A stretch of 64,000 nucleotides of DNA from Candidatus Rifleibacteriota bacterium (GCA_015233155.1 JADFYG010000010.1:34507-98506), one strand, 5' to 3'; positions 1 to 64,000 are shown, counted from the stretch's first letter. The notes: generated by a model not told the origin, from the sequence alone. Translations and numbers: made by a program.

Positions 1-1128
1 GCAGGTCTTACCAGTGAACTCGAAAAAGGGCTGATGGCGATTCGACTTGTGCCCGTCAAATCAGTGTTTCAACGATTTCCCAGAATTATTCGAGATCTTG
101 CGCGCCAGCTTGGCAAGGAAGTTCAGCTGCAGATTCGCGGCGAAGATACCGAAATAGATAAGAAAACCCTGGAACAGATAAATGACCCGCTAGTGCATCT
201 GATTCGCAACTCCGTTGATCATGGCGTAGAGCTCCCAGACAAGCGTCGCGAAACCGGGAAACCCGTAGAAGGGGTGGTAATTCTTTCAGCGTCAATTCAT
301 GGCGACCAGATCAATATCGCTATTTCCGATGACGGCAAGGGACTTTCTCCGGTGGTCCTGAAGAATAAGGCGATTGAAAGAGGAATAATCACCCCGGAAG
401 AAGCCACCATCATGACGGATCGGGAAGCATACAATCTGATATTCGCGGCGGGTTTTTCCACGGCCGAAAAAGTTACGGATGTTTCAGGTCGCGGTGTAGG
501 CATGGATGTTGTCCGCAACAACATATCCGCCCTCCAGGGAACGGTCGAGATCGAGAGCAAGGTCGGAGAGGGCTCAACCTTTACGCTGAAACTGCCTATT
601 CAAAAACTTTGTCTTATGGTATTTCAAACGGTACTCGTGCAAGCCGGTCAAGAAGAATATCTGCTCCCCATGGAAAATGTTGCCTATCTGGTTAATATTC
701 CAACCTCTCAGATACATGTTTACAGCAATATGTTGTTTGTTCCCATACACGAAAAATTGTATCCGATGGCCTTTCTGGACCGCCTCCTCGATACCCGGCT
801 TCCAGCCCCCGCCGGAGCCCCAAACCCAGATATAAGCATTCCCAGAGACGGCAAAGATCTGGCAGTAGCGCTGATTCGCTGCTCAGCAGGAGAATACGCT
901 CTGGGTTTCGATCGCTTCATCAGTGAAGAACGCGTCGTCGTCAAGCCGCTGAAAAGCCGTCTGGTTCAATCCCCGCTATTCTCCGGCAGCGCAATAATGG
1001 GCGATGGCAGGGTTTCACTGGTATTAGAGCCAATCAATCTCGCCGAGCATTTTACCCATTATTCCGAGTACATCGCGGATAAAAATAATTGCGCGGCAAT
1101 CCCGGCGCCACTTCCCCGAAAGCGCTGA
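1..1128 (+). CDS. cheA: Chemotaxis histidine kinase CheA, C-terminal part (HATPase_c + CheW domains); 5'-truncated by the window edge
   Basis: DPLVHLIRNSVDHG, SDDGKG and FAAGFSTAEKVTDVSGRGVGMDVV boxes; C-terminal CheW-like GSAIMGDGRVSLVL; frame is open from base 1. Confidence 0.95.
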   Translation, partial: AGLTSELEKGLMAIRLVPVKSVFQRFPRIIRDLARQLGKEVQLQIRGEDTEIDKKTLEQINDPLVHLIRNSVDHGVELPDKRRETGKPVEGVVILSASIHGDQINIAISDDGKGLSPVVLKNKAIERGIITPEEATIMTDREAYNLIFAAGFSTAEKVTDVSGRGVGMDVVRNNISALQGTVEIESKVGEGSTFTLKLPIQKLCLMVFQTVLVQAGQEEYLLPMENVAYLVNIPTSQIHVYSNMLFVPIHEKLYPMAFLDRLLDTRLPAPAGAPNPDISIPRDGKDLAVALIRCSAGEYALGFDRFISEERVVVKPLKSRLVQSPLFSGSAIMGDGRVSLVLEPINLAEHFTHYSEYIADKNNCAAIPAPLPRKR

Positions 1129-1196
1129 CTTTTTTTCGCAGATGAAAAATGCCACTGAGCTGTGAACGCCAAAAAAGAGTCCTAGCGGAGTTTTTG

Positions 1197-1465
1197 CCAC
1201 AGATGAACTCAGATGCTCACAGATAAGACAGCTGGGTTAATCTGTGGAGTCATTTAATTCTCCGCAGGTGAATAGCTTGAATAGCACGATTTCGTTTATT
1301 AGGTAGGGCGGGACCGCTGGGCCCGCCGAGAAAGCTCTTGGCAAAGCACACGGCGCGCCCGGCGGTCGCGCCCTACCACAGAGCTTTTAAGTGCGTTTGC
1401 CCTGGTTAATCCGTTAATTTGTAGTTAATCGGTGGCTATCTGTGTTAGTCTGTGTCCATCTGTGG
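1197..1465. repeat. Inverted pair of 10-bp-period CACAGAT repeat arms (1197-1225 and 1437-1465), interrupted by a MITE
   Basis: ccacagatgaactcagatgctcacagata vs reverse complement ccacagatggacacagactaacacagata, 23/29 identical. Confidence 0.75.
1245..1404 (+). mobile_element. MITE-like element A carrying an inverted REP pair (chimeric TIRs: type X left, type Y right)
   Basis: Left end gtcatttaattctc, right end ttttaagtgcgtttgccctg; core gtagggcgggaccgc...gcggtcgcgccctac; flanks gttaatctg (1236-1244) and gttaatccg (1405-1413). Confidence 0.75.
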
Positions 1466-1548
1466 TTCATTCGTGGTTAATCTGTTGTTAAGGTGTTAAT
1501 CCGTCTTTATCAGCGATTCACACATAGGACAGTGAACAGGAGACTCCC

Positions 1549-4206
1549 ATGAAGCGTATTTATCCAGTAGCGCTGGCGGTATTTGTTTGTCTTTGGCTAT
1601 CAGCAGCCGGTTTATGTGCTCAGCCTTTGTCCGGCGAGTTGGGAGAGCTCTGTTCGCTGTTTGCACGATCGATGGCTCTGGAGCAGGAGTTACGGCCGGG
1701 AGTTGCGAAGATTTCGCCCGAGTCGTCCCGCATCAGGCAGGATTTCACCGACTCTGTTTCCCGAATAGAATTCCTGAAATCGATCGTATTGCGTGACATC
1801 GCGGCCGGCCTCGAAAAGGGCGATACGGAAGCCCTGGATGCATTTGTTTCCACTGTTTCCGCGCTGCCGTCGAATGATCCGGTACGTCGGCAGTTCATCC
1901 CTCTTACACGAGCCTTGCGATCAAAGCTGGTTTTCCTGCGACTGACAAGCGAACAAGCCCGCCATCAGGATATCGAATCGCGACTTGCAGCACTGGAAGG
2001 CATCAATGAAGCACTTTCAACGGCCGCTGCCCCCGGAAACACAAAATCGCCCCGGACCGCCCCGCCAATATATATTTCCTTTCACTGGCACATGCATCAG
2101 CCAATTTATTGGCCTTATGAAGACATCCTGACAACTGACCACCGCGGCGTCTACTCATATTCCGTCGTCGACGTTTTCAATCAACGCATGGGACCATATA
2201 CCTCATGGCCCTGGGACGCAGTCAAATCTATTGCAGATGCAGGTTTACCTGATGGCGGCGCGCAGGTGAGCTTTTCCGGCTCACTCATGGAAAATCTGAA
2301 TGTAATCAAGGGAAATTCCGGCTGGGCCGGTTCGTATGCTGCCGGTCGCCATCTGAAAACAGTTCGCGGAAATCCGCGTCTTGACATGGTTGCATTCGGG
2401 TATCACCATCCGCTCATGGCTTTGATAGGTTATGAGGACATTCGACGCCAGATAGCCGCGCATCGCGACATGCTTCTGCGCACTTTCGGCGATGACGTTC
2501 CGTATTCCAAAGGAATTTTTCCACCTGAAAATGCGTTCGCGAAATGGATGATTCCGGCTCTCGTCGACGAAGGTCTGGAATGGGTCATGGTGGATAATAT
2601 CCATTTCAATCGCGCATGCAAAGGTTATCCGTGGGTAAAAGGCGAAAACCTGTTTCCACCAAACCCGGCTGATCAGCGAAATGTGAACCCGGGTTCATGG
2701 CTGCAACTGAATGGGCTCTGGGCGCCGTCGAAGGTTTCCGCATGGGCTGACCGGCCACACTGGGTCGAGATGACAGATCCCGCAACCGGGAAGACGGCGA
2801 CCACACCCGGTGGCAAACCGGCGCGCATGATTGCTGTTCCCACTGAGCGATACCTCGGAAACGAAGACGGCCGTGGCGGCTTCGGAGCTTTGAACTACGA
2901 GGCTGTGATGTCTCAACTCCTCAGTGAAAATAATGATCCGGATCATCCGATTTTATTGGTTCTTCACCACGACGGCGATAATTACGGCGGCGGCTCAGAT
3001 GGTTACTATCACGCCAATTTTTCAAGATTCGTCGAGTGGGTGAAAGCAAACCCCGATCGTTTCGTCTGCACAACAGTACAAGATTATCTCGACCGTTTTC
3101 CGCCGGCTGCAAACGATGTAATTCATGTTGAACCAGGTTCATGGGCCGGCGCCGATAACGGAGACCCGGAATTTCTGAAATGGAACGGGAATCCCGACCC
3201 CAAGACCGGCTATTCGCCCGACAGAAACTCATGGGGCGTCATGACAGCATGCAGGAATATCGTTGCGACCGCCCGCGACCAGAAAGTTCCGAGTGCCGCA
3301 CTCAAAGCTGCAGAACGCATGCTGATGGTTGCTCAGACCAGTTGTTATGAGTACTGGGACGGCACTGAAATGTGGGACTCTCACCCGACCAGAGCATGCA
3401 ATCAAGCGGAAGAAGCAGTTGTTTCGCTACTGTCAACGAAGGAAAATGACGTGACACCACCTGCAATCTATATCCCACAAAGGGAGCCTTACAATCCGGG
3501 CGGCCAGGAATGGGGAACGAAGCCTGAATCAAGTGATTTTACCATCTGGACCTACGCATATGATTTCGGCGGCATCGGGAGTGTTGTTCTCAACTTACGA
3601 ACTCATCCGGGAATGACAGCTGCCGACACCTCATGCGATGTATTGGCTGGTGGCGAATGGAAGGCATTGCCCATGGAATCCCGGGCAATTCCGGCCCAGA
3701 CGAATCCGAAACCTCTTTTCAAGGCGGCGGAGTACTCGGCACGCGTTACCGGCCTGAAGGATGCGCTTGTCGACTACTATGTCACCGCCATGGATAAATC
3801 GGGGAATAAAACAAGTTCACCCATTTTGCACGTCTATGTCGGTAACGGAGCAACCAGTGACAGCGGAAACGGGACGGACGACCTGACCTGGACTCCGCTG
3901 CAACCTTCCCCGCGAGATATCGTGACATTCACCTCATCCAAGCACGGCACACTTCATTGGGGTGTGAATGGCTGGATGCTTCCTCCAAGCCCTGTCTGGC
4001 CAAAGGATACGGTTATCTGGCCGGATAACAAGGCCGTAGAAACACAAATGATCAAAAACGCATCAGGAACCTGGTCCGTAGATGTGGGGCCTTTCGGTGA
4101 CGCCAGTCGCCCCATTCACGAAATCGATGCAATCATGCATTTCGATGGCAACGCCTGGGGCAAGGACGCTTCCGTGTCTATCAATGACGGAGCGGCTTCA
4201 AGATAA
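1549..4206 (+). CDS. Secreted GH57-like alpha-amylase/amylopullulanase with C-terminal putative starch-binding module
   Basis: Signal peptide; FHWHMHQP, YHHPLM, FPPENAF, HDGDN and EPGSW motifs; Trp-rich C-terminal LHWGVNGW...VGPF domain; RBS aggag. Confidence 0.8.
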   Translation: MKRIYPVALAVFVCLWLSAAGLCAQPLSGELGELCSLFARSMALEQELRPGVAKISPESSRIRQDFTDSVSRIEFLKSIVLRDIAAGLEKGDTEALDAFVSTVSALPSNDPVRRQFIPLTRALRSKLVFLRLTSEQARHQDIESRLAALEGINEALSTAAAPGNTKSPRTAPPIYISFHWHMHQPIYWPYEDILTTDHRGVYSYSVVDVFNQRMGPYTSWPWDAVKSIADAGLPDGGAQVSFSGSLMENLNVIKGNSGWAGSYAAGRHLKTVRGNPRLDMVAFGYHHPLMALIGYEDIRRQIAAHRDMLLRTFGDDVPYSKGIFPPENAFAKWMIPALVDEGLEWVMVDNIHFNRACKGYPWVKGENLFPPNPADQRNVNPGSWLQLNGLWAPSKVSAWADRPHWVEMTDPATGKTATTPGGKPARMIAVPTERYLGNEDGRGGFGALNYEAVMSQLLSENNDPDHPILLVLHHDGDNYGGGSDGYYHANFSRFVEWVKANPDRFVCTTVQDYLDRFPPAANDVIHVEPGSWAGADNGDPEFLKWNGNPDPKTGYSPDRNSWGVMTACRNIVATARDQKVPSAALKAAERMLMVAQTSCYEYWDGTEMWDSHPTRACNQAEEAVVSLLSTKENDVTPPAIYIPQREPYNPGGQEWGTKPESSDFTIWTYAYDFGGIGSVVLNLRTHPGMTAADTSCDVLAGGEWKALPMESRAIPAQTNPKPLFKAAEYSARVTGLKDALVDYYVTAMDKSGNKTSSPILHVYVGNGATSDSGNGTDDLTWTPLQPSPRDIVTFTSSKHGTLHWGVNGWMLPPSPVWPKDTVIWPDNKAVETQMIKNASGTWSVDVGPFGDASRPIHEIDAIMHFDGNAWGKDASVSINDGAASR

Positions 4207-4220
4207 TACCTTCGATTATC

Positions 4221-4252
4221 AGGCGGGGGCGCGGCATGCCGCGCCCCCGCCT
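4221..4252. terminator. Perfect 32-bp GC-rich palindrome between convergent genes (bidirectional terminator or REP-like)
   Basis: aggcgggggcgcggca|tgccgcgcccccgcct. Confidence 0.7.
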
Positions 4253-4257
4253 TCCGT

Positions 4258-5886
4258 TTATTGACCTTCGAAATGCGTGCAGGATGGAAGTGACACGGAA
4301 AAAGTCTCAAGAAGCGATTTTATCCGGGGAATGATCTCTTCATCCAAAGCATAGAACGCCACCCTGGGTTCTGGTGAAATCAGGCACGCATCAGTGAATA
4401 CAAGATACCCGAGCAGTTTCCAGTTCGTCGGAAGCACGGGAAAAACTCCGGGGTAAACCATGGCGAAACGCACATTCCGTTCACGGGCCAGATTGTTCAT
4501 CCAGTCGGGGGATGCGCCTGGTCTACGCGCCTCGAGTGCCCTTTTCGAAGCAAGACCAAGCAGATCAAGGACATAGGAATTATTTCCGTACACGACTAAC
4601 CCCAGATCATTCACCGCGATCGGAGCGGCATAGAATTCCTGCGCAAATCTATGCATCTGGTACTGGTGACCGTATATATTATGAGCCGCCGCCGGAACAG
4701 CCAATGTGATCATAAGATAAGGCATACCGGTGATTGTAATGGCGGCGAAGCCAAGAAGAATGCTTTTATAAATTGGTTCGTAATCAATAAACGCCACAAG
4801 CGGATTACGAAAAACCCATATCGTGATAACCAGAAGATTCCCCCATAAATAAATTTCGTATCGGGAAAACCACCCTATTTTTCCAAAAACCAGCAGAGAA
4901 GCCGTTCCTAATACTGCCAAGAAAGCAATCAGGCGTTCGGTCACGTTTGGCGCATCAAGGCGATTCTGAAAAACAACCGCCAGCAGCAGCACTGAAAAAA
5001 ACGCAAGAATCGTTCCCTGGCGATTTACGAGATTTTCCACAAGGTTCTCAACGACTGATCCATGACCGCCGTTGCTCGATAATGGCGGTGGATTCAGAAT
5101 TTTTGCGATCACGGACGTGGGTAGAACACCCAGGCCATGCATCTGCAACATTCCGGAAAAACCAGCGACCGGAAGAATAATGCAAAGTCCGGCGATGACG
5201 GCCGACTTTCTGTAACCGCGCAATCCGATAACAATAATTGCGGGAAGGGACAATGCGAGATTTTCATAACGAATCAGAGGACCAAGAACAATCGCCGCTA
5301 TCAGCCACCATGATGGATGGCCGGTTTCCCCCCAACGTAAGAAACCGAAAAAAAACAGTGCCGTCAAAAAAAACTGAACGGAATGCTCCATGCCGGTAAA
5401 GGCCAGACCAACAAGCTGAATCGTCGGAATCAGGATTATCAGAATCAGGGGATGAAAAAACCTGCGTTTGACATCATTCAGATTCAGAAGTGATCGATGA
5501 ATGAACTCATTGAATATGCAAATTACTCCTATCGAGGCTAAAAAATTCAGGATCAATGGAACAAAGAGACCAATGCGTGTCGCGGCAAACGGGGCAAGCA
5601 AAAACGGCCATAGAATGCTCGAACATGGAGCTGCCCACTCACCCGCATTAACGCCGTATTCGCCATGCAGAATTCGCGACGCGAGAGCCAGATGTATATA
5701 TGGATCATCCAGAGTATAGGTGAATATACCATTATTTTTCAGGAGTAATGCCATCAAAAGGCCGATAAAGAGCAAAACGAAGACAATGAGAGCGGGAAAA
5801 AGGGCCGCGCGGGAAGACCCGGAATCGCTCGATGTTTTCGGGCAGAAACCGGCGGACTCAATCATAAAAATACAGTCTGATACCAT
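4258..5886 (-). CDS. Polytopic membrane protein, GT-C fold glycosyltransferase-like
   Basis: TLDDPYIH...G.N.GE...SSILW first-loop motif, GMEH, about 12 hydrophobic segments; start codon uncertain. Confidence 0.65.
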   Translation of the reverse strand: MVSDCIFMIESAGFCPKTSSDSGSSRAALFPALIVFVLLFIGLLMALLLKNNGIFTYTLDDPYIHLALASRILHGEYGVNAGEWAAPCSSILWPFLLAPFAATRIGLFVPLILNFLASIGVICIFNEFIHRSLLNLNDVKRRFFHPLILIILIPTIQLVGLAFTGMEHSVQFFLTALFFFGFLRWGETGHPSWWLIAAIVLGPLIRYENLALSLPAIIVIGLRGYRKSAVIAGLCIILPVAGFSGMLQMHGLGVLPTSVIAKILNPPPLSSNGGHGSVVENLVENLVNRQGTILAFFSVLLLAVVFQNRLDAPNVTERLIAFLAVLGTASLLVFGKIGWFSRYEIYLWGNLLVITIWVFRNPLVAFIDYEPIYKSILLGFAAITITGMPYLMITLAVPAAAHNIYGHQYQMHRFAQEFYAAPIAVNDLGLVVYGNNSYVLDLLGLASKRALEARRPGASPDWMNNLARERNVRFAMVYPGVFPVLPTNWKLLGYLVFTDACLISPEPRVAFYALDEEIIPRIKSLLETFSVSLPSCTHFEGQ

Positions 5887-6025
5887 TCACGATAAATAGG
5901 TGCGTAATTGATGCGTGGGAGCGATCAGGTGGATCTTCCGGGTAGTGTGCACAAACATTTAGTGATTGGCTTGATAATAGCGCTAGCATTGTTATTCTCC
6001 GGGTTGTGAAAGTCATCAATCGAAA

Positions 6026-8902
6026 TCAGACTGCGAGACGTTTCAAAAAGATCAGGGAAACGTCATCCGTAGCCGCTGAGCTTCCGATAAAGGCATCCAA
6101 TTTTTCGAACAGTGCGGCAACGGCTTTCTCCGGCTCAAGGCCGGCGACATCATCCAGCCATTGGCGGGCAAGGTCGTATCCCAACACCACTCCACCAGGG
6201 TCTGATGCCTCAACGAAGCCGTCCGTGTAAAATAGAACGATATCACCGGGGGCAAGCTGAATTTCCTTAACATCATATTCTATCTTCGTGCGCGTACCAA
6301 GGGGCATTGCGATCTGTTCAAGCATTTCGATCTTTCCGGTCGAAGCACATCGAAAAAAGGGGAAATTGTGTCCGGCATTCGAATATCGAAGAATATTGCT
6401 GACAGGGTCGATCGAATAGATAAACACGGTCATCATTTTTTGCCGTTTCAGGGCGCTGAGCATGAATCTGTTGAACGAGCCGAGCAGATCCGGGAAGGAA
6501 CGATGCATGTTTTCCTCGTTTGCGAAAACGGCTTTGGCCATCCCCATCACAAGTGCGGCCGCCACACCATGTCCGGAGACATCGCCAACGAGACCCGTGA
6601 TAGAAGTTTCACCTACATTGAAATAATCGAAGTAGTCGCCCCCCAAATCCGTCATTGAGCGGCTTTTGCCAAAAATATGGTAGTCGCTGAGTATCAACGC
6701 CTGCCTGGGAAACAGGCTTTCCTGGACGATACGGGCGATTTGCAGATCACGCATTCCTTCGATAACGTGATTCATCAGACCGGCCATTTCGCCGAATTCG
6801 TCCGCGGCATGAATCGGCACCTGATGGTCAAATTTTCGCTGCTGAATAGCTTCTATTCCCAGATTAAGATCGGAAATGGGGTTCAGAAACTGCTCTGACA
6901 GGAACATGCCTATGGAGGCGGTCGATACAAAAACAAGCAGTGACAATAACAACAAGCCACCCCAAAGATACTGGACATGGCGCTGCAAAGGCTGAAGAGA
7001 TGTATTCGCGGTAAGAATGTAACTTGTGAGATTCTGGCCCTTGATACCCAGCCAGAGATTATCCCCGTCGGGAGCACTGACGATATTGCGAATACTCGTT
7101 TTTGTGATCTTCAATTCATGCACGACACGATCAATTTGCACCTTGTCTTCAGGAAATGAAACCAGTGTATGGAAAAACGTCTCTTCGCCGACCGCATTTA
7201 CACGCCAGGAAAAATCAGACTGTCGCAGAAGCTCGCTGATGTGCTTTTTCATAAACTCATACTCGAGATCATAGCCTGGAACATTGACCATAACCATATA
7301 AGGTGCTGTTCCATCGGGAAGAAAAAGAGGATTCACATAAAGAAACGAAACTTCATTTCCTGTCTGGAAACGAAAAAATTCGCCTCGTTTTCTCAGTATT
7401 TCATCGACAAGATTTTTTGTCCCGCCAGTTGAAATGGAGCTGAAAATTCCCGACGCTGCTTCTGCTGCGAAAGTCCCCGAATCTATATGGCTGTCATTGT
7501 TTATTTTTTTCAGACCTTCGCGCGCAAGGAGTGAATACATCCGGGCAATTTCAGATCGTCGCTTCTCTTTCAGCTTTTCGTTGAAACAAAAAAGCGTATT
7601 GCCTTTATCATTTATGAGAAATATGTTGCTGATAGAAGGTTCTCTGCGAAAAGGCTCGAAAAAGCGTGAGATCTCTTCCGGGGAAGAATGCAAGTCGAAA
7701 TTTTTAATCATGCCGGTTATCCATGTGGTCAGTCGCAACTGCTCTTCGGGAAACCTCTCGTCGAACTGACGGAGCTTCAAACGCATCCGGGATTCGAGTT
7801 CCTGGAGCATGACCCGGCCATGGTCTTTCAGGGCGTAATACCCGCCTACGAGCAGGATTAACGACGGGATTCCCACGGCAAACAGGAAAAGACCGACAAG
7901 TTTGGACGGAATACGTGCCGCGAAGCCGCTTTCCCTGTTTTGAATTTTTACAAAAACAAACGCCGTCCAGAGCATGCCGATACCAAACAGGATCAGTCGC
8001 AATCTGTTGGAAATAAAAGCCGGTTTCGGGGAAATTGCAAGCAGATAGCCGCCTCTGCCTCTAAGCATGACGGTTCCGTGAAAGTAGCTTCCCTCAAAAT
8101 TGCGATCATATCTTGAAAGCGCGGCAAGAACCTCATGTTTCAATTCGGAGCGGCGATTCCATTGTGACGGGATAAGGTTAATCGTTCCCGAGGACATTTC
8201 GAACATGCCGACTTGCAGACGCTTTGTGTGGTGTCGAATCATAGCCATGGAACTCTGTAATGCACGATTTTCGCGAATTCCCGCCGGATGGATCAGAGCA
8301 CAGTAGCCACCGATATCGGCTGATCCTCCGAGATTATAATCCCAGGTGAAATAGCCGTCACGGGGACGATTATCAAGAGCTAACACGCTTCCCCGGAATT
8401 TTACAGCAAGCATCGGCTCCGGCATGATCAGAAATCGGCTCAGAATGCCCTCCTGAGTTTTTGTCACATCACGACGTTCTGAAGCATCAATCAGAGTCCC
8501 ATAAGCACGTTCGACGACTCCGCGAGTGTGTCGGGAACTACTCATTTCAGTGATTACACTGCCCTTCTTATCGAATACATAAAGGTCGAATGTTTGGGGA
8601 AACAAGCTAATCAAACGTTCGACCCCAAGCTTTTGAATTGATACAGGGCGAGTCTTTACAGCATCCATCATCCGTCGAATGGAGCGTTCAACCATGGCTA
8701 CATCATTATCAGCGGTCTGCAGTCGCCCAAGAACACTCTCGTGAAGCGCTCTCTCAGCAGATATGACGCGCTCGACCTCAAAGATTTCCATGAAATACAA
8801 TGCCGCAAGGAGAACGGCAACTGGAAAAACGGCAAAAACCAGAACAGCCATAACTGTGCGGGTCATCATACGTAATCTGGGAAAGAGGTCGGCAAAATTC
8901 AT
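6026..8902 (-). CDS. Membrane sensor with HAMP domain and SpoIIE/PP2C phosphatase domain
   Basis: TM segments; HAMP (DEFGEMA); LGGDYFDY, GDVSGHG, NAGH, YTDGFVEA and DDVS PP2C motifs. Confidence 0.9.
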   Translation of the reverse strand: MNFADLFPRLRMMTRTVMAVLVFAVFPVAVLLAALYFMEIFEVERVISAERALHESVLGRLQTADNDVAMVERSIRRMMDAVKTRPVSIQKLGVERLISLFPQTFDLYVFDKKGSVITEMSSSRHTRGVVERAYGTLIDASERRDVTKTQEGILSRFLIMPEPMLAVKFRGSVLALDNRPRDGYFTWDYNLGGSADIGGYCALIHPAGIRENRALQSSMAMIRHHTKRLQVGMFEMSSGTINLIPSQWNRRSELKHEVLAALSRYDRNFEGSYFHGTVMLRGRGGYLLAISPKPAFISNRLRLILFGIGMLWTAFVFVKIQNRESGFAARIPSKLVGLFLFAVGIPSLILLVGGYYALKDHGRVMLQELESRMRLKLRQFDERFPEEQLRLTTWITGMIKNFDLHSSPEEISRFFEPFRREPSISNIFLINDKGNTLFCFNEKLKEKRRSEIARMYSLLAREGLKKINNDSHIDSGTFAAEAASGIFSSISTGGTKNLVDEILRKRGEFFRFQTGNEVSFLYVNPLFLPDGTAPYMVMVNVPGYDLEYEFMKKHISELLRQSDFSWRVNAVGEETFFHTLVSFPEDKVQIDRVVHELKITKTSIRNIVSAPDGDNLWLGIKGQNLTSYILTANTSLQPLQRHVQYLWGGLLLLSLLVFVSTASIGMFLSEQFLNPISDLNLGIEAIQQRKFDHQVPIHAADEFGEMAGLMNHVIEGMRDLQIARIVQESLFPRQALILSDYHIFGKSRSMTDLGGDYFDYFNVGETSITGLVGDVSGHGVAAALVMGMAKAVFANEENMHRSFPDLLGSFNRFMLSALKRQKMMTVFIYSIDPVSNILRYSNAGHNFPFFRCASTGKIEMLEQIAMPLGTRTKIEYDVKEIQLAPGDIVLFYTDGFVEASDPGGVVLGYDLARQWLDDVAGLEPEKAVAALFEKLDAFIGSSAATDDVSLIFLKRLAV

Positions 8903-9034
8903 GCTCGTTACTGATTTCCCTCCGAAACTTGTGTATTATTCTTCTATAAGGCTCATAATGCGCCCTGTCAGTTAGTACCGTCAAGCCTCAAATAACCAGA
9001 CATTTATGTACCGCACACAACCGACCATTGTTGG

Positions 9035-9189
9035 CAGGGTCATTTAATTCTCGACCGTAGAATGGCTTGAATAGACTGATTTCAACGAATGGTAGGGCGG
9101 GACCGCCGGGACCGCCGAGAAAGCTCGTGGCAAAAGACGCGGCGCGCCCGGCGGTCGCTGCCCTACCTGTCGAGAATTAAATGACCCGA
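9035..9189 (+). mobile_element. MITE-like element B (type X TIRs) with REP pair
   Basis: Perfect 19-bp inverted repeat gggtcatttaattctcgac (9037-9055 and 9169-9187); flanks ccattgttgg and ccattgtatg (8/10). Confidence 0.8.
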
Positions 9190-9268
9190 CCATTGTATGA
9201 ATGGACCTACCCTGAAGTTCATGACGATGGTATACTTGATACAGTAAGTCTAATTTGAGATATCACAA

Positions 9269-9967
9269 ATGCCTTTGGAAAAGCAGATAATAACACCGGA
9301 AAACATTGTTATCAGGTATCAGCTGGCCGGGCCGGTCAGTCGGGGTGTCGCCTGGATGAACGATTTTGTATTCCAGGGAATCCTGATCGGAATCGGTGTC
9401 CTATTTATAAATATCTTTTTCTCCGGTTATTCGGTGAGATCCGTGAATGAAGTGCTGACAGTTATACATGCCTGCATCATTCTGTTTGGATATCACACTT
9501 ATTTCGATATTTTTGCCGAAGGAAGATCACCGGGCAAGAAGTCTGCCGGCATAAGAGTTGTACGACTCGACGGTCAGTCAATAGATTTTTTTCCGTCTAT
9601 CATTCGCAATCTTTTGCGGATCGTAGACTTCCTGCCGATAGGCTTCCTTCTTGGAGTTATAACCATGCTGATGAACGAGCAACATCAGCGCATCGGTGAT
9701 CTGCTCGCCCAGACATTGGTAATTCGGGAACCATCGCGGCCTCCTGATAAAGAGCCAATCGTGGGCTTCGTAGCCAGCGACAAGCCCCGTTTCAGAGCAA
9801 CGCGTTCGACAAATAACAGCTCTGCCAGACCGGTGGTCCAGAAGCCAATAAAACGCTCTCCATCACCTGGAAATAAACCCCCGGCTCCGACGGCAAAACC
9901 GACAAATACAGCAGATTCCGACTCCGACGCTGTTCTTCCTGACACCGATTCTGAGGAAAAGCCATGA
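9269..9967 (+). CDS. RDD family membrane protein
   Basis: TPENIVIRYQLAG..SR...D, GRSPGKK..GIRVV, RNLLRIVD, QRIGDLLAQT; Pro-rich tail. Confidence 0.9.
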   Translation: MPLEKQIITPENIVIRYQLAGPVSRGVAWMNDFVFQGILIGIGVLFINIFFSGYSVRSVNEVLTVIHACIILFGYHTYFDIFAEGRSPGKKSAGIRVVRLDGQSIDFFPSIIRNLLRIVDFLPIGFLLGVITMLMNEQHQRIGDLLAQTLVIREPSRPPDKEPIVGFVASDKPRFRATRSTNNSSARPVVQKPIKRSPSPGNKPPAPTAKPTNTADSDSDAVLPDTDSEEKP

Positions 9968-11025
9968 TTGTTCGAGACGACAGTCCTTTTGCTCAAGCGC
10001 TTATGTTCGTGGAAAGCCGTGATCCTCAGGCACGCCAGGATGGGATAGCGCTACTTGCCGAAATCGGGGACGCGCGCAGTCTTGAGGTCGTGCGCGTGCT
10101 TCAGAACGATGAGGATCCCGATGTTCGCGCTGCCGCCCGACCGGTATACCAGTCGCTCATAGATAAGGGACTTCATCCGCGTTTACGGCCTGGTGATGAG
10201 CTGCAACGCGAAAAATCCCCGCTCTCGCACCCCACGGAAATCCTGGATGAAGCCTTCTTTCTGATCACGCGCAATTTCGACAGAATCGTCTCGGCCTCTT
10301 TGCGAAGCGGAAGTATAAAAATCTTAACGGGGTTCCTGTTTATATGTGCCCCATATTGGCTGAGCTCCGCCGATTCTTCCTGGCTCCAACAGGAAGCATA
10401 CAGCATATTTATCTGGTTGTTCGTCATTCACCAGGTGCTGGTACGCCCATACGCCTGGGAGACAACCGGCCGTGCCATACTGGCTAACTATCCTGAAAAA
10501 AGCGTTCGCAAGGCTGCCATCGGCGAGTTTTCCAGCTATCGCTTCCAGCAAATTTTCTTTGGAAACGCATTATTTCGTCTGGTGATGTTGGGCCCCATAC
10601 TGTTTTTCTGGCAAAGTCTGCTGGTTCAAATTAATCATTATACCTCTCTCGATCCACTCTATGTAGCACTTGCCATAGCCTTTATGGCTTTCATACTGTA
10701 TCTGAATCCTTTTTTTATGCCGCTTCATATTTTAAGCGGCAAGCCTGTTACAGCGACGATTTCAGAGAGCATCGAACTGGGCGGCCAGAAGCGCTGGGTG
10801 TTGAACGGCATATATTTAAATTTCCTTGCAATGACACTGGGCCTATATATCATGCTTGGCATGAACGTATTGTTCATTTTACAAATGTTATTTAATGTAG
10901 ATCACAGCGGATGCATTGTCGGCGCCATTTTAATTGCCGATGCCATCATAGACCCGCTCTGGATGTCCTGTCGTTTGCTCATTACGCGACTCTGCATGAA
11001 CAGCTCGTCTCTGGAGGGCATATGA
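9964..11025 (+). CDS. HEAT-repeat membrane protein
   Basis: N-terminal HEAT repeat (DEDPDVRAAA) followed by about 6 TM helices; ATGA overlaps on both sides. Confidence 0.65.
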   Translation: MIVRDDSPFAQALMFVESRDPQARQDGIALLAEIGDARSLEVVRVLQNDEDPDVRAAARPVYQSLIDKGLHPRLRPGDELQREKSPLSHPTEILDEAFFLITRNFDRIVSASLRSGSIKILTGFLFICAPYWLSSADSSWLQQEAYSIFIWLFVIHQVLVRPYAWETTGRAILANYPEKSVRKAAIGEFSSYRFQQIFFGNALFRLVMLGPILFFWQSLLVQINHYTSLDPLYVALAIAFMAFILYLNPFFMPLHILSGKPVTATISESIELGGQKRWVLNGIYLNFLAMTLGLYIMLGMNVLFILQMLFNVDHSGCIVGAILIADAIIDPLWMSCRLLITRLCMNSSSLEGI

Positions 11026-12494
11026 AACTATCTTCTAACTCTTTTAGAGCCTGTCTTCCGATCATTTTTCTGTCTGTCGCAACTATGGCATCAGCGGTTT
11101 CTTTTAAGGCATTTGAAACCATAACTGAGAGTATTCAGACATCGCATGACAACTCAGGCAGTATCACCACCGGAGCCACCGAATGGGCAAGCCTACTTGG
11201 GAAGCTCGCCAGAATAAAAAGCATTTCGATCGACAAAAACGAGTATCCTGCGGATTTCGAGTGGGTGGAATCATCCTGGATCGAGATCAGCAAGATAAAA
11301 AATGATGTTCAGCGCAGAACAGCAGCAGAGGCCTTTTTCGACACGATCGATGGCCTTGTACGCGCCTATCATGCTCCGATCAACAAAACCTGGAACCCCA
11401 ACGTAATACGTGCGAACTTCCAGCAAGCCATAAAAGATACCCGACCCGTCGATGAATCAATTATCGCCCAGGGTTACAACATTTCCATCCGTGATATCTG
11501 CCCAGACGGGTACTATGTCCAAGGTATCATGGGAGAAGTAACCGCAATGCGGTTGATTGCGAACTCTTTTAAAGCCTCCTGCGATGTCAAAGAAACCTCC
11601 AATAATGTCACCACGCACTATTCCTCATCCGGTTCGACAGGCGGGGCCGTCTATTCCGGCACATCGGGCGGACGGGTGACCTTTCCGACTTCCGGCACTG
11701 GAACAGGCACAAAGACCAGCACGAATCAAACCAGTCTACCAAACCCCGGAAGCATCGTGGGCAGTTCGATTGCAACAACGAATCAAAGCGGGTATTCCGG
11801 CGGAAGTGTGAATTCAGTTTCTCCCGGAAACTTAGTCAATACGCCATTAACATATGAGGGAGGGAGTTCAGTTTCACGCCCTAACATCGTGGCAACAAAA
11901 GTGACTCCACCAAGCTCCGCGCAGCCATTCCATTCAACTCCGCCGTCATCCCCACCGTCATATCCGACTTCATCCCACATTCCGGAAGCAGTTCCCGTTG
12001 TTATAGGTCTTGGCCTCGGCGGCATCGGAATGATCTTTTTCATCTCCATTCTGGTGTCGATGGTGCTTTCATTTTTTGGACTTTTGTATTACATCTTCAA
12101 AACCGCGAAAAAAAATCTCACATCCCCTGCCCCTATTACTGTCGTAATGGAGCAGTCGATCATCTCCGCGGAACATGTCCATATTCCCACACTTCATGAA
12201 GACGCCGTTTTGCTGGCCCGGCAAGGAAAATATGACCATGCGATTCGGCTGCTCACAGTTGGATCCATGCTTCTCCTCGATGAACGCAGGGTGCTCAACT
12301 TCCAAAACTCCATCACGAATGGCGAATATCTTAGAAACCTCATTGAATGTGAGCATGAAGAGCTGCAATCTCTCTGGCGTATTCCACTGAATCTTTTCGA
12401 CAATCTCATATATGGTTTCAAAGTACCGGGTTGGGACGAATTCGCTGTTTTTGAGACACTATATCTCAAATTACGCGACATGAAAGGCATCTGA
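11022..12494 (+). CDS. DUF4129-like protein with signal peptide, Ser/Thr/Gly/Pro-rich linker and TM helix
   Basis: ATG 11022 after ggagg; C-terminal A..G.Y..AIRLL...LD...TNGEYL...F....YG signature. Confidence 0.7.
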   Translation: MKLSSNSFRACLPIIFLSVATMASAVSFKAFETITESIQTSHDNSGSITTGATEWASLLGKLARIKSISIDKNEYPADFEWVESSWIEISKIKNDVQRRTAAEAFFDTIDGLVRAYHAPINKTWNPNVIRANFQQAIKDTRPVDESIIAQGYNISIRDICPDGYYVQGIMGEVTAMRLIANSFKASCDVKETSNNVTTHYSSSGSTGGAVYSGTSGGRVTFPTSGTGTGTKTSTNQTSLPNPGSIVGSSIATTNQSGYSGGSVNSVSPGNLVNTPLTYEGGSSVSRPNIVATKVTPPSSAQPFHSTPPSSPPSYPTSSHIPEAVPVVIGLGLGGIGMIFFISILVSMVLSFFGLLYYIFKTAKKNLTSPAPITVVMEQSIISAEHVHIPTLHEDAVLLARQGKYDHAIRLLTVGSMLLLDERRVLNFQNSITNGEYLRNLIECEHEELQSLWRIPLNLFDNLIYGFKVPGWDEFAVFETLYLKLRDMKGI

Positions 12495-12499
12495 ATCAT

Positions 12500-13732
12500 A
12501 TGGACAGACTAAAAGGCTATTTCATACTGATCCTTTCACTGTTCGTTTTTTCGATGTGGGGCATCAATCTGATAAGCCTCGCTCAGATTGAAACAGAAAT
12601 TCCAGGGATTCCTTCCAGCGAACGTACTGAAACACACACAACCGAGGTTGCTCCAAAACCATTCCTGTATTTTTTCCTCAAAAACGCAGGCTTTGAAGTA
12701 CGTCTTATATCCGGTGTCCCAACAGTAAATCAGCCACTTTTGATCGTCGACCCGCCCGTAAAACTCGATGCCACCTTTAATCAGGCTCTTTTACGATGGG
12801 TGCGGGCAGGCGGAACGCTTGTAATAGTGAACTCGAGCTCATCCACCCCGCTGCAATTAGCGTCTTCTCTCGGTGCAGAGCCGGCTTCCCAGGATTCAGT
12901 CGAACGGCCGATCGCCACGGGCTTATTTCCAAATATGAAAGATGTGGGAACTCTGAATATCACGAGCGGATATAATACCCCTTCCACGAATCCCTTTCAT
13001 CTGTTTTTCAAGCGTGATGATGGCGCGTCACCTGTCATGGAAACCTGGCGAGGAAGCGGAAACGTCATTTTGATTAATGGATCTGATTTTTCCAGTCCCA
13101 ATGGACTGAAGCAGGCGGACAATGTGATCTGGCTGGTCAGATTGCTTGAATCGATCTCTCCCGGCCATCAACTGACAATGCTGGATCCGAGGATAATCAT
13201 AAATGTTGTTTCGCGAACCACGACTGGTGTTGCCGCAACTCCCTCCCGAAAAATTTCCAAAACCTTTGTATCGCTCTGGAGTCTGATCAGCTCGAATCCT
13301 ATAAGTTGGGTCCTGGCACAGCTTGCCTTTGCCTTGCTTGCTTACTTCTACGCTCTGGGACGCCGATTCGGCCGTCCGATTCCACTTTCATCAGCCACTA
13401 CCTCCCATGATTCCTTCATTACCGGCATGGGACGCCTTCTGCACCGCAGATGCTCTTCCGCTTTCGCGGCACAACACATTCAGCAATCGATTATATCTTC
13501 CATGCGACCACGTCTGGGGCTTCCGCCAAATGCCGATATGACCGCTGTTGTCAGCCGCTTCGGAGTCCTGTATCCACAACATCTGAAACAATTTCGGGCC
13601 TCTCTGCTGGGGCTTACAGAGTTGAGTACCAAAGGAGTCGCGACAGCCGCGACTCAGGAGGACGAAGCAGCATTACTGAAGCATGTTAGAGGTTTGGAGA
13701 CCATTCGAAAGGAATTGAAGATACATGATTGA
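12500..13732 (+). CDS. DUF4350-like membrane protein
   Basis: LLRWVRAGGTLVI, G.GNVILI, N.GL..ADN and GRRFGRPIP motifs; position immediately before MoxR. Confidence 0.75.
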   Translation: MDRLKGYFILILSLFVFSMWGINLISLAQIETEIPGIPSSERTETHTTEVAPKPFLYFFLKNAGFEVRLISGVPTVNQPLLIVDPPVKLDATFNQALLRWVRAGGTLVIVNSSSSTPLQLASSLGAEPASQDSVERPIATGLFPNMKDVGTLNITSGYNTPSTNPFHLFFKRDDGASPVMETWRGSGNVILINGSDFSSPNGLKQADNVIWLVRLLESISPGHQLTMLDPRIIINVVSRTTTGVAATPSRKISKTFVSLWSLISSNPISWVLAQLAFALLAYFYALGRRFGRPIPLSSATTSHDSFITGMGRLLHRRCSSAFAAQHIQQSIISSMRPRLGLPPNADMTAVVSRFGVLYPQHLKQFRASLLGLTELSTKGVATAATQEDEAALLKHVRGLETIRKELKIHD

Positions 13733-14684
13733 AATCCCACAGGTAAAAGAGCTCATCGGCCAGATGAAGGCCGAGATCAAAAAGGTCATAGTCGGCCAGG
13801 AAAGAGTTGTTGATCTGATTATTGCGGCCCTTCTGATTCGAGGACACGTGTTGATAGAAGGCGTCCCGGGAACCGCGAAGACGCTGACCGTTAAAACCAT
13901 TTCCCGAATCATCGGCGCGGGTTTCCGGCGATTGCAGATGACTCCTGATCTGATGCCATCGGACGTTGTCGGAACGACTGTGTACGATGTAAAGACAGGA
14001 GAATTTCGTGTCCAGAAGGGGCCAATCTTCAGCGATCTCATATTGGTCGACGAAATAAATCGTGCTCCGGCGAAGACTCAGTCGGCTCTGCTCGAATGCA
14101 TGGAGGAGCGCCAGGTAACCATTGAGGGGAATCGTTTCGATCTTTCTCCTATATTTATGGTGCTTGCCACCCAGAATCCGCTCGAATATGAAGGCACATA
14201 CGCGTTGCCAGAGGCCCAGCTGGATCGTTTCATGTTTAAAATACTGATCTCATACCCGGAAGGCTCCGAGGAAAATCAAGTACTCGAAAAATTCGAAGCG
14301 GGTTTCCGCGCTGATGAACTCAAGAATGTCGGTCTTTCCGTTTTGGCCGACGTTGAGAAAGTTCGCGCCTGTCAAGAAGCCATCCGCGCAGTAAAAACAA
14401 AGCCGGGAATCATAGACTATATAACCGGGCTTGTACGTTTAACCCGCACATGGAACGACCTCCAGGTTGGCGGTGGAGTGCGCTCCTCTATTGGCTTGCA
14501 TCTGGCATCAAAAGCCGTCGCCCTGATGGATGGCCGCGACTTCGTCACACCGGACGACGTAAAAGCAGTGATTTTCCCGGTGATGCGTCACCGTATCATT
14601 CTAAAACCGGAAGCTGAAATCGAAGGAATTACCCCGGACGATGCCTTGAAGGCAATCGTAGGGCAGGTAAAGGTTCCGCGGTGA
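13725..14684 (+). CDS. moxR: MoxR-family AAA+ ATPase
   Basis: GHVLIEGVPGTAKT, TPDLMPSD, DEINRAPAKTQSALLE, ATQNPLEYEGTY.LPEAQLDRF. Confidence 0.95.
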   Translation: MIEIPQVKELIGQMKAEIKKVIVGQERVVDLIIAALLIRGHVLIEGVPGTAKTLTVKTISRIIGAGFRRLQMTPDLMPSDVVGTTVYDVKTGEFRVQKGPIFSDLILVDEINRAPAKTQSALLECMEERQVTIEGNRFDLSPIFMVLATQNPLEYEGTYALPEAQLDRFMFKILISYPEGSEENQVLEKFEAGFRADELKNVGLSVLADVEKVRACQEAIRAVKTKPGIIDYITGLVRLTRTWNDLQVGGGVRSSIGLHLASKAVALMDGRDFVTPDDVKAVIFPVMRHRIILKPEAEIEGITPDDALKAIVGQVKVPR

Positions 14685-16207
14685 GCGAAAACGGGAAACC
14701 GGAAAAAGCAAAGCCGAGTCGTCTGACTCTCGGCTACCTGACAAGCATTCTGGGGCTTGTCGGGGGTATTTATGCCGCCCTCACATGGCCGAATATAGTC
14801 TGTCCGGGGGCTATTATCATTGCTCTGGTCCTGAAAATAATCGAGCCATATCTTCCAGAGGCTCCCAGGTTCAAGCTTCTGGATAATTTGGCCAATGTTG
14901 CCGTAACAACTCGTGTCATTCTTTTGGCGTTATGTGGAACATTACCCCTGATGCTGGCTTCCTCCCATACCCAGGCGATATCGTTCATGATCGCATACGA
15001 CATCCTGCTTTTTCTCATGATTTACATAGATCTTCGTATTTCCCCGAAACTCGAAGACATTGAAGTAAGTCGTGTTATATCGGGCAAACTTTCTCTCGAT
15101 GAACCGAATGAAGTATTTCTCCGGCTCAGGAATCACTCTGGCCGTCGGTTGTTTGTGACTCTGCGCGACGAGTATCCAAGAGGTTTTCATGCAAGCCATC
15201 GCGAACTTGATACTCCGGTGGAACGACGTAGTGAGGCGGTTGTCAAATATCGCGTAACTCCCTCGCATCGCGGGGATTTCCTCTTCGGAAATCTGGTAAT
15301 ACGCTATCGCGGGATTTTTGAACTCGTCGAACGTCAGAAAGTAATCGAAGCGCCAACCAAAGTCGAGGTGTATCCGAATTTAAGAAATATCTCGCGATTC
15401 GAATTATCCGTGAAACGCCGGCACCTCGGAGAAATCGGACTCAAACCCGAACGTCGGCGCGGCTCCGGAACCGAATTTGAAAGCCTTCGCGAATATGTCC
15501 CGGGCGATGAATTCCGTAAGATTGACTGGAAGGCCTCCGCACGCAAGGGCAAGATGATTTCACGTGATTATCAGTCTGAAACCAACCAGTCCGTCGTCAT
15601 TGCGATCGACTGTAGTCGTCCGATGGGTGCCCACGCAGGGAAGTTGACTTTGCTCGATTTTGCGGTGAATGCCTCGCTTTTGCTGGGCTGGCAGATATTG
15701 AAAAAGGAAGACAAAATCGGTTTGCTGACATTTTCCGATCAGGTGCATTCCTTCACGCCCCCGAAACGCGGGAAGCGTCACTACCAACAGTTCCTTAAAA
15801 GTATCTACAATCTTCAATCCCGCCCTGTAGAGCCCGATTATGATAAGCCATTGCGTTTTCTGATGGGAGCTCGCATGAAACGCTCACTGATCATTATTTT
15901 GACCGATCTGACTGCGGGAGATGCTGCTTCGCGGCTCCGGGAGACAATCGGGCTGTTGAGTCGCAAGCATCTTCCGATCGTTATTTCCATAGTCACTCCT
16001 GAGGTATGTGAATCGGCCGCCAAACTCCCGGATTCAAATGAAGATGTCTACAGAAAAATCATCGCCATAGATATGCTCAATCGTGTAAAACAATCGAAGA
16101 AGGCCATGACAGCACTTGGTGTGACCGCCATTTCAATGCAGCCACATGAACTATGCTCCGGCCTGTTGTCGAACTATATGTCAGTCAAGCTGCGGGGGCG
16201 AATCTAG
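14681..16207 (+). CDS. DUF58 (vWA-like) protein
   Basis: GTEFESLREYVPGDEFRKIDWKASAR, IAIDCSRPM, IILTDL. Confidence 0.9.
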   Translation: MSENGKPEKAKPSRLTLGYLTSILGLVGGIYAALTWPNIVCPGAIIIALVLKIIEPYLPEAPRFKLLDNLANVAVTTRVILLALCGTLPLMLASSHTQAISFMIAYDILLFLMIYIDLRISPKLEDIEVSRVISGKLSLDEPNEVFLRLRNHSGRRLFVTLRDEYPRGFHASHRELDTPVERRSEAVVKYRVTPSHRGDFLFGNLVIRYRGIFELVERQKVIEAPTKVEVYPNLRNISRFELSVKRRHLGEIGLKPERRRGSGTEFESLREYVPGDEFRKIDWKASARKGKMISRDYQSETNQSVVIAIDCSRPMGAHAGKLTLLDFAVNASLLLGWQILKKEDKIGLLTFSDQVHSFTPPKRGKRHYQQFLKSIYNLQSRPVEPDYDKPLRFLMGARMKRSLIIILTDLTAGDAASRLRETIGLLSRKHLPIVISIVTPEVCESAAKLPDSNEDVYRKIIAIDMLNRVKQSKKAMTALGVTAISMQPHELCSGLLSNYMSVKLRGRI

Positions 16208-16304
16208 ATATAAGACACTGTTTTGTCGTAATAAGAGCCTGTCAGAAAATAACCGAGGCACAAAGGTTAGTTTCCCGCAGGCTCTTATTTCATAACATAG
16301 GGGC

Positions 16305-17258
16305 CTATTTTGCGACTGATGCGCTTCCCTTGCCCATTTCCTGATCGATAAGGCCAATAAGATCGTCCAGTTCCGGTTTGGCGAGACAGTGATCGGCGCC
16401 GACCTGCGTGCATTTGCGGGCCATTTCGTCATTTATCATCGATGAAAACATTATGATAGGCACTCCGGACGTTTCCGCATTGCTCTTGATATTTCTGCAG
16501 AAGGTCAGTCCATCCATGATCGGCATCTCTATATCAGATACGATCACATCGAGAACGTCGATTAGCTTCTTATTTTGAGCGGCGCCTTTTTGTTGAAAAG
16601 AGTGAACAATTTTCAACGCCTCTTCACCGTTAGCCGCGACATTGACATGTTTGAATCCTGACGCAGTAAGCTTGTTGATGATCTTTGTCTGAATCACCTT
16701 GGAGTCTTCCACTATAAGCAGATTTGCATTAGCACGCCTGTCTGAACCGTCACCCTTGGAAATAGCCGAAGGCGCGTCGGACATTGCACTTCCGGGAAAT
16801 ATATCATTAATGATGCATTCAAAATCAAGAATGAGAATTTCACGTTTTTCTATGTGGAAAGAGCCGGTAATGAATGATGAATGATGGGTCAGAATGGGAT
16901 GCATAGGAGTAAAATCCGCCCAGGAAATACGGTGAATACGAGAAACGCCATCGACCAGAAAAGCATTGATCGACTGGTTGAATTCAGAAATCAGAATGAC
17001 CTGGCGAGTTCCTTCCGAAGCTGGTGGAAGATTAAGTATCTTATGAAGGTCAATAAGGGGGACTGCATGGCCGCGAAAAATTATAGTTCCGAGAACTCCG
17101 GGGGGCTCACCTATCAGGAATGTGACGTTTGACGCCATATAAAGAACAATTTCGCGAATCTTCGCTACGTTGATACCGTAGCTTTGTTTTCCCATATAAA
17201 ACTCGGCGACTTCGAGTTCGTTCGTACCACTTTCCAACAGAATTTCAGTCTTAGCCAT
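16305..17258 (-). CDS. cheV: Chemotaxis protein CheV (CheW + receiver)
   Basis: ILLESGTNELE, YGINVAKIREI, VEDS, SDIEMPIMDG, C-terminal KP. Confidence 0.92.
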   Translation of the reverse strand: MAKTEILLESGTNELEVAEFYMGKQSYGINVAKIREIVLYMASNVTFLIGEPPGVLGTIIFRGHAVPLIDLHKILNLPPASEGTRQVILISEFNQSINAFLVDGVSRIHRISWADFTPMHPILTHHSSFITGSFHIEKREILILDFECIINDIFPGSAMSDAPSAISKGDGSDRRANANLLIVEDSKVIQTKIINKLTASGFKHVNVAANGEEALKIVHSFQQKGAAQNKKLIDVLDVIVSDIEMPIMDGLTFCRNIKSNAETSGVPIIMFSSMINDEMARKCTQVGADHCLAKPELDDLIGLIDQEMGKGSASVAK

Positions 17259-17382
17259 GGTTGTTTCCTCTCTTTGAGAAGATTCAATAACAACTTATCA
17301 ATCCCAGGTCAGTAAATCGACTATCATTTATTGATGATAACACATCTTCACGCTTTTGGCATGATCATGAAAGAGATTCCCG

Positions 17383-18465
17383 TCATCTCAAAAGCGGGCT
17401 GGCTGCATCGACAGATTCGGAGCGCCTTCGGAACAACTCTTTCAGGCGTTCCAGCGAAATCCCGCCCATTGCCAGATAAATGAGAATCAATTCAATCAAT
17501 AACGCACCGATAAGATATCGCCAGATCACATCGATACTCACCAAGGGGGTAATTTGCGCCTCGACAAACGCCGCAAGTATAAACATGGGAAAAGCCCCGG
17601 CAATGATTTTCACGGCATCGAGTCCTTCCTGGGCCAGCCAGTCCCGGCGCCGGTGCGGACCGGGTTTAATAAGAGCGAACGCAATAATGAAGCCTGCCCC
17701 GCTACACAGAAAAATGGTGATCAGTTCAATGCTGAGATGGGGAAATATAAGAGAACCGGTTGAAGCGAGACGGCCGGCCCCCTGAGCCATCGACACGATG
17801 CCTCCCAGCATTATCCCATTTATTATAAGCATATATATTGTGCCCAGACCGAAGGGTAATCCTCCAAGAAAGGCAAGAATCGCGACCTGTATATTGTGCG
17901 TGAGAGTCGCAGTTGTAAATGTCATCTGATCTGTAGAAGAACCGTATTGATAAAGACTCGCCTCAATACAAGATTTTAATTTCGCAGGAATTACCAGATC
18001 TAGAAGCTTCGAATCGTGACTTATACAGAGAAAACCTATGGAGAAAGAAAAAGCGTAAATCAAAAATGCGACCAGGAAATAGTGAATTCTAGCCCGCACC
18101 AAACGAGGAAATTCAGACCAGTAAAATGTAACGATATCCATGACGCGAAGCGACGGCTTCCGGTAAATCTGGGAGTAGGCACGCCCCACCAGGCCGTTCA
18201 GGTTTCCCGCAAGAATTGCATCACCCCGCGCACGCGCCTTTCCAAGATCGGTAAGAGTCTTTTGGTACAGCATCCCGATCTCACAGACATCCTGCGGAGT
18301 GGCGTCGAACAGGGAAGTTTCCATGCGGGTGAGAATCTCGTCAAGGCGGTCCCAGCGTCGCTCTGGAAGCTCTTCGGATGCCGATGATGATTTTTTGCGG
18401 GAGGAGAATTCTGTCGTCGAACTGCTTGAACTGGTCATTGTATCATTACTCCTCGACTGTTCCAT
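17383..18465 (-). CDS. Stage II sporulation protein M-like membrane protein (DUF95)
   Basis: Y....DL..AR; LNGLVGRAYSQIY; HNIQVA..AF.GG...G.GT....NG..LG; PHLSIEL; AAFVEA.ITP. Confidence 0.85.
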   Translation of the reverse strand: MEQSRSNDTMTSSSSSTTEFSSRKKSSSASEELPERRWDRLDEILTRMETSLFDATPQDVCEIGMLYQKTLTDLGKARARGDAILAGNLNGLVGRAYSQIYRKPSLRVMDIVTFYWSEFPRLVRARIHYFLVAFLIYAFSFSIGFLCISHDSKLLDLVIPAKLKSCIEASLYQYGSSTDQMTFTTATLTHNIQVAILAFLGGLPFGLGTIYMLIINGIMLGGIVSMAQGAGRLASTGSLIFPHLSIELITIFLCSGAGFIIAFALIKPGPHRRRDWLAQEGLDAVKIIAGAFPMFILAAFVEAQITPLVSIDVIWRYLIGALLIELILIYLAMGGISLERLKELFRRRSESVDAASPLLR

Positions 18466-18955
18466 GAATTACGCAACTGATGCGGCCTTTATCGGTGGAA
18501 AGATCGCCGATACTGTAATATGAACAAGATATCTCAACATGAGAAAGAGGCGCTTTCAAATACTTCTCGTTTACCAGGAATCCGTTGTTCATAGCATCCG
18601 AATCAGAAATTTTATTAACCATCACGGAGTGATCCATGTTGTACATTTCTACTGCACCCAACAAGACACGCATATTCGCATAGCAGGCTTTTTTCCGGGC
18701 TTCCTCGCGCGCTTTGCCAAACCCCGGGTAGGCGATAGAGGAAACCACCATCAATATACCTATTACAATGAGTATCAATAACCAGGGCCCCCCGGCTTCA
18801 GAAGAGACGCTACCCGGGGGTGGGAAAAAGATAACCTGGTCAGTATCAGAATCAACATCCGCTATCTCGAAGCCGCAGGAACGACAGAAATGATTAGTTT
18901 CCTGTGCAGTCGCTCCGCATCCGTTGCAGAACCGATCCTTGAGGAACATCGACAT
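18446..18955 (-). CDS. Zinc-ribbon fused to a type IV pilin-like domain
   Basis: CxxC...CxxC N-terminus; hydrophobic helix IVIGILMVVSSIAYPGFGKAREEARKKACYANMRVLLGAVEMYNMDH; C-terminal CVIHG. Confidence 0.7.
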   Translation of the reverse strand: MSMFLKDRFCNGCGATAQETNHFCRSCGFEIADVDSDTDQVIFFPPPGSVSSEAGGPWLLILIVIGILMVVSSIAYPGFGKAREEARKKACYANMRVLLGAVEMYNMDHSVMVNKISDSDAMNNGFLVNEKYLKAPLSHVEISCSYYSIGDLSTDKGRISCVIHGTVEE

Positions 18956-19014
18956 TGCAGGCTCCAGAATGCTACTTTCTTATATTCTAGTCTGATTTCC
19001 AAAAAAACACCAGA

Positions 19015-19284
19015 TTACTTCACCCATTCCACGAGATATATGCACAACACAATGACTCCGACAATAACACCAAAAAAAATATTCATGAGAGAAATTCCGG
19101 GTTCTTTGACTTCCTGAGAGATGTCGTTTGGGGCAAAGTTTTCCGGGGTTGGAAAGAAAGTAACCTGATCAATGTCCGAATCCGCATCTGATATTTCGAA
19201 GCCGCATGAACGGCAGAACCTATAATTATCCCGCGCCAAAACCCCGCATCCGCAACAGAATCTATCCTTGAGGAACAGCGTCAT
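19015..19284 (-). CDS. Small zinc-ribbon membrane protein, paralog of the N-terminus of 18446-18955
   Basis: MTLFLKDRFCCGCG...FCRSCGFEISDADSDIDQVTFFP plus C-terminal TM helix. Confidence 0.7.
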   Translation of the reverse strand: MTLFLKDRFCCGCGVLARDNYRFCRSCGFEISDADSDIDQVTFFPTPENFAPNDISQEVKEPGISLMNIFFGVIVGVIVLCIYLVEWVK

Positions 19285-19333
19285 GTCTGATGACTCCAGA
19301 ATACTATGTAGGTGTATTGAATTTTGTTTTATC

Positions 19334-19358
19334 GGGCGGGTTTGAAACCCGCCCCTAC
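19334..19358 (-). repeat. Single GTAG-type REP
   Basis: gggcgggtttgaaacccgcccctac hairpin; second copy at 54243-54266. Confidence 0.8.
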
Positions 19359-19460
19359 GATACAAATGACCGAATACATAAACAAATTTCTTTGCGCTTC
19401 TGTATATCTGCCTTTATTCTAGTCCAATTTGCCTGAAAACGCCAAATCAGTATCGCTTCG

Positions 19461-19618
19461 CGGGGCAAACGCATTAAAAATAAGGAATTGGCCTATAGCG
19501 CAGCTCATAATGAGGGAACTATGAGTAAGGTAGGGCGTGACCGCCGGGCACGCCGAAGCGCGAAGCGGCGCGCCCAGCGGTCGCGCCCTACCACAGAACT
19601 TTTAATGCGTTTGCCCTG
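19461..19618 (+). mobile_element. MITE-like element D (type Y TIRs) inserted in a gene 3' end
   Basis: cggggcaaacgcattaaaa...ttttaatgcgtttgccctg; flanks tatcgcttcg and tatcgcatcg (9/10); REP pair core. Confidence 0.85.
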
Positions 19619-20489
19619 TATCGCATCGTGCAATGGCCGCGCGGCGGAACTGATCATCGAGAGTACGGGCAAAAGGCATAAACCTGTGTCGCTCCCGCAA
19701 AGACCGGGTCTGCCGCATTATATTGAAACCACAGGCCGAGAAAATGCGTTCCGCGCTTTCGAACATTGGATAAGCCGGAAAAATATCGATATGCGCGATA
19801 TCGGAGGGAAGTGCGGCGGGGCGGGGGCCTGGGAAAACCGCTGCCATGGCCGGGTGGCTTCCCTCAAGACTCGCCGTCTCCCGGGCGTAAGAGACCAGTT
19901 CGATCAGCTCCTCGTCTGAACCTGCGTGAACTATCAACCAACTATGTGCTGCATCCGAAGCGCAGGAACCTTTTGTGGCATATTTTTGCGATTGAATGAA
20001 GGACACTGGAGGGTCCTCGAGATCAAGCTGCTCCATGTGTCTGGAAACTTGCCGCAACCCTGCAGTATGTTCAGCATAAAGCGGTTCAAGAAGATACGTC
20101 ATGTCGAAACGGGGCATGGCGGCTCTTATTCGATTATTATAAACCGGCCATCTGAGAAGACGCGCAAGATGCAGGCATTTACATTTTTCCGGAATTAGCG
20201 AATCGTCGATTTCCCCCAGAATACCTGCCGGGAATGCATCTATAATTAGCATGGACGGCTGTACAAGATCAAAAATATCTGCCAGCCGCGCTCTCAAAAG
20301 CGCACGGTCACGAAGACGCTCTGAAGCAACGGATATCACGCGGTTTCCCGGATCGATGACACGCGGATCACTTGCGAAAGGTGATCCGGTAATCAATGTG
20401 ACGGGCTTGTCGATGCCCAGGGTGTGTATGACGGCGGCGGCTCTGGTTAAATGACCAAGGCCGCCACCGACCGCATAATAGCAGATCAT
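19602..20489 (-). CDS. GT-B fold glycosyltransferase-like protein (GT28/SpsG-like)
   Basis: MICYYAVGGGLGHLTRA, IIDAFPAGILGE, SACGFN, RTLDDQFRRA; start placed at ATG 20489. Confidence 0.7.
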   Translation of the reverse strand: MICYYAVGGGLGHLTRAAAVIHTLGIDKPVTLITGSPFASDPRVIDPGNRVISVASERLRDRALLRARLADIFDLVQPSMLIIDAFPAGILGEIDDSLIPEKCKCLHLARLLRWPVYNNRIRAAMPRFDMTYLLEPLYAEHTAGLRQVSRHMEQLDLEDPPVSFIQSQKYATKGSCASDAAHSWLIVHAGSDEELIELVSYARETASLEGSHPAMAAVFPGPRPAALPSDIAHIDIFPAYPMFESAERIFSACGFNIMRQTRSLRERHRFMPFARTLDDQFRRAAIARCDTGQTH

Positions 20490-20505
20490 ACGCAAAAATT
20501 CAGAG

Positions 20506-21222
20506 TCAGCGCTCCCGGGCAATGAGTTCAGAAAGAATGACGTAACGAAGTGTTTCAGGAATCTCCGTGAATAAAAGGATGGCCGGAGCATGCATAAATG
20601 TGGAGGAGTGACAGGAATACAACTCGTTTTCGGAGACATCCTTCACCTTTATTTTCCTTGTATCCGCATGGAATTTGAGTTTCCCCAGCTCCTTGCCGCC
20701 TGGTCCGGTAATTGAGATCTTATCAGATTTTTTTTCCCTGATTTCGAATACATTTTTTCCGTTGGCCGCATCAATTATTTTAGTCAGACCTGGAACCACA
20801 TTTATTTTCCAAAGGGGTTTGCCATCGGGAGAAACCAGATTGAATCCGTTTCCATCTGAGATTATGAGAGCCTCAACTGTACCGTCTATTTTTCCGGAAT
20901 GATAGGCACGCGTTCCATCAGAGCGCTTTTCGACGAGAATCGTTTTCATTTCCATGCCCATGAAATACGTGACCGTCTCAACTCCTGAGGCGATTCCGCG
21001 CACGAAGACTTCGTGTTCATCAGGGGCTTTGATTTTGAATTTCCCCGGTGTTTCGACGGACATGTCTTCCGCCCCCTTTTGCGGAGAACTTTTTCCAGGC
21101 GCAACATATTCGGCCTGAATGCCCGACTTTGAAGACTTATCTTCAGCTCTGACACCTGAAATGAATAGAGCAGTAGCCGCACACACCGTGAACACGAGAA
21201 CGCCAATAAAATTTTTGTTCAT
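20506..21222 (-). CDS. Secreted hypothetical protein, possibly Tubby/LURP-one-like beta-barrel
   Basis: Signal peptide after ggagg RBS; repeated beta-hairpins (DGKPLWKI, GKNVFEI, GKELGKL) ending in a hydrophobic helix. Confidence 0.55.
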   Translation of the reverse strand: MNKNFIGVLVFTVCAATALFISGVRAEDKSSKSGIQAEYVAPGKSSPQKGAEDMSVETPGKFKIKAPDEHEVFVRGIASGVETVTYFMGMEMKTILVEKRSDGTRAYHSGKIDGTVEALIISDGNGFNLVSPDGKPLWKINVVPGLTKIIDAANGKNVFEIREKKSDKISITGPGGKELGKLKFHADTRKIKVKDVSENELYSCHSSTFMHAPAILLFTEIPETLRYVILSELIARER

Positions 21223-21389
21223 GACAACCTCCGAAGGTATATAAAACGACAAAATTTATGACATCTATTTAACAAATTTCAATACCTCTTTGTATGATAC
21301 GAAATAATGATATATAAGCGAGGCATTTATTCTGATTGTACCCGGTCGCACGGCTGAACGTCCCAGGGAAAAGCCTTCGGGTTCGTCTT

Positions 21390-21420
21390 TATCTGTGTTC
21401 ATCTGTGTCCACCTGTCGTT
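21390..21420. repeat. Single arm of the 10-bp-period CACAGAT repeat
   Basis: tatctgtgttcatctgtgtccacctgtcg, similar to 1437-1465. Confidence 0.65.
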
Positions 21421-21458
21421 AATTTCCTCTTTTCCTGGTGTAAGACACCGATTCGCAT

Positions 21459-22616
21459 TCATGACAGAACTTCTCGAAAAATGCGAAGATATGAATCGAC
21501 CTCACGATTATGCGTAAACTCAACTGCAATGCGTTCTCTAAGCGCCTTCCCCATAGTGACCAGGCGTTCGGCCGGAATATCCACACATTGCCAAAGCGCT
21601 TCGCAAAGGCCCTTCGTATCGCCGGGATGAAACAGAATCCCATCAACTCCATCACGAACTATATCGGGGATTCCTCCGGCACGCGCCGCCAGAACAGGAA
21701 GGCCGAGCCCGCCACCCTCCAGGATTACATTCGGCATACCATCATAGAAAGATGGGACGGCTATAAGATCACAGGCGGAATACCAGGGCAAAAGTCTGTA
21801 ACGATCTGTAAACGGTACCATACTCAAAGAAAGCCGGCTTCCATGGCACGCGAGCCATTCGGTGAGTTCCGGGGCGGGTTCCCCCACCATCAGGACGTGG
21901 ATTTTTTCTGAGAACCCACATTTTGCGAGAGTTTCGAGAAAAAATACGCCCCCCTTCTTGGCCTTCAGATGGCCGAACAAACCGATTACGCGTCGCCCGC
22001 CGAAAACCTCCCGCTCGCGCCAAGTTGTCGCAGTCGCACGCTCGGACGGCAGAGGATGCCATTTATCGAGATCGATTCCGTTGTGAACACATTCGATGTG
22101 AAGTTGCGGAAGCCAGTCCCGGATGCGTCGTTCGTGATCACGTGACACTACACAGATGCGGGCAGACATGGTTAACGCCTGCTCAAGCGAAATTCTCCGC
22201 GTCGGAGAAAAAACGGCGGCGTCAAAATCGTTACCGCGAATCATCGTCACGAAAGGAACATGTAACCATCGGGCAATAACAGGCCCTGCGATCAGAGGAA
22301 TACTGCCGCCGAAAGCAACAACATGCGTCAAAGGGCAAGGATCGAAATATGACGATTCATTGAGCTTGTTCCAAAGCAGATTAGCAGCATGCGCAAAATC
22401 ATCCCCGATACCAATGGAAAAATGCTTTCCACCACCTGTCCCCGATAAACGTGAATCTTTATGACGCACTGTGAAATGCGCAACATCGACAATAGCCCCC
22501 CGCAGTCGAAGAGTCTCCGTTATGCGATCACATGACTGCGCCATTCCCCCGCCATCAGGAGGAAAATGCTCGGTCATCAGAAGCAGACGTAAACGCCGGC
22601 AATCCTCCCGGTTCAA
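21459..22616 (-). CDS. Glycosyltransferase family 4
   Basis: TEHFPPDGGG, HNGID, GHLKAKKG, PSFYDGMPNVILEG, GGIPDIVRDG. Confidence 0.9.
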   Translation of the reverse strand: MNREDCRRLRLLLMTEHFPPDGGGMAQSCDRITETLRLRGAIVDVAHFTVRHKDSRLSGTGGGKHFSIGIGDDFAHAANLLWNKLNESSYFDPCPLTHVVAFGGSIPLIAGPVIARWLHVPFVTMIRGNDFDAAVFSPTRRISLEQALTMSARICVVSRDHERRIRDWLPQLHIECVHNGIDLDKWHPLPSERATATTWREREVFGGRRVIGLFGHLKAKKGGVFFLETLAKCGFSEKIHVLMVGEPAPELTEWLACHGSRLSLSMVPFTDRYRLLPWYSACDLIAVPSFYDGMPNVILEGGGLGLPVLAARAGGIPDIVRDGVDGILFHPGDTKGLCEALWQCVDIPAERLVTMGKALRERIAVEFTHNREVDSYLRIFREVLS

Positions 22617-23005
22617 CTGTCGAATCCGCCATCGGGAACAGATCCGGAATCAGAATCTTCGACAGCTCCGCCGTCGGGTCCGGGATCAAAAGATCTGACG
22701 TCAAATTCATCGTAATAGGTATCGCTCACGGAAGTGGAACCAAAATTGATCGGACCATACCTGGTACTCCGATAAAATCCTGTTCTGAATCGATGAAACC
22801 ATGCCCCACCGGTGGATGAAACATCAACATCGATGCTCTGCTGGCGCTTCGCCCAGCAATCATAACAGACTATTCCTTCACCCGGCACGTCGGATTCGCC
22901 GTGTTCGCGACAGATATAGCGTCCGCAATCCCGACATTTGAGATCAGCGGGTGCGTCGCAGTCAAAAAGCAGGAAAAAACCTTTTTTTACCTGACATCCA
23001 GCCAT
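22613..23005 (-). CDS. Small Cys/His-rich (B-box-like zinc finger) protein with acidic tail
   Basis: C..C...CRDCGRYICREH...CYDC; C-terminal YYDEFDVRSFD...GGFDS; coupled to the downstream GT4 by ATGA overlap. Confidence 0.7.
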   Translation of the reverse strand: MAGCQVKKGFFLLFDCDAPADLKCRDCGRYICREHGESDVPGEGIVCYDCWAKRQQSIDVDVSSTGGAWFHRFRTGFYRSTRYGPINFGSTSVSDTYYDEFDVRSFDPGPDGGAVEDSDSGSVPDGGFDS

Positions 23006-23011
23006 GCAACT

Positions 23012-23929
23012 TCATCCTTTCGATTCGCCCGAGATGGGACGAACCCGCATGAATAGCTCTCCGAGCGATTTAACAAACAAATCTTTCGGAAAAACATGGT
23101 CGATCTGAGATTCCATGTGGAATCTCTCTGAAGTCAGCACATGGCGGTTGTTTCCCAGGCGGTGGGCGATTCTATCCCCGCTGGTGACGCCTGAGTCACC
23201 CTGCGCCGACTCCAACTCCGGCTTCCCTGAGCCGGGGCAGGCAAGCACGTATCGATCATGTTTTGGCGCAAGCCGCAGCTGCAGCATTTGTCTGATCTTG
23301 TATTTTGTTTTGGTCCTGATTTTAGTTTTAGAGACGCCGGTTCTTTTGCTGGTCACTTCGCGCTTTCGAATGTGATCCGTGATCTTCCAGGATAGGGTTG
23401 TTCCGTCGGCGAGACGAGTCTCTCCTTCAAGCCATGGATCCTGATACTGGTTTTCAATCGTACGCGGGTACGGCGCAAACCAGCCGGTGTTCTCCTCGCG
23501 ATGAGAAATTCGCTTGGAATCAATATCGAAGCCCCGAAGATCAATGCGCATCTTCAAACCGGCATCAGAATCCATATCCTGACTTAAAATTTCGACCAAA
23601 GGCAAAATGAATTCCCGTAAATTATTATTTAGATCCCGTTTTGCCAGCATACGATAAATTATCCATATGACAAATGTTGCTATCCACAGGAGCACTCCCA
23701 GAGGCGGAAACAACACCAAAGTTATCATACCGATGAAAAAACAGACGAAGATGGAACAGCCGAGACCACCACGCATTCGATCTCCCGCCATGTCAAATTC
23801 AGCAAGCGGTCGTAAAAATTGAAACCACTCTTTTTTTGTCAGCACACAAACTCGCTGACGCGAGTTGATGAACTCTCGCTGACGAGCATCGAGGACACGA
23901 TATTTCGCCCATGTCTCAATAAGACCCAT
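23012..23929 (-). CDS. Hypothetical membrane protein (2 TM + basic beta-rich domain)
   Basis: 305-aa ORF in operon; RBS ggag; TM hairpin; Lys/Arg-rich KRTGVSKTKIRTKTKYK. Confidence 0.7.
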   Translation of the reverse strand: MGLIETWAKYRVLDARQREFINSRQRVCVLTKKEWFQFLRPLAEFDMAGDRMRGGLGCSIFVCFFIGMITLVLFPPLGVLLWIATFVIWIIYRMLAKRDLNNNLREFILPLVEILSQDMDSDAGLKMRIDLRGFDIDSKRISHREENTGWFAPYPRTIENQYQDPWLEGETRLADGTTLSWKITDHIRKREVTSKRTGVSKTKIRTKTKYKIRQMLQLRLAPKHDRYVLACPGSGKPELESAQGDSGVTSGDRIAHRLGNNRHVLTSERFHMESQIDHVFPKDLFVKSLGELFMRVRPISGESKG

Positions 23930-23954
23930 ATTCGTAATAACTCCCTGCGAGTAT

Positions 23955-25169
23955 CTAGTCTATTACACGAACAGGTATTGAAATCATCCGCCCTTTCTCT
24001 GGCGGCATAATCAGCTTGTCATAAACCGCGTAAAGGGAATCTCGCGCGCGTGCCCATGTAAATAATTCGCGCACTTTCCTGCGACCGGCTTCCCCCATTT
24101 CGGCGAGTGTTTCCGGATGTTCCAGCATAATCCGCACGGCGCGGGCGAGATCCGTGGGGCGATTCGGCCGGACAAAACGTCCTTCTACACCATCGCTCAT
24201 CAGTTCACGAACGGATGGAATGTCGGACGCAAGAACAGGCACTCCCGCCGCCATTGATTCCAGGATCTTCAGCGGGCTACAGCCCTGAATCATATTCCTG
24301 GGAACGTCAGCGAGTGGAACGATTGAAAGGTTGGCGTGAGCAAGCCACGGAAGGAGTTCCTGCTGGGAAAGATTCAGCATCCAACGTGTACGGTCAATTA
24401 TTCCGAGACGGGTGGCAAGTCGCTCCAGGACTTTCAGTCGAGCTTTCGAACCGGAAATACAAAGAACCAGTTCGAGATCCTGGAAGTCAGCAAGCATGGA
24501 GAATGCGAGAAATAAGGTTTCAAGGCCCTGCCATGACTGAACTGCCCCGAAATATATCAGGTGGCGACTCGGAGCATTGCCCGGAAGCGGCGGCACAGGA
24601 CCATCAACAGGAACAGCCCCATTCGGAATGACCGTGATTTTTTCCGCATCCGCACCGACGTTCAACAAACATTCACGAATGGTTCGCGAAGGACAAACGA
24701 TATGGTCCGACTCATGAATGCAAAGTTGCTCTTCAGCTCTGATTTTTTCAAGAGTCCTATTGGAAAGATCAGGATAAAGAGCCGGAAGCTCAATCGATGG
24801 CAGGCCATTCACTTCATATACAGCCCGAAATTTACGTTCAGGGCAGGCGAGGAGGGGTATGCCTCCCCAGGGGTCCCGGAATTGGACAAGGGAAAGAGTA
24901 TTCCGGCATTCCTCCGTCGCTTTGGCCACGAATTCTCCGAACTTCATGGCGCGTTTCAAAAAATTTGGTTCAAAAGCGAAAAAACGACGGATTTCCCATG
25001 ACCCTTCACGCTGTAAAGCAGGTGATGACTGGAGACCCAGGACGGCCAGGAGACCGCCTCCCATGTAATTAAAAAGAGCGCCGGCAGCCTCCCGAATATG
25101 AATTGCAGCTCCCTTGGCGGCCGGATACACATCGAAAGCAGCATACAAAGCCGGTATTTGATGGCCCAT
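23955..25169 (-). CDS. Glycosyltransferase family 4
   Basis: YEVNGLPSIE, VIPNG, YFGAVQSWQG, SPLKILESMAAGVPVLASD, FTW. Confidence 0.9.
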   Translation of the reverse strand: MGHQIPALYAAFDVYPAAKGAAIHIREAAGALFNYMGGGLLAVLGLQSSPALQREGSWEIRRFFAFEPNFLKRAMKFGEFVAKATEECRNTLSLVQFRDPWGGIPLLACPERKFRAVYEVNGLPSIELPALYPDLSNRTLEKIRAEEQLCIHESDHIVCPSRTIRECLLNVGADAEKITVIPNGAVPVDGPVPPLPGNAPSRHLIYFGAVQSWQGLETLFLAFSMLADFQDLELVLCISGSKARLKVLERLATRLGIIDRTRWMLNLSQQELLPWLAHANLSIVPLADVPRNMIQGCSPLKILESMAAGVPVLASDIPSVRELMSDGVEGRFVRPNRPTDLARAVRIMLEHPETLAEMGEAGRRKVRELFTWARARDSLYAVYDKLIMPPEKGRMISIPVRVID

Positions 25170-25180
25170 GGGAACTTCTG

Positions 25181-25402
25181 CTAGCCGAGACCCTGTTTGT
25201 CGGCATAATAAATTCCGCCGATTATCAGCATTGATATAACACTGAGACTGAGAGGGCTTTCGACCACATAGGACAGCCCCATGAGGGCAATGCCTCCGAT
25301 GAGAGACAGCATATGCGGTCTTTTTTTCCCATATATGAAAAAACCAGTCCCTATGGTGCCCCAGAACATCGAGGCCATCAAAGAATTGTAATCGAAGTTC
25401 AT
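25181..25402 (-). CDS. Small membrane protein
   Basis: ATG 25402 after aggag; WGTIGTGFFIYGKK followed by hydrophobic helices. Confidence 0.65.
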   Translation of the reverse strand: MNFDYNSLMASMFWGTIGTGFFIYGKKRPHMLSLIGGIALMGLSYVVESPLSLSVISMLIIGGIYYADKQGLG

Positions 25403-25638
25403 GATGCCATCTCCTGACATTATCGTTTCATGCATAATCGCTATATTACTGTTATATACAGCAGATTCAGTGAGTACACACTTTGCTTCTGACATTCTAT
25501 CATGAATTTTTATGCTTTTGCTGCGTCTCATTCCAGAACAAGCGCATTATGATCTTGTATGAGAAAAATAAAATGGTGTAAAATCAGGAGTCATCCGCTG
25601 ACTTCTGATGACACATTGAACGAAAGCAAAGGGAAAAT

Positions 25639-26694
25639 GTGAAACGGACGTTCTGGCTGACCGCTGTGTTCTGTATTTTTTCATTGGTCCCACTCCTGGC
25701 ATTGTCCTGCCGAAACTGCGGCGCTCATCTTCCTGACGGGAGCAGGTTTTGTAATTCCTGCGGGGCTGTCCAGAACTCGAATTCTCCGGCACCGATAAAA
25801 AAGACGGGAGCCACCGCTTCCGCTACCCAACGTCCCATCGCGGGAGAAGAAATAACCAATCAGCAGTTTATGAAGCTGTTTGCGCCATTGGAAGCCTTTG
25901 AACCGGAGCTTCGAATTTCCCGCCTGAACTCGCCACAGGTACGCTCCACCATTCAGCTTACGCTTATTCCCGGCCTGGAAAAACTGAAAGAGAAGATGAA
26001 TCAGCGGAATCTGCGCTTTTCCAAACCCCAGACAAAGTTACTGGCACTGTTTCGGGAGCGATGTGCAACTATCCTGAAATGGTCATCCACCCTTGGCATG
26101 GAGCGCAATATCGTCGCCGACAGGGTCAGTCAGCTTGCCTGTCTGCAGGAATATCTCCGGGTATACCTGGATGACGAAACCCTGGCCGCTATTGAAGTGC
26201 TCGAAGAGGTATACAGCAAGGAACTGGAAAACATGAAGGAACGAATCGATAACATGAATGAAAGTGCCGGCTTCGAGAACCCCGGAGCCGCTTATCAGAT
26301 AAGACAGAAAGATTTGGCGGAGCCCACAGATCAATTCACGTTTTCTTTGTTAATGGCCAGCTCCGGCAAAAAGATCGGTAATCATATGCAGGTGTTCGAT
26401 CATTCCCACAAGCTTTTGGGGCAACTGAACCTGGTACATGAAGAAAAAGGCATCCGGAATTTTTCCGGAAAGATTTCCCGGAAAGCATTCGAAGCCATGG
26501 ATTCACGTCAGGTCTGGATTGAATACGCGGTGAGAACAAAGTTTTCCACATCCTGGCAAAATCAGAAATTGCGATTGTATCTGGTTCCATGCCAGAAGCG
26601 GGATGATCCGGCCGGATATGAATACGAGGCTCTTCATGGAACAAACCCGGAAATCGTTCGCGTCCGGTTTTTGCAGGGTATCGGTATATTCTGA
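25639..26694 (+). CDS. Signal-peptide zinc-ribbon hypothetical protein
   Basis: Signal peptide followed by CRNCG...FCNSCG. Confidence 0.65.
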   Translation: MKRTFWLTAVFCIFSLVPLLALSCRNCGAHLPDGSRFCNSCGAVQNSNSPAPIKKTGATASATQRPIAGEEITNQQFMKLFAPLEAFEPELRISRLNSPQVRSTIQLTLIPGLEKLKEKMNQRNLRFSKPQTKLLALFRERCATILKWSSTLGMERNIVADRVSQLACLQEYLRVYLDDETLAAIEVLEEVYSKELENMKERIDNMNESAGFENPGAAYQIRQKDLAEPTDQFTFSLLMASSGKKIGNHMQVFDHSHKLLGQLNLVHEEKGIRNFSGKISRKAFEAMDSRQVWIEYAVRTKFSTSWQNQKLRLYLVPCQKRDDPAGYEYEALHGTNPEIVRVRFLQGIGIF

Positions 26695-26712
26695 TACCAG
26701 AGGCGGTGTAAC

Positions 26713-26867
26713 CAAGGTCATTTAATTCTCACATAGCAGGGCGCGACCGCCGGGCGCGCCGAGTCCTATATCTGCAGATTAGCTCGGCTGGCCCGGCGGT
26801 CCAGCCCGACCAGTCGTCGAGTTCGGGCAATTCAAGCCATTCTCCCGGGGAAAATTAAATGACCTTG
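26713..26867 (-). mobile_element. MITE-like element C (type X TIRs, reverse orientation)
   Basis: caaggtcatttaattctc...gaaaattaaatgaccttg; perfect flanking duplication cggtgtaac (26704-26712 and 26868-26876). Confidence 0.85.
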
Positions 26868-26955
26868 CGGTGTAACGCGCGGGTCTTGCAATTTTTTGTG
26901 GCATGATCTAATCTGAAATGGATTTATTGCACTCTAATTTTCATTCGGGAAAATC

Positions 26956-27735
26956 ATGACCCTGGCCTCTGAATCATTTATATTTCCCAGTCTGTCGATC
27001 ATTTTGCCATGCTATCGGGCCCGCGATTACGCAGGAGCAAGCATAGACGCCGTAGGAAATGCCTTCACCGGAATTGCGGGAGGCTTCGAAATCGTAGCGG
27101 TCGAAGACGGAAGTGCCGACGGTTCCGCGGAAGCATTGTTCGAGCTGGCGCGTTCCCGCCCATGGCTTCGCGTGGTCGTTCATCCTGAAAATCGCGGGAA
27201 AGGCCGCGCAGTGCTGTCAGGCTTTAAAGAAGCCCGTGGTCGCTTTGTAGTGATGAACGATATAGATCTTCAGTATGATATCGACGATATGCGCCTGTGT
27301 TATCAGAATCTGTCGAGCGGAACTGCTGACCTCGTCATCGGATCCCGCATGCACCCGGCCTCAATGTATCACATCCTCAGCCGGCAGATTCGGTATATAT
27401 TCACGCGCCATGTCTACAGCCGAATACTCAATTTCGCGATTCGCAAATTTTTCCTGCCGGGGGTACGTGACACACAGTGTGGCCTCAAGGGGTTTTCCCG
27501 ATCATTCGTTGATATCGTGAACCGTGGCCTTCCTATCATTGAAGGGTTCGCTTTCGACATCGAACTACTGGTCATTGCACGGGAAAACAATTTGTCCATC
27601 ACGGAGATTCCGGTGCATTTCCACTATACCGACATTCCTTCGACCGTGAAGTTCGTGAAAACCGCCGGCCGTCTGGTCAAGGACCTCCTTCGTATCTTTG
27701 CGCACCGGCTTGCCGGCCGATATGTCAGTTCGTAG
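26956..27735 (+). CDS. GT2 polyprenyl-phosphate glycosyltransferase
   Basis: LSIILPCY, VEDGSADG, NRGKGRAV, DIDLQY, DTQCGLKGF, FAFDIE. Confidence 0.9.
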   Translation: MTLASESFIFPSLSIILPCYRARDYAGASIDAVGNAFTGIAGGFEIVAVEDGSADGSAEALFELARSRPWLRVVVHPENRGKGRAVLSGFKEARGRFVVMNDIDLQYDIDDMRLCYQNLSSGTADLVIGSRMHPASMYHILSRQIRYIFTRHVYSRILNFAIRKFFLPGVRDTQCGLKGFSRSFVDIVNRGLPIIEGFAFDIELLVIARENNLSITEIPVHFHYTDIPSTVKFVKTAGRLVKDLLRIFAHRLAGRYVSS

Positions 27736-27747
27736 TCATTCGTCTCC

Positions 27748-28566
27748 ATGCCTCAACGCCTACTTTTCATAACAGCCGATGATTTCGGCATGGATCCGGG
27801 TATCGATGATGGTATCCTGGAAGGCATTCAGGCGGGTGGAATCGGCAATGTCTCAATCTGGACAGCCTATCCGCATCTTAACGCCATCCCGGAGGCGATC
27901 AGATCGGTTCTGACCAGGGCCTGCACGGGCATTCACTGGAGTCTTTTTCCACCTGAGATTGACATAAATCGCCCCCTGGATTGGGCAAGCGCTCTTAGTC
28001 TCGCGTTTCCCGACCGCAGGCGTATGGATGCGGAGAGAACGACCTGGGACGCAGCATTCGATGCCCTCGATCGGCAGGGAGTTCGTCCGGCATTCATCAA
28101 CGGGCACCAGCACGTCCACTTGTTTCCGGGCTGGGTGAAAGCTGTCTGCTCCTGGGCTGTCATGCGCGGAATCACGGTCATGCGCCGTCCAGTGGAGGTC
28201 GGCTCCGGCGGCTTTTTCGCGAAAGTCAGACGGCCGGCACTAATGGTCCTGGAAAGCCTTGGCAGTCTGGCTGTCCGCCTCGCGCGTCGCTTTCCCCTGA
28301 TATGGGTTCCGACGTTATGCAGGTGGGGGCGTTCGTTCACATTTGAAGCCGTGTTTGACGGGCTTTCCGAAACATCCCCGGACATTAAAATAGAACTCAT
28401 GACGCACCCTGGCCGGCCATCTGACAGATATCTTCGCGAGACCCGCTCCCCCTCCGACCACCTGGGACAACTTACCCAGGTGTGCCGGCATGATCTTCCG
28501 GCGATCATTGCCAGACACGGCTTCAGACTGGCTCGACTCGACGGACGCCCTCTCAATAATGGCTGA
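27748..28566 (+). CDS. YdjC/ChbG-family carbohydrate deacetylase
   Basis: ITADDFG, GIH, NGHQHVH, ELMTHPG. Confidence 0.9.
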   Translation: MPQRLLFITADDFGMDPGIDDGILEGIQAGGIGNVSIWTAYPHLNAIPEAIRSVLTRACTGIHWSLFPPEIDINRPLDWASALSLAFPDRRRMDAERTTWDAAFDALDRQGVRPAFINGHQHVHLFPGWVKAVCSWAVMRGITVMRRPVEVGSGGFFAKVRRPALMVLESLGSLAVRLARRFPLIWVPTLCRWGRSFTFEAVFDGLSETSPDIKIELMTHPGRPSDRYLRETRSPSDHLGQLTQVCRHDLPAIIARHGFRLARLDGRPLNNG

Positions 28567-28581
28567 ATTATCCGGGACGCA

Positions 28582-30351
28582 ATGACGGAGTATGAAATGA
28601 ATGAGTACAATTTTTTTACACCGGCACGTCTGACGATTTTTGCAGCCTGCATCTTCATGCTTTATTTTGCCGGTCTTGGCTCCGTGCCCCTGTTCGACCC
28701 GGACGAACCTGTATACGGTGAATTCGTCAAAGAGATGGTAAAAACCGGAGACTGGACAACTCCTCAATTTACCGGCACTATCTGGTATGACAAACCCCCA
28801 CTTTTTCACTGGTTCGCCTCATTTGCGGTCACGCTGCTCGGTCCAACCGAATTAGCGATCCGCCTGCCTTCAGCCATCATGGCTACAGCATTGTCACTGC
28901 TTGTTTTTGCCTGGGCCTCTTTTGAACTCGGCTCCTTCGGCGGCATTCTCTCAGCCGTGGTAATGGCCACCTGCATTCAGCAGATTGTTCTGGCTCGCGC
29001 AGCCGTGACCGACGTCACCCTGGTTTTCTTTCTCACGCTCACCGTCTTTGCCTGGCGTCTGGGACAATCCGCGGACCGCCGGCTCACCCGCATCGGCTGG
29101 CATATTCTGGCCGGAGCGGCGGCAGGACTGGGAATGCTTACAAAAGGTCCCGTGTCGCTCGTGCTTCCAGGCGCTGCTTTCTTTATCTTCATCTTCTGGA
29201 AACACGATTTGTTCGTCGCAGTCAGGACATTATTCAGTCCGGAAACCGGCATCATGCTCGCCACAGCCCTCCTGACAGGGCTTCCATGGTTTATCATCAG
29301 CTGGAGACTTCATCCTGATGCTTTCTATCACGACATGATCCTGGTAAACCATATCCAGAGATTCCTTAAACCGGAACACCCGGAGCAGACCACCGCCTGG
29401 TATTCCCATTTGATGAACATTCCAGTTCTTTTGTTATTCTTCTTTCCGTGGAGCATTTTTCTACCACAAAGTCTGAGCGATTTCTGGAAACATCGCAAAA
29501 CTCATGACGGACTCGTTCTTGCAGCCATATACGGCGCGACTGTATTCGTGTTTTTTTCCATTTCCAAGACGATACTGGTAACCTATATTTTTCCAATGTA
29601 TCCCGCAGTTTCACTTCTTACCGGGTCATGGCTGATGTCATTGACATCTTCTCCCGCCTTGGCATCGTCGTCCGCTTCGCCGTCATCATCCGCATCGATA
29701 TCTGAGTCAACCTCCGATTCTCCATCTGCGACCACATCTATTTCAGTTTCAGCTATTGATAAAGATGCAGTTCCGGGAAGTTCCGGGGAGTATCGTCTGA
29801 AATGGTCTTTAAATGCCGGTCTCGCTATGGGCGTCATTTTTACACTCGGTCTTACGGTCGCCGCCTGGAACAAGTTTCCGGAAGCCATTGCCGCAGCTCC
29901 GGTATGCGGCGTAATTCTGATCGCGATTTTCGTCACTGCCCGTCGAGCCATCGACACACCGGCAAGCATTCCCTGGGCAATAGCGGCAGGCATGGTAATC
30001 TTTGCTCTGGGTCTTGCCTATATCGTTTTACCATTTGCCGGGCAGCGCGGTTCGACCCGGGAAATAATCGCTTATCTCCCTTCCGATGCCCGTCTGGCCG
30101 CATTTCGTCTCGACCGGCCGAGCATGCCCTTTATCAAGACTCCAAGTGTGATTTTCTATGGTCCGCCAGGTGTTATTAACGCATCGGACGCCTCCGGTAT
30201 CGAAAATTTTCTCCGACACACTGGGGCCTCCGGGCCGACTTTCATCATCACCCGGGACTCATACACCGCCTCTCTGACGCAACAATTCGGCGTGCATGAA
30301 ATCGCTACCCTTGGTGGCTTCGGCCTGACGGCATTCTATCCGGACAAGTGA
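28582..30351 (+). CDS. ArnT-like (GT83/GT39) amino-sugar transferase
   Basis: LFDPDEPVY, YDKPPL, RLPSA, LTKGP, FFPWS, SKT.L.TYIFP. Confidence 0.9.
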   Translation: MTEYEMNEYNFFTPARLTIFAACIFMLYFAGLGSVPLFDPDEPVYGEFVKEMVKTGDWTTPQFTGTIWYDKPPLFHWFASFAVTLLGPTELAIRLPSAIMATALSLLVFAWASFELGSFGGILSAVVMATCIQQIVLARAAVTDVTLVFFLTLTVFAWRLGQSADRRLTRIGWHILAGAAAGLGMLTKGPVSLVLPGAAFFIFIFWKHDLFVAVRTLFSPETGIMLATALLTGLPWFIISWRLHPDAFYHDMILVNHIQRFLKPEHPEQTTAWYSHLMNIPVLLLFFFPWSIFLPQSLSDFWKHRKTHDGLVLAAIYGATVFVFFSISKTILVTYIFPMYPAVSLLTGSWLMSLTSSPALASSSASPSSSASISESTSDSPSATTSISVSAIDKDAVPGSSGEYRLKWSLNAGLAMGVIFTLGLTVAAWNKFPEAIAAAPVCGVILIAIFVTARRAIDTPASIPWAIAAGMVIFALGLAYIVLPFAGQRGSTREIIAYLPSDARLAAFRLDRPSMPFIKTPSVIFYGPPGVINASDASGIENFLRHTGASGPTFIITRDSYTASLTQQFGVHEIATLGGFGLTAFYPDK

Positions 30352-30515
30352 ATTGCCGATAGCATGATTAACAAAGGATGCTAACCTGTTAGTTGATGCG
30401 CAATCATTTTGTGATTGGCATAACCACAAAATGCTACATGGATACATGAGTTTTTCCAGCCATAGGAAATTTCCCGAGTGAGTAATTTATCTCGTCGCTT
30501 CCATTCGGTACCCTC

Positions 30516-30553
30516 TTGACTAGATGATCACAACATGATATTTATACATAAAT
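30516..30553 (+). promoter_or_regulatory. Putative sigma70 promoter and MarR operator
   Basis: ttgact at 30516; inverted repeat atttat-ac-ataaat at 30540-30553, just upstream of marR. Confidence 0.4.
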
Positions 30554-30574
30554 CTTTTATATAGGAATAGTTTA

Positions 30575-31045
30575 ATGCCGCATGAATCTATAAATTTATT
30601 TCACGCTCTCCTCGGGGCCACCAAATCAGCAGTTAAAACAATCTGGGCCTCCGAAGAACTCGCAGGTCTCACCGGCCCGCAGTTCGGCCTGCTCAAGTCT
30701 CTGCACCACAGAGGCGCCATGACACCTGGAGAACTGGCGGAAATACTGGTTGTATCTGCCGGAAACATAACCGGTCTGATCGAGCGTCTGCGAAAACAGG
30801 GACTCGTGGAGCGTCGTCGCCTTGCCTCCGACCGTCGCTGTCTGCGCATCGACTTAACCCCTGCGGGTCGCGCAAAGCTGGACGCAATAACCCCTGTCTG
30901 GGAAAAAGCTGTAAAGTCTTGCTTCAAACCTCTTTCACCGATCGAACGCAAGCAGCTCACAGATCTGTTAAATCGTCTCCACGGACTGCTTCCGGGAGGG
31001 CCACACTGCTGTCATACCAAGGATTCCAAGGAGTCTGGTTCATGA
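30575..31045 (+). CDS. MarR-family transcriptional regulator
   Basis: GLTGPQF.LL, ELAEIL.V..GNITGLIERL.KQGLVER, DRR...IDLT..G. Confidence 0.92.
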   Translation: MPHESINLFHALLGATKSAVKTIWASEELAGLTGPQFGLLKSLHHRGAMTPGELAEILVVSAGNITGLIERLRKQGLVERRRLASDRRCLRIDLTPAGRAKLDAITPVWEKAVKSCFKPLSPIERKQLTDLLNRLHGLLPGGPHCCHTKDSKESGS

Positions 31046-32424
31046 AGGGTTTTCATCGCTTTTTCTATTTCGTATCCGGCATCGTGATCTTCTTCCTGGC
31101 GCTTTCTTCCAATGTTTCCGCTGATCCTGAGAAAAATATAAAAGCCGGGGATCGCGCATCCGAACTCGTGACGGCATATTTCGTCGCGATTCCCAAGATT
31201 CTCACGCTGGAAGATTGTCTCGATCTGGCAGTCGAACACAATCGCTCCGTTTTGACTTCAAAATTCAAAACGGATGCCGCCGTTGCTCATGGAAAACAGG
31301 TGATCTTGTCCCAGCGGCCTACCGCTGCTCTCACAGTTACCGATACAAGGCTCGGCGAGGTTTCCGCTCAGACTGTGGGCACCCTCCAGGATTCAGTTCG
31401 TCTCACTTTAACAGAGAATTTATCGCCTTTTGGCCGGTATCACAGCCAACGGCTTGCGGCAAGAGCGACAATTAACGCAGCGAAGGCTGAAGAGCGCCGA
31501 GCCGCCGTGGATACCTGTTTCAATGTAACCCGAGCATTCTACGATCTGTTGCTCGCTGAAGAACAGATACGTGTCGCATCCGCATCCGTCGATCAGCTTC
31601 AGAAACATCGCGACCACACTGATCAACTGGTAAAAGCGGGAACCGCTCCCCGTTTCGATCTGCTCCGCGCGGAAGTCCAGTTGTCATCGGCACGCCCGAC
31701 GCTGATCAAGGCCCAGCATCTGCGTTCAACCGCTTTGGCCGATCTCCTGCATCTGATCGCCCTGGACCCTGCCGCTGAACCGGTAGCTGTCGGCTCCTTC
31801 CCCGTCTCTTTGGCCGACCTTCCCCGCAATGAAGAGCAGGCGGTGCTTCTGGCAAGCAAGGAGCGCCCTGATCTGGCTTCCGCCATGGCGTCTGAAGAAG
31901 TGGCGCGTCGCCAGATTACACTCTCACGCCAGGCTCTTCAGCCCGTGGTGCAGGTCACAGGAATGACCGAGCAGGCACGGGGCTCGCGTACTCCCATTTC
32001 GATTTACAGAGATAACTGGTCGGTAATAGCAGGTCTTGTGTTTCCTGTTTTCGATTCGGGTTTTTCCCGCGCGCAAACCCGCGAAGCCCAGGCAGGTCTG
32101 TCCCAGTCAGTAATCAATACCGAGAACATTTTATCAGCCCTAAGAGTAGACATACGCAAGGCTCTTTCCGCACTTTCTGAAGCGGAGGAAGTTCTCGCAA
32201 GCCAGAAGAAGAACGTCGAACAGGCGGAGGAAGCTCTGGCAATAGCCCAGACCGCTTACGGCACCGGTGCCAATACGGCGCTCGACGTTCTTGACGCAGA
32301 GCTGGCACTTACCCAGGCAAAAACGTTATGGTTTCAGGCCATGCATGATCGCGTAGTGGCATCTGCGCAACTAGAGCATTCACTTGGCATCCTGCCTGTT
32401 CAATTTCGTGTACAAAAGCACTGA
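31042..32424 (+). CDS. TolC-family outer membrane efflux protein
   Basis: ATG 31042 (ATGA overlap); LTLEDCLDLAVEHN, DLLRAEVQ, PVFDSG, LDVLDAE. Confidence 0.9.
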   Translation: MKGFHRFFYFVSGIVIFFLALSSNVSADPEKNIKAGDRASELVTAYFVAIPKILTLEDCLDLAVEHNRSVLTSKFKTDAAVAHGKQVILSQRPTAALTVTDTRLGEVSAQTVGTLQDSVRLTLTENLSPFGRYHSQRLAARATINAAKAEERRAAVDTCFNVTRAFYDLLLAEEQIRVASASVDQLQKHRDHTDQLVKAGTAPRFDLLRAEVQLSSARPTLIKAQHLRSTALADLLHLIALDPAAEPVAVGSFPVSLADLPRNEEQAVLLASKERPDLASAMASEEVARRQITLSRQALQPVVQVTGMTEQARGSRTPISIYRDNWSVIAGLVFPVFDSGFSRAQTREAQAGLSQSVINTENILSALRVDIRKALSALSEAEEVLASQKKNVEQAEEALAIAQTAYGTGANTALDVLDAELALTQAKTLWFQAMHDRVVASAQLEHSLGILPVQFRVQKH

Positions 32425-32466
32425 GTCGGCCGAATGTCACCCCTTGTGCATTAAAAGGAAAACATT

Positions 32467-33531
32467 ATGAATACACATTTTATCCGTGTCCGCATCACCT
32501 TTCTGTCTTTTATTTCCGCCTTTTCCATGATTTTCACACCTTTCTGCACGGCAGCTTCGGCTGCCTCGCCTGACGACGCCGTCACTGCATCAGCAGCTGT
32601 TTCAGCGACAAATGAACCCAAAAACACTGATGAATCCATCAATCTGGCCGTAGGGGAGCTTATCGGGGAAGTTCTGCCGATGCGCAAAGCAGCTCTCGCA
32701 ACGAAAGTCAGCGGCCGTTTGGTTTTCGTGCCACTTTTCTCCGGCGAATCCGCCGCATCGGGAACCATTATAGCCACGATAGACCCGCGTGATTTCGAGC
32801 TGGCCGTGGAGCAGTCTCAGGCTGCTCTCGAGGCGGCGCGTGTGCGTTTGAAACAGCTCGAAACAGGCTTCCGGCCGGAGGAACGGCGTTCGGCGGCCGA
32901 GACTCTTAAACAGGCGCTGGCGAATCGCGACAATGCTCAGGCTGATTATCTGCGCATGCGCGACCTGTGCAAGGCGGGAGCCGTTTCCCAGCAGACGCTG
33001 GATGCCGCTGAAGCACGTGCAAAAGTAAACGAAGCCCAGTACATTGCCGCTCGCGAACAAAAATCTCTGGTCGACCAGGGGCCGCGACTGGAGGAAAAAG
33101 ATGGTGCACGCGCTACGGTCCGACAAATGGAAGCCACCCTTGATCTGGCCCGCCTGCAACTCGAGTTTGCAAGCATTAAAGCCCCGTTCGACGGTGTCAT
33201 TTCGCAACGCATGCTGGATGAAGGCGCCTATGTGACGAGCAGCAATCCGGTCTATACCATCATGCAGATCGATCCTGTGATTGTCGCCGTAGACTGCCCC
33301 GAACGTTTCGTTCCAAGTCTCTCAACCGGGCTCAAGGCCGTAATCAGTCTTGATGCATTGCCCGGAAGGAGTTTTTTCGGCACGCTTGACCGGCTTCCGG
33401 CGTTTCTTGATTCTAAAACCCGTGCAGCGCGGATAGAAATCACGGTTCCGAACCCGGAAAAGATTTTGAAACCGGGGATGTTTGCGCGGGTCCGGATTTC
33501 ACTTCCGGGGGAAAAGGCACCAGTAAAATGA
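32467..33531 (+). CDS. RND periplasmic adaptor (membrane fusion protein)
   Basis: KVSGRL, coiled-coil hairpin, IKAPFDGVI, LKPGMFARV. Confidence 0.9.
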   Translation: MNTHFIRVRITFLSFISAFSMIFTPFCTAASAASPDDAVTASAAVSATNEPKNTDESINLAVGELIGEVLPMRKAALATKVSGRLVFVPLFSGESAASGTIIATIDPRDFELAVEQSQAALEAARVRLKQLETGFRPEERRSAAETLKQALANRDNAQADYLRMRDLCKAGAVSQQTLDAAEARAKVNEAQYIAAREQKSLVDQGPRLEEKDGARATVRQMEATLDLARLQLEFASIKAPFDGVISQRMLDEGAYVTSSNPVYTIMQIDPVIVAVDCPERFVPSLSTGLKAVISLDALPGRSFFGTLDRLPAFLDSKTRAARIEITVPNPEKILKPGMFARVRISLPGEKAPVK

Positions 33532-36500
33532 ATCTCGCTGATATATGTATTCGTCGTCCTGTTTTTACTCTGATGATCATATCGGCAATGGTCGTACTGG
33601 GGGCGTTTTCTTACAGCGGCCTCGGTCTCGATCTGATGCCCAAAATGGACTTTCCGATCATACGCATCGCGGCAACGCTTCCGGGTGCGAGTCCGGAGGA
33701 AATGGAAACCCAGATCGCCAAACCAATTGAAGAAGCTGTCAACACAGCAGGCGGAATTGACGAAATCAACACAAAATGTCTTTTCGGGGCCGCGCAGATA
33801 GCCGTAAGATTCAATCTCGAAAAAGACATCAACGTCGCCGCCCAGGAAGTGCGCGATCGTATAGCCCGTATTCTGAAAGATTTTCCGGAAGGCACTGATC
33901 CGCCAATCATCGAAAAACTGGATCCGGATGCGTCACCAGTCATTACGCTCATCATTTCAGGAAAAATGGCGCTCCGTGAGCTGACCTTTTTTACGAAGAA
34001 ACATATCAAGGAACCGCTCGAATCGATTGAAGGCGTAGGTGCAATCCAGGTCGTCGGCGGACGCGAACGTGAAATACATGTCGAGCTTGATGCAAAAAAG
34101 CTTGGAGCCTACAATATATCGTCCACGCAGATACGCGATGCACTGCAGTCCCAGAATGTTGAAATACCCGGTGGTCAGGTAACCGAAAAAGACCGTGAGT
34201 TCGTTCTCAGAACCCTGGGACGCATTTATGATCCGGTCAAATTCGGGGAAGTGGTCGTCACAACACTGAACAACACGCCAATTTGCGTGAAAGATCTCGG
34301 AACAGTATATGACGGTGAGGCCGAGCCACGAACACTTGCGCGTCTCGACGGCGTTAACGCTCTTTCCCTCGTCATTCAAAAGCAGTCCGGAGTGAATACG
34401 CTCGATGTCATAGGACGCATCAAGAAACGCATTAAAGAGCTTTCCGTGAATTTCCCGGAGGGAATGTCGGTCGTTCCGGTTCGTGACCAGTCGGAGTTCA
34501 TCGAAAATTCTCTGCATGAGTTGAAGAAGCATCTGATACTCGGGGCCATATTCGCATCGCTCGTGGTTTTCCTGTTCATGCGAAATATCGTCTCGACATT
34601 CATCTCAGCCACGGCCATTCCCGTTTCGCTGATTTCAACGTTCCTTTTAATGCGCCTGATGGGCTTTACACTCAATAACATGTCCATGCTCGGCCTGACG
34701 CTGGCCGTTGGTATAGTCATTGATGATGCCATCGTTGTGCTAGAAAATATATTCCGTCACATGGAAGAAAAGCAGTCTGATGCGGTAACCGCAGCACATG
34801 AGGGAACAGCGGAGATTTACCTTGCTGTTATGGCGACGTCGCTTTCCCTGTCTGTAATTTTCGTTCCGGTTGCTTTCATGGAAGGCATCATCGGAAGATT
34901 TCTCAACAATTTCGGACTTACTATAGCCTTCGCCATTCTGGTGTCCGTCTTCGTTTCATTCAGTCTGACCCCAATGCTCTGTTCGCGTTTTTTCAAATAC
35001 AAATTCGCGCGTGGGGCCGGACACAGTAAAGATTCTAACTTCTATGCACTCATCGACTGGTCATACGGCAAATCTCTGAAATTTTCCCTGAAATATCGTT
35101 GGACAATAGTTTTAATTGCCGTCTGCTGTGTTCTTTCTCTCAAACCCATGGGAAAATTTCTGCGTTTCGATTTCATTCCTGCCGACGATACGGGTGAATT
35201 CAATGTAAGTTTCCGTGCAGATGAAGGATCATCACTCTATGGCACCGAAAACATTCTCAAGGAGATCGAAGCGAAAATCGGGAAACTCCCGGAAGTGAAA
35301 CACGTTTTCTCCACTATTGGTGAGGGTGTCGGAGTTGGCGTGAATGAAGCAAATATGTATATTCAACTCAACGGCATGGAGACGCGTAAACTCACGCAGT
35401 TCGAAATCATGGATCAGGCCCGGAAGATCATGAAGGATTACAAGGATATGCAGCCATCCGTTCAGGCAAACGGGGGAATCGGCGGACAAAAAACGATAGA
35501 TACTACATATGTCATCACCGGACCAGATCTCGACAAGATCAATGTTTATACAAAATCAATTATTGAGAAACTACGTCAGAGCCCGAAAGTCGGCAATGCC
35601 GATTCCAGCTTCATAGAACGGAAGCCGGAAGTACATGTCCGGCTCGATCGCGAGCGCGCGTATCGCATGGGAGTAAGACTCGATTCTGTTGCCGGATCAC
35701 TTCGCACACTCATCGGGGGTGCCGATCAGATAACACGCTACAAGGAAGCCGATGAATTGTATGAGGTGCGCGTGCGCCTTCGCGCGGAAGACCGCTCAAA
35801 TGCGGAGGCAATCGCCGGAATTCTGCTTCCGACAACTGGGGGCGCCCTGGTAAGGCTGGACACCATCGCTTCCGTGACACTCGGCTTCGGGCCGGCGGAA
35901 ATCGATCGCAAGGATCGCCAACGCAGCATAGCTGTCAATGCCAATTTGGCCAAGGGAGCCGCATTGAGCGAGATCAACGAGATTATTTCTTCCGCTGCAA
36001 GCATATTGAATATGCCTCCGGAATATGCAGGCGGATTCACCGGCCGTTCAAAAGAAATGGCCAGAACGGTCAAAGGCTTCATGGTCGCATTTTTCATGAG
36101 CGCGATCTTTATGTACATGATTCTTGCGTCCCAGTTCGAAAGTTTACTGCATCCAGTGACTATTATGTTTTCCTTACCTCTGTCCGTTCCTTTCGCGATC
36201 CTGTCGCTTCTTATCACCGGTGGAACGTTGAACATCTACTCGGCGCTGGGTATATTCATGCTCTTCGGCATCGTTAAAAAGAACGCCATTTTGCAGATAG
36301 ATTATACCAACACGCTTCGTGAGCGCGGATACGACCGGGAAAAAGCCGTTATCGAAGCGAACCACGCACGTCTGCGGCCTATTTTGATGACGACCGTCAC
36401 CCTGGTTGCCGGCATGTTGCCGATGGCCCTGGGAACAGGCGCCGGAGCTGCAACACGGTCTTCCATGGCCATCGTAATCATAGGCGGTCAAACGTTGTGC

Positions 36501-36596
36501 CTTCTTATTACGCTTCTCTTGACACCGGTTGCATACACGCTGTTCGACGATCTTATGGTATGGCTGACAAGCATTATGCCAAAACTGAAGACCTGA
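33528..36596 (+). CDS. RND efflux permease (AcrB/MdtB-like)
   Basis: IRRPV, LPGASPEEME, GIVIDDAIVVLENI, GIVKKNAIL, RLRPILMTT. Confidence 0.95.
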   Translation: MNLADICIRRPVFTLMIISAMVVLGAFSYSGLGLDLMPKMDFPIIRIAATLPGASPEEMETQIAKPIEEAVNTAGGIDEINTKCLFGAAQIAVRFNLEKDINVAAQEVRDRIARILKDFPEGTDPPIIEKLDPDASPVITLIISGKMALRELTFFTKKHIKEPLESIEGVGAIQVVGGREREIHVELDAKKLGAYNISSTQIRDALQSQNVEIPGGQVTEKDREFVLRTLGRIYDPVKFGEVVVTTLNNTPICVKDLGTVYDGEAEPRTLARLDGVNALSLVIQKQSGVNTLDVIGRIKKRIKELSVNFPEGMSVVPVRDQSEFIENSLHELKKHLILGAIFASLVVFLFMRNIVSTFISATAIPVSLISTFLLMRLMGFTLNNMSMLGLTLAVGIVIDDAIVVLENIFRHMEEKQSDAVTAAHEGTAEIYLAVMATSLSLSVIFVPVAFMEGIIGRFLNNFGLTIAFAILVSVFVSFSLTPMLCSRFFKYKFARGAGHSKDSNFYALIDWSYGKSLKFSLKYRWTIVLIAVCCVLSLKPMGKFLRFDFIPADDTGEFNVSFRADEGSSLYGTENILKEIEAKIGKLPEVKHVFSTIGEGVGVGVNEANMYIQLNGMETRKLTQFEIMDQARKIMKDYKDMQPSVQANGGIGGQKTIDTTYVITGPDLDKINVYTKSIIEKLRQSPKVGNADSSFIERKPEVHVRLDRERAYRMGVRLDSVAGSLRTLIGGADQITRYKEADELYEVRVRLRAEDRSNAEAIAGILLPTTGGALVRLDTIASVTLGFGPAEIDRKDRQRSIAVNANLAKGAALSEINEIISSAASILNMPPEYAGGFTGRSKEMARTVKGFMVAFFMSAIFMYMILASQFESLLHPVTIMFSLPLSVPFAILSLLITGGTLNIYSALGIFMLFGIVKKNAILQIDYTNTLRERGYDREKAVIEANHARLRPILMTTVTLVAGMLPMALGTGAGAATRSSMAIVIIGGQTLCLLITLLLTPVAYTLFDDLMVWLTSIMPKLKT

Positions 36597-36621
36597 AATT
36601 CGGTAATACTACAACGGCACG

Positions 36622-36709
36622 TCTCACGGAGCGCACGGAGAACGCAGAGAAAAGATCCGGAATCAGCTTTCTTGAAAAACGCTCTGTGGGCTTTGTGTCA
36701 TTTGTGAGA
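36622..36709. repeat. Empty inverted-arm element (9-bp period, TCTCAC...GTGAGA) at the left border of the defence island
   Basis: tctcacggagcgcacggagaacgcagag (36622-36649) and ctctgtgggctttgtgtcatttgtgaga (36682-36709). Confidence 0.75.
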
Positions 36710-36786
36710 AAAACAAAGTGCTGTTGAAGTAGTCAGAGACGGGGATAAAGGTCTCAGAAATATCGACAGTTATCATACACGCGCCC

Positions 36787-37938
36787 CTACATTCGTCGTT
36801 TAATCAGTACAGTGAACTTGTTTCCATCACGATCGTCTATAAAATCTATAGCTTTGTATTCTCTCAATGCTCTCTTGATTCCGCTTCCAAGTCCACGATA
36901 CGGCAACATTCTTGAAGCGAATGAAGCAAGAATTGGATTTCTTATATTTGAGTTTCCATTCTTGATATTTTCAATTGTTAAATTATTCGGCAAATGCCCC
37001 GGGCTAATGATTTCGATTCTATCTGCAAATACCAATAAACGAATTGGAGCCGTTATAAAATAATCTCTGTGAATCAAAGCATTTGCCACGAGTTCCTCAA
37101 AAACAATTCGTGGAATTTCGTCGTCGCCAACAGAATTGAAGCCTTGTTCGCCTTGAATGCTCCTCGTATTTGTCAAAAGAAATGCTAGAGAACGTTGAAA
37201 AACATCTGAAAGCCTGCCTGCAATGTCTTTACTATCCACATACTTTGTCTCTTCGATATCAGTGCCAGAAAACGCCACGGCCTTAACAATGAATGCGGGG
37301 AGCCTGAATTGCGGAGCTTGTGAAAACATTAATGCCCCTGCAACATTGAATACATCGCCATCAGCAAGATTCATATTATGTAGTAGTTGCGTGAGATTCG
37401 TTTCTGATTTATCCAGAGAAATCCCATACTCTTTCTCATAAAAAGAAGAAAAGAAGTCCATATCTATACTGGCTATCGAAATTCGATTTGCCGCAATCTC
37501 ATCGCCGTGGACCAACCCGGACTTCTGGAGCATTCGCTGGATTTCTTCCCGAGACGTCACTTTTCGTTTATCCGAACCGGACTTTACCCAAATCGCTCCT
37601 GAATTGTCCATGTATGGTTTGCTGAGTCCATCAGGTATTGTGACCACCATGACGATGCCATCAGGAAGTTTGACATTTTCGGTGCCGTAGTTAATCGGAG
37701 GTCGAACCGATTGTGAGCTTGCATTGGACAAAAGCTGATTCAGTCGCCCAATGTCATCTCTTTGAAGCCCTGCTATGGATCCGTCATTGTTCACACCTAT
37801 GAAGATCCTGCCACCGCCCGTATTACAGAATGCCACGATTTCTGCAGCAAGTGAGTCAACATTCGTGATGTTCGCCTTGAATTGATTCTTGCCGTCTTCT
37901 TCACGGCTGATTATTTCAATTAATTCCGAGGTTTCCAT
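36787..37938 (-). CDS. Schlafen/AlbA_2 domain + HATPase_c_4 ('RecG C-terminal-like') protein
   Basis: E...QFK, IVAFCNTGGGRIFIGV.NDG; ELVANALIHRDY, SPGHLP, RNPILA, GSGI. Confidence 0.85.
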   Translation of the reverse strand: METSELIEIISREEDGKNQFKANITNVDSLAAEIVAFCNTGGGRIFIGVNNDGSIAGLQRDDIGRLNQLLSNASSQSVRPPINYGTENVKLPDGIVMVVTIPDGLSKPYMDNSGAIWVKSGSDKRKVTSREEIQRMLQKSGLVHGDEIAANRISIASIDMDFFSSFYEKEYGISLDKSETNLTQLLHNMNLADGDVFNVAGALMFSQAPQFRLPAFIVKAVAFSGTDIEETKYVDSKDIAGRLSDVFQRSLAFLLTNTRSIQGEQGFNSVGDDEIPRIVFEELVANALIHRDYFITAPIRLLVFADRIEIISPGHLPNNLTIENIKNGNSNIRNPILASFASRMLPYRGLGSGIKRALREYKAIDFIDDRDGNKFTVLIKRRM

Positions 37939-40571
37939 ATCTCGTATATCTCCTTGCGGCGCTCGAACGCCTCCTCGCCACCTTCCATGATGTTGACGAT
38001 TTTCGCCTGCATATATGGATCATCAATACTGCCGGGGAAAGGATTGATTTTGTTGTCTGAGTATTCGCAGGCAATGACCATTTCCGCATCACCAAGAACT
38101 GGAAAATTTGGGTTATGCGTGGCAAAGACAAACTGGGTCTCACGCTTCAATTCATGAATGAGCTTTATGACATCCTGATAAATCGTCTGATTGTCCAGGT
38201 CGTCTTCAGGCTGATCGATCAGAATAAGATCATTTTCACGTTGACTCAGAACGAACAGCATGAGAGCGGATGCCCGCTGCCCAAGGGAATGGTCTTTAAG
38301 TTCTTTACCCCCGTATTTTATGGTGAACTTATCAGGAATCCGCCATATTAACAATGTCTCGAGTTGTCTGAGAAAAAATTCCCAAAACTTGAAACTGCTC
38401 TCTCCGAGTATTTGATCAGCTCGTTCTCTTTGCTCGAAGATAGCCCCCATATCAGGAAATTCGTCAACGAGCTTCTGTATTGTCGTATCTCGAAGGGCGC
38501 TTCCCTTGAGGGTTTCACGAAGGAATACCTTGAAGGCTCCCTTGTCAGCCTTGAATTCCGTTACGATGGCAAGAGAGGAGTGATTGTCGTTAACCTTGTT
38601 CATTTCCCCTTGGATAACCTGAAACTCCTGGTGCCAAAGACTGTTCAGACTGGAAAGCTCTTTCGCCAGCTCCTGGCGGATTTCATCAGACTTCGCCTGT
38701 TCCTTCTCAAGTTCGGCAAGAATTGCCTTCGATTGCTCCAATACCTTATTCTGTTGTCTGAACTCGTCAGGCCGTATCGTTGGAACCCCGGCAGCACGCA
38801 GTTCATCAGAGATACTGCGTTCGATAGAGGCAAATTCCTCCTTGAGCCCCCGAAAGATTCGCTCGAATTCCCCCTGCTTCTCACCCAACATCGCTCGCGA
38901 GGTCGCAAGAGAATCGCGTATTTGTTTGACCGAATCAATCAGCTTGACGATTGAACCATAAGCCACAAAGTAATCGGCAAAAAAAGGCTCGTTTTGCTTC
39001 GTCTTGTAGCGCGTATGATTTCTGAGAATGTCTTCATGCTGCATCAAAAGGTCGGATATCGCATCATGGAATGCAGTCACACTTTCGGAAATTTCTTTCA
39101 GTTTTCGCGAATCGGCGTCGAAATCGACCTGTTTTTGAAGCTTCTCTTCAAGGCCGTATTTCTTATAGCGCTCGAGCTGGAACTCGGCATTCTGCTTTTT
39201 AGCAGTATACTCATCCTTTCGGGTGGCAATGTTCGAAAGCTTCATATACCGACGCACAGCGCCCTGAACTTTTTGTTGCTGTTCTTCAATTTTTTGGCGA
39301 AGTTCCCGGGTTTTTTCGCCGATTAGTTTCTCGACCAGGTTTTTCTCGAACCCTTCTCCAGAGTTCGATAAGTCCTTCTGGCCAAAATACAGGGGCTTGT
39401 GAACAACGGTCTCGCAAATTGAAACTCCCGGCTGAAGCTCTCCATTTATCAGGACTTCAGGCCGGTGGTCCCAAATTCGTCGAACTTCGTATTCTTGCCC
39501 GAAACGATCGACGGAGATGATGGTTACCTTTCCGCCACTTCCCAATGTATGTTTGAGGAGCTTTTTCTTGTATTCAGCATCCGCTGGATTTTCACCGGCG
39601 GGAACATCCAAGGCAAAGCGTATTGATTCGACGATGGAGGATTTTCCGCTGCCGCGAACTCCTATCAACGAGTTCAGTTCGGGAGAAAAATCAAGTTTAT
39701 GCCCATCGAGTGTGCCACCATCGAATCTAATGGACCGGATGTAGGAACGGGTATGCTTTGGGATTTCCCTAGCGACCCGATGGAAGTGATCGCATAGAGC
39801 AAATTTCACCGCCTCGAAGGAAAAAGCGCCGATCTTAAGAAAACAGGGGTCACCTCGGCCAATTTCATCGTTATTCTTTGGGTCTGAGCCTTCAACCTCT
39901 GCCGGATATGAATCTCCAAGCCACATCTTTGCCTTCACTCGACACGGAACATCGGATTTGTCATGCGTTCGCACTTTCTGGAAGCCCCGGGCTCGTCGCT
40001 GAAAATACTCGGTCTTTCCCAACTCCGTTAGCCTTCCACCATCCATTTCTTGCCAAAGCCCGCTCGATTGTTCAACGTGCGCGAATATGATGAAAAAATC
40101 TCGATTGAAGCCCTCAAGTTTCTTGATAGTCTCGATGATGTTATCTTGGCTTCTTCCGTTCTCGCTCTCATAGTGAGAAGGCGTCTTTCCGGCAAACGTT
40201 ACATTGAGAAACTGGTTGATGTAATCTTGCCCTTTATCAAGCCAATCATCGCTAAATGTAACAACGGTGTGAATTCCATTTGATCCATCGTTGACCGACA
40301 ACTCAACACCGGGAAGCAAAAGGATTTCTTGCTTCTTGGCTTTTTTTCGAAGAGAGTCAAATTCGGCTTTATCGAATTTGTTATGATTGGCGATGACGCC
40401 AACACGGATTCCACACTTTGTCAGCGCATCGACGAAGTTGCCATTGTAAGAATTCTCATCGCCTGAAAATTTGAATTCCTTGTCGGCTTTCGTGTGCAAG
40501 TGAAAATCCGCTCTGACCCAGCGGGATCCATTTATAAAAATCTCAGGAATCTTGATCTCTTCGTTACTCAT
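37920..40571 (-). CDS. PHP phosphoesterase fused to an SMC/ABC-type ATPase (Ppl/TrlF-like defence protein)
   Basis: ADFHLHT, ANHN, PGVEL, FAHVE, EGSD; Walker A GVRGSGKS; coiled coil; SLGQR, IDQPEDDLDN, ATHN. Confidence 0.85.
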   Translation of the reverse strand: MSNEEIKIPEIFINGSRWVRADFHLHTKADKEFKFSGDENSYNGNFVDALTKCGIRVGVIANHNKFDKAEFDSLRKKAKKQEILLLPGVELSVNDGSNGIHTVVTFSDDWLDKGQDYINQFLNVTFAGKTPSHYESENGRSQDNIIETIKKLEGFNRDFFIIFAHVEQSSGLWQEMDGGRLTELGKTEYFQRRARGFQKVRTHDKSDVPCRVKAKMWLGDSYPAEVEGSDPKNNDEIGRGDPCFLKIGAFSFEAVKFALCDHFHRVAREIPKHTRSYIRSIRFDGGTLDGHKLDFSPELNSLIGVRGSGKSSIVESIRFALDVPAGENPADAEYKKKLLKHTLGSGGKVTIISVDRFGQEYEVRRIWDHRPEVLINGELQPGVSICETVVHKPLYFGQKDLSNSGEGFEKNLVEKLIGEKTRELRQKIEEQQQKVQGAVRRYMKLSNIATRKDEYTAKKQNAEFQLERYKKYGLEEKLQKQVDFDADSRKLKEISESVTAFHDAISDLLMQHEDILRNHTRYKTKQNEPFFADYFVAYGSIVKLIDSVKQIRDSLATSRAMLGEKQGEFERIFRGLKEEFASIERSISDELRAAGVPTIRPDEFRQQNKVLEQSKAILAELEKEQAKSDEIRQELAKELSSLNSLWHQEFQVIQGEMNKVNDNHSSLAIVTEFKADKGAFKVFLRETLKGSALRDTTIQKLVDEFPDMGAIFEQRERADQILGESSFKFWEFFLRQLETLLIWRIPDKFTIKYGGKELKDHSLGQRASALMLFVLSQRENDLILIDQPEDDLDNQTIYQDVIKLIHELKRETQFVFATHNPNFPVLGDAEMVIACEYSDNKINPFPGSIDDPYMQAKIVNIMEGGEEAFERRKEIYEIWKPRN

Positions 40572-41922
40572 GCGATTACTCTCCGGAATTCGTTGTCCCT
40601 TCCTTCGAAGGCCTCTCTTAATACAGCTTGCATCAGATCATTAGATTTTTCTTTCCGATCGGCGATTTGTGCTTCGAGATCGGAAACGATGGAAAGAAGT
40701 CGGGTGACACGCTCTACAATCAACTTCTGCTCAACCATGGAAGGAAGAGGTAATGGCATCCTGAGCAAATCCTCTCGCGTGACATTGTTCATGGATGTGC
40801 TTTTCTGAGTGCCAAGTGCATCAAAATACTTGATGCCATGACTTGATTTGTTATGGATGTCGATCAACCGAGCTGTTCGGGCGTGGAAAATAGAAATACG
40901 AATGCTTTTGTCGCTAAGCAATAAATTTCGGCTGCATTCATTGACCATACAGCATCTACCAGCAAGTCCTTTGCTCCCACTGGCACGACAAAACAGTAAA
41001 TCACCAATGTTTATTTTTTGCTAACATCACTTGGTTGGTTATCGGTGAATAACTTGTTTTCTGACTCTAAAAATTGGCCGGAGGTGATGGCACTTGTCTT
41101 GATAACCCCCCATGAACTGCCCTTAGCCTCTTTTTCTTTACACAAGAAACTTTTTCCAGCCTCCGCATATCGAATCAGTTCTCCTAAGTGACACCAAACC
41201 CAACCTTCCGGAAGTTGGAATGGCATTTCATCCAGATTGACCAGAGGCAAAGGCTTTTCTTTCTTGATCTCACCTTTGGCTATCAACTTCTGTTTTTCAA
41301 CTTTGATTTGTTCTAGAAGAGCCGCTGCATCATATTCCGAGTCACCTTTTCTTACCAAGTGTTCCTCTCGCCACTTCGCGGTCAACTTGCCTTCGATGGC
41401 GTCTTTGAGAATGGCTTGTCGAAGCCTCATAAGAATATCCGCATCCTCAGCATTTATGCAAACCATTGAATTCTTAATTTCTGAAATACAAGCAAGTTTT
41501 TTTCCGAATTTCTCTTGATGTTTTATTTCAAAGTAGGGGAGCCGATAATTCCCCAAATTTGTTTGATTAATAGATAGTTTGGCTGTACCGGTTGAAGTTT
41601 TTTTTACGATATCTTCCCTTAGAAAGTTAAATACACGATGATAGAATTTTAGAATAAGTTTTCGATTTTCCTTTGGTGTCAGAATAAAACACAAATCACT
41701 AGAGATAAATTTTCCTTTGAAATAGTGCGTTCGTCCAAGAGAGCCAGACGCGGCCATAGCGAATATCAATGCCTCACAATCATGAGAAAAATGAGTGTGA
41801 GTCTTCCACTCCTCCGCAGCAGTAATGAAGGTGTATTGGCCCGGAGTGCATTTTGAACTTTGAAGTGTTCCTTTTTGAAAATCAAACAATTCACTAATCG
41901 GAACCCACTCAGCCATTTCCAA
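40568..41922 (-). pseudogene. hsdS: Type I R-M specificity subunit HsdS, split by a 1-nt frameshift at an A6 run (41014-41019)
   Basis: 5' ORF has LRQAILKDAIEGKLT and PFQLPEGWVW, ending SKK*. Adding one A reads on as KKINIGDLLFCRASGSKGLAGRCC into the 3' ORF (PLPSMVEQKLIV...LMQAVLREAF). Confidence 0.9.
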
Positions 41923-43342
41923 GCTCCTTCTTCAAGGTCTCAAGGAGTATGTCACTTTTGCGGAATGACTCATGAAGCAAACTCAATAGTTCAGCGCTTG
42001 TGGATTGATATCCCACGTCGGATGTGTGCGGGTTCTTACTATCCAAACTGAACCCGTTCGCTTCCAGAGACTCTAATGAAACTTTCCACGACTGATCGGA
42101 TGGCTTTCTATCTCCCCACCAATCCTTCAATGCCGCAAATTCACTCTTCTGAATGGGCTTGGTTTTTGAATAGGCTTTGATGTCACTGGGAAGTTTGTGT
42201 TCCCAATACCAGATTTCCTTTGTCGGGTGCCCCTTAGTGAAGAAAAGGAGATTGGTTGCCACGCTGGCATACGGTTGAAACACGGAGTTGGGCAATCTGA
42301 CAACAGTATGCACATTACAGGTTTCTGGCAGGTGTTTGCGAATTCTCTGTTTAACCCCGTCACCCATAAGTGACCCGTCGGGAAGTACAATGGCTGCACG
42401 GCCGCCGTCCTTCAAGTATCTGACCATCAAAACCAGAAATAGATCTGCACTTTCGATTGTGCGATAGTTCTGTGGAAAATTCGTTTCAGCCCCATCAGTC
42501 ACGGACGCACCGAACGGGGGATTGGCCAGGATGACGTCAACCCTGTCCTTTTGACCGATTGAGCTGTATTCCCGATTGAGGCTGTCAGTATAGTCGATAT
42601 TCGGAACCTCGATATCATGGAGAATCAGGTTTGTCACGCAAAGCATAAAGGGGAGGGGCTTGAACTCCATTCCGTGGATGTGGGTTTCGAGAGTCTTGAG
42701 GTCTGCAAGGCCTTTTACGTCCTTCTTACGGATGTTCTCTATGGCAGATGTGAGAAAGCCTCCCGTGCCGCAGGCCGGATCAAGTCTTTTTTCCCCAAGG
42801 CGAGGGTCGATAATCTCTGTCATGAACTCCGTGATGGCACGCGGAGTATAGAATTCACCATAGTTGCCGGCGTTTTGAAGATCTCGGAGGATTGTTTCGT
42901 AGATATCGCCGAACACATGCCGGTCTTCGGAAAGATTGAAGTTTATTTTATTCAATTCGTTCAGCACCTGCCTAATAATGGTGCCGTTCTTCATGTAGTT
43001 GTTGGTGCCTTCAAAAATCTCACGAATAATTATTGAGCGCTTGTTTCCAGCGGCAACGTTGAGATTTTTCAGCGTAGGAAACAACTCTTTTTCAACAAAA
43101 TCCCGAAGTGCGTCACCGGTAATTCCTTCATCATCAGCCGCCCATGCCCGCCATTGACATTTTTTCGGTATTGGCGACCGGTACTTGTCATTCAACAGTT
43201 CAAGCTCTTGATCCTTATCATCAAGGATTTTCAGGGAAATAAGCCATCCAAGTTGTTCGATACGTTGGGCGTCGCCAGATACACCGGGATCCTTCCGCAT
43301 AATATTCTGCAAACTCTTGATGATATGCCCAATGTTTTTCAT
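41909..43342 (-). CDS. hsdM: Type I R-M N6-adenine methyltransferase HsdM
   Basis: IMRKDPGVSGDAQRIEQ, GEFYTPR, DPACGTGGF, ANPPF. Confidence 0.95.
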   Translation of the reverse strand: MKNIGHIIKSLQNIMRKDPGVSGDAQRIEQLGWLISLKILDDKDQELELLNDKYRSPIPKKCQWRAWAADDEGITGDALRDFVEKELFPTLKNLNVAAGNKRSIIIREIFEGTNNYMKNGTIIRQVLNELNKINFNLSEDRHVFGDIYETILRDLQNAGNYGEFYTPRAITEFMTEIIDPRLGEKRLDPACGTGGFLTSAIENIRKKDVKGLADLKTLETHIHGMEFKPLPFMLCVTNLILHDIEVPNIDYTDSLNREYSSIGQKDRVDVILANPPFGASVTDGAETNFPQNYRTIESADLFLVLMVRYLKDGGRAAIVLPDGSLMGDGVKQRIRKHLPETCNVHTVVRLPNSVFQPYASVATNLLFFTKGHPTKEIWYWEHKLPSDIKAYSKTKPIQKSEFAALKDWWGDRKPSDQSWKVSLESLEANGFSLDSKNPHTSDVGYQSTSAELLSLLHESFRKSDILLETLKKELGNG

Positions 43343-43358
43343 TATTTTGAAACCTTTT

Positions 43359-43819
43359 TCTCACGGAGCGCACAGAGGACCCGGAGTCTTTTTAACCAAA
43401 CCATTCTATATTTTGCCATTTATAACCCTTTTGATGCCATCTTTTACCAACACTTCATTAAAATTAATCAGCAAACCAAGTTTGATTTTAGATAATTTTA
43501 GGTATGAAAGCAATTGCTTAAAATGAATATCTTCAATTTTCTTTACTGACTTAATTTCAATGATCACGCAATTTTCGACCAAAACGTCAGCTCTAAATCC
43601 CTCATCGAAGACAATGTTTTCATAAGAAAATGAAATAGGCTTTTGAATTTCGATTCGCAAACCGCATTTTTCCAATTCATAGGCCATTACACGTTCATAT
43701 ACTGATTCTAAAAGCCCAGGCCCGATAGCAGAATGAACCTTTATTGCGCAGCTGATTATTTTTTCAGTGATTTCATTTTCTTTCACTCTTTCTCTGTGCC
43801 CTCTGTGATCTCCGTGAGA
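43359..43819. mobile_element. GxxExxY cassette bounded by 28-bp inverted arms
   Basis: tctcacggagcgcacagaggacccggag (43359-43386) vs reverse complement of 43792-43819, 23/28; additional partial arm at 43913-43930. Confidence 0.7.
43406..43786 (-). CDS. GxxExxY protein (PD-(D/E)xK nuclease superfamily)
   Basis: VHSAIGPGLLESVY, FRADVLVENCVIIEIKSV, QLLSYLKL, GLLINF; markedly AT-rich. Confidence 0.95.
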   Translation of the reverse strand: MKENEITEKIISCAIKVHSAIGPGLLESVYERVMAYELEKCGLRIEIQKPISFSYENIVFDEGFRADVLVENCVIIEIKSVKKIEDIHFKQLLSYLKLSKIKLGLLINFNEVLVKDGIKRVINGKI

Positions 43820-43935
43820 ATCGGTTCTTGTTTTTCATTTAAGAGTTCTCTGGGTTCTTCGTGTGCTTTATCAGAATTTCTTTTTGTATTCTTTCGTGTT
43901 CTCATTTTATTATTTGTGCACTCCGTGAGAATTTA

Positions 43936-46359
43936 TCACGCCGCAAGCTTATAAACCTCGTTTTCCAGCTCCGATAATGCTTTCAGATACCCGTCTTTTC
44001 CCCCGAACATGCTGATAATCTCGGCGGGAGTGCCGAGGCCGTTGATGGGTGGCGCCCGCAAGATGGAAAGCTCTTCAATGTCCTCGATACCGTTGTCCGC
44101 GTATTTGTCGAGAAGTGCGATCAGAACTGCTCGGGCCTTCTCCCCATATTTCTCAAAGTAGTTTCGCTTCTTTACTCTCGCGGCTCGTTCTCGGCGCGTA
44201 AGCGCGGGTTTGTCCCAGGCAACGTGGCAAATCAGATCGAATACATCAAGCTCTTTTTTAACCTCGGTCCAGAGATTTTCCAGGATTACCCCCTGCAGCT
44301 CGAGTTCATCAATCAGAACCTGCTTCTTATCAGCCGCCTGCCACCTGTTAAGAAACTCATCAAGGGTCTGGAACTCTTTTCTTAAACCCTTTCGCGTGAA
44401 GTCTTTCAGACTCTCGATAATCAGATGACCGTTTTGATCCAGGTATTGGTGCCGTTCATTCAAGACAGAAACCGAGACTCCCGCAACATATATTTTTGCG
44501 GCGGGTTGCGCAACAATTCCCCCACCCTCTACTATTTCAGGCGTTTCATAGAGTTCTGCGTCATCTTCAGAAGCGGATGGGCCGAAATCAATTGTTTTGC
44601 CGGATTCCGAATCGATGATTTCATCTTCGCCAACCCCTTCAACGTCCTCGGATGAAAGTTCGTCATTCGCAGCGACTTCCTTCACCATCACGGGGTCCCC
44701 GTCAAAAGCAGGATCAGCAAAAAGGTCGGTGACATTCCTGAAGTCCATTATGGCGAAAAACGTCTTCCCAAAATCCTCGTTGATGCGAGTCCCTCGACCT
44801 ATAATCTGTTTAAACTCAGTCATCGATCTGATACTCGAATCAAGCACGATCAATTTGCAGGTCTGTACGTCAACTCCCGTTGTCAAAAGCTTCGATGTGA
44901 CGGCGACAACTGGATGCGTTTCCTCAGGATCGATAAAGTTATCGAGTTCTCGTTTGCCTTCTTCTTCATCGCCCGTAATGCGCATGACGAACTTCGGATT
45001 CTCCTTCGTAAGGTCGGGAGCCACATTCGCGATGGCTTGCCTCATTCGCTCGGCGTGTTCGATATCAATGCAAAAAACGATCGTTTTCGAAAGCTCTCCG
45101 GCAATGCGAAGATACTCCATTACCTTTCGGGCAACGAGCGAAGTCCTTTCATCAATGACCAGATTCTTATCGAAATCTTTTGAATTATAGAGTCGATCTT
45201 CAACCGGAGTTCCCCGATTATCCGTCTTTCCCTGCTCGGGTCGCCACCCTTCGAGATCGACATTTATGCCGACTCGAATCACCTTGTAGGGTGCAAGAAA
45301 TCCGTCTTCGATACCCTGTTTCAAGGAATACGTATACAATGGTTCGCCGAAATATTCTATATTAGAAACCTGTTCGGTTTCCTTCGGCGTTGCTGTAAGA
45401 CCTATTTGAGTGGCACTTGAAAAATATTCGAGGACCACCCTCCACGCGCTGTCATCGGCGGCACTTCCACGATGGCATTCATCGACAACAATCAGATCGA
45501 AAAAGTCGGGACTAAACTCTCTAAAGGCGTCTTCTTGTCCACTAGAGTTGGTTAACCCTTGATACAAAGCCAGATAGATCTCATACGCCTTGTCGATCTT
45601 CTTGTGACGAATGACCGTCATTTTCTCTTTAAAGTGTTTAAAATCGCCTCTCTTTGTCTGTCTGATCAGTGCATTACGATCAGCAAGAAACAGAATTCTC
45701 TTCTTCGTGCCATTTTTCCAGAGCCGGTAGATAATCTGAAATGCGGTATATGTCTTGCCGGTTCCAGTGGCCATGACCAGAAGAACACGATTTTGCTCCT
45801 TTGCAATGGCCTCTACTGCTCGATTGATGGCAATCTGCTGATAGTACCTTGGAGCCCTGCCACTGCCATCATAAAAGTAGTCGTACGAGGCGACACACTC
45901 CTGATCGGTTGTCTTGATGCCCTTGTATATCTTATATTTCGCCCAAAGCTCCTCGGGTGAGGGAAAATCATCTAGACCTCTATGTTGCTCCACGACGCCG
46001 GAACTGCCGGTTCGATCATGCTCCAGGAAATTGTCTCCATTCGAGCTTAATGCAACGGGAATGTCCAGGATGGATGCATAAGAAAGAGCTTGCTGCATTC
46101 CGTCACCGACTTCATGATTATTGTCTTTTGCTTCAATAACGGCGACAGGAATATTCGGCTTATAGTAAAGAATATAGTCTGCCCGCTTTCTTTCTCCGCG
46201 AGCGGTTCTATTGCCTTTGACATATATGCGGCCATCCGTGAAAAAGACCTCTTCGCGAATTTGCCGTTCAACATCCCACCCTGCCTTAACCAGGGCGGGC
46301 AGTATGTATTTAGTACAAATGTCGCGTTCAGACAACTCCCTCTTATTCGTCATAGACAT
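43936..46359 (-). CDS. hsdR: Type I R-M restriction subunit HsdR (EcoAI/EcoEI-like)
   Basis: SERDICTKYI.PAL, ADYIL...IEAK, ATGTGKT, DECHR, LTATP, QIIGRGTR. Confidence 0.95.
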   Translation of the reverse strand: MSMTNKRELSERDICTKYILPALVKAGWDVERQIREEVFFTDGRIYVKGNRTARGERKRADYILYYKPNIPVAVIEAKDNNHEVGDGMQQALSYASILDIPVALSSNGDNFLEHDRTGSSGVVEQHRGLDDFPSPEELWAKYKIYKGIKTTDQECVASYDYFYDGSGRAPRYYQQIAINRAVEAIAKEQNRVLLVMATGTGKTYTAFQIIYRLWKNGTKKRILFLADRNALIRQTKRGDFKHFKEKMTVIRHKKIDKAYEIYLALYQGLTNSSGQEDAFREFSPDFFDLIVVDECHRGSAADDSAWRVVLEYFSSATQIGLTATPKETEQVSNIEYFGEPLYTYSLKQGIEDGFLAPYKVIRVGINVDLEGWRPEQGKTDNRGTPVEDRLYNSKDFDKNLVIDERTSLVARKVMEYLRIAGELSKTIVFCIDIEHAERMRQAIANVAPDLTKENPKFVMRITGDEEEGKRELDNFIDPEETHPVVAVTSKLLTTGVDVQTCKLIVLDSSIRSMTEFKQIIGRGTRINEDFGKTFFAIMDFRNVTDLFADPAFDGDPVMVKEVAANDELSSEDVEGVGEDEIIDSESGKTIDFGPSASEDDAELYETPEIVEGGGIVAQPAAKIYVAGVSVSVLNERHQYLDQNGHLIIESLKDFTRKGLRKEFQTLDEFLNRWQAADKKQVLIDELELQGVILENLWTEVKKELDVFDLICHVAWDKPALTRRERAARVKKRNYFEKYGEKARAVLIALLDKYADNGIEDIEELSILRAPPINGLGTPAEIISMFGGKDGYLKALSELENEVYKLAA

Positions 46360-46453
46360 TTATCATACACGAACTTGATCCACCCGCCAAGGTTGGCTGT
46401 AGTTAAGGGCAAACGTGTAATTTTGTCAGCATTGACGAGGTTTATAAGCTTGC

Positions 46454-46582
46454 TCTCACAGAGGCATTGAGAACACAGAGGTTATCGTTAGATTTTAAGA
46501 AGTGGACTTTTCAAAAAAAATTCGCGGTGTGTCTTTGCAGATTATTTTAGTTTTCTCCGTGATCTCTGCGGGCTCTGTGAGA
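46454..46582. repeat. Empty inverted-arm element at the right border of the defence island
   Basis: tctcacagaggcattgagaacacagag (46454-46480) and ctccgtgatctctgcgggctctgtgaga (46555-46582). Confidence 0.75.
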
Positions 46583-46625
46583 TTTTTTTGTCTGTCATTT
46601 TCTATAGTGTCATTTTTTTATAGTT

Positions 46626-49600
46626 CTATAATATATTCTTCATCACCCGCATAAGAAACTCGACGATCTCATCAACGCTGACGAATACCACCGGAATATA
46701 CGTCAAAGTCAGTATGGTGGAACACGTCATTCCACCCATGACCGTTATTGCAAGAGGCTGATAGAAATCAGATCCGGCTCCGATGCCAAGCGCGAGAGGC
46801 AACAGACCCAGCACTGTGCAAAGTGCGGTCATGAGAATTGGCCGCAGACGCACAGCTCCGGAATCAAGCGCGGCCGTAATGCGGTCACTGCCTTCCGTTG
46901 TCCGCCGGACGATGATATTATCAACCAGTATGATTCCGTTTGAAACCACGATGCCGGCCAACATAATTATACCGATCATGGCAGTTATCGAGAACGCAAA
47001 GCCAAATATGCGCAGGAATAAAATAACGCCAATAATCGAGAGCGGAATAGTAAACATGATCGTGAACGGATAAGAAAATGATTCGAACTGCGCAGCCATG
47101 ATCATGTAGACCAGAAGAATCGATGCCACCAGCGCAAGAGCAAGATATCCGAACGACTCGGTCATTTCTTCCTGTTCGCCGCCAAAACCGATCTCATAAC
47201 CGACAGGCAGTTTCATATCCTTGATTATGGCCTTGATGTCGGTAATGACTTCCTGCATGGCACGGCCTTCGACATCAGCCTGCACTTTGATCAGACGCTT
47301 CATATTCTTGCGTTCGATGCGCGTATAACCAAATCCTTCATATACGCGGCCCAGTTGGGACATCGTTACCGTTCGTCCTCCATCAACCGCCACTTCGAGT
47401 TTTCGGAATGCATCGATTCGGTTCTTGTAAATATCGTCCGCCTCGACGCGAATGTCGTATTCTTCATTATTCTCTTTGTACAGGCCTGCAATCTGGCCAT
47501 AAACATATGCGCGAACCGTTCCGGCAAAACGCCCCATTTCAAGCCCCATGTCGCCCATGCGGGCCCGGTCAAATTCGACTTTAATCTCCGGCCGCCCCTT
47601 TTTGACGCCGCTGTCAAGATCCTTCAACCCTTTAACATTTTTTATTCGCCCGGCCACATCGAGACAGATATTTTCTATGACCGAAAAATCGTCACCGGAT
47701 ACCTCGATCTGAACGGGTTTTCCATCGTTGGAACCGCCCATCTTGGCTTCGCCGAAAGTGACTGTTCGATAACCTGGAATTGTGGCAATCAACGGTCTTA
47801 TAGTCTGAATGATCTGGTTCGTTGTACGAGTTCGTGTTTCCTTGGGACTCAAAACAACCGACAAACTCCCCTCCCCCAGTTTCAGATCTGTGATGATTTT
47901 TTTTACTTCGGGAATGCCCTTCAGAATCTTTTCCATGGCCGCCGCAATATCGTCGATCTTTTCGACGGCTGTGCCTTCCGGCGCTTCGAATTTCAGAACG
48001 AAGGCCCCACGGTCCATTTTCGGAAAGAACTCCATGGGTGGCGCGTAGCTGAGACTCTTGTAGCAGACGAACATCAATCCTGTGATGTATATCCATCTGC
48101 GAATGCGGCTTCGCAGAATCCAGCCCAGGATGCCGCGATAAACAGTGCGGATAAGGTGCATGAGCGGTTCGGACGGTTCTCTCGTAATACGCAGCGTATA
48201 CGCGGAAAGCATCGGAACCATTATGACGGCGACCAACAGAGAAGCCAGCATGGAAAAAACGATCGCAAGGGACATACTGAAAAACATCTGCCCGACGAAA
48301 CCCGGAACGAAGCCGATCGGCAGGAAAACGGCGCAGTGAGTGAAAGTGGTCGCGGAGATGGCGAGCATTACTTCATTCGCGCCTTTTATCGAACATTCGA
48401 CGCGATCCTTCCCGCCCGTCAGACTCAGGTGACGATAAATGTTCTCGATGACAACAATGGCGTTATCGACAATCATGCCGACGCCCAGCGCAAGACCGCC
48501 GAGCGTCAGAAGATTCAAGGTAAGCCCGCCCCACAGATACATGAATGCAAAGGTCATGATTATGGCCAGCGGAATGCTCAACCCGATGACGATGGTCGAT
48601 CTTACATTTTTCAAAAACAGGAAGATCACGATGACCGTAAGAATCGAGCCCAGCAAGGCGTTTTCCTTAACCATCGCAATCGAGTCGGCGATAAACTCGG
48701 ACTCATCTTTCGCTATAGTGAGCTGAATTTTTCCCTGATACTGCGCCTCCAGTTTCGGTAGCAGTTTTTTCGCCGCCTTCGATATGGTCACCGGATTCGC
48801 GCCCGGCTCCTTCTTGATCTGCATGGACACGGCCGGCGCCAGGTTCAAACGTGAAACTGATTCTATTTCCTTGAAGGAATCCTCGATGCGAGCGAGCTCG
48901 GAAAGATACACCGGGCGCCCGTTAACAGTCCGGACATTTATTCCGCCAAGCTGAGTCGGCGATTTCACTTCCCCCTCACTGCGCAAAAGATACTTGAAAC
49001 TGCCTTCAGTGATGTTTCCGACAGGCGTATTCATGTTGTCGGACGAAATTGCCGCTATGACGTCATTTATCGTAAAACCATATGCTTTGAGCCTGTCCGG
49101 AAATACTTTTACGCGGATTTCGCGCTCCAGACCACCGAATACTTCTACATTCGCAACACCAGGCAGACGTTCAAAAGCGGGTTTTATCTCTTTATCAGCG
49201 ATTCGTCTCAATGTTTTCAGATCGATGCTTCCGCCCAGGGAAATATTCAGTACCGGCTGCGCATTGATGTCCAGCTTCGCAACCGTTATCTGCTCCATGT
49301 CCCGGGGCAGCTTTCGCTTGGCGACATCGACCTTCTCGCGCAGATCGATAGATGCGAGATCAATCTTGGTGCCCCAGTTGAATTCGACCATGATCCATGA
49401 AAAGCCCTCGAACGAATATGAAGTCAGCTTCTTTATATTCTCGACCGTATTGACTTCCTCTTCGATCTTGCGCGTGACGATATTCTCCATCTCAGCCGGA
49501 TCGACACCAGGATATGGCGACTGAATGAATGCCAGCGGAAAATCAATGTTCGGAAGCAAATCGATGCTGAAAGTAGTGAACGCAACCAGCCCAGCCAGGA

Positions 49601-49664
49601 CGAGGGCTGCGGTGATCATGAGAACCGTAACTGGTTTCTCGACGGAAAAACGCGGCAAATCCAT
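46626..49664 (-). CDS. RND efflux permease
   Basis: YPGVDPAEME, GMIVDNAIVVIENI, GIVVSNGIILVD, RLRPILMT. Confidence 0.95.
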   Translation of the reverse strand: MDLPRFSVEKPVTVLMITAALVLAGLVAFTTFSIDLLPNIDFPLAFIQSPYPGVDPAEMENIVTRKIEEEVNTVENIKKLTSYSFEGFSWIMVEFNWGTKIDLASIDLREKVDVAKRKLPRDMEQITVAKLDINAQPVLNISLGGSIDLKTLRRIADKEIKPAFERLPGVANVEVFGGLEREIRVKVFPDRLKAYGFTINDVIAAISSDNMNTPVGNITEGSFKYLLRSEGEVKSPTQLGGINVRTVNGRPVYLSELARIEDSFKEIESVSRLNLAPAVSMQIKKEPGANPVTISKAAKKLLPKLEAQYQGKIQLTIAKDESEFIADSIAMVKENALLGSILTVIVIFLFLKNVRSTIVIGLSIPLAIIMTFAFMYLWGGLTLNLLTLGGLALGVGMIVDNAIVVIENIYRHLSLTGGKDRVECSIKGANEVMLAISATTFTHCAVFLPIGFVPGFVGQMFFSMSLAIVFSMLASLLVAVIMVPMLSAYTLRITREPSEPLMHLIRTVYRGILGWILRSRIRRWIYITGLMFVCYKSLSYAPPMEFFPKMDRGAFVLKFEAPEGTAVEKIDDIAAAMEKILKGIPEVKKIITDLKLGEGSLSVVLSPKETRTRTTNQIIQTIRPLIATIPGYRTVTFGEAKMGGSNDGKPVQIEVSGDDFSVIENICLDVAGRIKNVKGLKDLDSGVKKGRPEIKVEFDRARMGDMGLEMGRFAGTVRAYVYGQIAGLYKENNEEYDIRVEADDIYKNRIDAFRKLEVAVDGGRTVTMSQLGRVYEGFGYTRIERKNMKRLIKVQADVEGRAMQEVITDIKAIIKDMKLPVGYEIGFGGEQEEMTESFGYLALALVASILLVYMIMAAQFESFSYPFTIMFTIPLSIIGVILFLRIFGFAFSITAMIGIIMLAGIVVSNGIILVDNIIVRRTTEGSDRITAALDSGAVRLRPILMTALCTVLGLLPLALGIGAGSDFYQPLAITVMGGMTCSTILTLTYIPVVFVSVDEIVEFLMRVMKNIL

Positions 49665-49701
49665 GAATGCGATAATCCTTATTCTGACCGGAAACTAATA
49701 C

Positions 49702-50928
49702 TCAGCGAGAGGCAGCCCCGGATGCCGACTCTGCTTTTACGGCGGGCGTTTCTGAAGCAGCGGGCGCGGAAGGCGTCGGCGCGAGTGTGGTGGTTGTCCC
49801 CGAAGCCGCGGCGGGGCTTTCCGCCTGCTCGACCACTGTGACATCGGCGCCGTCAGCAACTGCGCTGACTCCGACAACAACCAGTTGTTGTCCGGCTTCA
49901 ACGCCTTTCACGCAAGCGAATTCAGCTTGACGGGCAACTATTTCTATCGGTTTTTCCACGGCTTTTCCATTTTCGACGATGAAAACCGCAGGGCGATCAG
50001 CAGTCCCGGCGACGGCGGAAACAGGGACAATAGGAACGCCGCTGTACTGACCTGCCGTGAGATCGCCCTTCACGAACATGTTGGGCTTTAATGTGCCATC
50101 AGTGTTGTCTACAAGAATTCTTATAAGGAAGGAACGAGATTCATCGCCATAGACATTGATGAATGCGACATGACCATGAGCCCCGCTTTCGAGACGGCAT
50201 AGCTGATCAATTTTTACGCGATTGATGCGATTCTCCGGTATTTTCGCCTCGACGTATATTTTATTCAGCGCAACGACCTTACCGAGAAGCATTCCGGGCT
50301 GGACTGATTGCCCCAAAAACACGTTGCGATTGACAAACACGCCTGTAATCTGTGCGCGGATCGTAGCGCGTTCGAGGTTGAGCTTGTCGAGAACGAGCGT
50401 CTGCTGAGCGGACTTCAGGGAGTTGTTTGCCTGGATGAAATCCGTTTCGGATTCATCATAAGCTTTCTCGTTCAACACCTTCTTTTCCAGAAGAATCCGG
50501 CGTCGATCGAAATCCTTGGTCTTGTTTTTTACTTCCTGCTCGGCGCGCTTGACGCCTATTTCACTCTGTTGAACGGCCAGGTCGAGACGTGCATGCTCGA
50601 GAACGATCATGGGTTCGCCTGCCTTGACCGACTTGCCGTTTTCAACGAGAATCTTGTCGACGCGCCCTCCCACATCAGGTGTTACATGGCTTTCTTCAAA
50701 AGGCCTGATTTCGCCCGAAAAAGGAATCATTTCTGTCAAATCCCCATTTCGAATGAGTTTTATGGCCACGCTCGTTGCCGCTGAGACATTTTGTGTAATC
50801 GCTGAAAACGCAATAATGATAGTAAGCATCAAAAATGCCGAAAAAGAAAAATGCATGTTTTCTCCATCCGGGCGACTGATCACTCGCCTCTGCGATTTAT
50901 TCATCACCTGTTTTCCGACGAGGTGCAC
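49702..50928 (-). CDS. RND periplasmic adaptor subunit
   Basis: DVGGRV.KILV.NG..VKAG, IRAQITG, LKPNMFV, VPVSAV; Ala/Pro-rich tail; true start may be further downstream. Confidence 0.88.
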   Translation of the reverse strand: MHLVGKQVMNKSQRRVISRPDGENMHFSFSAFLMLTIIIAFSAITQNVSAATSVAIKLIRNGDLTEMIPFSGEIRPFEESHVTPDVGGRVDKILVENGKSVKAGEPMIVLEHARLDLAVQQSEIGVKRAEQEVKNKTKDFDRRRILLEKKVLNEKAYDESETDFIQANNSLKSAQQTLVLDKLNLERATIRAQITGVFVNRNVFLGQSVQPGMLLGKVVALNKIYVEAKIPENRINRVKIDQLCRLESGAHGHVAFINVYGDESRSFLIRILVDNTDGTLKPNMFVKGDLTAGQYSGVPIVPVSAVAGTADRPAVFIVENGKAVEKPIEIVARQAEFACVKGVEAGQQLVVVGVSAVADGADVTVVEQAESPAAASGTTTTLAPTPSAPAASETPAVKAESASGAASR

Positions 50929-51213
50929 AATTCATCTGACACAATTTCCTATTATCCGGCTAAATTATTTTCGTCTGCGTAGACTATCATAAAATCAAGG
51001 GTTTCCAAAGACAAATATAGTATTCGTCACACAAGAAGCCGCAGAGACGCAGAGTCATGGAGGCTGAACATTAACACTTGACTCGAAAAAAGAGGGGGTG
51101 ATAACCTTAGACAAGAAATAAGAAATTCCTAGAGATGAGCAAAAAAGAAATTCCTATTCAATTCAATTTAGTCGCCTCTTTGGTTTAGAATCACTCTTCA
51201 AGGGAGGTCCATC

Positions 51214-53082
51214 GTGAAATCGCTTCTGAGGCTCCTTCTGATTGTCATGCCCGTGTGTGTTGTTCTGCTTTTGCCCGGATGTCAGCAAAATCCTATTGCC
51301 CATACCGATTCTGACCAGTCAGGGCAGGCCCAAATAGACAGTCCCAACGTAAACAAGTCAATACAGCGTGCTGCGATCGCTGAATTCAGGGCAAGTGATT
51401 TTTGGGGCCCCTGGAATCAAGTGAGTTATTTCAAAAATTCTTCGAACAATAACATCATACAATACTCTAGAATTCTCTATTCCTTCGATGCAAACGGTTC
51501 TGTAGCTTATCAGACATACCAGGAAAAAAATGGCATTGATGGTTACCAAACGGGTGATACCATCATGACTACCACAACCGGATCCTGGTCCTTTACGGGA
51601 CCGACAACTCTTACCCTCGTCTTTCATAATCAAGCTGCAATTTATCATGCTGCCATCAACCCTATGGGAGATTTGGAACTTACCCCGGAAATTAAAACAT
51701 ATAAAACCCTGATTTTAAATAGGTCGACCCTTAAGAGTATGCCTGTGGGGATTACATTGGCGACCTCAACCATCTCCCTTCCCGCAAACGGTTCTTGTTT
51801 GCTCGGGCTGATGGAGGTTCATGTCAACTATTCCGACAAGACGACCAAAACAGTTTCCAATGTGAACTGGGAGCTTAAAAACGGCGGTGGCACGATTATT
51901 AATGATGCTCCCGACCCCAAAACCACGCCGCTGCCTGGAGCTGGTTTTGGAGCCATTTTCAAGGCCCCGGCAAAACCTGGAAAGACTGTTTTGACTTGCG
52001 TATATTTCGAAAACGGCAAAACTTTTACCACTGCTTTGACGATCCACATTTTTGATCCTAAAACCCCACCGGTTCTCCCCTCCAACAGGATACTTTCGTC
52101 GATTATATTGACGAGCCCCACCCTTTCCCTTCCAGCGAATGGAACGTATTCGCTCAGCCAAATGACCGTGACCGCATATTATGTCGGCAAGTTTTCCCAG
52201 GTTGTTTCCAACATCACCTGGAGCATCAAGTCCGGGGGCGGTACGATATCGGTAACGAATCCCGGCTCCAATGTAAAATACCCGCCCGGAACGGTTTTGG
52301 GAACCATCTACACTGCCCCTGACCAAGCCGCAAATGTGATTTTAACATGTTCTTACACGGAAATGGGCGTGACCCAAACCGTCGATCTGGCGGTCATTGT
52401 AGCCCCTCCCATTGTTGCATCGAAAGCTCTCAGCGGGATTTCATTACTTCAGAATGCGATTTCTGTTCCCGCCGACCAATCCTATCCCATGGCGAATGTA
52501 ACCGTTATCGCCAATTATTCCGACAAGACAACACAAACGATTAACAATGCCGTATGGTGCGTAAAATCGGGAGAAGGCACGCTATCACCGCCAATATTGG
52601 CGGTCCCAGTGGTCCAATCGATAGACCCTACGCTTACCAAATTGCCGGCCGCCCCAGCGCCTGCTGACACTCAAGCTGCCCCGCTTCCGGCCAAAGCTGC
52701 AACGGGCGATCCAACAGTATTCACCGCCCCCGCAAATACCGGAATCACCGTTTTAACATGCACATATTCTGAAAATGGCGTTTCCCAGACGTGTGAGTTG
52801 ACGATAACCATTGTGAAAAGACTCGTAAGCCTTTCTTTGAATCCCGCATCGATTTCTGTTCCTGCCAATGGGACCTTTTCCTATGACAAAATTACCGTTA
52901 CCGCCTGTTATTCCGACAACACAACGCAAAATGTCACCAATGTCACTTGGGGCAAACCGCTGACGGGCCAGGATAATTTGATATTCATGGCTCCTGCAAA
53001 TCCGGGCTCCTACATAATGCCATGCACCTACTTCGAAAATACCCAGAGTGTGAGAAGTGATTTGACAATAACGGTTAATTAA
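51214..53082 (+). CDS. Lipoprotein with four Ig-like repeats
   Basis: Lipobox LPGC; four repeats of IS.PAN...V...YSD.T...V.W...F.AP..G..LTC.Y.ENG...LTI; RBS ggagg. Confidence 0.75.
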   Translation: MKSLLRLLLIVMPVCVVLLLPGCQQNPIAHTDSDQSGQAQIDSPNVNKSIQRAAIAEFRASDFWGPWNQVSYFKNSSNNNIIQYSRILYSFDANGSVAYQTYQEKNGIDGYQTGDTIMTTTTGSWSFTGPTTLTLVFHNQAAIYHAAINPMGDLELTPEIKTYKTLILNRSTLKSMPVGITLATSTISLPANGSCLLGLMEVHVNYSDKTTKTVSNVNWELKNGGGTIINDAPDPKTTPLPGAGFGAIFKAPAKPGKTVLTCVYFENGKTFTTALTIHIFDPKTPPVLPSNRILSSIILTSPTLSLPANGTYSLSQMTVTAYYVGKFSQVVSNITWSIKSGGGTISVTNPGSNVKYPPGTVLGTIYTAPDQAANVILTCSYTEMGVTQTVDLAVIVAPPIVASKALSGISLLQNAISVPADQSYPMANVTVIANYSDKTTQTINNAVWCVKSGEGTLSPPILAVPVVQSIDPTLTKLPAAPAPADTQAAPLPAKAATGDPTVFTAPANTGITVLTCTYSENGVSQTCELTITIVKRLVSLSLNPASISVPANGTFSYDKITVTACYSDNTTQNVTNVTWGKPLTGQDNLIFMAPANPGSYIMPCTYFENTQSVRSDLTITVN

Positions 53083-53131
53083 ACCATTCCCTGACAAGTT
53101 ATTCCAGGTTTCTCTTTCAGAAAGAGAAATG

Positions 53132-53153
53132 AGCGGGCCGCTAGCGGCCCGCT
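53132..53153. terminator. Palindromic hairpin after the lipoprotein gene
   Basis: agcgggccgctagcggcccgct followed by ttcatt. Confidence 0.6.
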
Positions 53154-53356
53154 TTCATTGTAAGTGTGACTATCCGGGCCGATATTCCGCTGGAAGGAAT
53201 ACACGGCAGACTTGGATGAAAGGCTAAACATCTGCACAGTCAGATTCACCAGGGAAACTATCGGGCAACTTCTGTGCTGCGTAAATAAAGACTTCCTAAT
53301 ATGTTTTCCGATCTGAGGAATTTTGGCTTCGTATTTCGTCGCGCTTTTTATCGCGG

Positions 53357-53472
53357 TAGGGCAAACCCATTAAAATTATCTGTAATTTTCGGCCTTACAG
53401 TGATTTCGGATGGCCATTTCTTCACATCGTCGGTGGTCGTCACGCCGACGAACTTTTAATGCGTTTGCCCTC
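53357..53472. mobile_element. MITE-like element F (type Y TIRs, no REP core)
   Basis: tagggcaaacccattaaaa...ttttaatgcgtttgccctc. Confidence 0.65.
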
Positions 53473-54156
53473 TCAGGAGAGACCGTTGTCGTTCTTGAAC
53501 TGTACAAGAAAATCACTCACGGAATTTCCCGTCTGCTGCTGTTGAAGGCCTGTATTGAGCGCGGTAATCAGATCCGTTGCATTTCCCGACGTCAAGTCGT
53601 TGTTCAATATTTGATTATAAGTATTGTAGAGGCTGGCAAGATTATCGCTGAGCTTAACTTGAGAGCCTGCATAATCGGCTTTATTAACGGAATCGACTGA
53701 AGTGTTCAACTGATTAACGGCATCTGATCCAAGGCCCTGGTATAATGAATTCACCAGGTTGTTGAAGGTCACTGTTCCATTTTCAGCCTGGCCTGAGTTC
53801 AAGTTGCCATTGGTGGATAACACGTTATTGAAGGTCGAAGGGTCGCTTTGAGCCATTTGGGAAATATTGGTAATAAAATTGATGGTTTGCATGGGATCAG
53901 GATTATTTAAGGCATTCATCATGGTCGATTGAAAATCCTGCATAGTCTGACTGTTGCCCGAAGCCTGCGCCGCCTGGTAACTCGCATTGATTTTTGTCGC
54001 AAGATCAGAGATGCTGGCAATTGCCGTCTGGGAGTTTGCAGCATTGGACAACAGTTCAGTAGTTGCATCCTGGGTCGTATTCAGCACGTTAAGAACTGAA
54101 GAGCTGCTCTGAAGTTGCATTAGAATTGTATTTATATTGATGGGATTAATTGCCAT
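53473..54156 (-). CDS. Asn/Gln/Ser/Thr-rich hypothetical protein
   Basis: 227-aa ORF with gggag RBS; strongly biased composition. Confidence 0.7.
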   Translation of the reverse strand: MAINPININTILMQLQSSSSVLNVLNTTQDATTELLSNAANSQTAIASISDLATKINASYQAAQASGNSQTMQDFQSTMMNALNNPDPMQTINFITNISQMAQSDPSTFNNVLSTNGNLNSGQAENGTVTFNNLVNSLYQGLGSDAVNQLNTSVDSVNKADYAGSQVKLSDNLASLYNTYNQILNNDLTSGNATDLITALNTGLQQQQTGNSVSDFLVQFKNDNGLS

Positions 54157-54242
54157 TTGGCTTTCTCCCTTTATATTATTTCATGGACCTCACACATATA
54201 TACTTGTGAGGTGCCTGCAAGATTCTCTAAACATCACGCACT

Positions 54243-54266
54243 GGCGGGTTTGAAACCCGCCCCTAC
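54243..54266 (-). repeat. Single GTAG-type REP
   Basis: ggcgggtttgaaacccgcccctac, matches 19335-19358. Confidence 0.8.
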
Positions 54267-54447
54267 AAACGGCCGATGCGAATTCACTCATGATCGCCAC
54301 ATAATTTTGCAAGTTGCTCTTGTCTATAATTTATGTACAACTGATGAATAAAGCAATATGAAGAAATATTAAGCCGTCGCGAAGCGGATGAAGCGCTGAC
54401 TGACTATTTATCATCCGTGCAACCGACAAAATTAGTGCGTTTGCCCT

Positions 54448-54623
54448 CAGGGCAAACGCATTAAAAACTCAGGAATGGTCTATAACACGGCTCTCGACAC
54501 TGCGAAGTGCCCGCAAGGGCGAAACTATGATATGGTAGGGCGTGACCGCCGGGCACGCCGAAGCGCAAAGCGGCGCGCCCGGCGGTCGCGCCCTACCACA
54601 GAACTTTTAGTGCGTTTGCCCTG
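54448..54623 (+). mobile_element. MITE-like element E (type Y TIRs) with REP pair; abuts a lone type Y end at 54432-54447
   Basis: cagggcaaacgcattaaaa...ttttagtgcgtttgccctg; core nearly identical to element D. Confidence 0.8.
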
Positions 54624-54674
54624 GTCCGTTTGATTTTCGTTGAAGGCTCAAAGCAGAACGGGTATAGTGCATGA

Positions 54675-56213
54675 ATGGAAGAAGTCTCCTCTTTAACGAA
54701 GCGACTCTCAATGGCCGATTCAGCTGACTTTAACGTCGATGATGCGGATGTTCCGGCACTGCGGGATATCCTGGCACGCATTGCTGCCACCGGCTACTCG
54801 GAGAGCGCAGTCAGCGAGCGCCTGAGTCTGAAAGATATCAATGATCTCCAGATGCGGGCGCTGCCGATCTATCGCACGGAGTGCCTGAGCGCACGAACAT
54901 CGCTCGACACTGCAATCGACCTGTTCCTGTTGCAAGGCACCATCCGGGTCGAGGAACTGGACGGGTTGTTTTGCAGGAGGGACCGCGATGTCATGCTGCG
55001 CGCGAAGATACTGAGTATCGACTCTTTCGGCTCGGTCCGGGCTAATGTATCGCTTTACCCTGTAAGAGACCACTTGGTATTCTCGGATCATGCCTGGCCA
55101 CAGCTTTTCAACGCAGAATACTCCACGGTTCCTTATGACCAGGTCATGTTCGTAGGCACTGACAGTCGTTGGCTTGCGCGGGCCACAGTCCGCCAGCCTG
55201 TGCGTACTGCACTTGATCTTTGCACGGGCTCCGGAATCCAGGCGCTGCTGGCAGCAACCCATGCCCGGCGGGCTGTAGCCGTGGATATTAATCTTCGGGC
55301 AGTTTGCTGTACAAAGTTCAACGCGAAAGTTTCGGGTTTTCACAATATTGAAGTGGTTGCGGGAGACCTCTTCGAACCCATTGGAAATGAGCTGTTCGAT
55401 CTCATCACGGCCAATCCACCGTTTGTGCCATCCCCCGTGGATGGGATCAGGTTCCGCGATGGGGGGCGTTCGGGCGAAGACGTCCAAAGACGAATCGTTG
55501 CAGGTCTACCGAGCCACCTGGCATCCGGCGGCACAGCGCAGCTCGTAACAGAATTCGGTGAGCGAAGTGGAGAACCCCTTACCGACCGTATCCGGCAGTG
55601 GTTAGGAGATGCACCCATGGACATCCACGTCGTCCGCTTGCGCACTCATTCTGCAGCCGCCTATGCAATTGGACATGCCACCGGTGACGATCCGGAGACA
55701 TTCCTGAAATCCGTGGAAGCCTGGGCCACTAATTTGAGAACGCAGGGAATTGTCCGGGTCGTCTCCGTGCTGGTTGCATTCCAGTGGAGTGACCCATCCC
55801 TCGGTTCCCCATGGAGCCGCGTGGACGAGGCCCTTCCACCTCGGCGCGATGCCGGCGCCGAGATTGAAACGGTGTTTGCAGCGGAGCGCACGGCACAAGA
55901 TCCACGGCTGCAAGAAAAGTTCCAAAGGTGCCGACTGATGCGCACCGGACCGATAACCCTGTTGGAAGGAGTCGTGCTGGGGAGTGAATTGCCACCAACC
56001 TGTCAGGCAACCCTTATGGGGCAAGCCCTATCGATAGATCACCGGCTCAATCATCTAGAACGGGATCTTCTCAAATTTCTGGATCATCAGATGGAGGGCC
56101 CGGCACTGCTGTCTGTCGCACAACAAGCCAGCATGTCTGAAGAAATCCTGTTCGGAACAATCCGGTCACTGCTTGGAAAAGGCTTGATTCGACTCATCGA
56201 TTCTGGTCTATAA
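54675..56213 (+). CDS. Class I SAM-dependent methyltransferase (HemK/MTS-like) with C-terminal winged-helix-like domain
   Basis: LDLCTGSGIQAL, VDIN.RAV, GDLFEP, ITANPPF. Confidence 0.85.
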   Translation: MEEVSSLTKRLSMADSADFNVDDADVPALRDILARIAATGYSESAVSERLSLKDINDLQMRALPIYRTECLSARTSLDTAIDLFLLQGTIRVEELDGLFCRRDRDVMLRAKILSIDSFGSVRANVSLYPVRDHLVFSDHAWPQLFNAEYSTVPYDQVMFVGTDSRWLARATVRQPVRTALDLCTGSGIQALLAATHARRAVAVDINLRAVCCTKFNAKVSGFHNIEVVAGDLFEPIGNELFDLITANPPFVPSPVDGIRFRDGGRSGEDVQRRIVAGLPSHLASGGTAQLVTEFGERSGEPLTDRIRQWLGDAPMDIHVVRLRTHSAAAYAIGHATGDDPETFLKSVEAWATNLRTQGIVRVVSVLVAFQWSDPSLGSPWSRVDEALPPRRDAGAEIETVFAAERTAQDPRLQEKFQRCRLMRTGPITLLEGVVLGSELPPTCQATLMGQALSIDHRLNHLERDLLKFLDHQMEGPALLSVAQQASMSEEILFGTIRSLLGKGLIRLIDSGL

Positions 56214-56323
56214 CACGGCTCTCGCCATTATATCTATGATATGGTGGGGCGCGACCGCCGAAGCGCAAAGCAGCGCGTCCGGCGGTCGCGCTCTACCACA
56301 GAACTTTTAATGCGTTTACCCTG
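56204..56323 (+). mobile_element. 5'-truncated MITE G overlapping the methyltransferase stop codon
   Basis: tggtctataacacggctctcg shared with element E; degenerate REP pair; ends ttttaatgcgtttaccctg. Confidence 0.7.
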
Positions 56324-56458
56324 CTTCACATTTCTTAATTTGTGTTTTTATGCAGTCAAGGCCATACTGTGATAGATAGGGCCTGTGCGTGTTTACAGGA
56401 CCCGACACAGCGCTGATCGTTTCTGATGGTCGGCGGATATTAACGGAGGCTATCACAT

Positions 56459-56917
56459 ATGATCCCAAGAAAACCATACCTACCTATTGCAGTGGCTTTT
56501 TCCATCGCTCTCGGAGGCGTGTTGTTCGCACAGACAGCCTCACCTGTCACGCCGATCGGAGAAGATCATGAAGGCAAGCACCAGCGCGGAGAAATGATGA
56601 TGAAAAAAATCGATACGAACGGCGACGGAATCATCTCCCAACAAGAGTGGACGACCGCCGGTCTTGCCGCCGATCTCTTCCAGAAGCTCGATGTCAATAA
56701 GAGCGGATCGCTGGAAGCTACTGAAATCCAGGCCAGCATGAAGGATATTCATCAGGCTTTCATGGAAAAAATGCGCATGGAACATGGAAATGCATCCGGC
56801 ACATTCCAACCTCATCATGGATGGGGCAATGCGTCCGGCACCCCTCCGGTTGGCGGTCATCATGGACATCATGAACATCACGGTGATCGGGGTCAGACTC
56901 CTTCCACGTCAAACTGA
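56459..56917 (+). CDS. Secreted EF-hand protein with His-rich tail
   Basis: Signal peptide; DTNGDGIISQQE and DVNKSGSLEATE loops; HHGHHEHHG; RBS ggagg. Confidence 0.85.
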   Translation: MIPRKPYLPIAVAFSIALGGVLFAQTASPVTPIGEDHEGKHQRGEMMMKKIDTNGDGIISQQEWTTAGLAADLFQKLDVNKSGSLEATEIQASMKDIHQAFMEKMRMEHGNASGTFQPHHGWGNASGTPPVGGHHGHHEHHGDRGQTPSTSN

Positions 56918-56940
56918 TCCGACAGAAATCCCTGATCCGG

Positions 56941-58437
56941 TTATTTCCCGAATGGAGTATTCACAATTCGAGTCGTGTTAATGATAACGCGATATATAAC
57001 TCCGCCTGGATCGACGCCAATATCTGTCTGAAATAAATCCGGGAGGGGGTTTTGCGGGAGCGCTAAGCCACTTTCCGGAGGGACCGGCGCCGTTTCAAAA
57101 GTTTCAATCGTAAACTTCGGAAGCGACACTGCACCTGCATCAACACCTCTGATTGCCGGATCCTGGCTCAGGATATAAAGCTCGGACAGACGGATGCGCT
57201 CATCATGATGTATTTTCACCGCGTTCTGAGCGGCGGAACTCATCGTTATCTGCGCGTCGACCAGCTCAACAATCGTGGCATCGCCATGGCGGTATCTGGT
57301 GACTATCATACGCATGTTCTCAAAACTCTGCGCAACAGCTATCTGAGCAAAATTAAGTTTTGGCGCCATTTCCTGGTAATCGGTCCAGGCTTTGTTCAGA
57401 GCTGCCTTCTTAAGTTTGGTAAGGTTCTCCAGTGCCAATTCAAGACGTGCCATCATCTTGTTCGCCTTGAGAACGTTGTTTTTGTGATCACCACTGTCAA
57501 AAATTGGAAAATCCAGCGACATGCTCACTCCGTAATCGCGGGCATTCCTGTTTCCACCTTTGGCATCAGTGAAATTGTATTGTCCCCCCAAATTCAGCGA
57601 GGGAAGATTTGCGGAGCGGGCGCTGTCAACAGCGAGCCGGACAATTGCCACGTCCTGACGGGCAAGTTCGATATCATGGTCCTTCTTGAGCAGAGCTTCC
57701 AGGATGGTCGCTTTTTGTGGTTGGGAAAGCGGGAAAACAATGCTCGGAGGGAGATCTATCTCGAGTTCTGACTGGTTCTCGATATTGAGCAGATTGGCAA
57801 GATCGATTCTGAAATTTTCCTGGAGAAAGCCACGCGTGGTAAGCGAAGATTCGAGATTAGCCTTCTGAGCTTCGATGCGCAAAATATCGTTGGGAAGGGC
57901 AAGACCGACGTCACGGTTAATCCTGGCGACTTCGAGAAGCTGCCTGAGAAGACCGATGTTCTCTTCATCCACTTTTGCGAGTTCGCGTTCCTGCAGAAGA
58001 TCGAAAAACAAGCGTATGACCTGACGACGCAGCTCTGTGGCAAAGCGATCCGCAACAGTCTTCTGGTACTGTGTGCGAAGACGCGCAAGGTCCCTGTCGA
58101 TTCGAGGAATTCTTCCTAGTGCCGGATATTTTTGAACCAACTGGAACGAAAAAACTGTCTGATAATACTGAGAACCGAAAAAAGCCGCCGGGGAAGGATC
58201 TACATAAGACTGTCTCTGGTGTGACAAAGAACCGTCAAGATTTGGAATCATCGCATTTTCCGTTCTCTTTTCGTCGAATGCCTGTTCCTCTATTCGCAGT
58301 TTTTCCATTTTAAGGGCAAGGTTATTCGCAAGAGCGCGATCTATAAGCGTCGCAAGAGGCACGGCACGGACTTCAATGCTTCCAAGGACTAAATAAAAGA
58401 CCAGTACAAAAAGAAGAAGTGGAATTAGATTCTTCAT
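56941..58437 (-). CDS. TolC-family outer membrane protein
   Basis: Signal peptide; ALANN, DILRIE, PIFDSG, RYRHG.AT.VELVDAQ; alternative start at 58470. Confidence 0.85.
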   Translation of the reverse strand: MKNLIPLLLFVLVFYLVLGSIEVRAVPLATLIDRALANNLALKMEKLRIEEQAFDEKRTENAMIPNLDGSLSHQRQSYVDPSPAAFFGSQYYQTVFSFQLVQKYPALGRIPRIDRDLARLRTQYQKTVADRFATELRRQVIRLFFDLLQERELAKVDEENIGLLRQLLEVARINRDVGLALPNDILRIEAQKANLESSLTTRGFLQENFRIDLANLLNIENQSELEIDLPPSIVFPLSQPQKATILEALLKKDHDIELARQDVAIVRLAVDSARSANLPSLNLGGQYNFTDAKGGNRNARDYGVSMSLDFPIFDSGDHKNNVLKANKMMARLELALENLTKLKKAALNKAWTDYQEMAPKLNFAQIAVAQSFENMRMIVTRYRHGDATIVELVDAQITMSSAAQNAVKIHHDERIRLSELYILSQDPAIRGVDAGAVSLPKFTIETFETAPVPPESGLALPQNPLPDLFQTDIGVDPGGVIYRVIINTTRIVNTPFGK

Positions 58438-58456
58438 CGCTTTATCAGCAATAAAC

Positions 58457-59911
58457 TCAGTTTTCATCATCCCGCCAATGACACCCGAGGCTTTTCTTGC
58501 GGGCTAAGGCGGCTTCCGCGATAAGACGACCTGCCAACGCAAGATTCCGGACTGCCGCCAGCTCATAGCTTATTCCCATCGGCAGAGCCTCTTCAATCTT
58601 TTTCAACTGGCCAATAGCGGTTGATAAGCCTGAAGCGTTGCGGATAAGCCCCACGTTGGTCCACATGGTTTCCCGGATTCCGGCCTTCACTTCGTCAAAA
58701 TTTCCCTCCACAAGTTTTGGCAAAGAAAAATCGATGACTTCGATTTCCTGTTCAAGCCGCTTAACCGCTTCGACGACCTGCTGGCTAAAAACTATGGATT
58801 CAAGCAGAGAATTGCTGGCAAGCCGGTTTGCACCATGAACACCAGTTCGTGCAACTTCTCCGAAAGCAAAAAGATTCCTGATATTAGTTTCCCCGGACAA
58901 ATTGACTTTCACTCCCCCGCACATGTAGTGCGCGGCGGGAAGGACCGGAATCGGCTGCCTGGTTATATCGATGCCATATTCCAGTAGTTTCTTGTATATT
59001 GTGGGGAATCTGATTTTCAGCAGTTCCGGATCTTTATGAGTGATATCAAGAGTGACTTCCCCGCTCTCCGCTTCCTTGGCAATAGCGCGGGCCACCACAT
59101 CACGCGGTGCAAGTTCCTCCATTTCGTGATATCGAGGCATAAATCGTTCATTATTGGAGTTTTTCAGCACACCGCCTTCTCCACGGACCGCTTCGGAAAT
59201 CAAAAACGGTGGCGCTCCATGCTTATTCAGAGCGGTGGGGTGAAACTGCATGAATTCGAGGTCTTCGACCGCCGCCCCCGCTCTGTATGCCATGGCAAGG
59301 CCGTCTCCCGTAGCAATGTTGGGGTTCGTGGTTTTCCGATAGACCATACCAACCCCTCCGGTAGCAAGGATGACGGCTTTAGAAAAGACGGCTTTTACGT
59401 CGTTTCCAAGCAGATACTTGACACCAAGACATCGGTCATCTCTGACGATAAGATCGAAGGCCAGTGCGTTTTCATAAATAGTTATATTCGGTGAGCTCTT
59501 GATATGTTTTATCAGGGTTTTTTCAATCACATGTCCGGTGGCATCGCCGGCATAGACAACTCTATGATGATGATGCCCGCCTTCCTTCGTGAGCTTCAAT
59601 ACTCCGCTTTTCTGCTCAAATGGGGTGCCCAGATCGAGAAGCTTGCTGATCATTTTCGGGCCTTCCCTCACCAGGAACTCGACCGCCGCCCTGTCGTTGT
59701 GAAAGCAGCCGGCCCGCATGGTGTCCTCCACATGAGATTCGAAGCTATCGAATTTATCAAGTACCGAGGCAATGCCGCCCTGAGCATAGTTGGTGTTTGA
59801 CTCCATAAGGTCTTTCTTCGTCATGAGAACAACTTTTCCATGTCGGGAAGCTTCAATGGCAAAATTGAGTCCGGCTATTCCAGACCCTACAACAATAAAA
59901 TCGGTTTTCAA
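58457..59911 (-). CDS. nadB: L-aspartate oxidase
   Basis: VGSGIAGL, YAQGGIA, EGGH, QFHPT, SEAVRGEG, HYMCGG, HGANRLASNSLLE. Confidence 0.95.
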   Translation of the reverse strand: MKTDFIVVGSGIAGLNFAIEASRHGKVVLMTKKDLMESNTNYAQGGIASVLDKFDSFESHVEDTMRAGCFHNDRAAVEFLVREGPKMISKLLDLGTPFEQKSGVLKLTKEGGHHHHRVVYAGDATGHVIEKTLIKHIKSSPNITIYENALAFDLIVRDDRCLGVKYLLGNDVKAVFSKAVILATGGVGMVYRKTTNPNIATGDGLAMAYRAGAAVEDLEFMQFHPTALNKHGAPPFLISEAVRGEGGVLKNSNNERFMPRYHEMEELAPRDVVARAIAKEAESGEVTLDITHKDPELLKIRFPTIYKKLLEYGIDITRQPIPVLPAAHYMCGGVKVNLSGETNIRNLFAFGEVARTGVHGANRLASNSLLESIVFSQQVVEAVKRLEQEIEVIDFSLPKLVEGNFDEVKAGIRETMWTNVGLIRNASGLSTAIGQLKKIEEALPMGISYELAAVRNLALAGRLIAEAALARKKSLGCHWRDDEN

Positions 59912-60879
59912 GTCGTTACTCTCACGATTTTCTGGCTGATGTCCAGGGCGGGAACGGAGTGTGTGATGGCGCCAATGGAAATGGCATCAACTCCGGATTT
60001 TGCATACGCCTCAATGTTCTTTTTCTGAATGCCGCCGGAAGCTTCCAGGAGAACCAGATCATACAGCTTCCTTTTTTTGAGCTCCTTGACGATCTTATTG
60101 ATCCTGGAAGGTTTAAGGTTATCGAGCATGATTATGAACGGGACATTCGCCAGCCCCACCCCCTTCCGCAAAAGATCTGAATAAGCCTCCGCTGCATGGA
60201 CGGCTTCTTCCATGGATCCAGTTTCAATCTCGATAAATGAAGGCGGCGACTTTGTAGAAAATCGGAAAGCTCGTCCCAGGGCGGTTGATATTCTGTCAGT
60301 TACGCCCGATTCTTCACCGACTGCGCTGATGTGATTATCCTTTATAAGAATGGCGTCAAAAAGACCATAGCGATGGCTCAAACCACCTCCAAGGGTAATG
60401 GCATTCTTGTCCATGACGTTAAAGAAAGTTTTCCGGGTTCCCACGATCATGACATTGTGGGGGCTGGTTATCTCCGCAAGCTTCCGGGTCTGGGTCGCAA
60501 TCCCGGACATTCGCTGAAGAAAATTCAATCCGGTTCTCTCGACCCGAAGCAGATCGGACTGCTTCCCTGTGATTTCCGCTATTATGTCGCCTTTTTTCAG
60601 ACTGCAACCATCTTTTTTCAGTTTGACGACGGAAACTTTGTGCTTTTTATAAAAGGCGGAAATTTCTTCAAGACCTGCAAGAACTCCGTCCTCCTTGGAT
60701 TTGATGACTCCGCGGGAATCCAGATCTTCCCTGATGACTGCGTCAACGGTTACGTCAACTGAGGCATCTTCCAGGAATTTGGCTTCCAGAACTCCCATCG
60801 CAATTTTCTTGTATTCATTGAGTGAAAAAGGATTCTTCCCATAGGCTGCAAGCATACGATCAGATCGGGAAATTTTCAT
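59908..60879 (-). CDS. nadC: Quinolinate phosphoribosyltransferase
   Basis: ER..LNFLQRMSGIAT, TRKT, HRYGL.D.ILIKDNH, IMLDN, EASGGI, ISIGAITHS. Confidence 0.95.
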   Translation of the reverse strand: MKISRSDRMLAAYGKNPFSLNEYKKIAMGVLEAKFLEDASVDVTVDAVIREDLDSRGVIKSKEDGVLAGLEEISAFYKKHKVSVVKLKKDGCSLKKGDIIAEITGKQSDLLRVERTGLNFLQRMSGIATQTRKLAEITSPHNVMIVGTRKTFFNVMDKNAITLGGGLSHRYGLFDAILIKDNHISAVGEESGVTDRISTALGRAFRFSTKSPPSFIEIETGSMEEAVHAAEAYSDLLRKGVGLANVPFIIMLDNLKPSRINKIVKELKKRKLYDLVLLEASGGIQKKNIEAYAKSGVDAISIGAITHSVPALDISQKIVRVTT

Positions 60880-61805
60880 TTGCAGACCTCCAGCATGCGA
60901 TCAAGGGACATTTTTGCTTTCACTCGGATCTCCTCGGGAACATTGATTTCCGGTTCCCCGGTTTTCAGGCTTTCCAGAACCAGATCAAGTCGGTTTTTTT
61001 TCATAGTCAGGCAGGTCCCACCAGGTGGGACGGCATAAAATTTCCGGTCAGGAAATTTCTTTTTCAGCATTTCGATCAAACCCATTTCGGTGCCTATAAT
61101 GAATTCCTTTGCATCAGACTTTTCAACATATTTCACCATGCCGCTGGTGCTACATACATGATCGGCCTGATCACGAATTTCTTTCGGGCATTCCGGATGA
61201 ACGACAACCTTCGCGTCCGGGAGTAACTTCCTGGCTCGAGCCAGTTCATCAGCCATGAACTTGTTATGCACATAACAAAACCCGTTCCAAAGAATAATTT
61301 CCTTACTCGATTTTTCCGCAACCCAGCTTCCCAGATTCTTGTCCGGAACAAAGATTATTTGTCGGTTGGGAAGCGAGTTTACGATTATATGGGCGTTGCT
61401 CGAAGTACAAACAATGTCTGATACGGCTTTTACTTCAGCCGTCGTGTTCATATAGCTGACGACAGCGGCTTCAGGGTATCTGGCTTTCATTGCCAGGACC
61501 GCGCTGGCATCAGCTGTTTCAGCCATTGGACAACCTGCGGTAACAGCGGGAAGAACGACCTTTTTCCCCGGATTGAGAATTTTGGCTGACTCAGCCATGA
61601 ATCGGACGCCGCAGAAAATAATCATATCCGCACTGGTCTTGCTGGCCTGAACGCTCAACTCATACGAGTCACCTATGAAATCAGCAATTTCATAGATCTC
61701 CGGGCTCTGGTAGTAATGCACCAGGGCTATAGCATTTTTCTTCTTTTTTAACGTCCGTATTTCATTTATGACTGATGATGACTCTGATGTTTGTTGACTC
61801 TTCAC
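60876..61805 (-). CDS. nadA: Quinolinate synthase
   Basis: HYYQ, GDS, FCGVRFMAESAKIL.P, GCPMA, CTSSNA, C.VH, HPEC, C.TMK. Confidence 0.95.
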   Translation of the reverse strand: MKSQQTSESSSVINEIRTLKKKKNAIALVHYYQSPEIYEIADFIGDSYELSVQASKTSADMIIFCGVRFMAESAKILNPGKKVVLPAVTAGCPMAETADASAVLAMKARYPEAAVVSYMNTTAEVKAVSDIVCTSSNAHIIVNSLPNRQIIFVPDKNLGSWVAEKSSKEIILWNGFCYVHNKFMADELARARKLLPDAKVVVHPECPKEIRDQADHVCSTSGMVKYVEKSDAKEFIIGTEMGLIEMLKKKFPDRKFYAVPPGGTCLTMKKNRLDLVLESLKTGEPEINVPEEIRVKAKMSLDRMLEVCK

Positions 61806-61931
61806 ACGAAAACCTCATATATGACAGGAATTTACTATTGCCCCACAAGATACCAAACCCGATTTGGAATAACAATTAGAAATCACAGAATGATACAGAT
61901 AGATTCAAAATTTCAAAAGAGTTAAAATAAA

Positions 61932-61963
61932 GCAGAACCCGGTGCTGATGCACCGGGTTCTGC
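61932..61963 (-). terminator. Rho-independent terminator
   Basis: gcagaacccggtgc-tgat-gcaccgggttctgc with a T-rich tail on the minus strand. Confidence 0.8.
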
Positions 61964-61986
61964 GCTTCGGAAAATGTTGTCAGAGA

Positions 61987-63147
61987 CTATCTGAGGTTTT
62001 TCATAGCGGCTTCATAGCAATCCACAACAAGACCCTTTTCGCTGTCGCTTAACGGCGGCTCCGGAGTTACAACCGTGTTGCCGTAGTCAAGACTACATGC
62101 GAAACCGGATCTGGTTGGTGCGAGCTGGAAGCCCTTTGGAGTATTTTTCATGATCTCCTTCCACCACCCGATCGCTTCAGTGCAAACGGACTTGACGACC
62201 GGATCAGTCGGAAAGTAGTCATTCAGCTGGGCTTTCCCGGCCATGATGTCAGCCTCGGGAACACCCTGAGCAACAAATTTTTTCAGGTTCTCATCATACA
62301 GCGCACTCTTGAGGAACTGGACTTTTTCATCGGCATTGTCAAGAGTATCTTCCGCTTCTTTCAGACCAGCTTTATAATCACCAAGATCAGTTTTCAGCAA
62401 GCCAGACAAGGCTTTGCCGCATGCTTTAAGATGTTCTTTGGTGTAAGTTCCGGCTTTGCACCACTCATTTGGAATGTCCTTGAAAAGAAATTCGACTAAA
62501 GGTGAATTTTTAGCTTTGTCTATAACAGTCGAAGGGGCAATTTTTTTGTCACGGTTCAGCAAAAAAAAGTAGTTTATGCAAACACGATCAATCAAACCTT
62601 CAAAGATTGTATGCTGAGGCGGATGGATCGCATAATCACGACCTTCGCGATACTGGTTTCCCTTGTTCAACCCGGGGTGAGTCACTAAATCGGCAATGTA
62701 GTGAAAGGTCCAGCCATAAAAAAACGCCCTGGAAACTAGTTTATCCATTTTGTCCTGGCTGGATAAATCATTAATGATATTCAAAGCATTCTGAGGATAT
62801 TTTTTATGGATAGGAAAACCAAGTCCAAAATGATACTTCTTGTCCGCGGCGTCGGGGCCAACGGCTCCTGACAGGAAGGCCAACTGAGACTTATTCAGAT
62901 TGTCAAAATTGAATTGATTTTGTCCGGTTGAGATCTCGCTGGTGAGCGCGGCAAAAAGTTCGTCACCCAGAACAGCCTTATAAATATCCGCGTTTTTGGG
63001 CATTTCGATCGCCATCAAATATATACTCAGTCCATAATGCCCGACACCTGAGTTTGCAAGACCTGGAAAGCAAACAAAGCACATGACGAAGAGAACGAAA
63101 TATCTTGCCGAAATCTTCATAAACTTCGAAGTAAGGTAATTTTTCAT
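61987..63147 (-). CDS. Secreted zinc-dependent phospholipase C/S1-P1-like protein
   Basis: Signal peptide; N-terminal His; GAVGPD, GWTFHYIAD...H and H..FE..ID motifs. Confidence 0.7.
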   Translation of the reverse strand: MKNYLTSKFMKISARYFVLFVMCFVCFPGLANSGVGHYGLSIYLMAIEMPKNADIYKAVLGDELFAALTSEISTGQNQFNFDNLNKSQLAFLSGAVGPDAADKKYHFGLGFPIHKKYPQNALNIINDLSSQDKMDKLVSRAFFYGWTFHYIADLVTHPGLNKGNQYREGRDYAIHPPQHTIFEGLIDRVCINYFFLLNRDKKIAPSTVIDKAKNSPLVEFLFKDIPNEWCKAGTYTKEHLKACGKALSGLLKTDLGDYKAGLKEAEDTLDNADEKVQFLKSALYDENLKKFVAQGVPEADIMAGKAQLNDYFPTDPVVKSVCTEAIGWWKEIMKNTPKGFQLAPTRSGFACSLDYGNTVVTPEPPLSDSEKGLVVDCYEAAMKNLR

Positions 63148-63291
63148 ATGTTTGCCCCTAAATGCCTTTATTAAATAAATCCAGTTTCAAACCAGACTCA
63201 TTTGCACAATTATAATGAAATAGAGAGTGATTGTCGAATAAATGAAACGGAAATGGCATAATCGAGGCCCACGAGGCATGAGGATAAAAAC

Positions 63292-64000
63292 TTACTTACC
63301 TTCTGGGGCAAATGTTTGAGATGCTTCGGGAAGAGAATGATCAGGTGGAGTTAATTTATCCGGCTTCTCAGAAGTGGTTACCTCACCCGGAACAAAAGCG
63401 TTGGATCCGATTTCCACGCCCATTTCCTGGATCATGTCGATAGCTTCAGGAACACCATCCTGCGCTGCCAGCCGAAGCCATTTCTTTGCTTCTTCAGGCT
63501 GATGCTCTACGCCGCGCCCCTCATGCAACTGGAGTCCGAGGCGATATGCGGCATCGGCATCTCCCTGCTCCGCTGCCCGACGATACCATAAGGCTGCCAG
63601 ATGCGCGTTTTCCGGGACTCCGTCGCCCCGGTCGTACATTTGCGCAAGATTGACCTGTGCGCGAACATCACCCTGATCGGCAGCGCGACGGAACCATTGA
63701 ATTGCAAGTCCCGAATTACGCTCAACGCCGATTCCATCTATATACATCTGCGCCAGATTGCGGCGGGCTTCGGCATCTTCACCTTCGGCGGCTATTTTCA
63801 GCCATTTCATGGCTTTACTGCTTTCCTCGGCCTGATCCCCCTCGCCGCTCTGAATTCGATCAGCAAGCAACGCACCGAGACGTCCGGCGGCACGAATATG
63901 CCCGTGCTCCGCCGCCAGCGTATACCATGTTATCGCGCGATCTGGCGCACAAGTAGCGCCGATTCCGCGCTCGTTCATCATGCCGAGCTGAAAGGCTGAT
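63292..64000 (-). CDS. Sel1-like repeat protein (5' end outside the window)
   Basis: Repeated A..W...AA.QG...A..NL..MY..G.GV. Confidence 0.9.
   Translation of the reverse strand, partial: SAFQLGMMNERGIGATCAPDRAITWYTLAAEHGHIRAAGRLGALLADRIQSGEGDQAEESSKAMKWLKIAAEGEDAEARRNLAQMYIDGIGVERNSGLAIQWFRRAADQGDVRAQVNLAQMYDRGDGVPENAHLAALWYRRAAEQGDADAAYRLGLQLHEGRGVEHQPEEAKKWLRLAAQDGVPEAIDMIQEMGVEIGSNAFVPGEVTTSEKPDKLTPPDHSLPEASQTFAPEGK

What the first reader, a model, noticed from the sequence alone, without database searches (positions are those of the whole stretch)
36622..46582. GxxExxY gene in 9-bp-period inverted arms, with empty arm pairs capping both borders of a defence island: candidate undescribed mobility system
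Seen: the same ~28-bp arm (TCTCAC[AG]GAG-NN-CAC[AG]GAG-NN-CACAGAG) forms inverted pairs three times. One pair surrounds the GxxExxY ORF (43359-43819) and two empty pairs of 88 and 129 bp (36622-36709, 46454-46582) mark the ends of the R-M/Ppl/Schlafen island. The left arms at 36622 and 43359 share 15 identical bases. No TSD, integrase, transposase or tRNA is visible. Known: GxxExxY proteins have a PD-(D/E)xK fold and no established function. Inference: the GxxExxY cassette is the autonomous unit and the empty pairs are non-autonomous derivatives, analogous to RAYT/REPIN. The arms could be the sites at which the island entered between two convergent RND genes.
Basis: partly seen in the sequence, partly recalled or inferred. 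Interest (0 to 1): 0.85.

Follow-up and report, generated by a model that had tools for sequence, protein, structure and literature searches.

The report
Heptad-armed mobile cassette carrying GxxExxY nuclease
A small nuclease gene framed by inverted runs of a 7-base motif is a discrete insertion between two restriction-enzyme genes, one member of a widespread, apparently undescribed class of hairpin-ended cassettes; the two empty hairpins nearby are gene-less relatives, not marks of how the defence island arrived.

Summary
CACRGAG heptads at a 9-bp period form inverted pairs at all three places, and the motif is rare in the genome (about 8 loci in 6.3 Mb).

The GxxExxY unit is a discrete insertion. 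It lies exactly between the hsdR stop and the hsdM start, and really spans 43359-43931. Of 77 related metagenomic operons with a readable junction, 61 have stop and start abutting. Five carry a GxxExxY cassette with arms as its ends, five a decayed cassette, and one an 89-bp empty hairpin.

Across phyla, 36 of 45 GxxExxY genes have such arrays within 200 bp. The RCRGAK heptad class goes with GxxExxY (25/45) and not with four-helix-bundle cassettes (1/24). Heptads match between arms (87%) while spacers do not (53%). Two copies in one relative share homology that stops at the arm ends.

The closest described thing is the 23S rRNA intervening sequence with an ORF and tandem heptamers; the logic resembles RAYT/REPIN.

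That the nuclease itself acts on the arms is inferred. One relative has 135 arrays and no GxxExxY gene.

The idea that the arms are island-entry sites is not supported. The empty hairpins sit 3' of ordinary genes elsewhere too.

The parts
33528..36596 (+). RND efflux pump gene 1 (AcrB family); left neighbour of the island
   Evidence: PF00873 E 3e-263
36606..36733 (.). Empty hairpin element ('88-bp pair'): arms 36622-36649 and 36682-36709 plus an outer stem; starts 10 nt after the RND1 stop
   Evidence: Sequence. RNA fold of the + strand -54.4 kcal/mol, z -5.7; of the - strand -32.6, z -1.2
36762..36781 (.). Left copy of a 20-nt direct repeat (18/20) that brackets the operon
   Evidence: the repeat finder D8; found nowhere else in the genome or in related loci
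36787..37938 (-). Schlafen/AlbA_2 + HATPase_c_4 protein
   Evidence: Pfam
37920..40571 (-). TrlF-family AAA-like ATPase (Ppl-like only in part)
   Evidence: NF045780 558 bits, cut-off 350; PADLOC Ppl 131 bits, C-terminal part only
40568..40948 (-). hsdS fragment
   Evidence: Pfam and PADLOC
41011..41922 (-). hsdS
   Evidence: PF01420
41909..43342 (-). hsdM
   Evidence: PF02384 E 2e-67
43359..43386 (.). 3' arm of the cassette (as read along the gene): three heptads, outer end TCTCAC
   Evidence: I2: 83% complementary to 43792-43820
43406..43786 (-). GxxExxY (PDDEXK_3) gene, 126 aa; catalytic D67, E77, K79 present
   Evidence: model pLDDT 93.7
43792..43819 (.). Inner 5' arm of the cassette
43820..43914 (.). 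Run of degenerate heptads, all in the 5'-arm orientation
   Evidence: Read from the sequence
43915..43931 (.). Outer 5' arm, 5 nt after the hsdR stop; true edge of the insertion
   Evidence: I8: 17 nt, 94% complementary to 43358-43374; junction comparison
43936..46359 (-). hsdR
   Evidence: Pfam ResIII, EcoEI_R_C
43943..43961 (.). 19-nt stretch at the hsdR 3' coding end; perfect inverted copy at 46435-46453
   Evidence: I6, 100%; unique in the genome
46352..46371 (.). Right copy of the 20-nt direct repeat; overlaps the hsdR start codon
46435..46453 (.). Inverted copy of the hsdR 3'-end 19-mer, abutting the left arm of the 129-bp hairpin
46454..46620 (.). Empty hairpin element ('129-bp pair', arms 46454-46481 and 46555-46582) plus a conserved tail; ends 6 nt before the RND2 stop
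   Evidence: Family with copies on C125 (85% over 129 nt) and C138 (two copies), and a part on C99
46626..49664 (-). RND efflux pump gene 2; right neighbour of the island
   Evidence: PF00873 E 1e-247

Best explanation
The arms are the ends of a small palindromic mobile cassette. One copy (43359-43931) carries a GxxExxY gene, a minimal restriction-endonuclease-like PD-(D/E)xK nuclease. It sits as a discrete insertion between the hsdR stop codon and the hsdM start codon of a type I R-M operon. The two 'empty' pairs are gene-less members of the same repeat family. They lie just downstream of the two RND genes, as other copies lie downstream of ordinary genes. They are not scars of island entry.

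Shown here:
- presence or absence of the cassette at orthologous junctions;
- arms as the exact limits of a duplicated unit;
- the link between gene and arms across phyla;
- constraint on the heptads but not on the spacers;
- arm type that follows the protein lineage;
- intact catalytic residues.

Inferred (about 45% likely): the GxxExxY protein binds the three RCRGAK heptads in each arm. It cuts at or near the element ends, or in a matching empty arm pair. That leads to copying of armed units, in the manner of RAYT with REPINs or of a homing endonuclease.

Also inferred: once the cassette is inside an operon, the arms pair in the transcript like the stem of a 23S rRNA intervening sequence. 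That may let RNase III cut the cassette RNA out.
For: - Insertion polymorphism. There are 80 metagenome loci with hsdM 74-81% identical, and 77 have a readable junction. Of these, 61 have the hsdR stop and hsdM start within 30 nt (often TAAATG). Five hold a GxxExxY cassette whose arms are its ends. Five hold a decayed cassette with the arms kept. One holds an 89-bp empty hairpin, and one holds other content between arms. On the hsdM tree the occupied state needs at least 9 changes, 5 of them forced by well-supported branches.
- Duplicate with arm-defined limits. In relative G014, two copies on one contig are 87% identical over 500 bp. Homology starts and stops at the outer ends of the arms, and the flanks are unrelated.
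- Association. 36 of 45 GxxExxY loci from several phyla have an array of at least 3 units within 200 bp. Density is 3.6 per kb near the gene and 0.30 per kb elsewhere in the same loci.
- Specificity. RCRGAK pairs lie near 25 of 45 GxxExxY genes. They lie near 1 of 24 PF05635 genes and in 20 of 401 control windows.
- Heptads, not pairing, are conserved. Identity between the two arms is 304/350 at heptad positions and 31/59 at spacers, Fisher p 1e-8, over 16 cassettes.
- Arm type follows the protein. Arm type needs 11 changes on the protein tree, against a mean of 24 in shuffles (0 of 200 as low). The two paralogues of G007 and of G014 group by arm type, not by genome.
- Same heptad in gene arms and in empty pairs of one genome: G000, G007, G038, G004.
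- Nuclease. D67, E77 and K79 are nearly invariant. The fold is confidently PD-(D/E)xK. The one aligned homologue without arms (L040) has lost these residues.
- Precedent. In the Coxiella 23S intervening sequence an ORF lies inside a 28-bp terminal stem with three tandem GACAGAT heptamers, and RNase III cuts it out (PMC4990558, passages).
Against: - G021 (93% complete) has 135 arrays and no PF13366 match. Its arrays belong to a composite non-coding repeat. G013 (67% complete; 9 arrays, control count 0) also lacks the gene. G024 lacks it too, but its 19 arrays stand against 10 control hits.
- Of the 30 genomes with fewer than 9 arrays, 8 still have the gene.
- PF05635 four-helix-bundle genes, which are not nucleases, sit in the same kind of inverted tandem-repeat frame. 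The frame therefore does not need a nuclease cargo.
- In G030 the arms mostly occur singly or stacked beside other structured modules.
- No target-site duplication or consistent target was found.
- For the RNA step: differences between arms are as often compatible with pairing in the antisense strand as in the sense strand (61 against 62). Spacers are not complementary. The six empty hairpins of this genome show no consistent sense-strand advantage.
- Arm type following the protein is also expected simply because the arms and the gene are inherited together.
- No binding or cleavage data exist.
Confidence: 0.55

Rival explanations
1. Passenger model. The heptad arrays are REP/BIME-like mosaic repeats of the host, or are moved by some other enzyme. 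GxxExxY is merely cargo, or a gene that tends to land in such hairpins, and has a function of its own (for example defence or addiction) that has nothing to do with the arms.
For: G021 has 135 arrays without the gene, inside a composite non-coding element. G030 arms are stacked with other modules. PF05635 genes sit in the same frame. The hsdR-hsdM junction also takes up ordinary genes without arms, so it is a tolerant slot.
Against: The RCRGAK heptad class is specific to GxxExxY genes (25/45 against 1/24). It is kept from Bacteroidota to Gammaproteobacteria and Chloroflexota while the spacers drift. Arm type follows the protein lineage. The genome's only Y1 transposase gene has different hairpins and no heptads.
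Confidence: 0.3
2. RNA-level model. The arms matter mainly as an RNA stem, as in 23S rRNA intervening sequences. RNase III cuts the stem and frees the cassette RNA from the operon transcript (or ends and stabilises the upstream mRNA in the case of empty hairpins). The protein does not recognise the arms.
For: The Coxiella precedent, with heptamers and RNase III. All 6 intact and 5 decayed cassettes at the hsdR-hsdM junction point the same way as the operon. The 88-bp hairpin folds 22 kcal/mol better on the strand of the RND1 mRNA. Duplex energy favours the sense strand in 18 of 25 cassettes, p 0.04.
Against: There is no excess of G-U-compatible changes on the sense strand (62 against 61). Spacers are not complementary, so the stems are 7-bp blocks broken by internal loops. 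The six empty hairpins split 2 sense, 1 antisense and 3 neutral. In general the gene is not notably co-oriented with its neighbours (both flanks the same in 15 of 38 loci, crude ORF calls). This model also does not explain how the units reach new sites.
Confidence: 0.25
3. The arm pairs at 36622 and 46454 are the recombination sites at which the R-M/ATPase/Schlafen island entered between the two RND genes.
For: Three of about 8 arm loci in 6.3 Mb lie within 10 kb, at the two borders and inside the island. By my own rough estimate the chance of this is below 1e-3. Short copies of both hsdR ends lie beside the border hairpins.
Against: Each border hairpin directly follows an RND stop codon. Other family members lie between housekeeping genes with no island nearby. 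G007 has a heptad hairpin after the RND1 orthologue and then a housekeeping-type gene, while G019 of the same genus has a plain terminator there. No recombinase gene is on the contig. The 20-nt direct repeat that brackets the operon lies inside the hairpins, not in them.
Confidence: 0.05
4. GxxExxY is a working accessory subunit of this type I R-M system, and the arms are regulatory signals within the operon.
For: The gene recurs at exactly the hsdR-hsdM junction in several branches of this R-M family. The GxxExxY proteins at this junction form one clade. The fold resembles the HsdR nuclease domain, among many others (Z 7.2).
Against: 61 of 77 related operons do without it, and 5 carry it broken. 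None of 49 other GxxExxY loci has an hsdR/M/S relative within the 2-6 kb held (tblastn with this window's proteins, E <= 1e-4). L003, a member of the same protein clade, is not in an R-M context.
Confidence: 0.07

Closest known systems
23S rRNA intervening sequences with an ORF (Coxiella, Leptospira; S23p / PF05635)
   Same: A unit of about 430-570 nt with a small ORF between terminal inverted repeats. Tandem heptamers (three GACAGAT in Coxiella) lie just upstream of the start codon. The unit is inserted in a transcribed host gene and is sporadic among relatives. Decayed ORFs occur, and an old proposal holds that the ORF once served mobility (PMC4990558, passages read).
   Different: The host site here is an mRNA junction between two genes, not helix 45 of 23S rRNA. 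The cargo is a PD-(D/E)xK nuclease, not a four-helix bundle. The arm period is 8-9 nt with non-complementary spacers, not a near-perfect 28-bp stem. Gene-less copies are dispersed in intergenic DNA. RNase III cutting was not tested here.
RAYT / REP-REPIN systems (recalled, not read here)
   Same: A low-copy nuclease-type gene is flanked by inverted copies of a short motif. Gene-less inverted pairs of that motif are scattered between genes, and the motif type is specific to genome and lineage.
   Different: RAYT is a Y1 HUH transposase (PF01797), while GxxExxY is PD-(D/E)xK. A REP is itself a small palindrome, whereas here each arm is a direct array of three heptads. Copy number in this genome is only about 8. 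Activity on the repeats is unproven.
MITE-like bacterial palindromic repeats (Correia, ERIC, BIME; recalled)
   Same: Intergenic units of 90-190 bp that are imperfect palindromes, often 3' of genes, mosaic or nested in some genomes.
   Different: No target duplication or matching transposase was found. The arms have an internal heptad periodicity. An ORF-bearing version exists.
Free-standing homing endonuclease genes (recalled, including the PD-(D/E)xK enzyme I-Ssp6803I)
   Same: Sporadic presence at one conserved host junction, with intact, decayed and empty states side by side. The gene encodes a small nuclease.
   Different: GxxExxY cassettes lie in many unrelated contexts. A single conserved target is therefore unlikely unless the target is the arm pair itself.
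Cyanobacterial STRR heptanucleotide repeats (recalled; only a search listing seen)
   Same: Short tandem heptamer arrays in intergenic DNA.
   Different: I know of no described link to framed ORFs. This was not examined here.

Membership tests
GxxExxY / PDDEXK_3 protein family | Match to TIGR04256 and PF13366 above the curated cut-offs | tested here: met
   145.1 bits (cut-off 35) and 139.5 bits (cut-off 22)
GxxExxY / PDDEXK_3 protein family | PD-(D/E)xK core with GxxExxY helix, D, and ExK | tested here: met
   G24, E27 and Y30 invariant; D67, E77 and K79 at least 90% conserved in 24 sequences. Model pLDDT 93.7; nearest folds are restriction-endonuclease-like, Cas4 and Hjc, Z 6.8-8.5
RAYT/REPIN | Y1 HUH transposase (PF01797) gene flanked by the repeats | tested here: not met
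   The framed gene is PD-(D/E)xK. The genome's only PF01797 gene (C16) has other hairpins and no heptads
RAYT/REPIN | Gene-less inverted repeat pairs of the same motif dispersed between genes | tested here: met
   About 7 gene-less loci in G000. Up to about 140 array hits in relatives
RAYT/REPIN | Repeats present only where the enzyme gene is present | tested here: inconclusive
   8 of 11 array-rich genomes have the gene, against 8 of 30 array-poor ones. G021 has 135 arrays and no gene. Related genomes are not independent
23S rRNA intervening sequence | Located in helix 25 or 45 of 23S rRNA | tested here: not met
   It lies between hsdR and hsdM. No Rfam match in 36000-47500 at E <= 1
23S rRNA intervening sequence | ORF enclosed by terminal inverted repeats with tandem heptamers | tested here: met
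   compared with PMC4990558
23S rRNA intervening sequence | Excision from the transcript by RNase III | not testable with these tools
   No sequencing run was listed for this stretch
MITE / IS-derived element | Terminal inverted repeats plus target-site duplication and a related transposase-bearing parent | tested here: not met
   Inverted ends are present. No duplication was seen at 3 junction sets. No transposase lies in or near the unit
Homing endonuclease gene | Sporadic presence, decay and absence at one conserved host site | tested here: met
Homing endonuclease gene | Enzyme cuts the empty allele | not testable with these tools
   Needs a biochemical assay
Integron cassette / attC | Integron integrase nearby and a single attC at the 3' end of each cassette | tested here: not met
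   No tyrosine recombinase on the contig. Arms lie on both sides of the ORF

The most novel reading that the evidence does not exclude
GxxExxY proteins are the enzymes of a second, independent RAYT/REPIN-like system that spans many bacterial phyla. In this reading, a minimal PD-(D/E)xK nuclease reads arrays of RCRGAK heptads and spreads heptad-armed palindromic units, with or without the gene, into intergenic and inter-cistronic sites. The ORF-bearing 23S rRNA intervening sequences would then be cousins of the same element class, giving a function both to a large 'unknown' protein family and to the old puzzle of where intervening sequences come from.
Probability: 0.35. Interest if true: 0.85.

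Novelty: new variant of a known kind. Interest (0 to 1): 0.7.

Why it matters
PDDEXK_3/GxxExxY is a large family spread across prokaryotes. The 2012 superfamily survey lists its function as 'Unknown' (PMC3424549, one passage). My full-text searches found no paper that links the family to flanking repeats.

This work yields a concrete hypothesis that can be tested at the bench: heptad arrays as the substrate. It also ties the gene to a defined element class, with clear cases of the same site occupied, decayed and empty.

Three further points follow:
- It links the ORF-bearing intervening sequences of 23S rRNA, called selfish elements of unknown origin in PMC4990558, to a wider set of framed cassettes that sit in ordinary operons.
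- For annotation, short 'hypothetical' ORFs and N-terminal extensions that read through such arms are likely artefacts.
- For work on defence islands, a small nuclease gene between hsdR and hsdM need not be part of the R-M system.

Tried and rejected
- Rfam scan of 36000-47500 at E <= 1: no match.
- PDB sequence search with the protein: nothing at E <= 0.01. Foldseek found nothing at E <= 0.001 (best 1.5e-3, Cas4 SSO0001). The wide structural search gave only generic PD-(D/E)xK neighbours, Z at most 8.5. The fold therefore does not single out a specific function.
- Test of the empty RND-RND junction: no genome of the same genus is held. RND1 orthologues at 62-73% identity have other neighbours. 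This test could not be done.
- The 20-nt direct repeat at the operon ends was not found in 80 related loci at up to 4 mismatches, nor elsewhere in the genome. Whether it is an attachment-type repeat stays open. In a 10-kb self-comparison I estimate about 0.08 such pairs by chance.
- Sense-strand RNA selection on the arms was rejected as a general rule, though one energy test leaned that way.
- General co-orientation of the cassette with its neighbours is unremarkable (crude stop-to-stop ORFs).
- G030 arm loci: I looked at 20 of about 29. Most are single or stacked arms next to other structured modules. I did not work out what they frame.
- Expression: no sequencing run was listed for 43300-44000.
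Supplementary files of papers were not asked for. Those of PMC3424549 might list more on PF13366.
- Papers: PMC4990558 and PMC3424549 were read as passages only. The myRT preprint was read for one passage, which mentions GxxExxY only as a neighbour domain. RAYT/REPIN, Correia/ERIC/BIME, STRR details, I-Ssp6803I and the homing-endonuclease life cycle are recalled, not read.
- Rows dropped: 3 of 80 metagenome loci lacked the upstream junction. 4 of 20 cassettes gave no phased units, and 3 of the remaining 16 were visibly mis-phased, which inflates spacer identity. Weak PF13366 matches (E > 1e-15; 5 of 23 places) were not examined for arms.

Full report
**What is in the sequence.** The core motif CACRGAGNNCACRGAG, with up to one mismatch, occurs 9 times in the 64-kb window, all in those three places. 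The expectation is 0.03, and none of 100 shuffles reaches 9. The window lies on contig C11 of a 6.31-Mb, 84%-complete assembly. In the whole genome the relaxed motif CRCRGAGNNCRCRGAG occurs only 11 times: 7 on this contig and 4 at three other contigs. The arms are therefore real, non-random and rare.

The framed ORF (43406-43786, minus strand) is a clear GxxExxY/PDDEXK_3 protein. It is the only one in the assembly. It lies on the minus strand in the order hsdR, GxxExxY, hsdM, hsdS, an hsdS fragment, a TrlF-family ATPase and a Schlafen/AlbA_2 protein. This operon sits between two convergent RND pump genes. There is no tRNA in the window, and no tyrosine recombinase on the contig.

- A further arm (43915-43931) lies 5 nt after the hsdR stop and pairs best with the far arm at 43358-43374 (17 nt, 94%). 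The inserted unit therefore runs from 43359 to 43931. It has a stretch of degenerate heptads between its outer and inner 5' arms.
- The 88-bp pair has an outer stem and folds over 36606-36733.
- The 129-bp pair belongs to a repeat family. There are copies on C125 and C138 (two) and a partial one on C99, with a conserved tail beyond the right arm.
- A perfect 19-nt inverted repeat flanks hsdR. One copy is the last coding bases of hsdR, next to the outer 5' arm. The other abuts the left arm of the 129-bp hairpin. It is unique in the genome.
- A 20-nt direct repeat (18/20) brackets the whole operon, inside the two hairpins.

**The cassette is a discrete insertion.** I fetched 80 metagenome loci whose hsdM is 74-81% identical and located hsdR, hsdM and GxxExxY in them. 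The junction could be read in 77.
- In 61, the hsdR stop and hsdM start are within 30 nt, often as TAAATG.
- In 5 (L109, L172, L118, L123, L142), a GxxExxY gene sits exactly between stop and start, with heptad arms as the outermost inserted bases.
- In 5 (L100-102, L106, L128), the same arms enclose a broken ORF.
- L097 has an 89-bp empty hairpin with ACCACGAAT-type arms.
- L127 has 314 bp of other sequence between arms.
- 4 hold ordinary extra genes without arms.

On the hsdM tree the occupied state needs at least 9 changes, 5 of them forced by well-supported branches. The GxxExxY proteins at this junction form one clade, together with L003, which has no R-M gene within the 4.5 kb held. One old insertion followed by repeated decay and loss, with occasional transfer, fits as well as repeated gain. 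I could not decide between the two. I found no target-site duplication.

**Arms as the limits of a moving unit.** Relative G014 has two cassette copies 5.4 kb apart on one contig, 87% identical over 500 bp. The similarity begins at the outer base of the 5' arm and ends at the outer base of the 3' arm, and the flanks are unrelated. This is the most direct sign that the armed unit as a whole is what gets copied.

**The link between gene and arms is general and specific.**
- In 27 loci from other phyla (Bacteroidota, Cloacimonadota, Ignavibacteria, Nitrospinota, Chloroflexota and a gammaproteobacterium) and 18 loci from 41 relatives, 36 of 45 genes have an array within 200 bp. An array here means at least three 7-mers at an 8-10-bp period. 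Density is 3.6 per kb near the gene and 0.30 per kb elsewhere in the same loci.
- The unit varies by lineage (CACAGAG, CGCAGAG, CACAGAT, GCAGATT, CACGGAA, CACAAAG) but stays within R-C-R-G/A-A-K.
- Pairs of RCRGAK lie near 25 of 45 GxxExxY genes. They lie near only 1 of 24 PF05635 four-helix-bundle genes of the same relatives, and in 20 of 401 control windows.
- The PF05635 genes are framed too, but by other and longer tandem units such as CAGTGGT, GGTGAAGT or TAAGCTC.

**What is conserved in the arms.** Between the two arms of a cassette, heptad positions agree in 304 of 350 cases. Spacer positions agree in 31 of 59 (p 1e-8; 16 cassettes, a few mis-phased, which raises the spacer figure). Differences between arms are as often of the kind that would keep a G-U pair in the sense transcript (62) as in the antisense one (61). 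The heptads are thus held as sequence, not just as partners in a stem. That is what one expects of protein-binding sites.

On the protein tree, arm type needs 11 changes against a mean of 24 in shuffles. The two paralogues of G007 and of G014 pair up by arm type across genomes. This fits recognition, but linkage of the gene and its arms also predicts it.

**The protein.** An alignment of 24 sequences keeps G24, E27, Y30, D67, E77 and K79. The AlphaFold model is confident (pLDDT 93.7). Its neighbours are restriction-endonuclease-like folds: Cas4, type II enzymes, an HsdR nuclease domain and Hjc, at Z 6.8-8.5. None stands out. L040, the one aligned homologue without arms, has lost the catalytic residues.

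**The empty pairs and the island.** Each border hairpin directly follows an RND stop codon, by 10 nt on the left and 6 nt on the right. The other family members in this genome lie between a PRK-like and a DUF2400 gene, between an amine oxidase and a DUF2298 gene, between two methyltransferase paralogues, and at two further ordinary spots.

Downstream of RND1 orthologues, three relatives have plain terminators. G007 has an empty hairpin there whose CACGGAA heptad matches the arms of that genome's own GxxExxY gene. G019, of the same genus, has none. Border placement is therefore what these elements do at 3' ends of genes, and nothing ties them to entry of the island.

What does need explaining is that 3 of about 8 loci lie within 10 kb. 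The copy of the hsdR 3' end beside the right hairpin suggests local copying or recombination between arms. I cannot say which.

**Gene presence and array number.** Counting CACRGAK pairs in 41 genomes gives 11 genomes with 9 or more hits, of which 8 have PF13366. Of the 30 genomes with fewer hits, 8 have it. The main exception is G021, with 135 hits, no gene, and 93% completeness. There the arrays are two nested layers around a hairpin-rich non-coding core. In G030 the arms are mostly single or stacked. The frame can therefore spread, or at least persist, without a resident GxxExxY gene.

**Comparison with what is known.** The closest described object is the ORF-bearing intervening sequence of 23S rRNA. 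In Coxiella this is a 428-444-nt unit with a 28-bp terminal stem and three tandem GACAGAT heptamers before the start codon. It carries an S23p ORF that is decaying, and RNase III cuts it out. The authors call it selfish and cite the older idea that the ORF served mobility (PMC4990558, passages).

The anatomy also parallels RAYT/REPIN (recalled), but the enzyme class differs. The genome's only Y1 transposase gene has other hairpins.

Full-text searches for GxxExxY, PDDEXK_3, TIGR04256 and PF13366 found no paper on the arms. The 2012 survey lists the family's function as unknown.

**Verdict.** It is unproven about who moves them, and wrong about island entry. I rate this a new variant of a known kind, with real interest because it gives a large orphan family a testable substrate.

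Noticed in passing
window 43943-43961 and 46435-46453: A perfect 19-nt inverted repeat flanks hsdR. One copy is the last coding bases of hsdR beside the cassette's outer arm. The other abuts the left arm of the 129-bp hairpin, with 12 nt missing between the 19-mer and the arm. It suggests copying or recombination between arm-bearing junctions. The mechanism is unexplained.
   Followed up: partly
window 36762-36781 and 46352-46371: A 20-nt direct repeat (18/20) brackets the seven-gene operon, from the hsdR start codon to 6 nt past the last stop. It may be an attachment-type repeat or chance (about 0.08 expected in a 10-kb self-comparison, my estimate). It is absent from related loci.
   Followed up: partly
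window 37920-40571: The 883-aa ATPase is TrlF family by NCBIfam (558 bits, cut-off 350), with a PHP-like N-terminus.
   Followed up: yes
L063-L092 (relatives): Four-helix-bundle (PF05635, S23p/Avd-like) genes are framed by long inverted arrays of other short tandem units (period 6-8). This looks like a sister class of framed cassettes.
   Followed up: partly
G038 contig C41, about 2-27 kb (L031, L044, L078, L065, L085): Two GxxExxY and three PF05635 cassettes lie on the same strand within 27 kb. In two loci a downstream ORF begins with a sequence I took by eye, untested, for a nucleotide-sugar epimerase. Cassettes seem to pile up between genes of long accessory operons.
   Followed up: no
L197-L201 (G021): A composite repeat of about 300 bp: two nested arm layers (TCACACTAAG... 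and ACCACAGAG...) around three conserved hairpins. About 135 array hits in that genome and no GxxExxY gene. The core might be a structured RNA.
   Followed up: no
L184, L189, L191, L194 (G030): Single arms sit next to a conserved module of about 70 nt that begins GGGGTCA and ends TGACCCC. Other loci have a GGGACAGG...CCTGTCC hairpin. Their identity is unknown.
   Followed up: no
L146/L148 and L160/L171: The hsdR-hsdM junction of this R-M family also holds ordinary extra genes (657 aa and 334 aa) that are translationally coupled and have no arms. The junction is a general slot for accessory genes.
   Followed up: partly
L100-L102, L106, L128: Decayed GxxExxY cassettes. The N-terminal part of the ORF is replaced by an unrelated insert rich in its own inverted repeats (GTCATTGCGAGCGAAGCGAAGCAATC...), while both arms are kept.
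   Followed up: no
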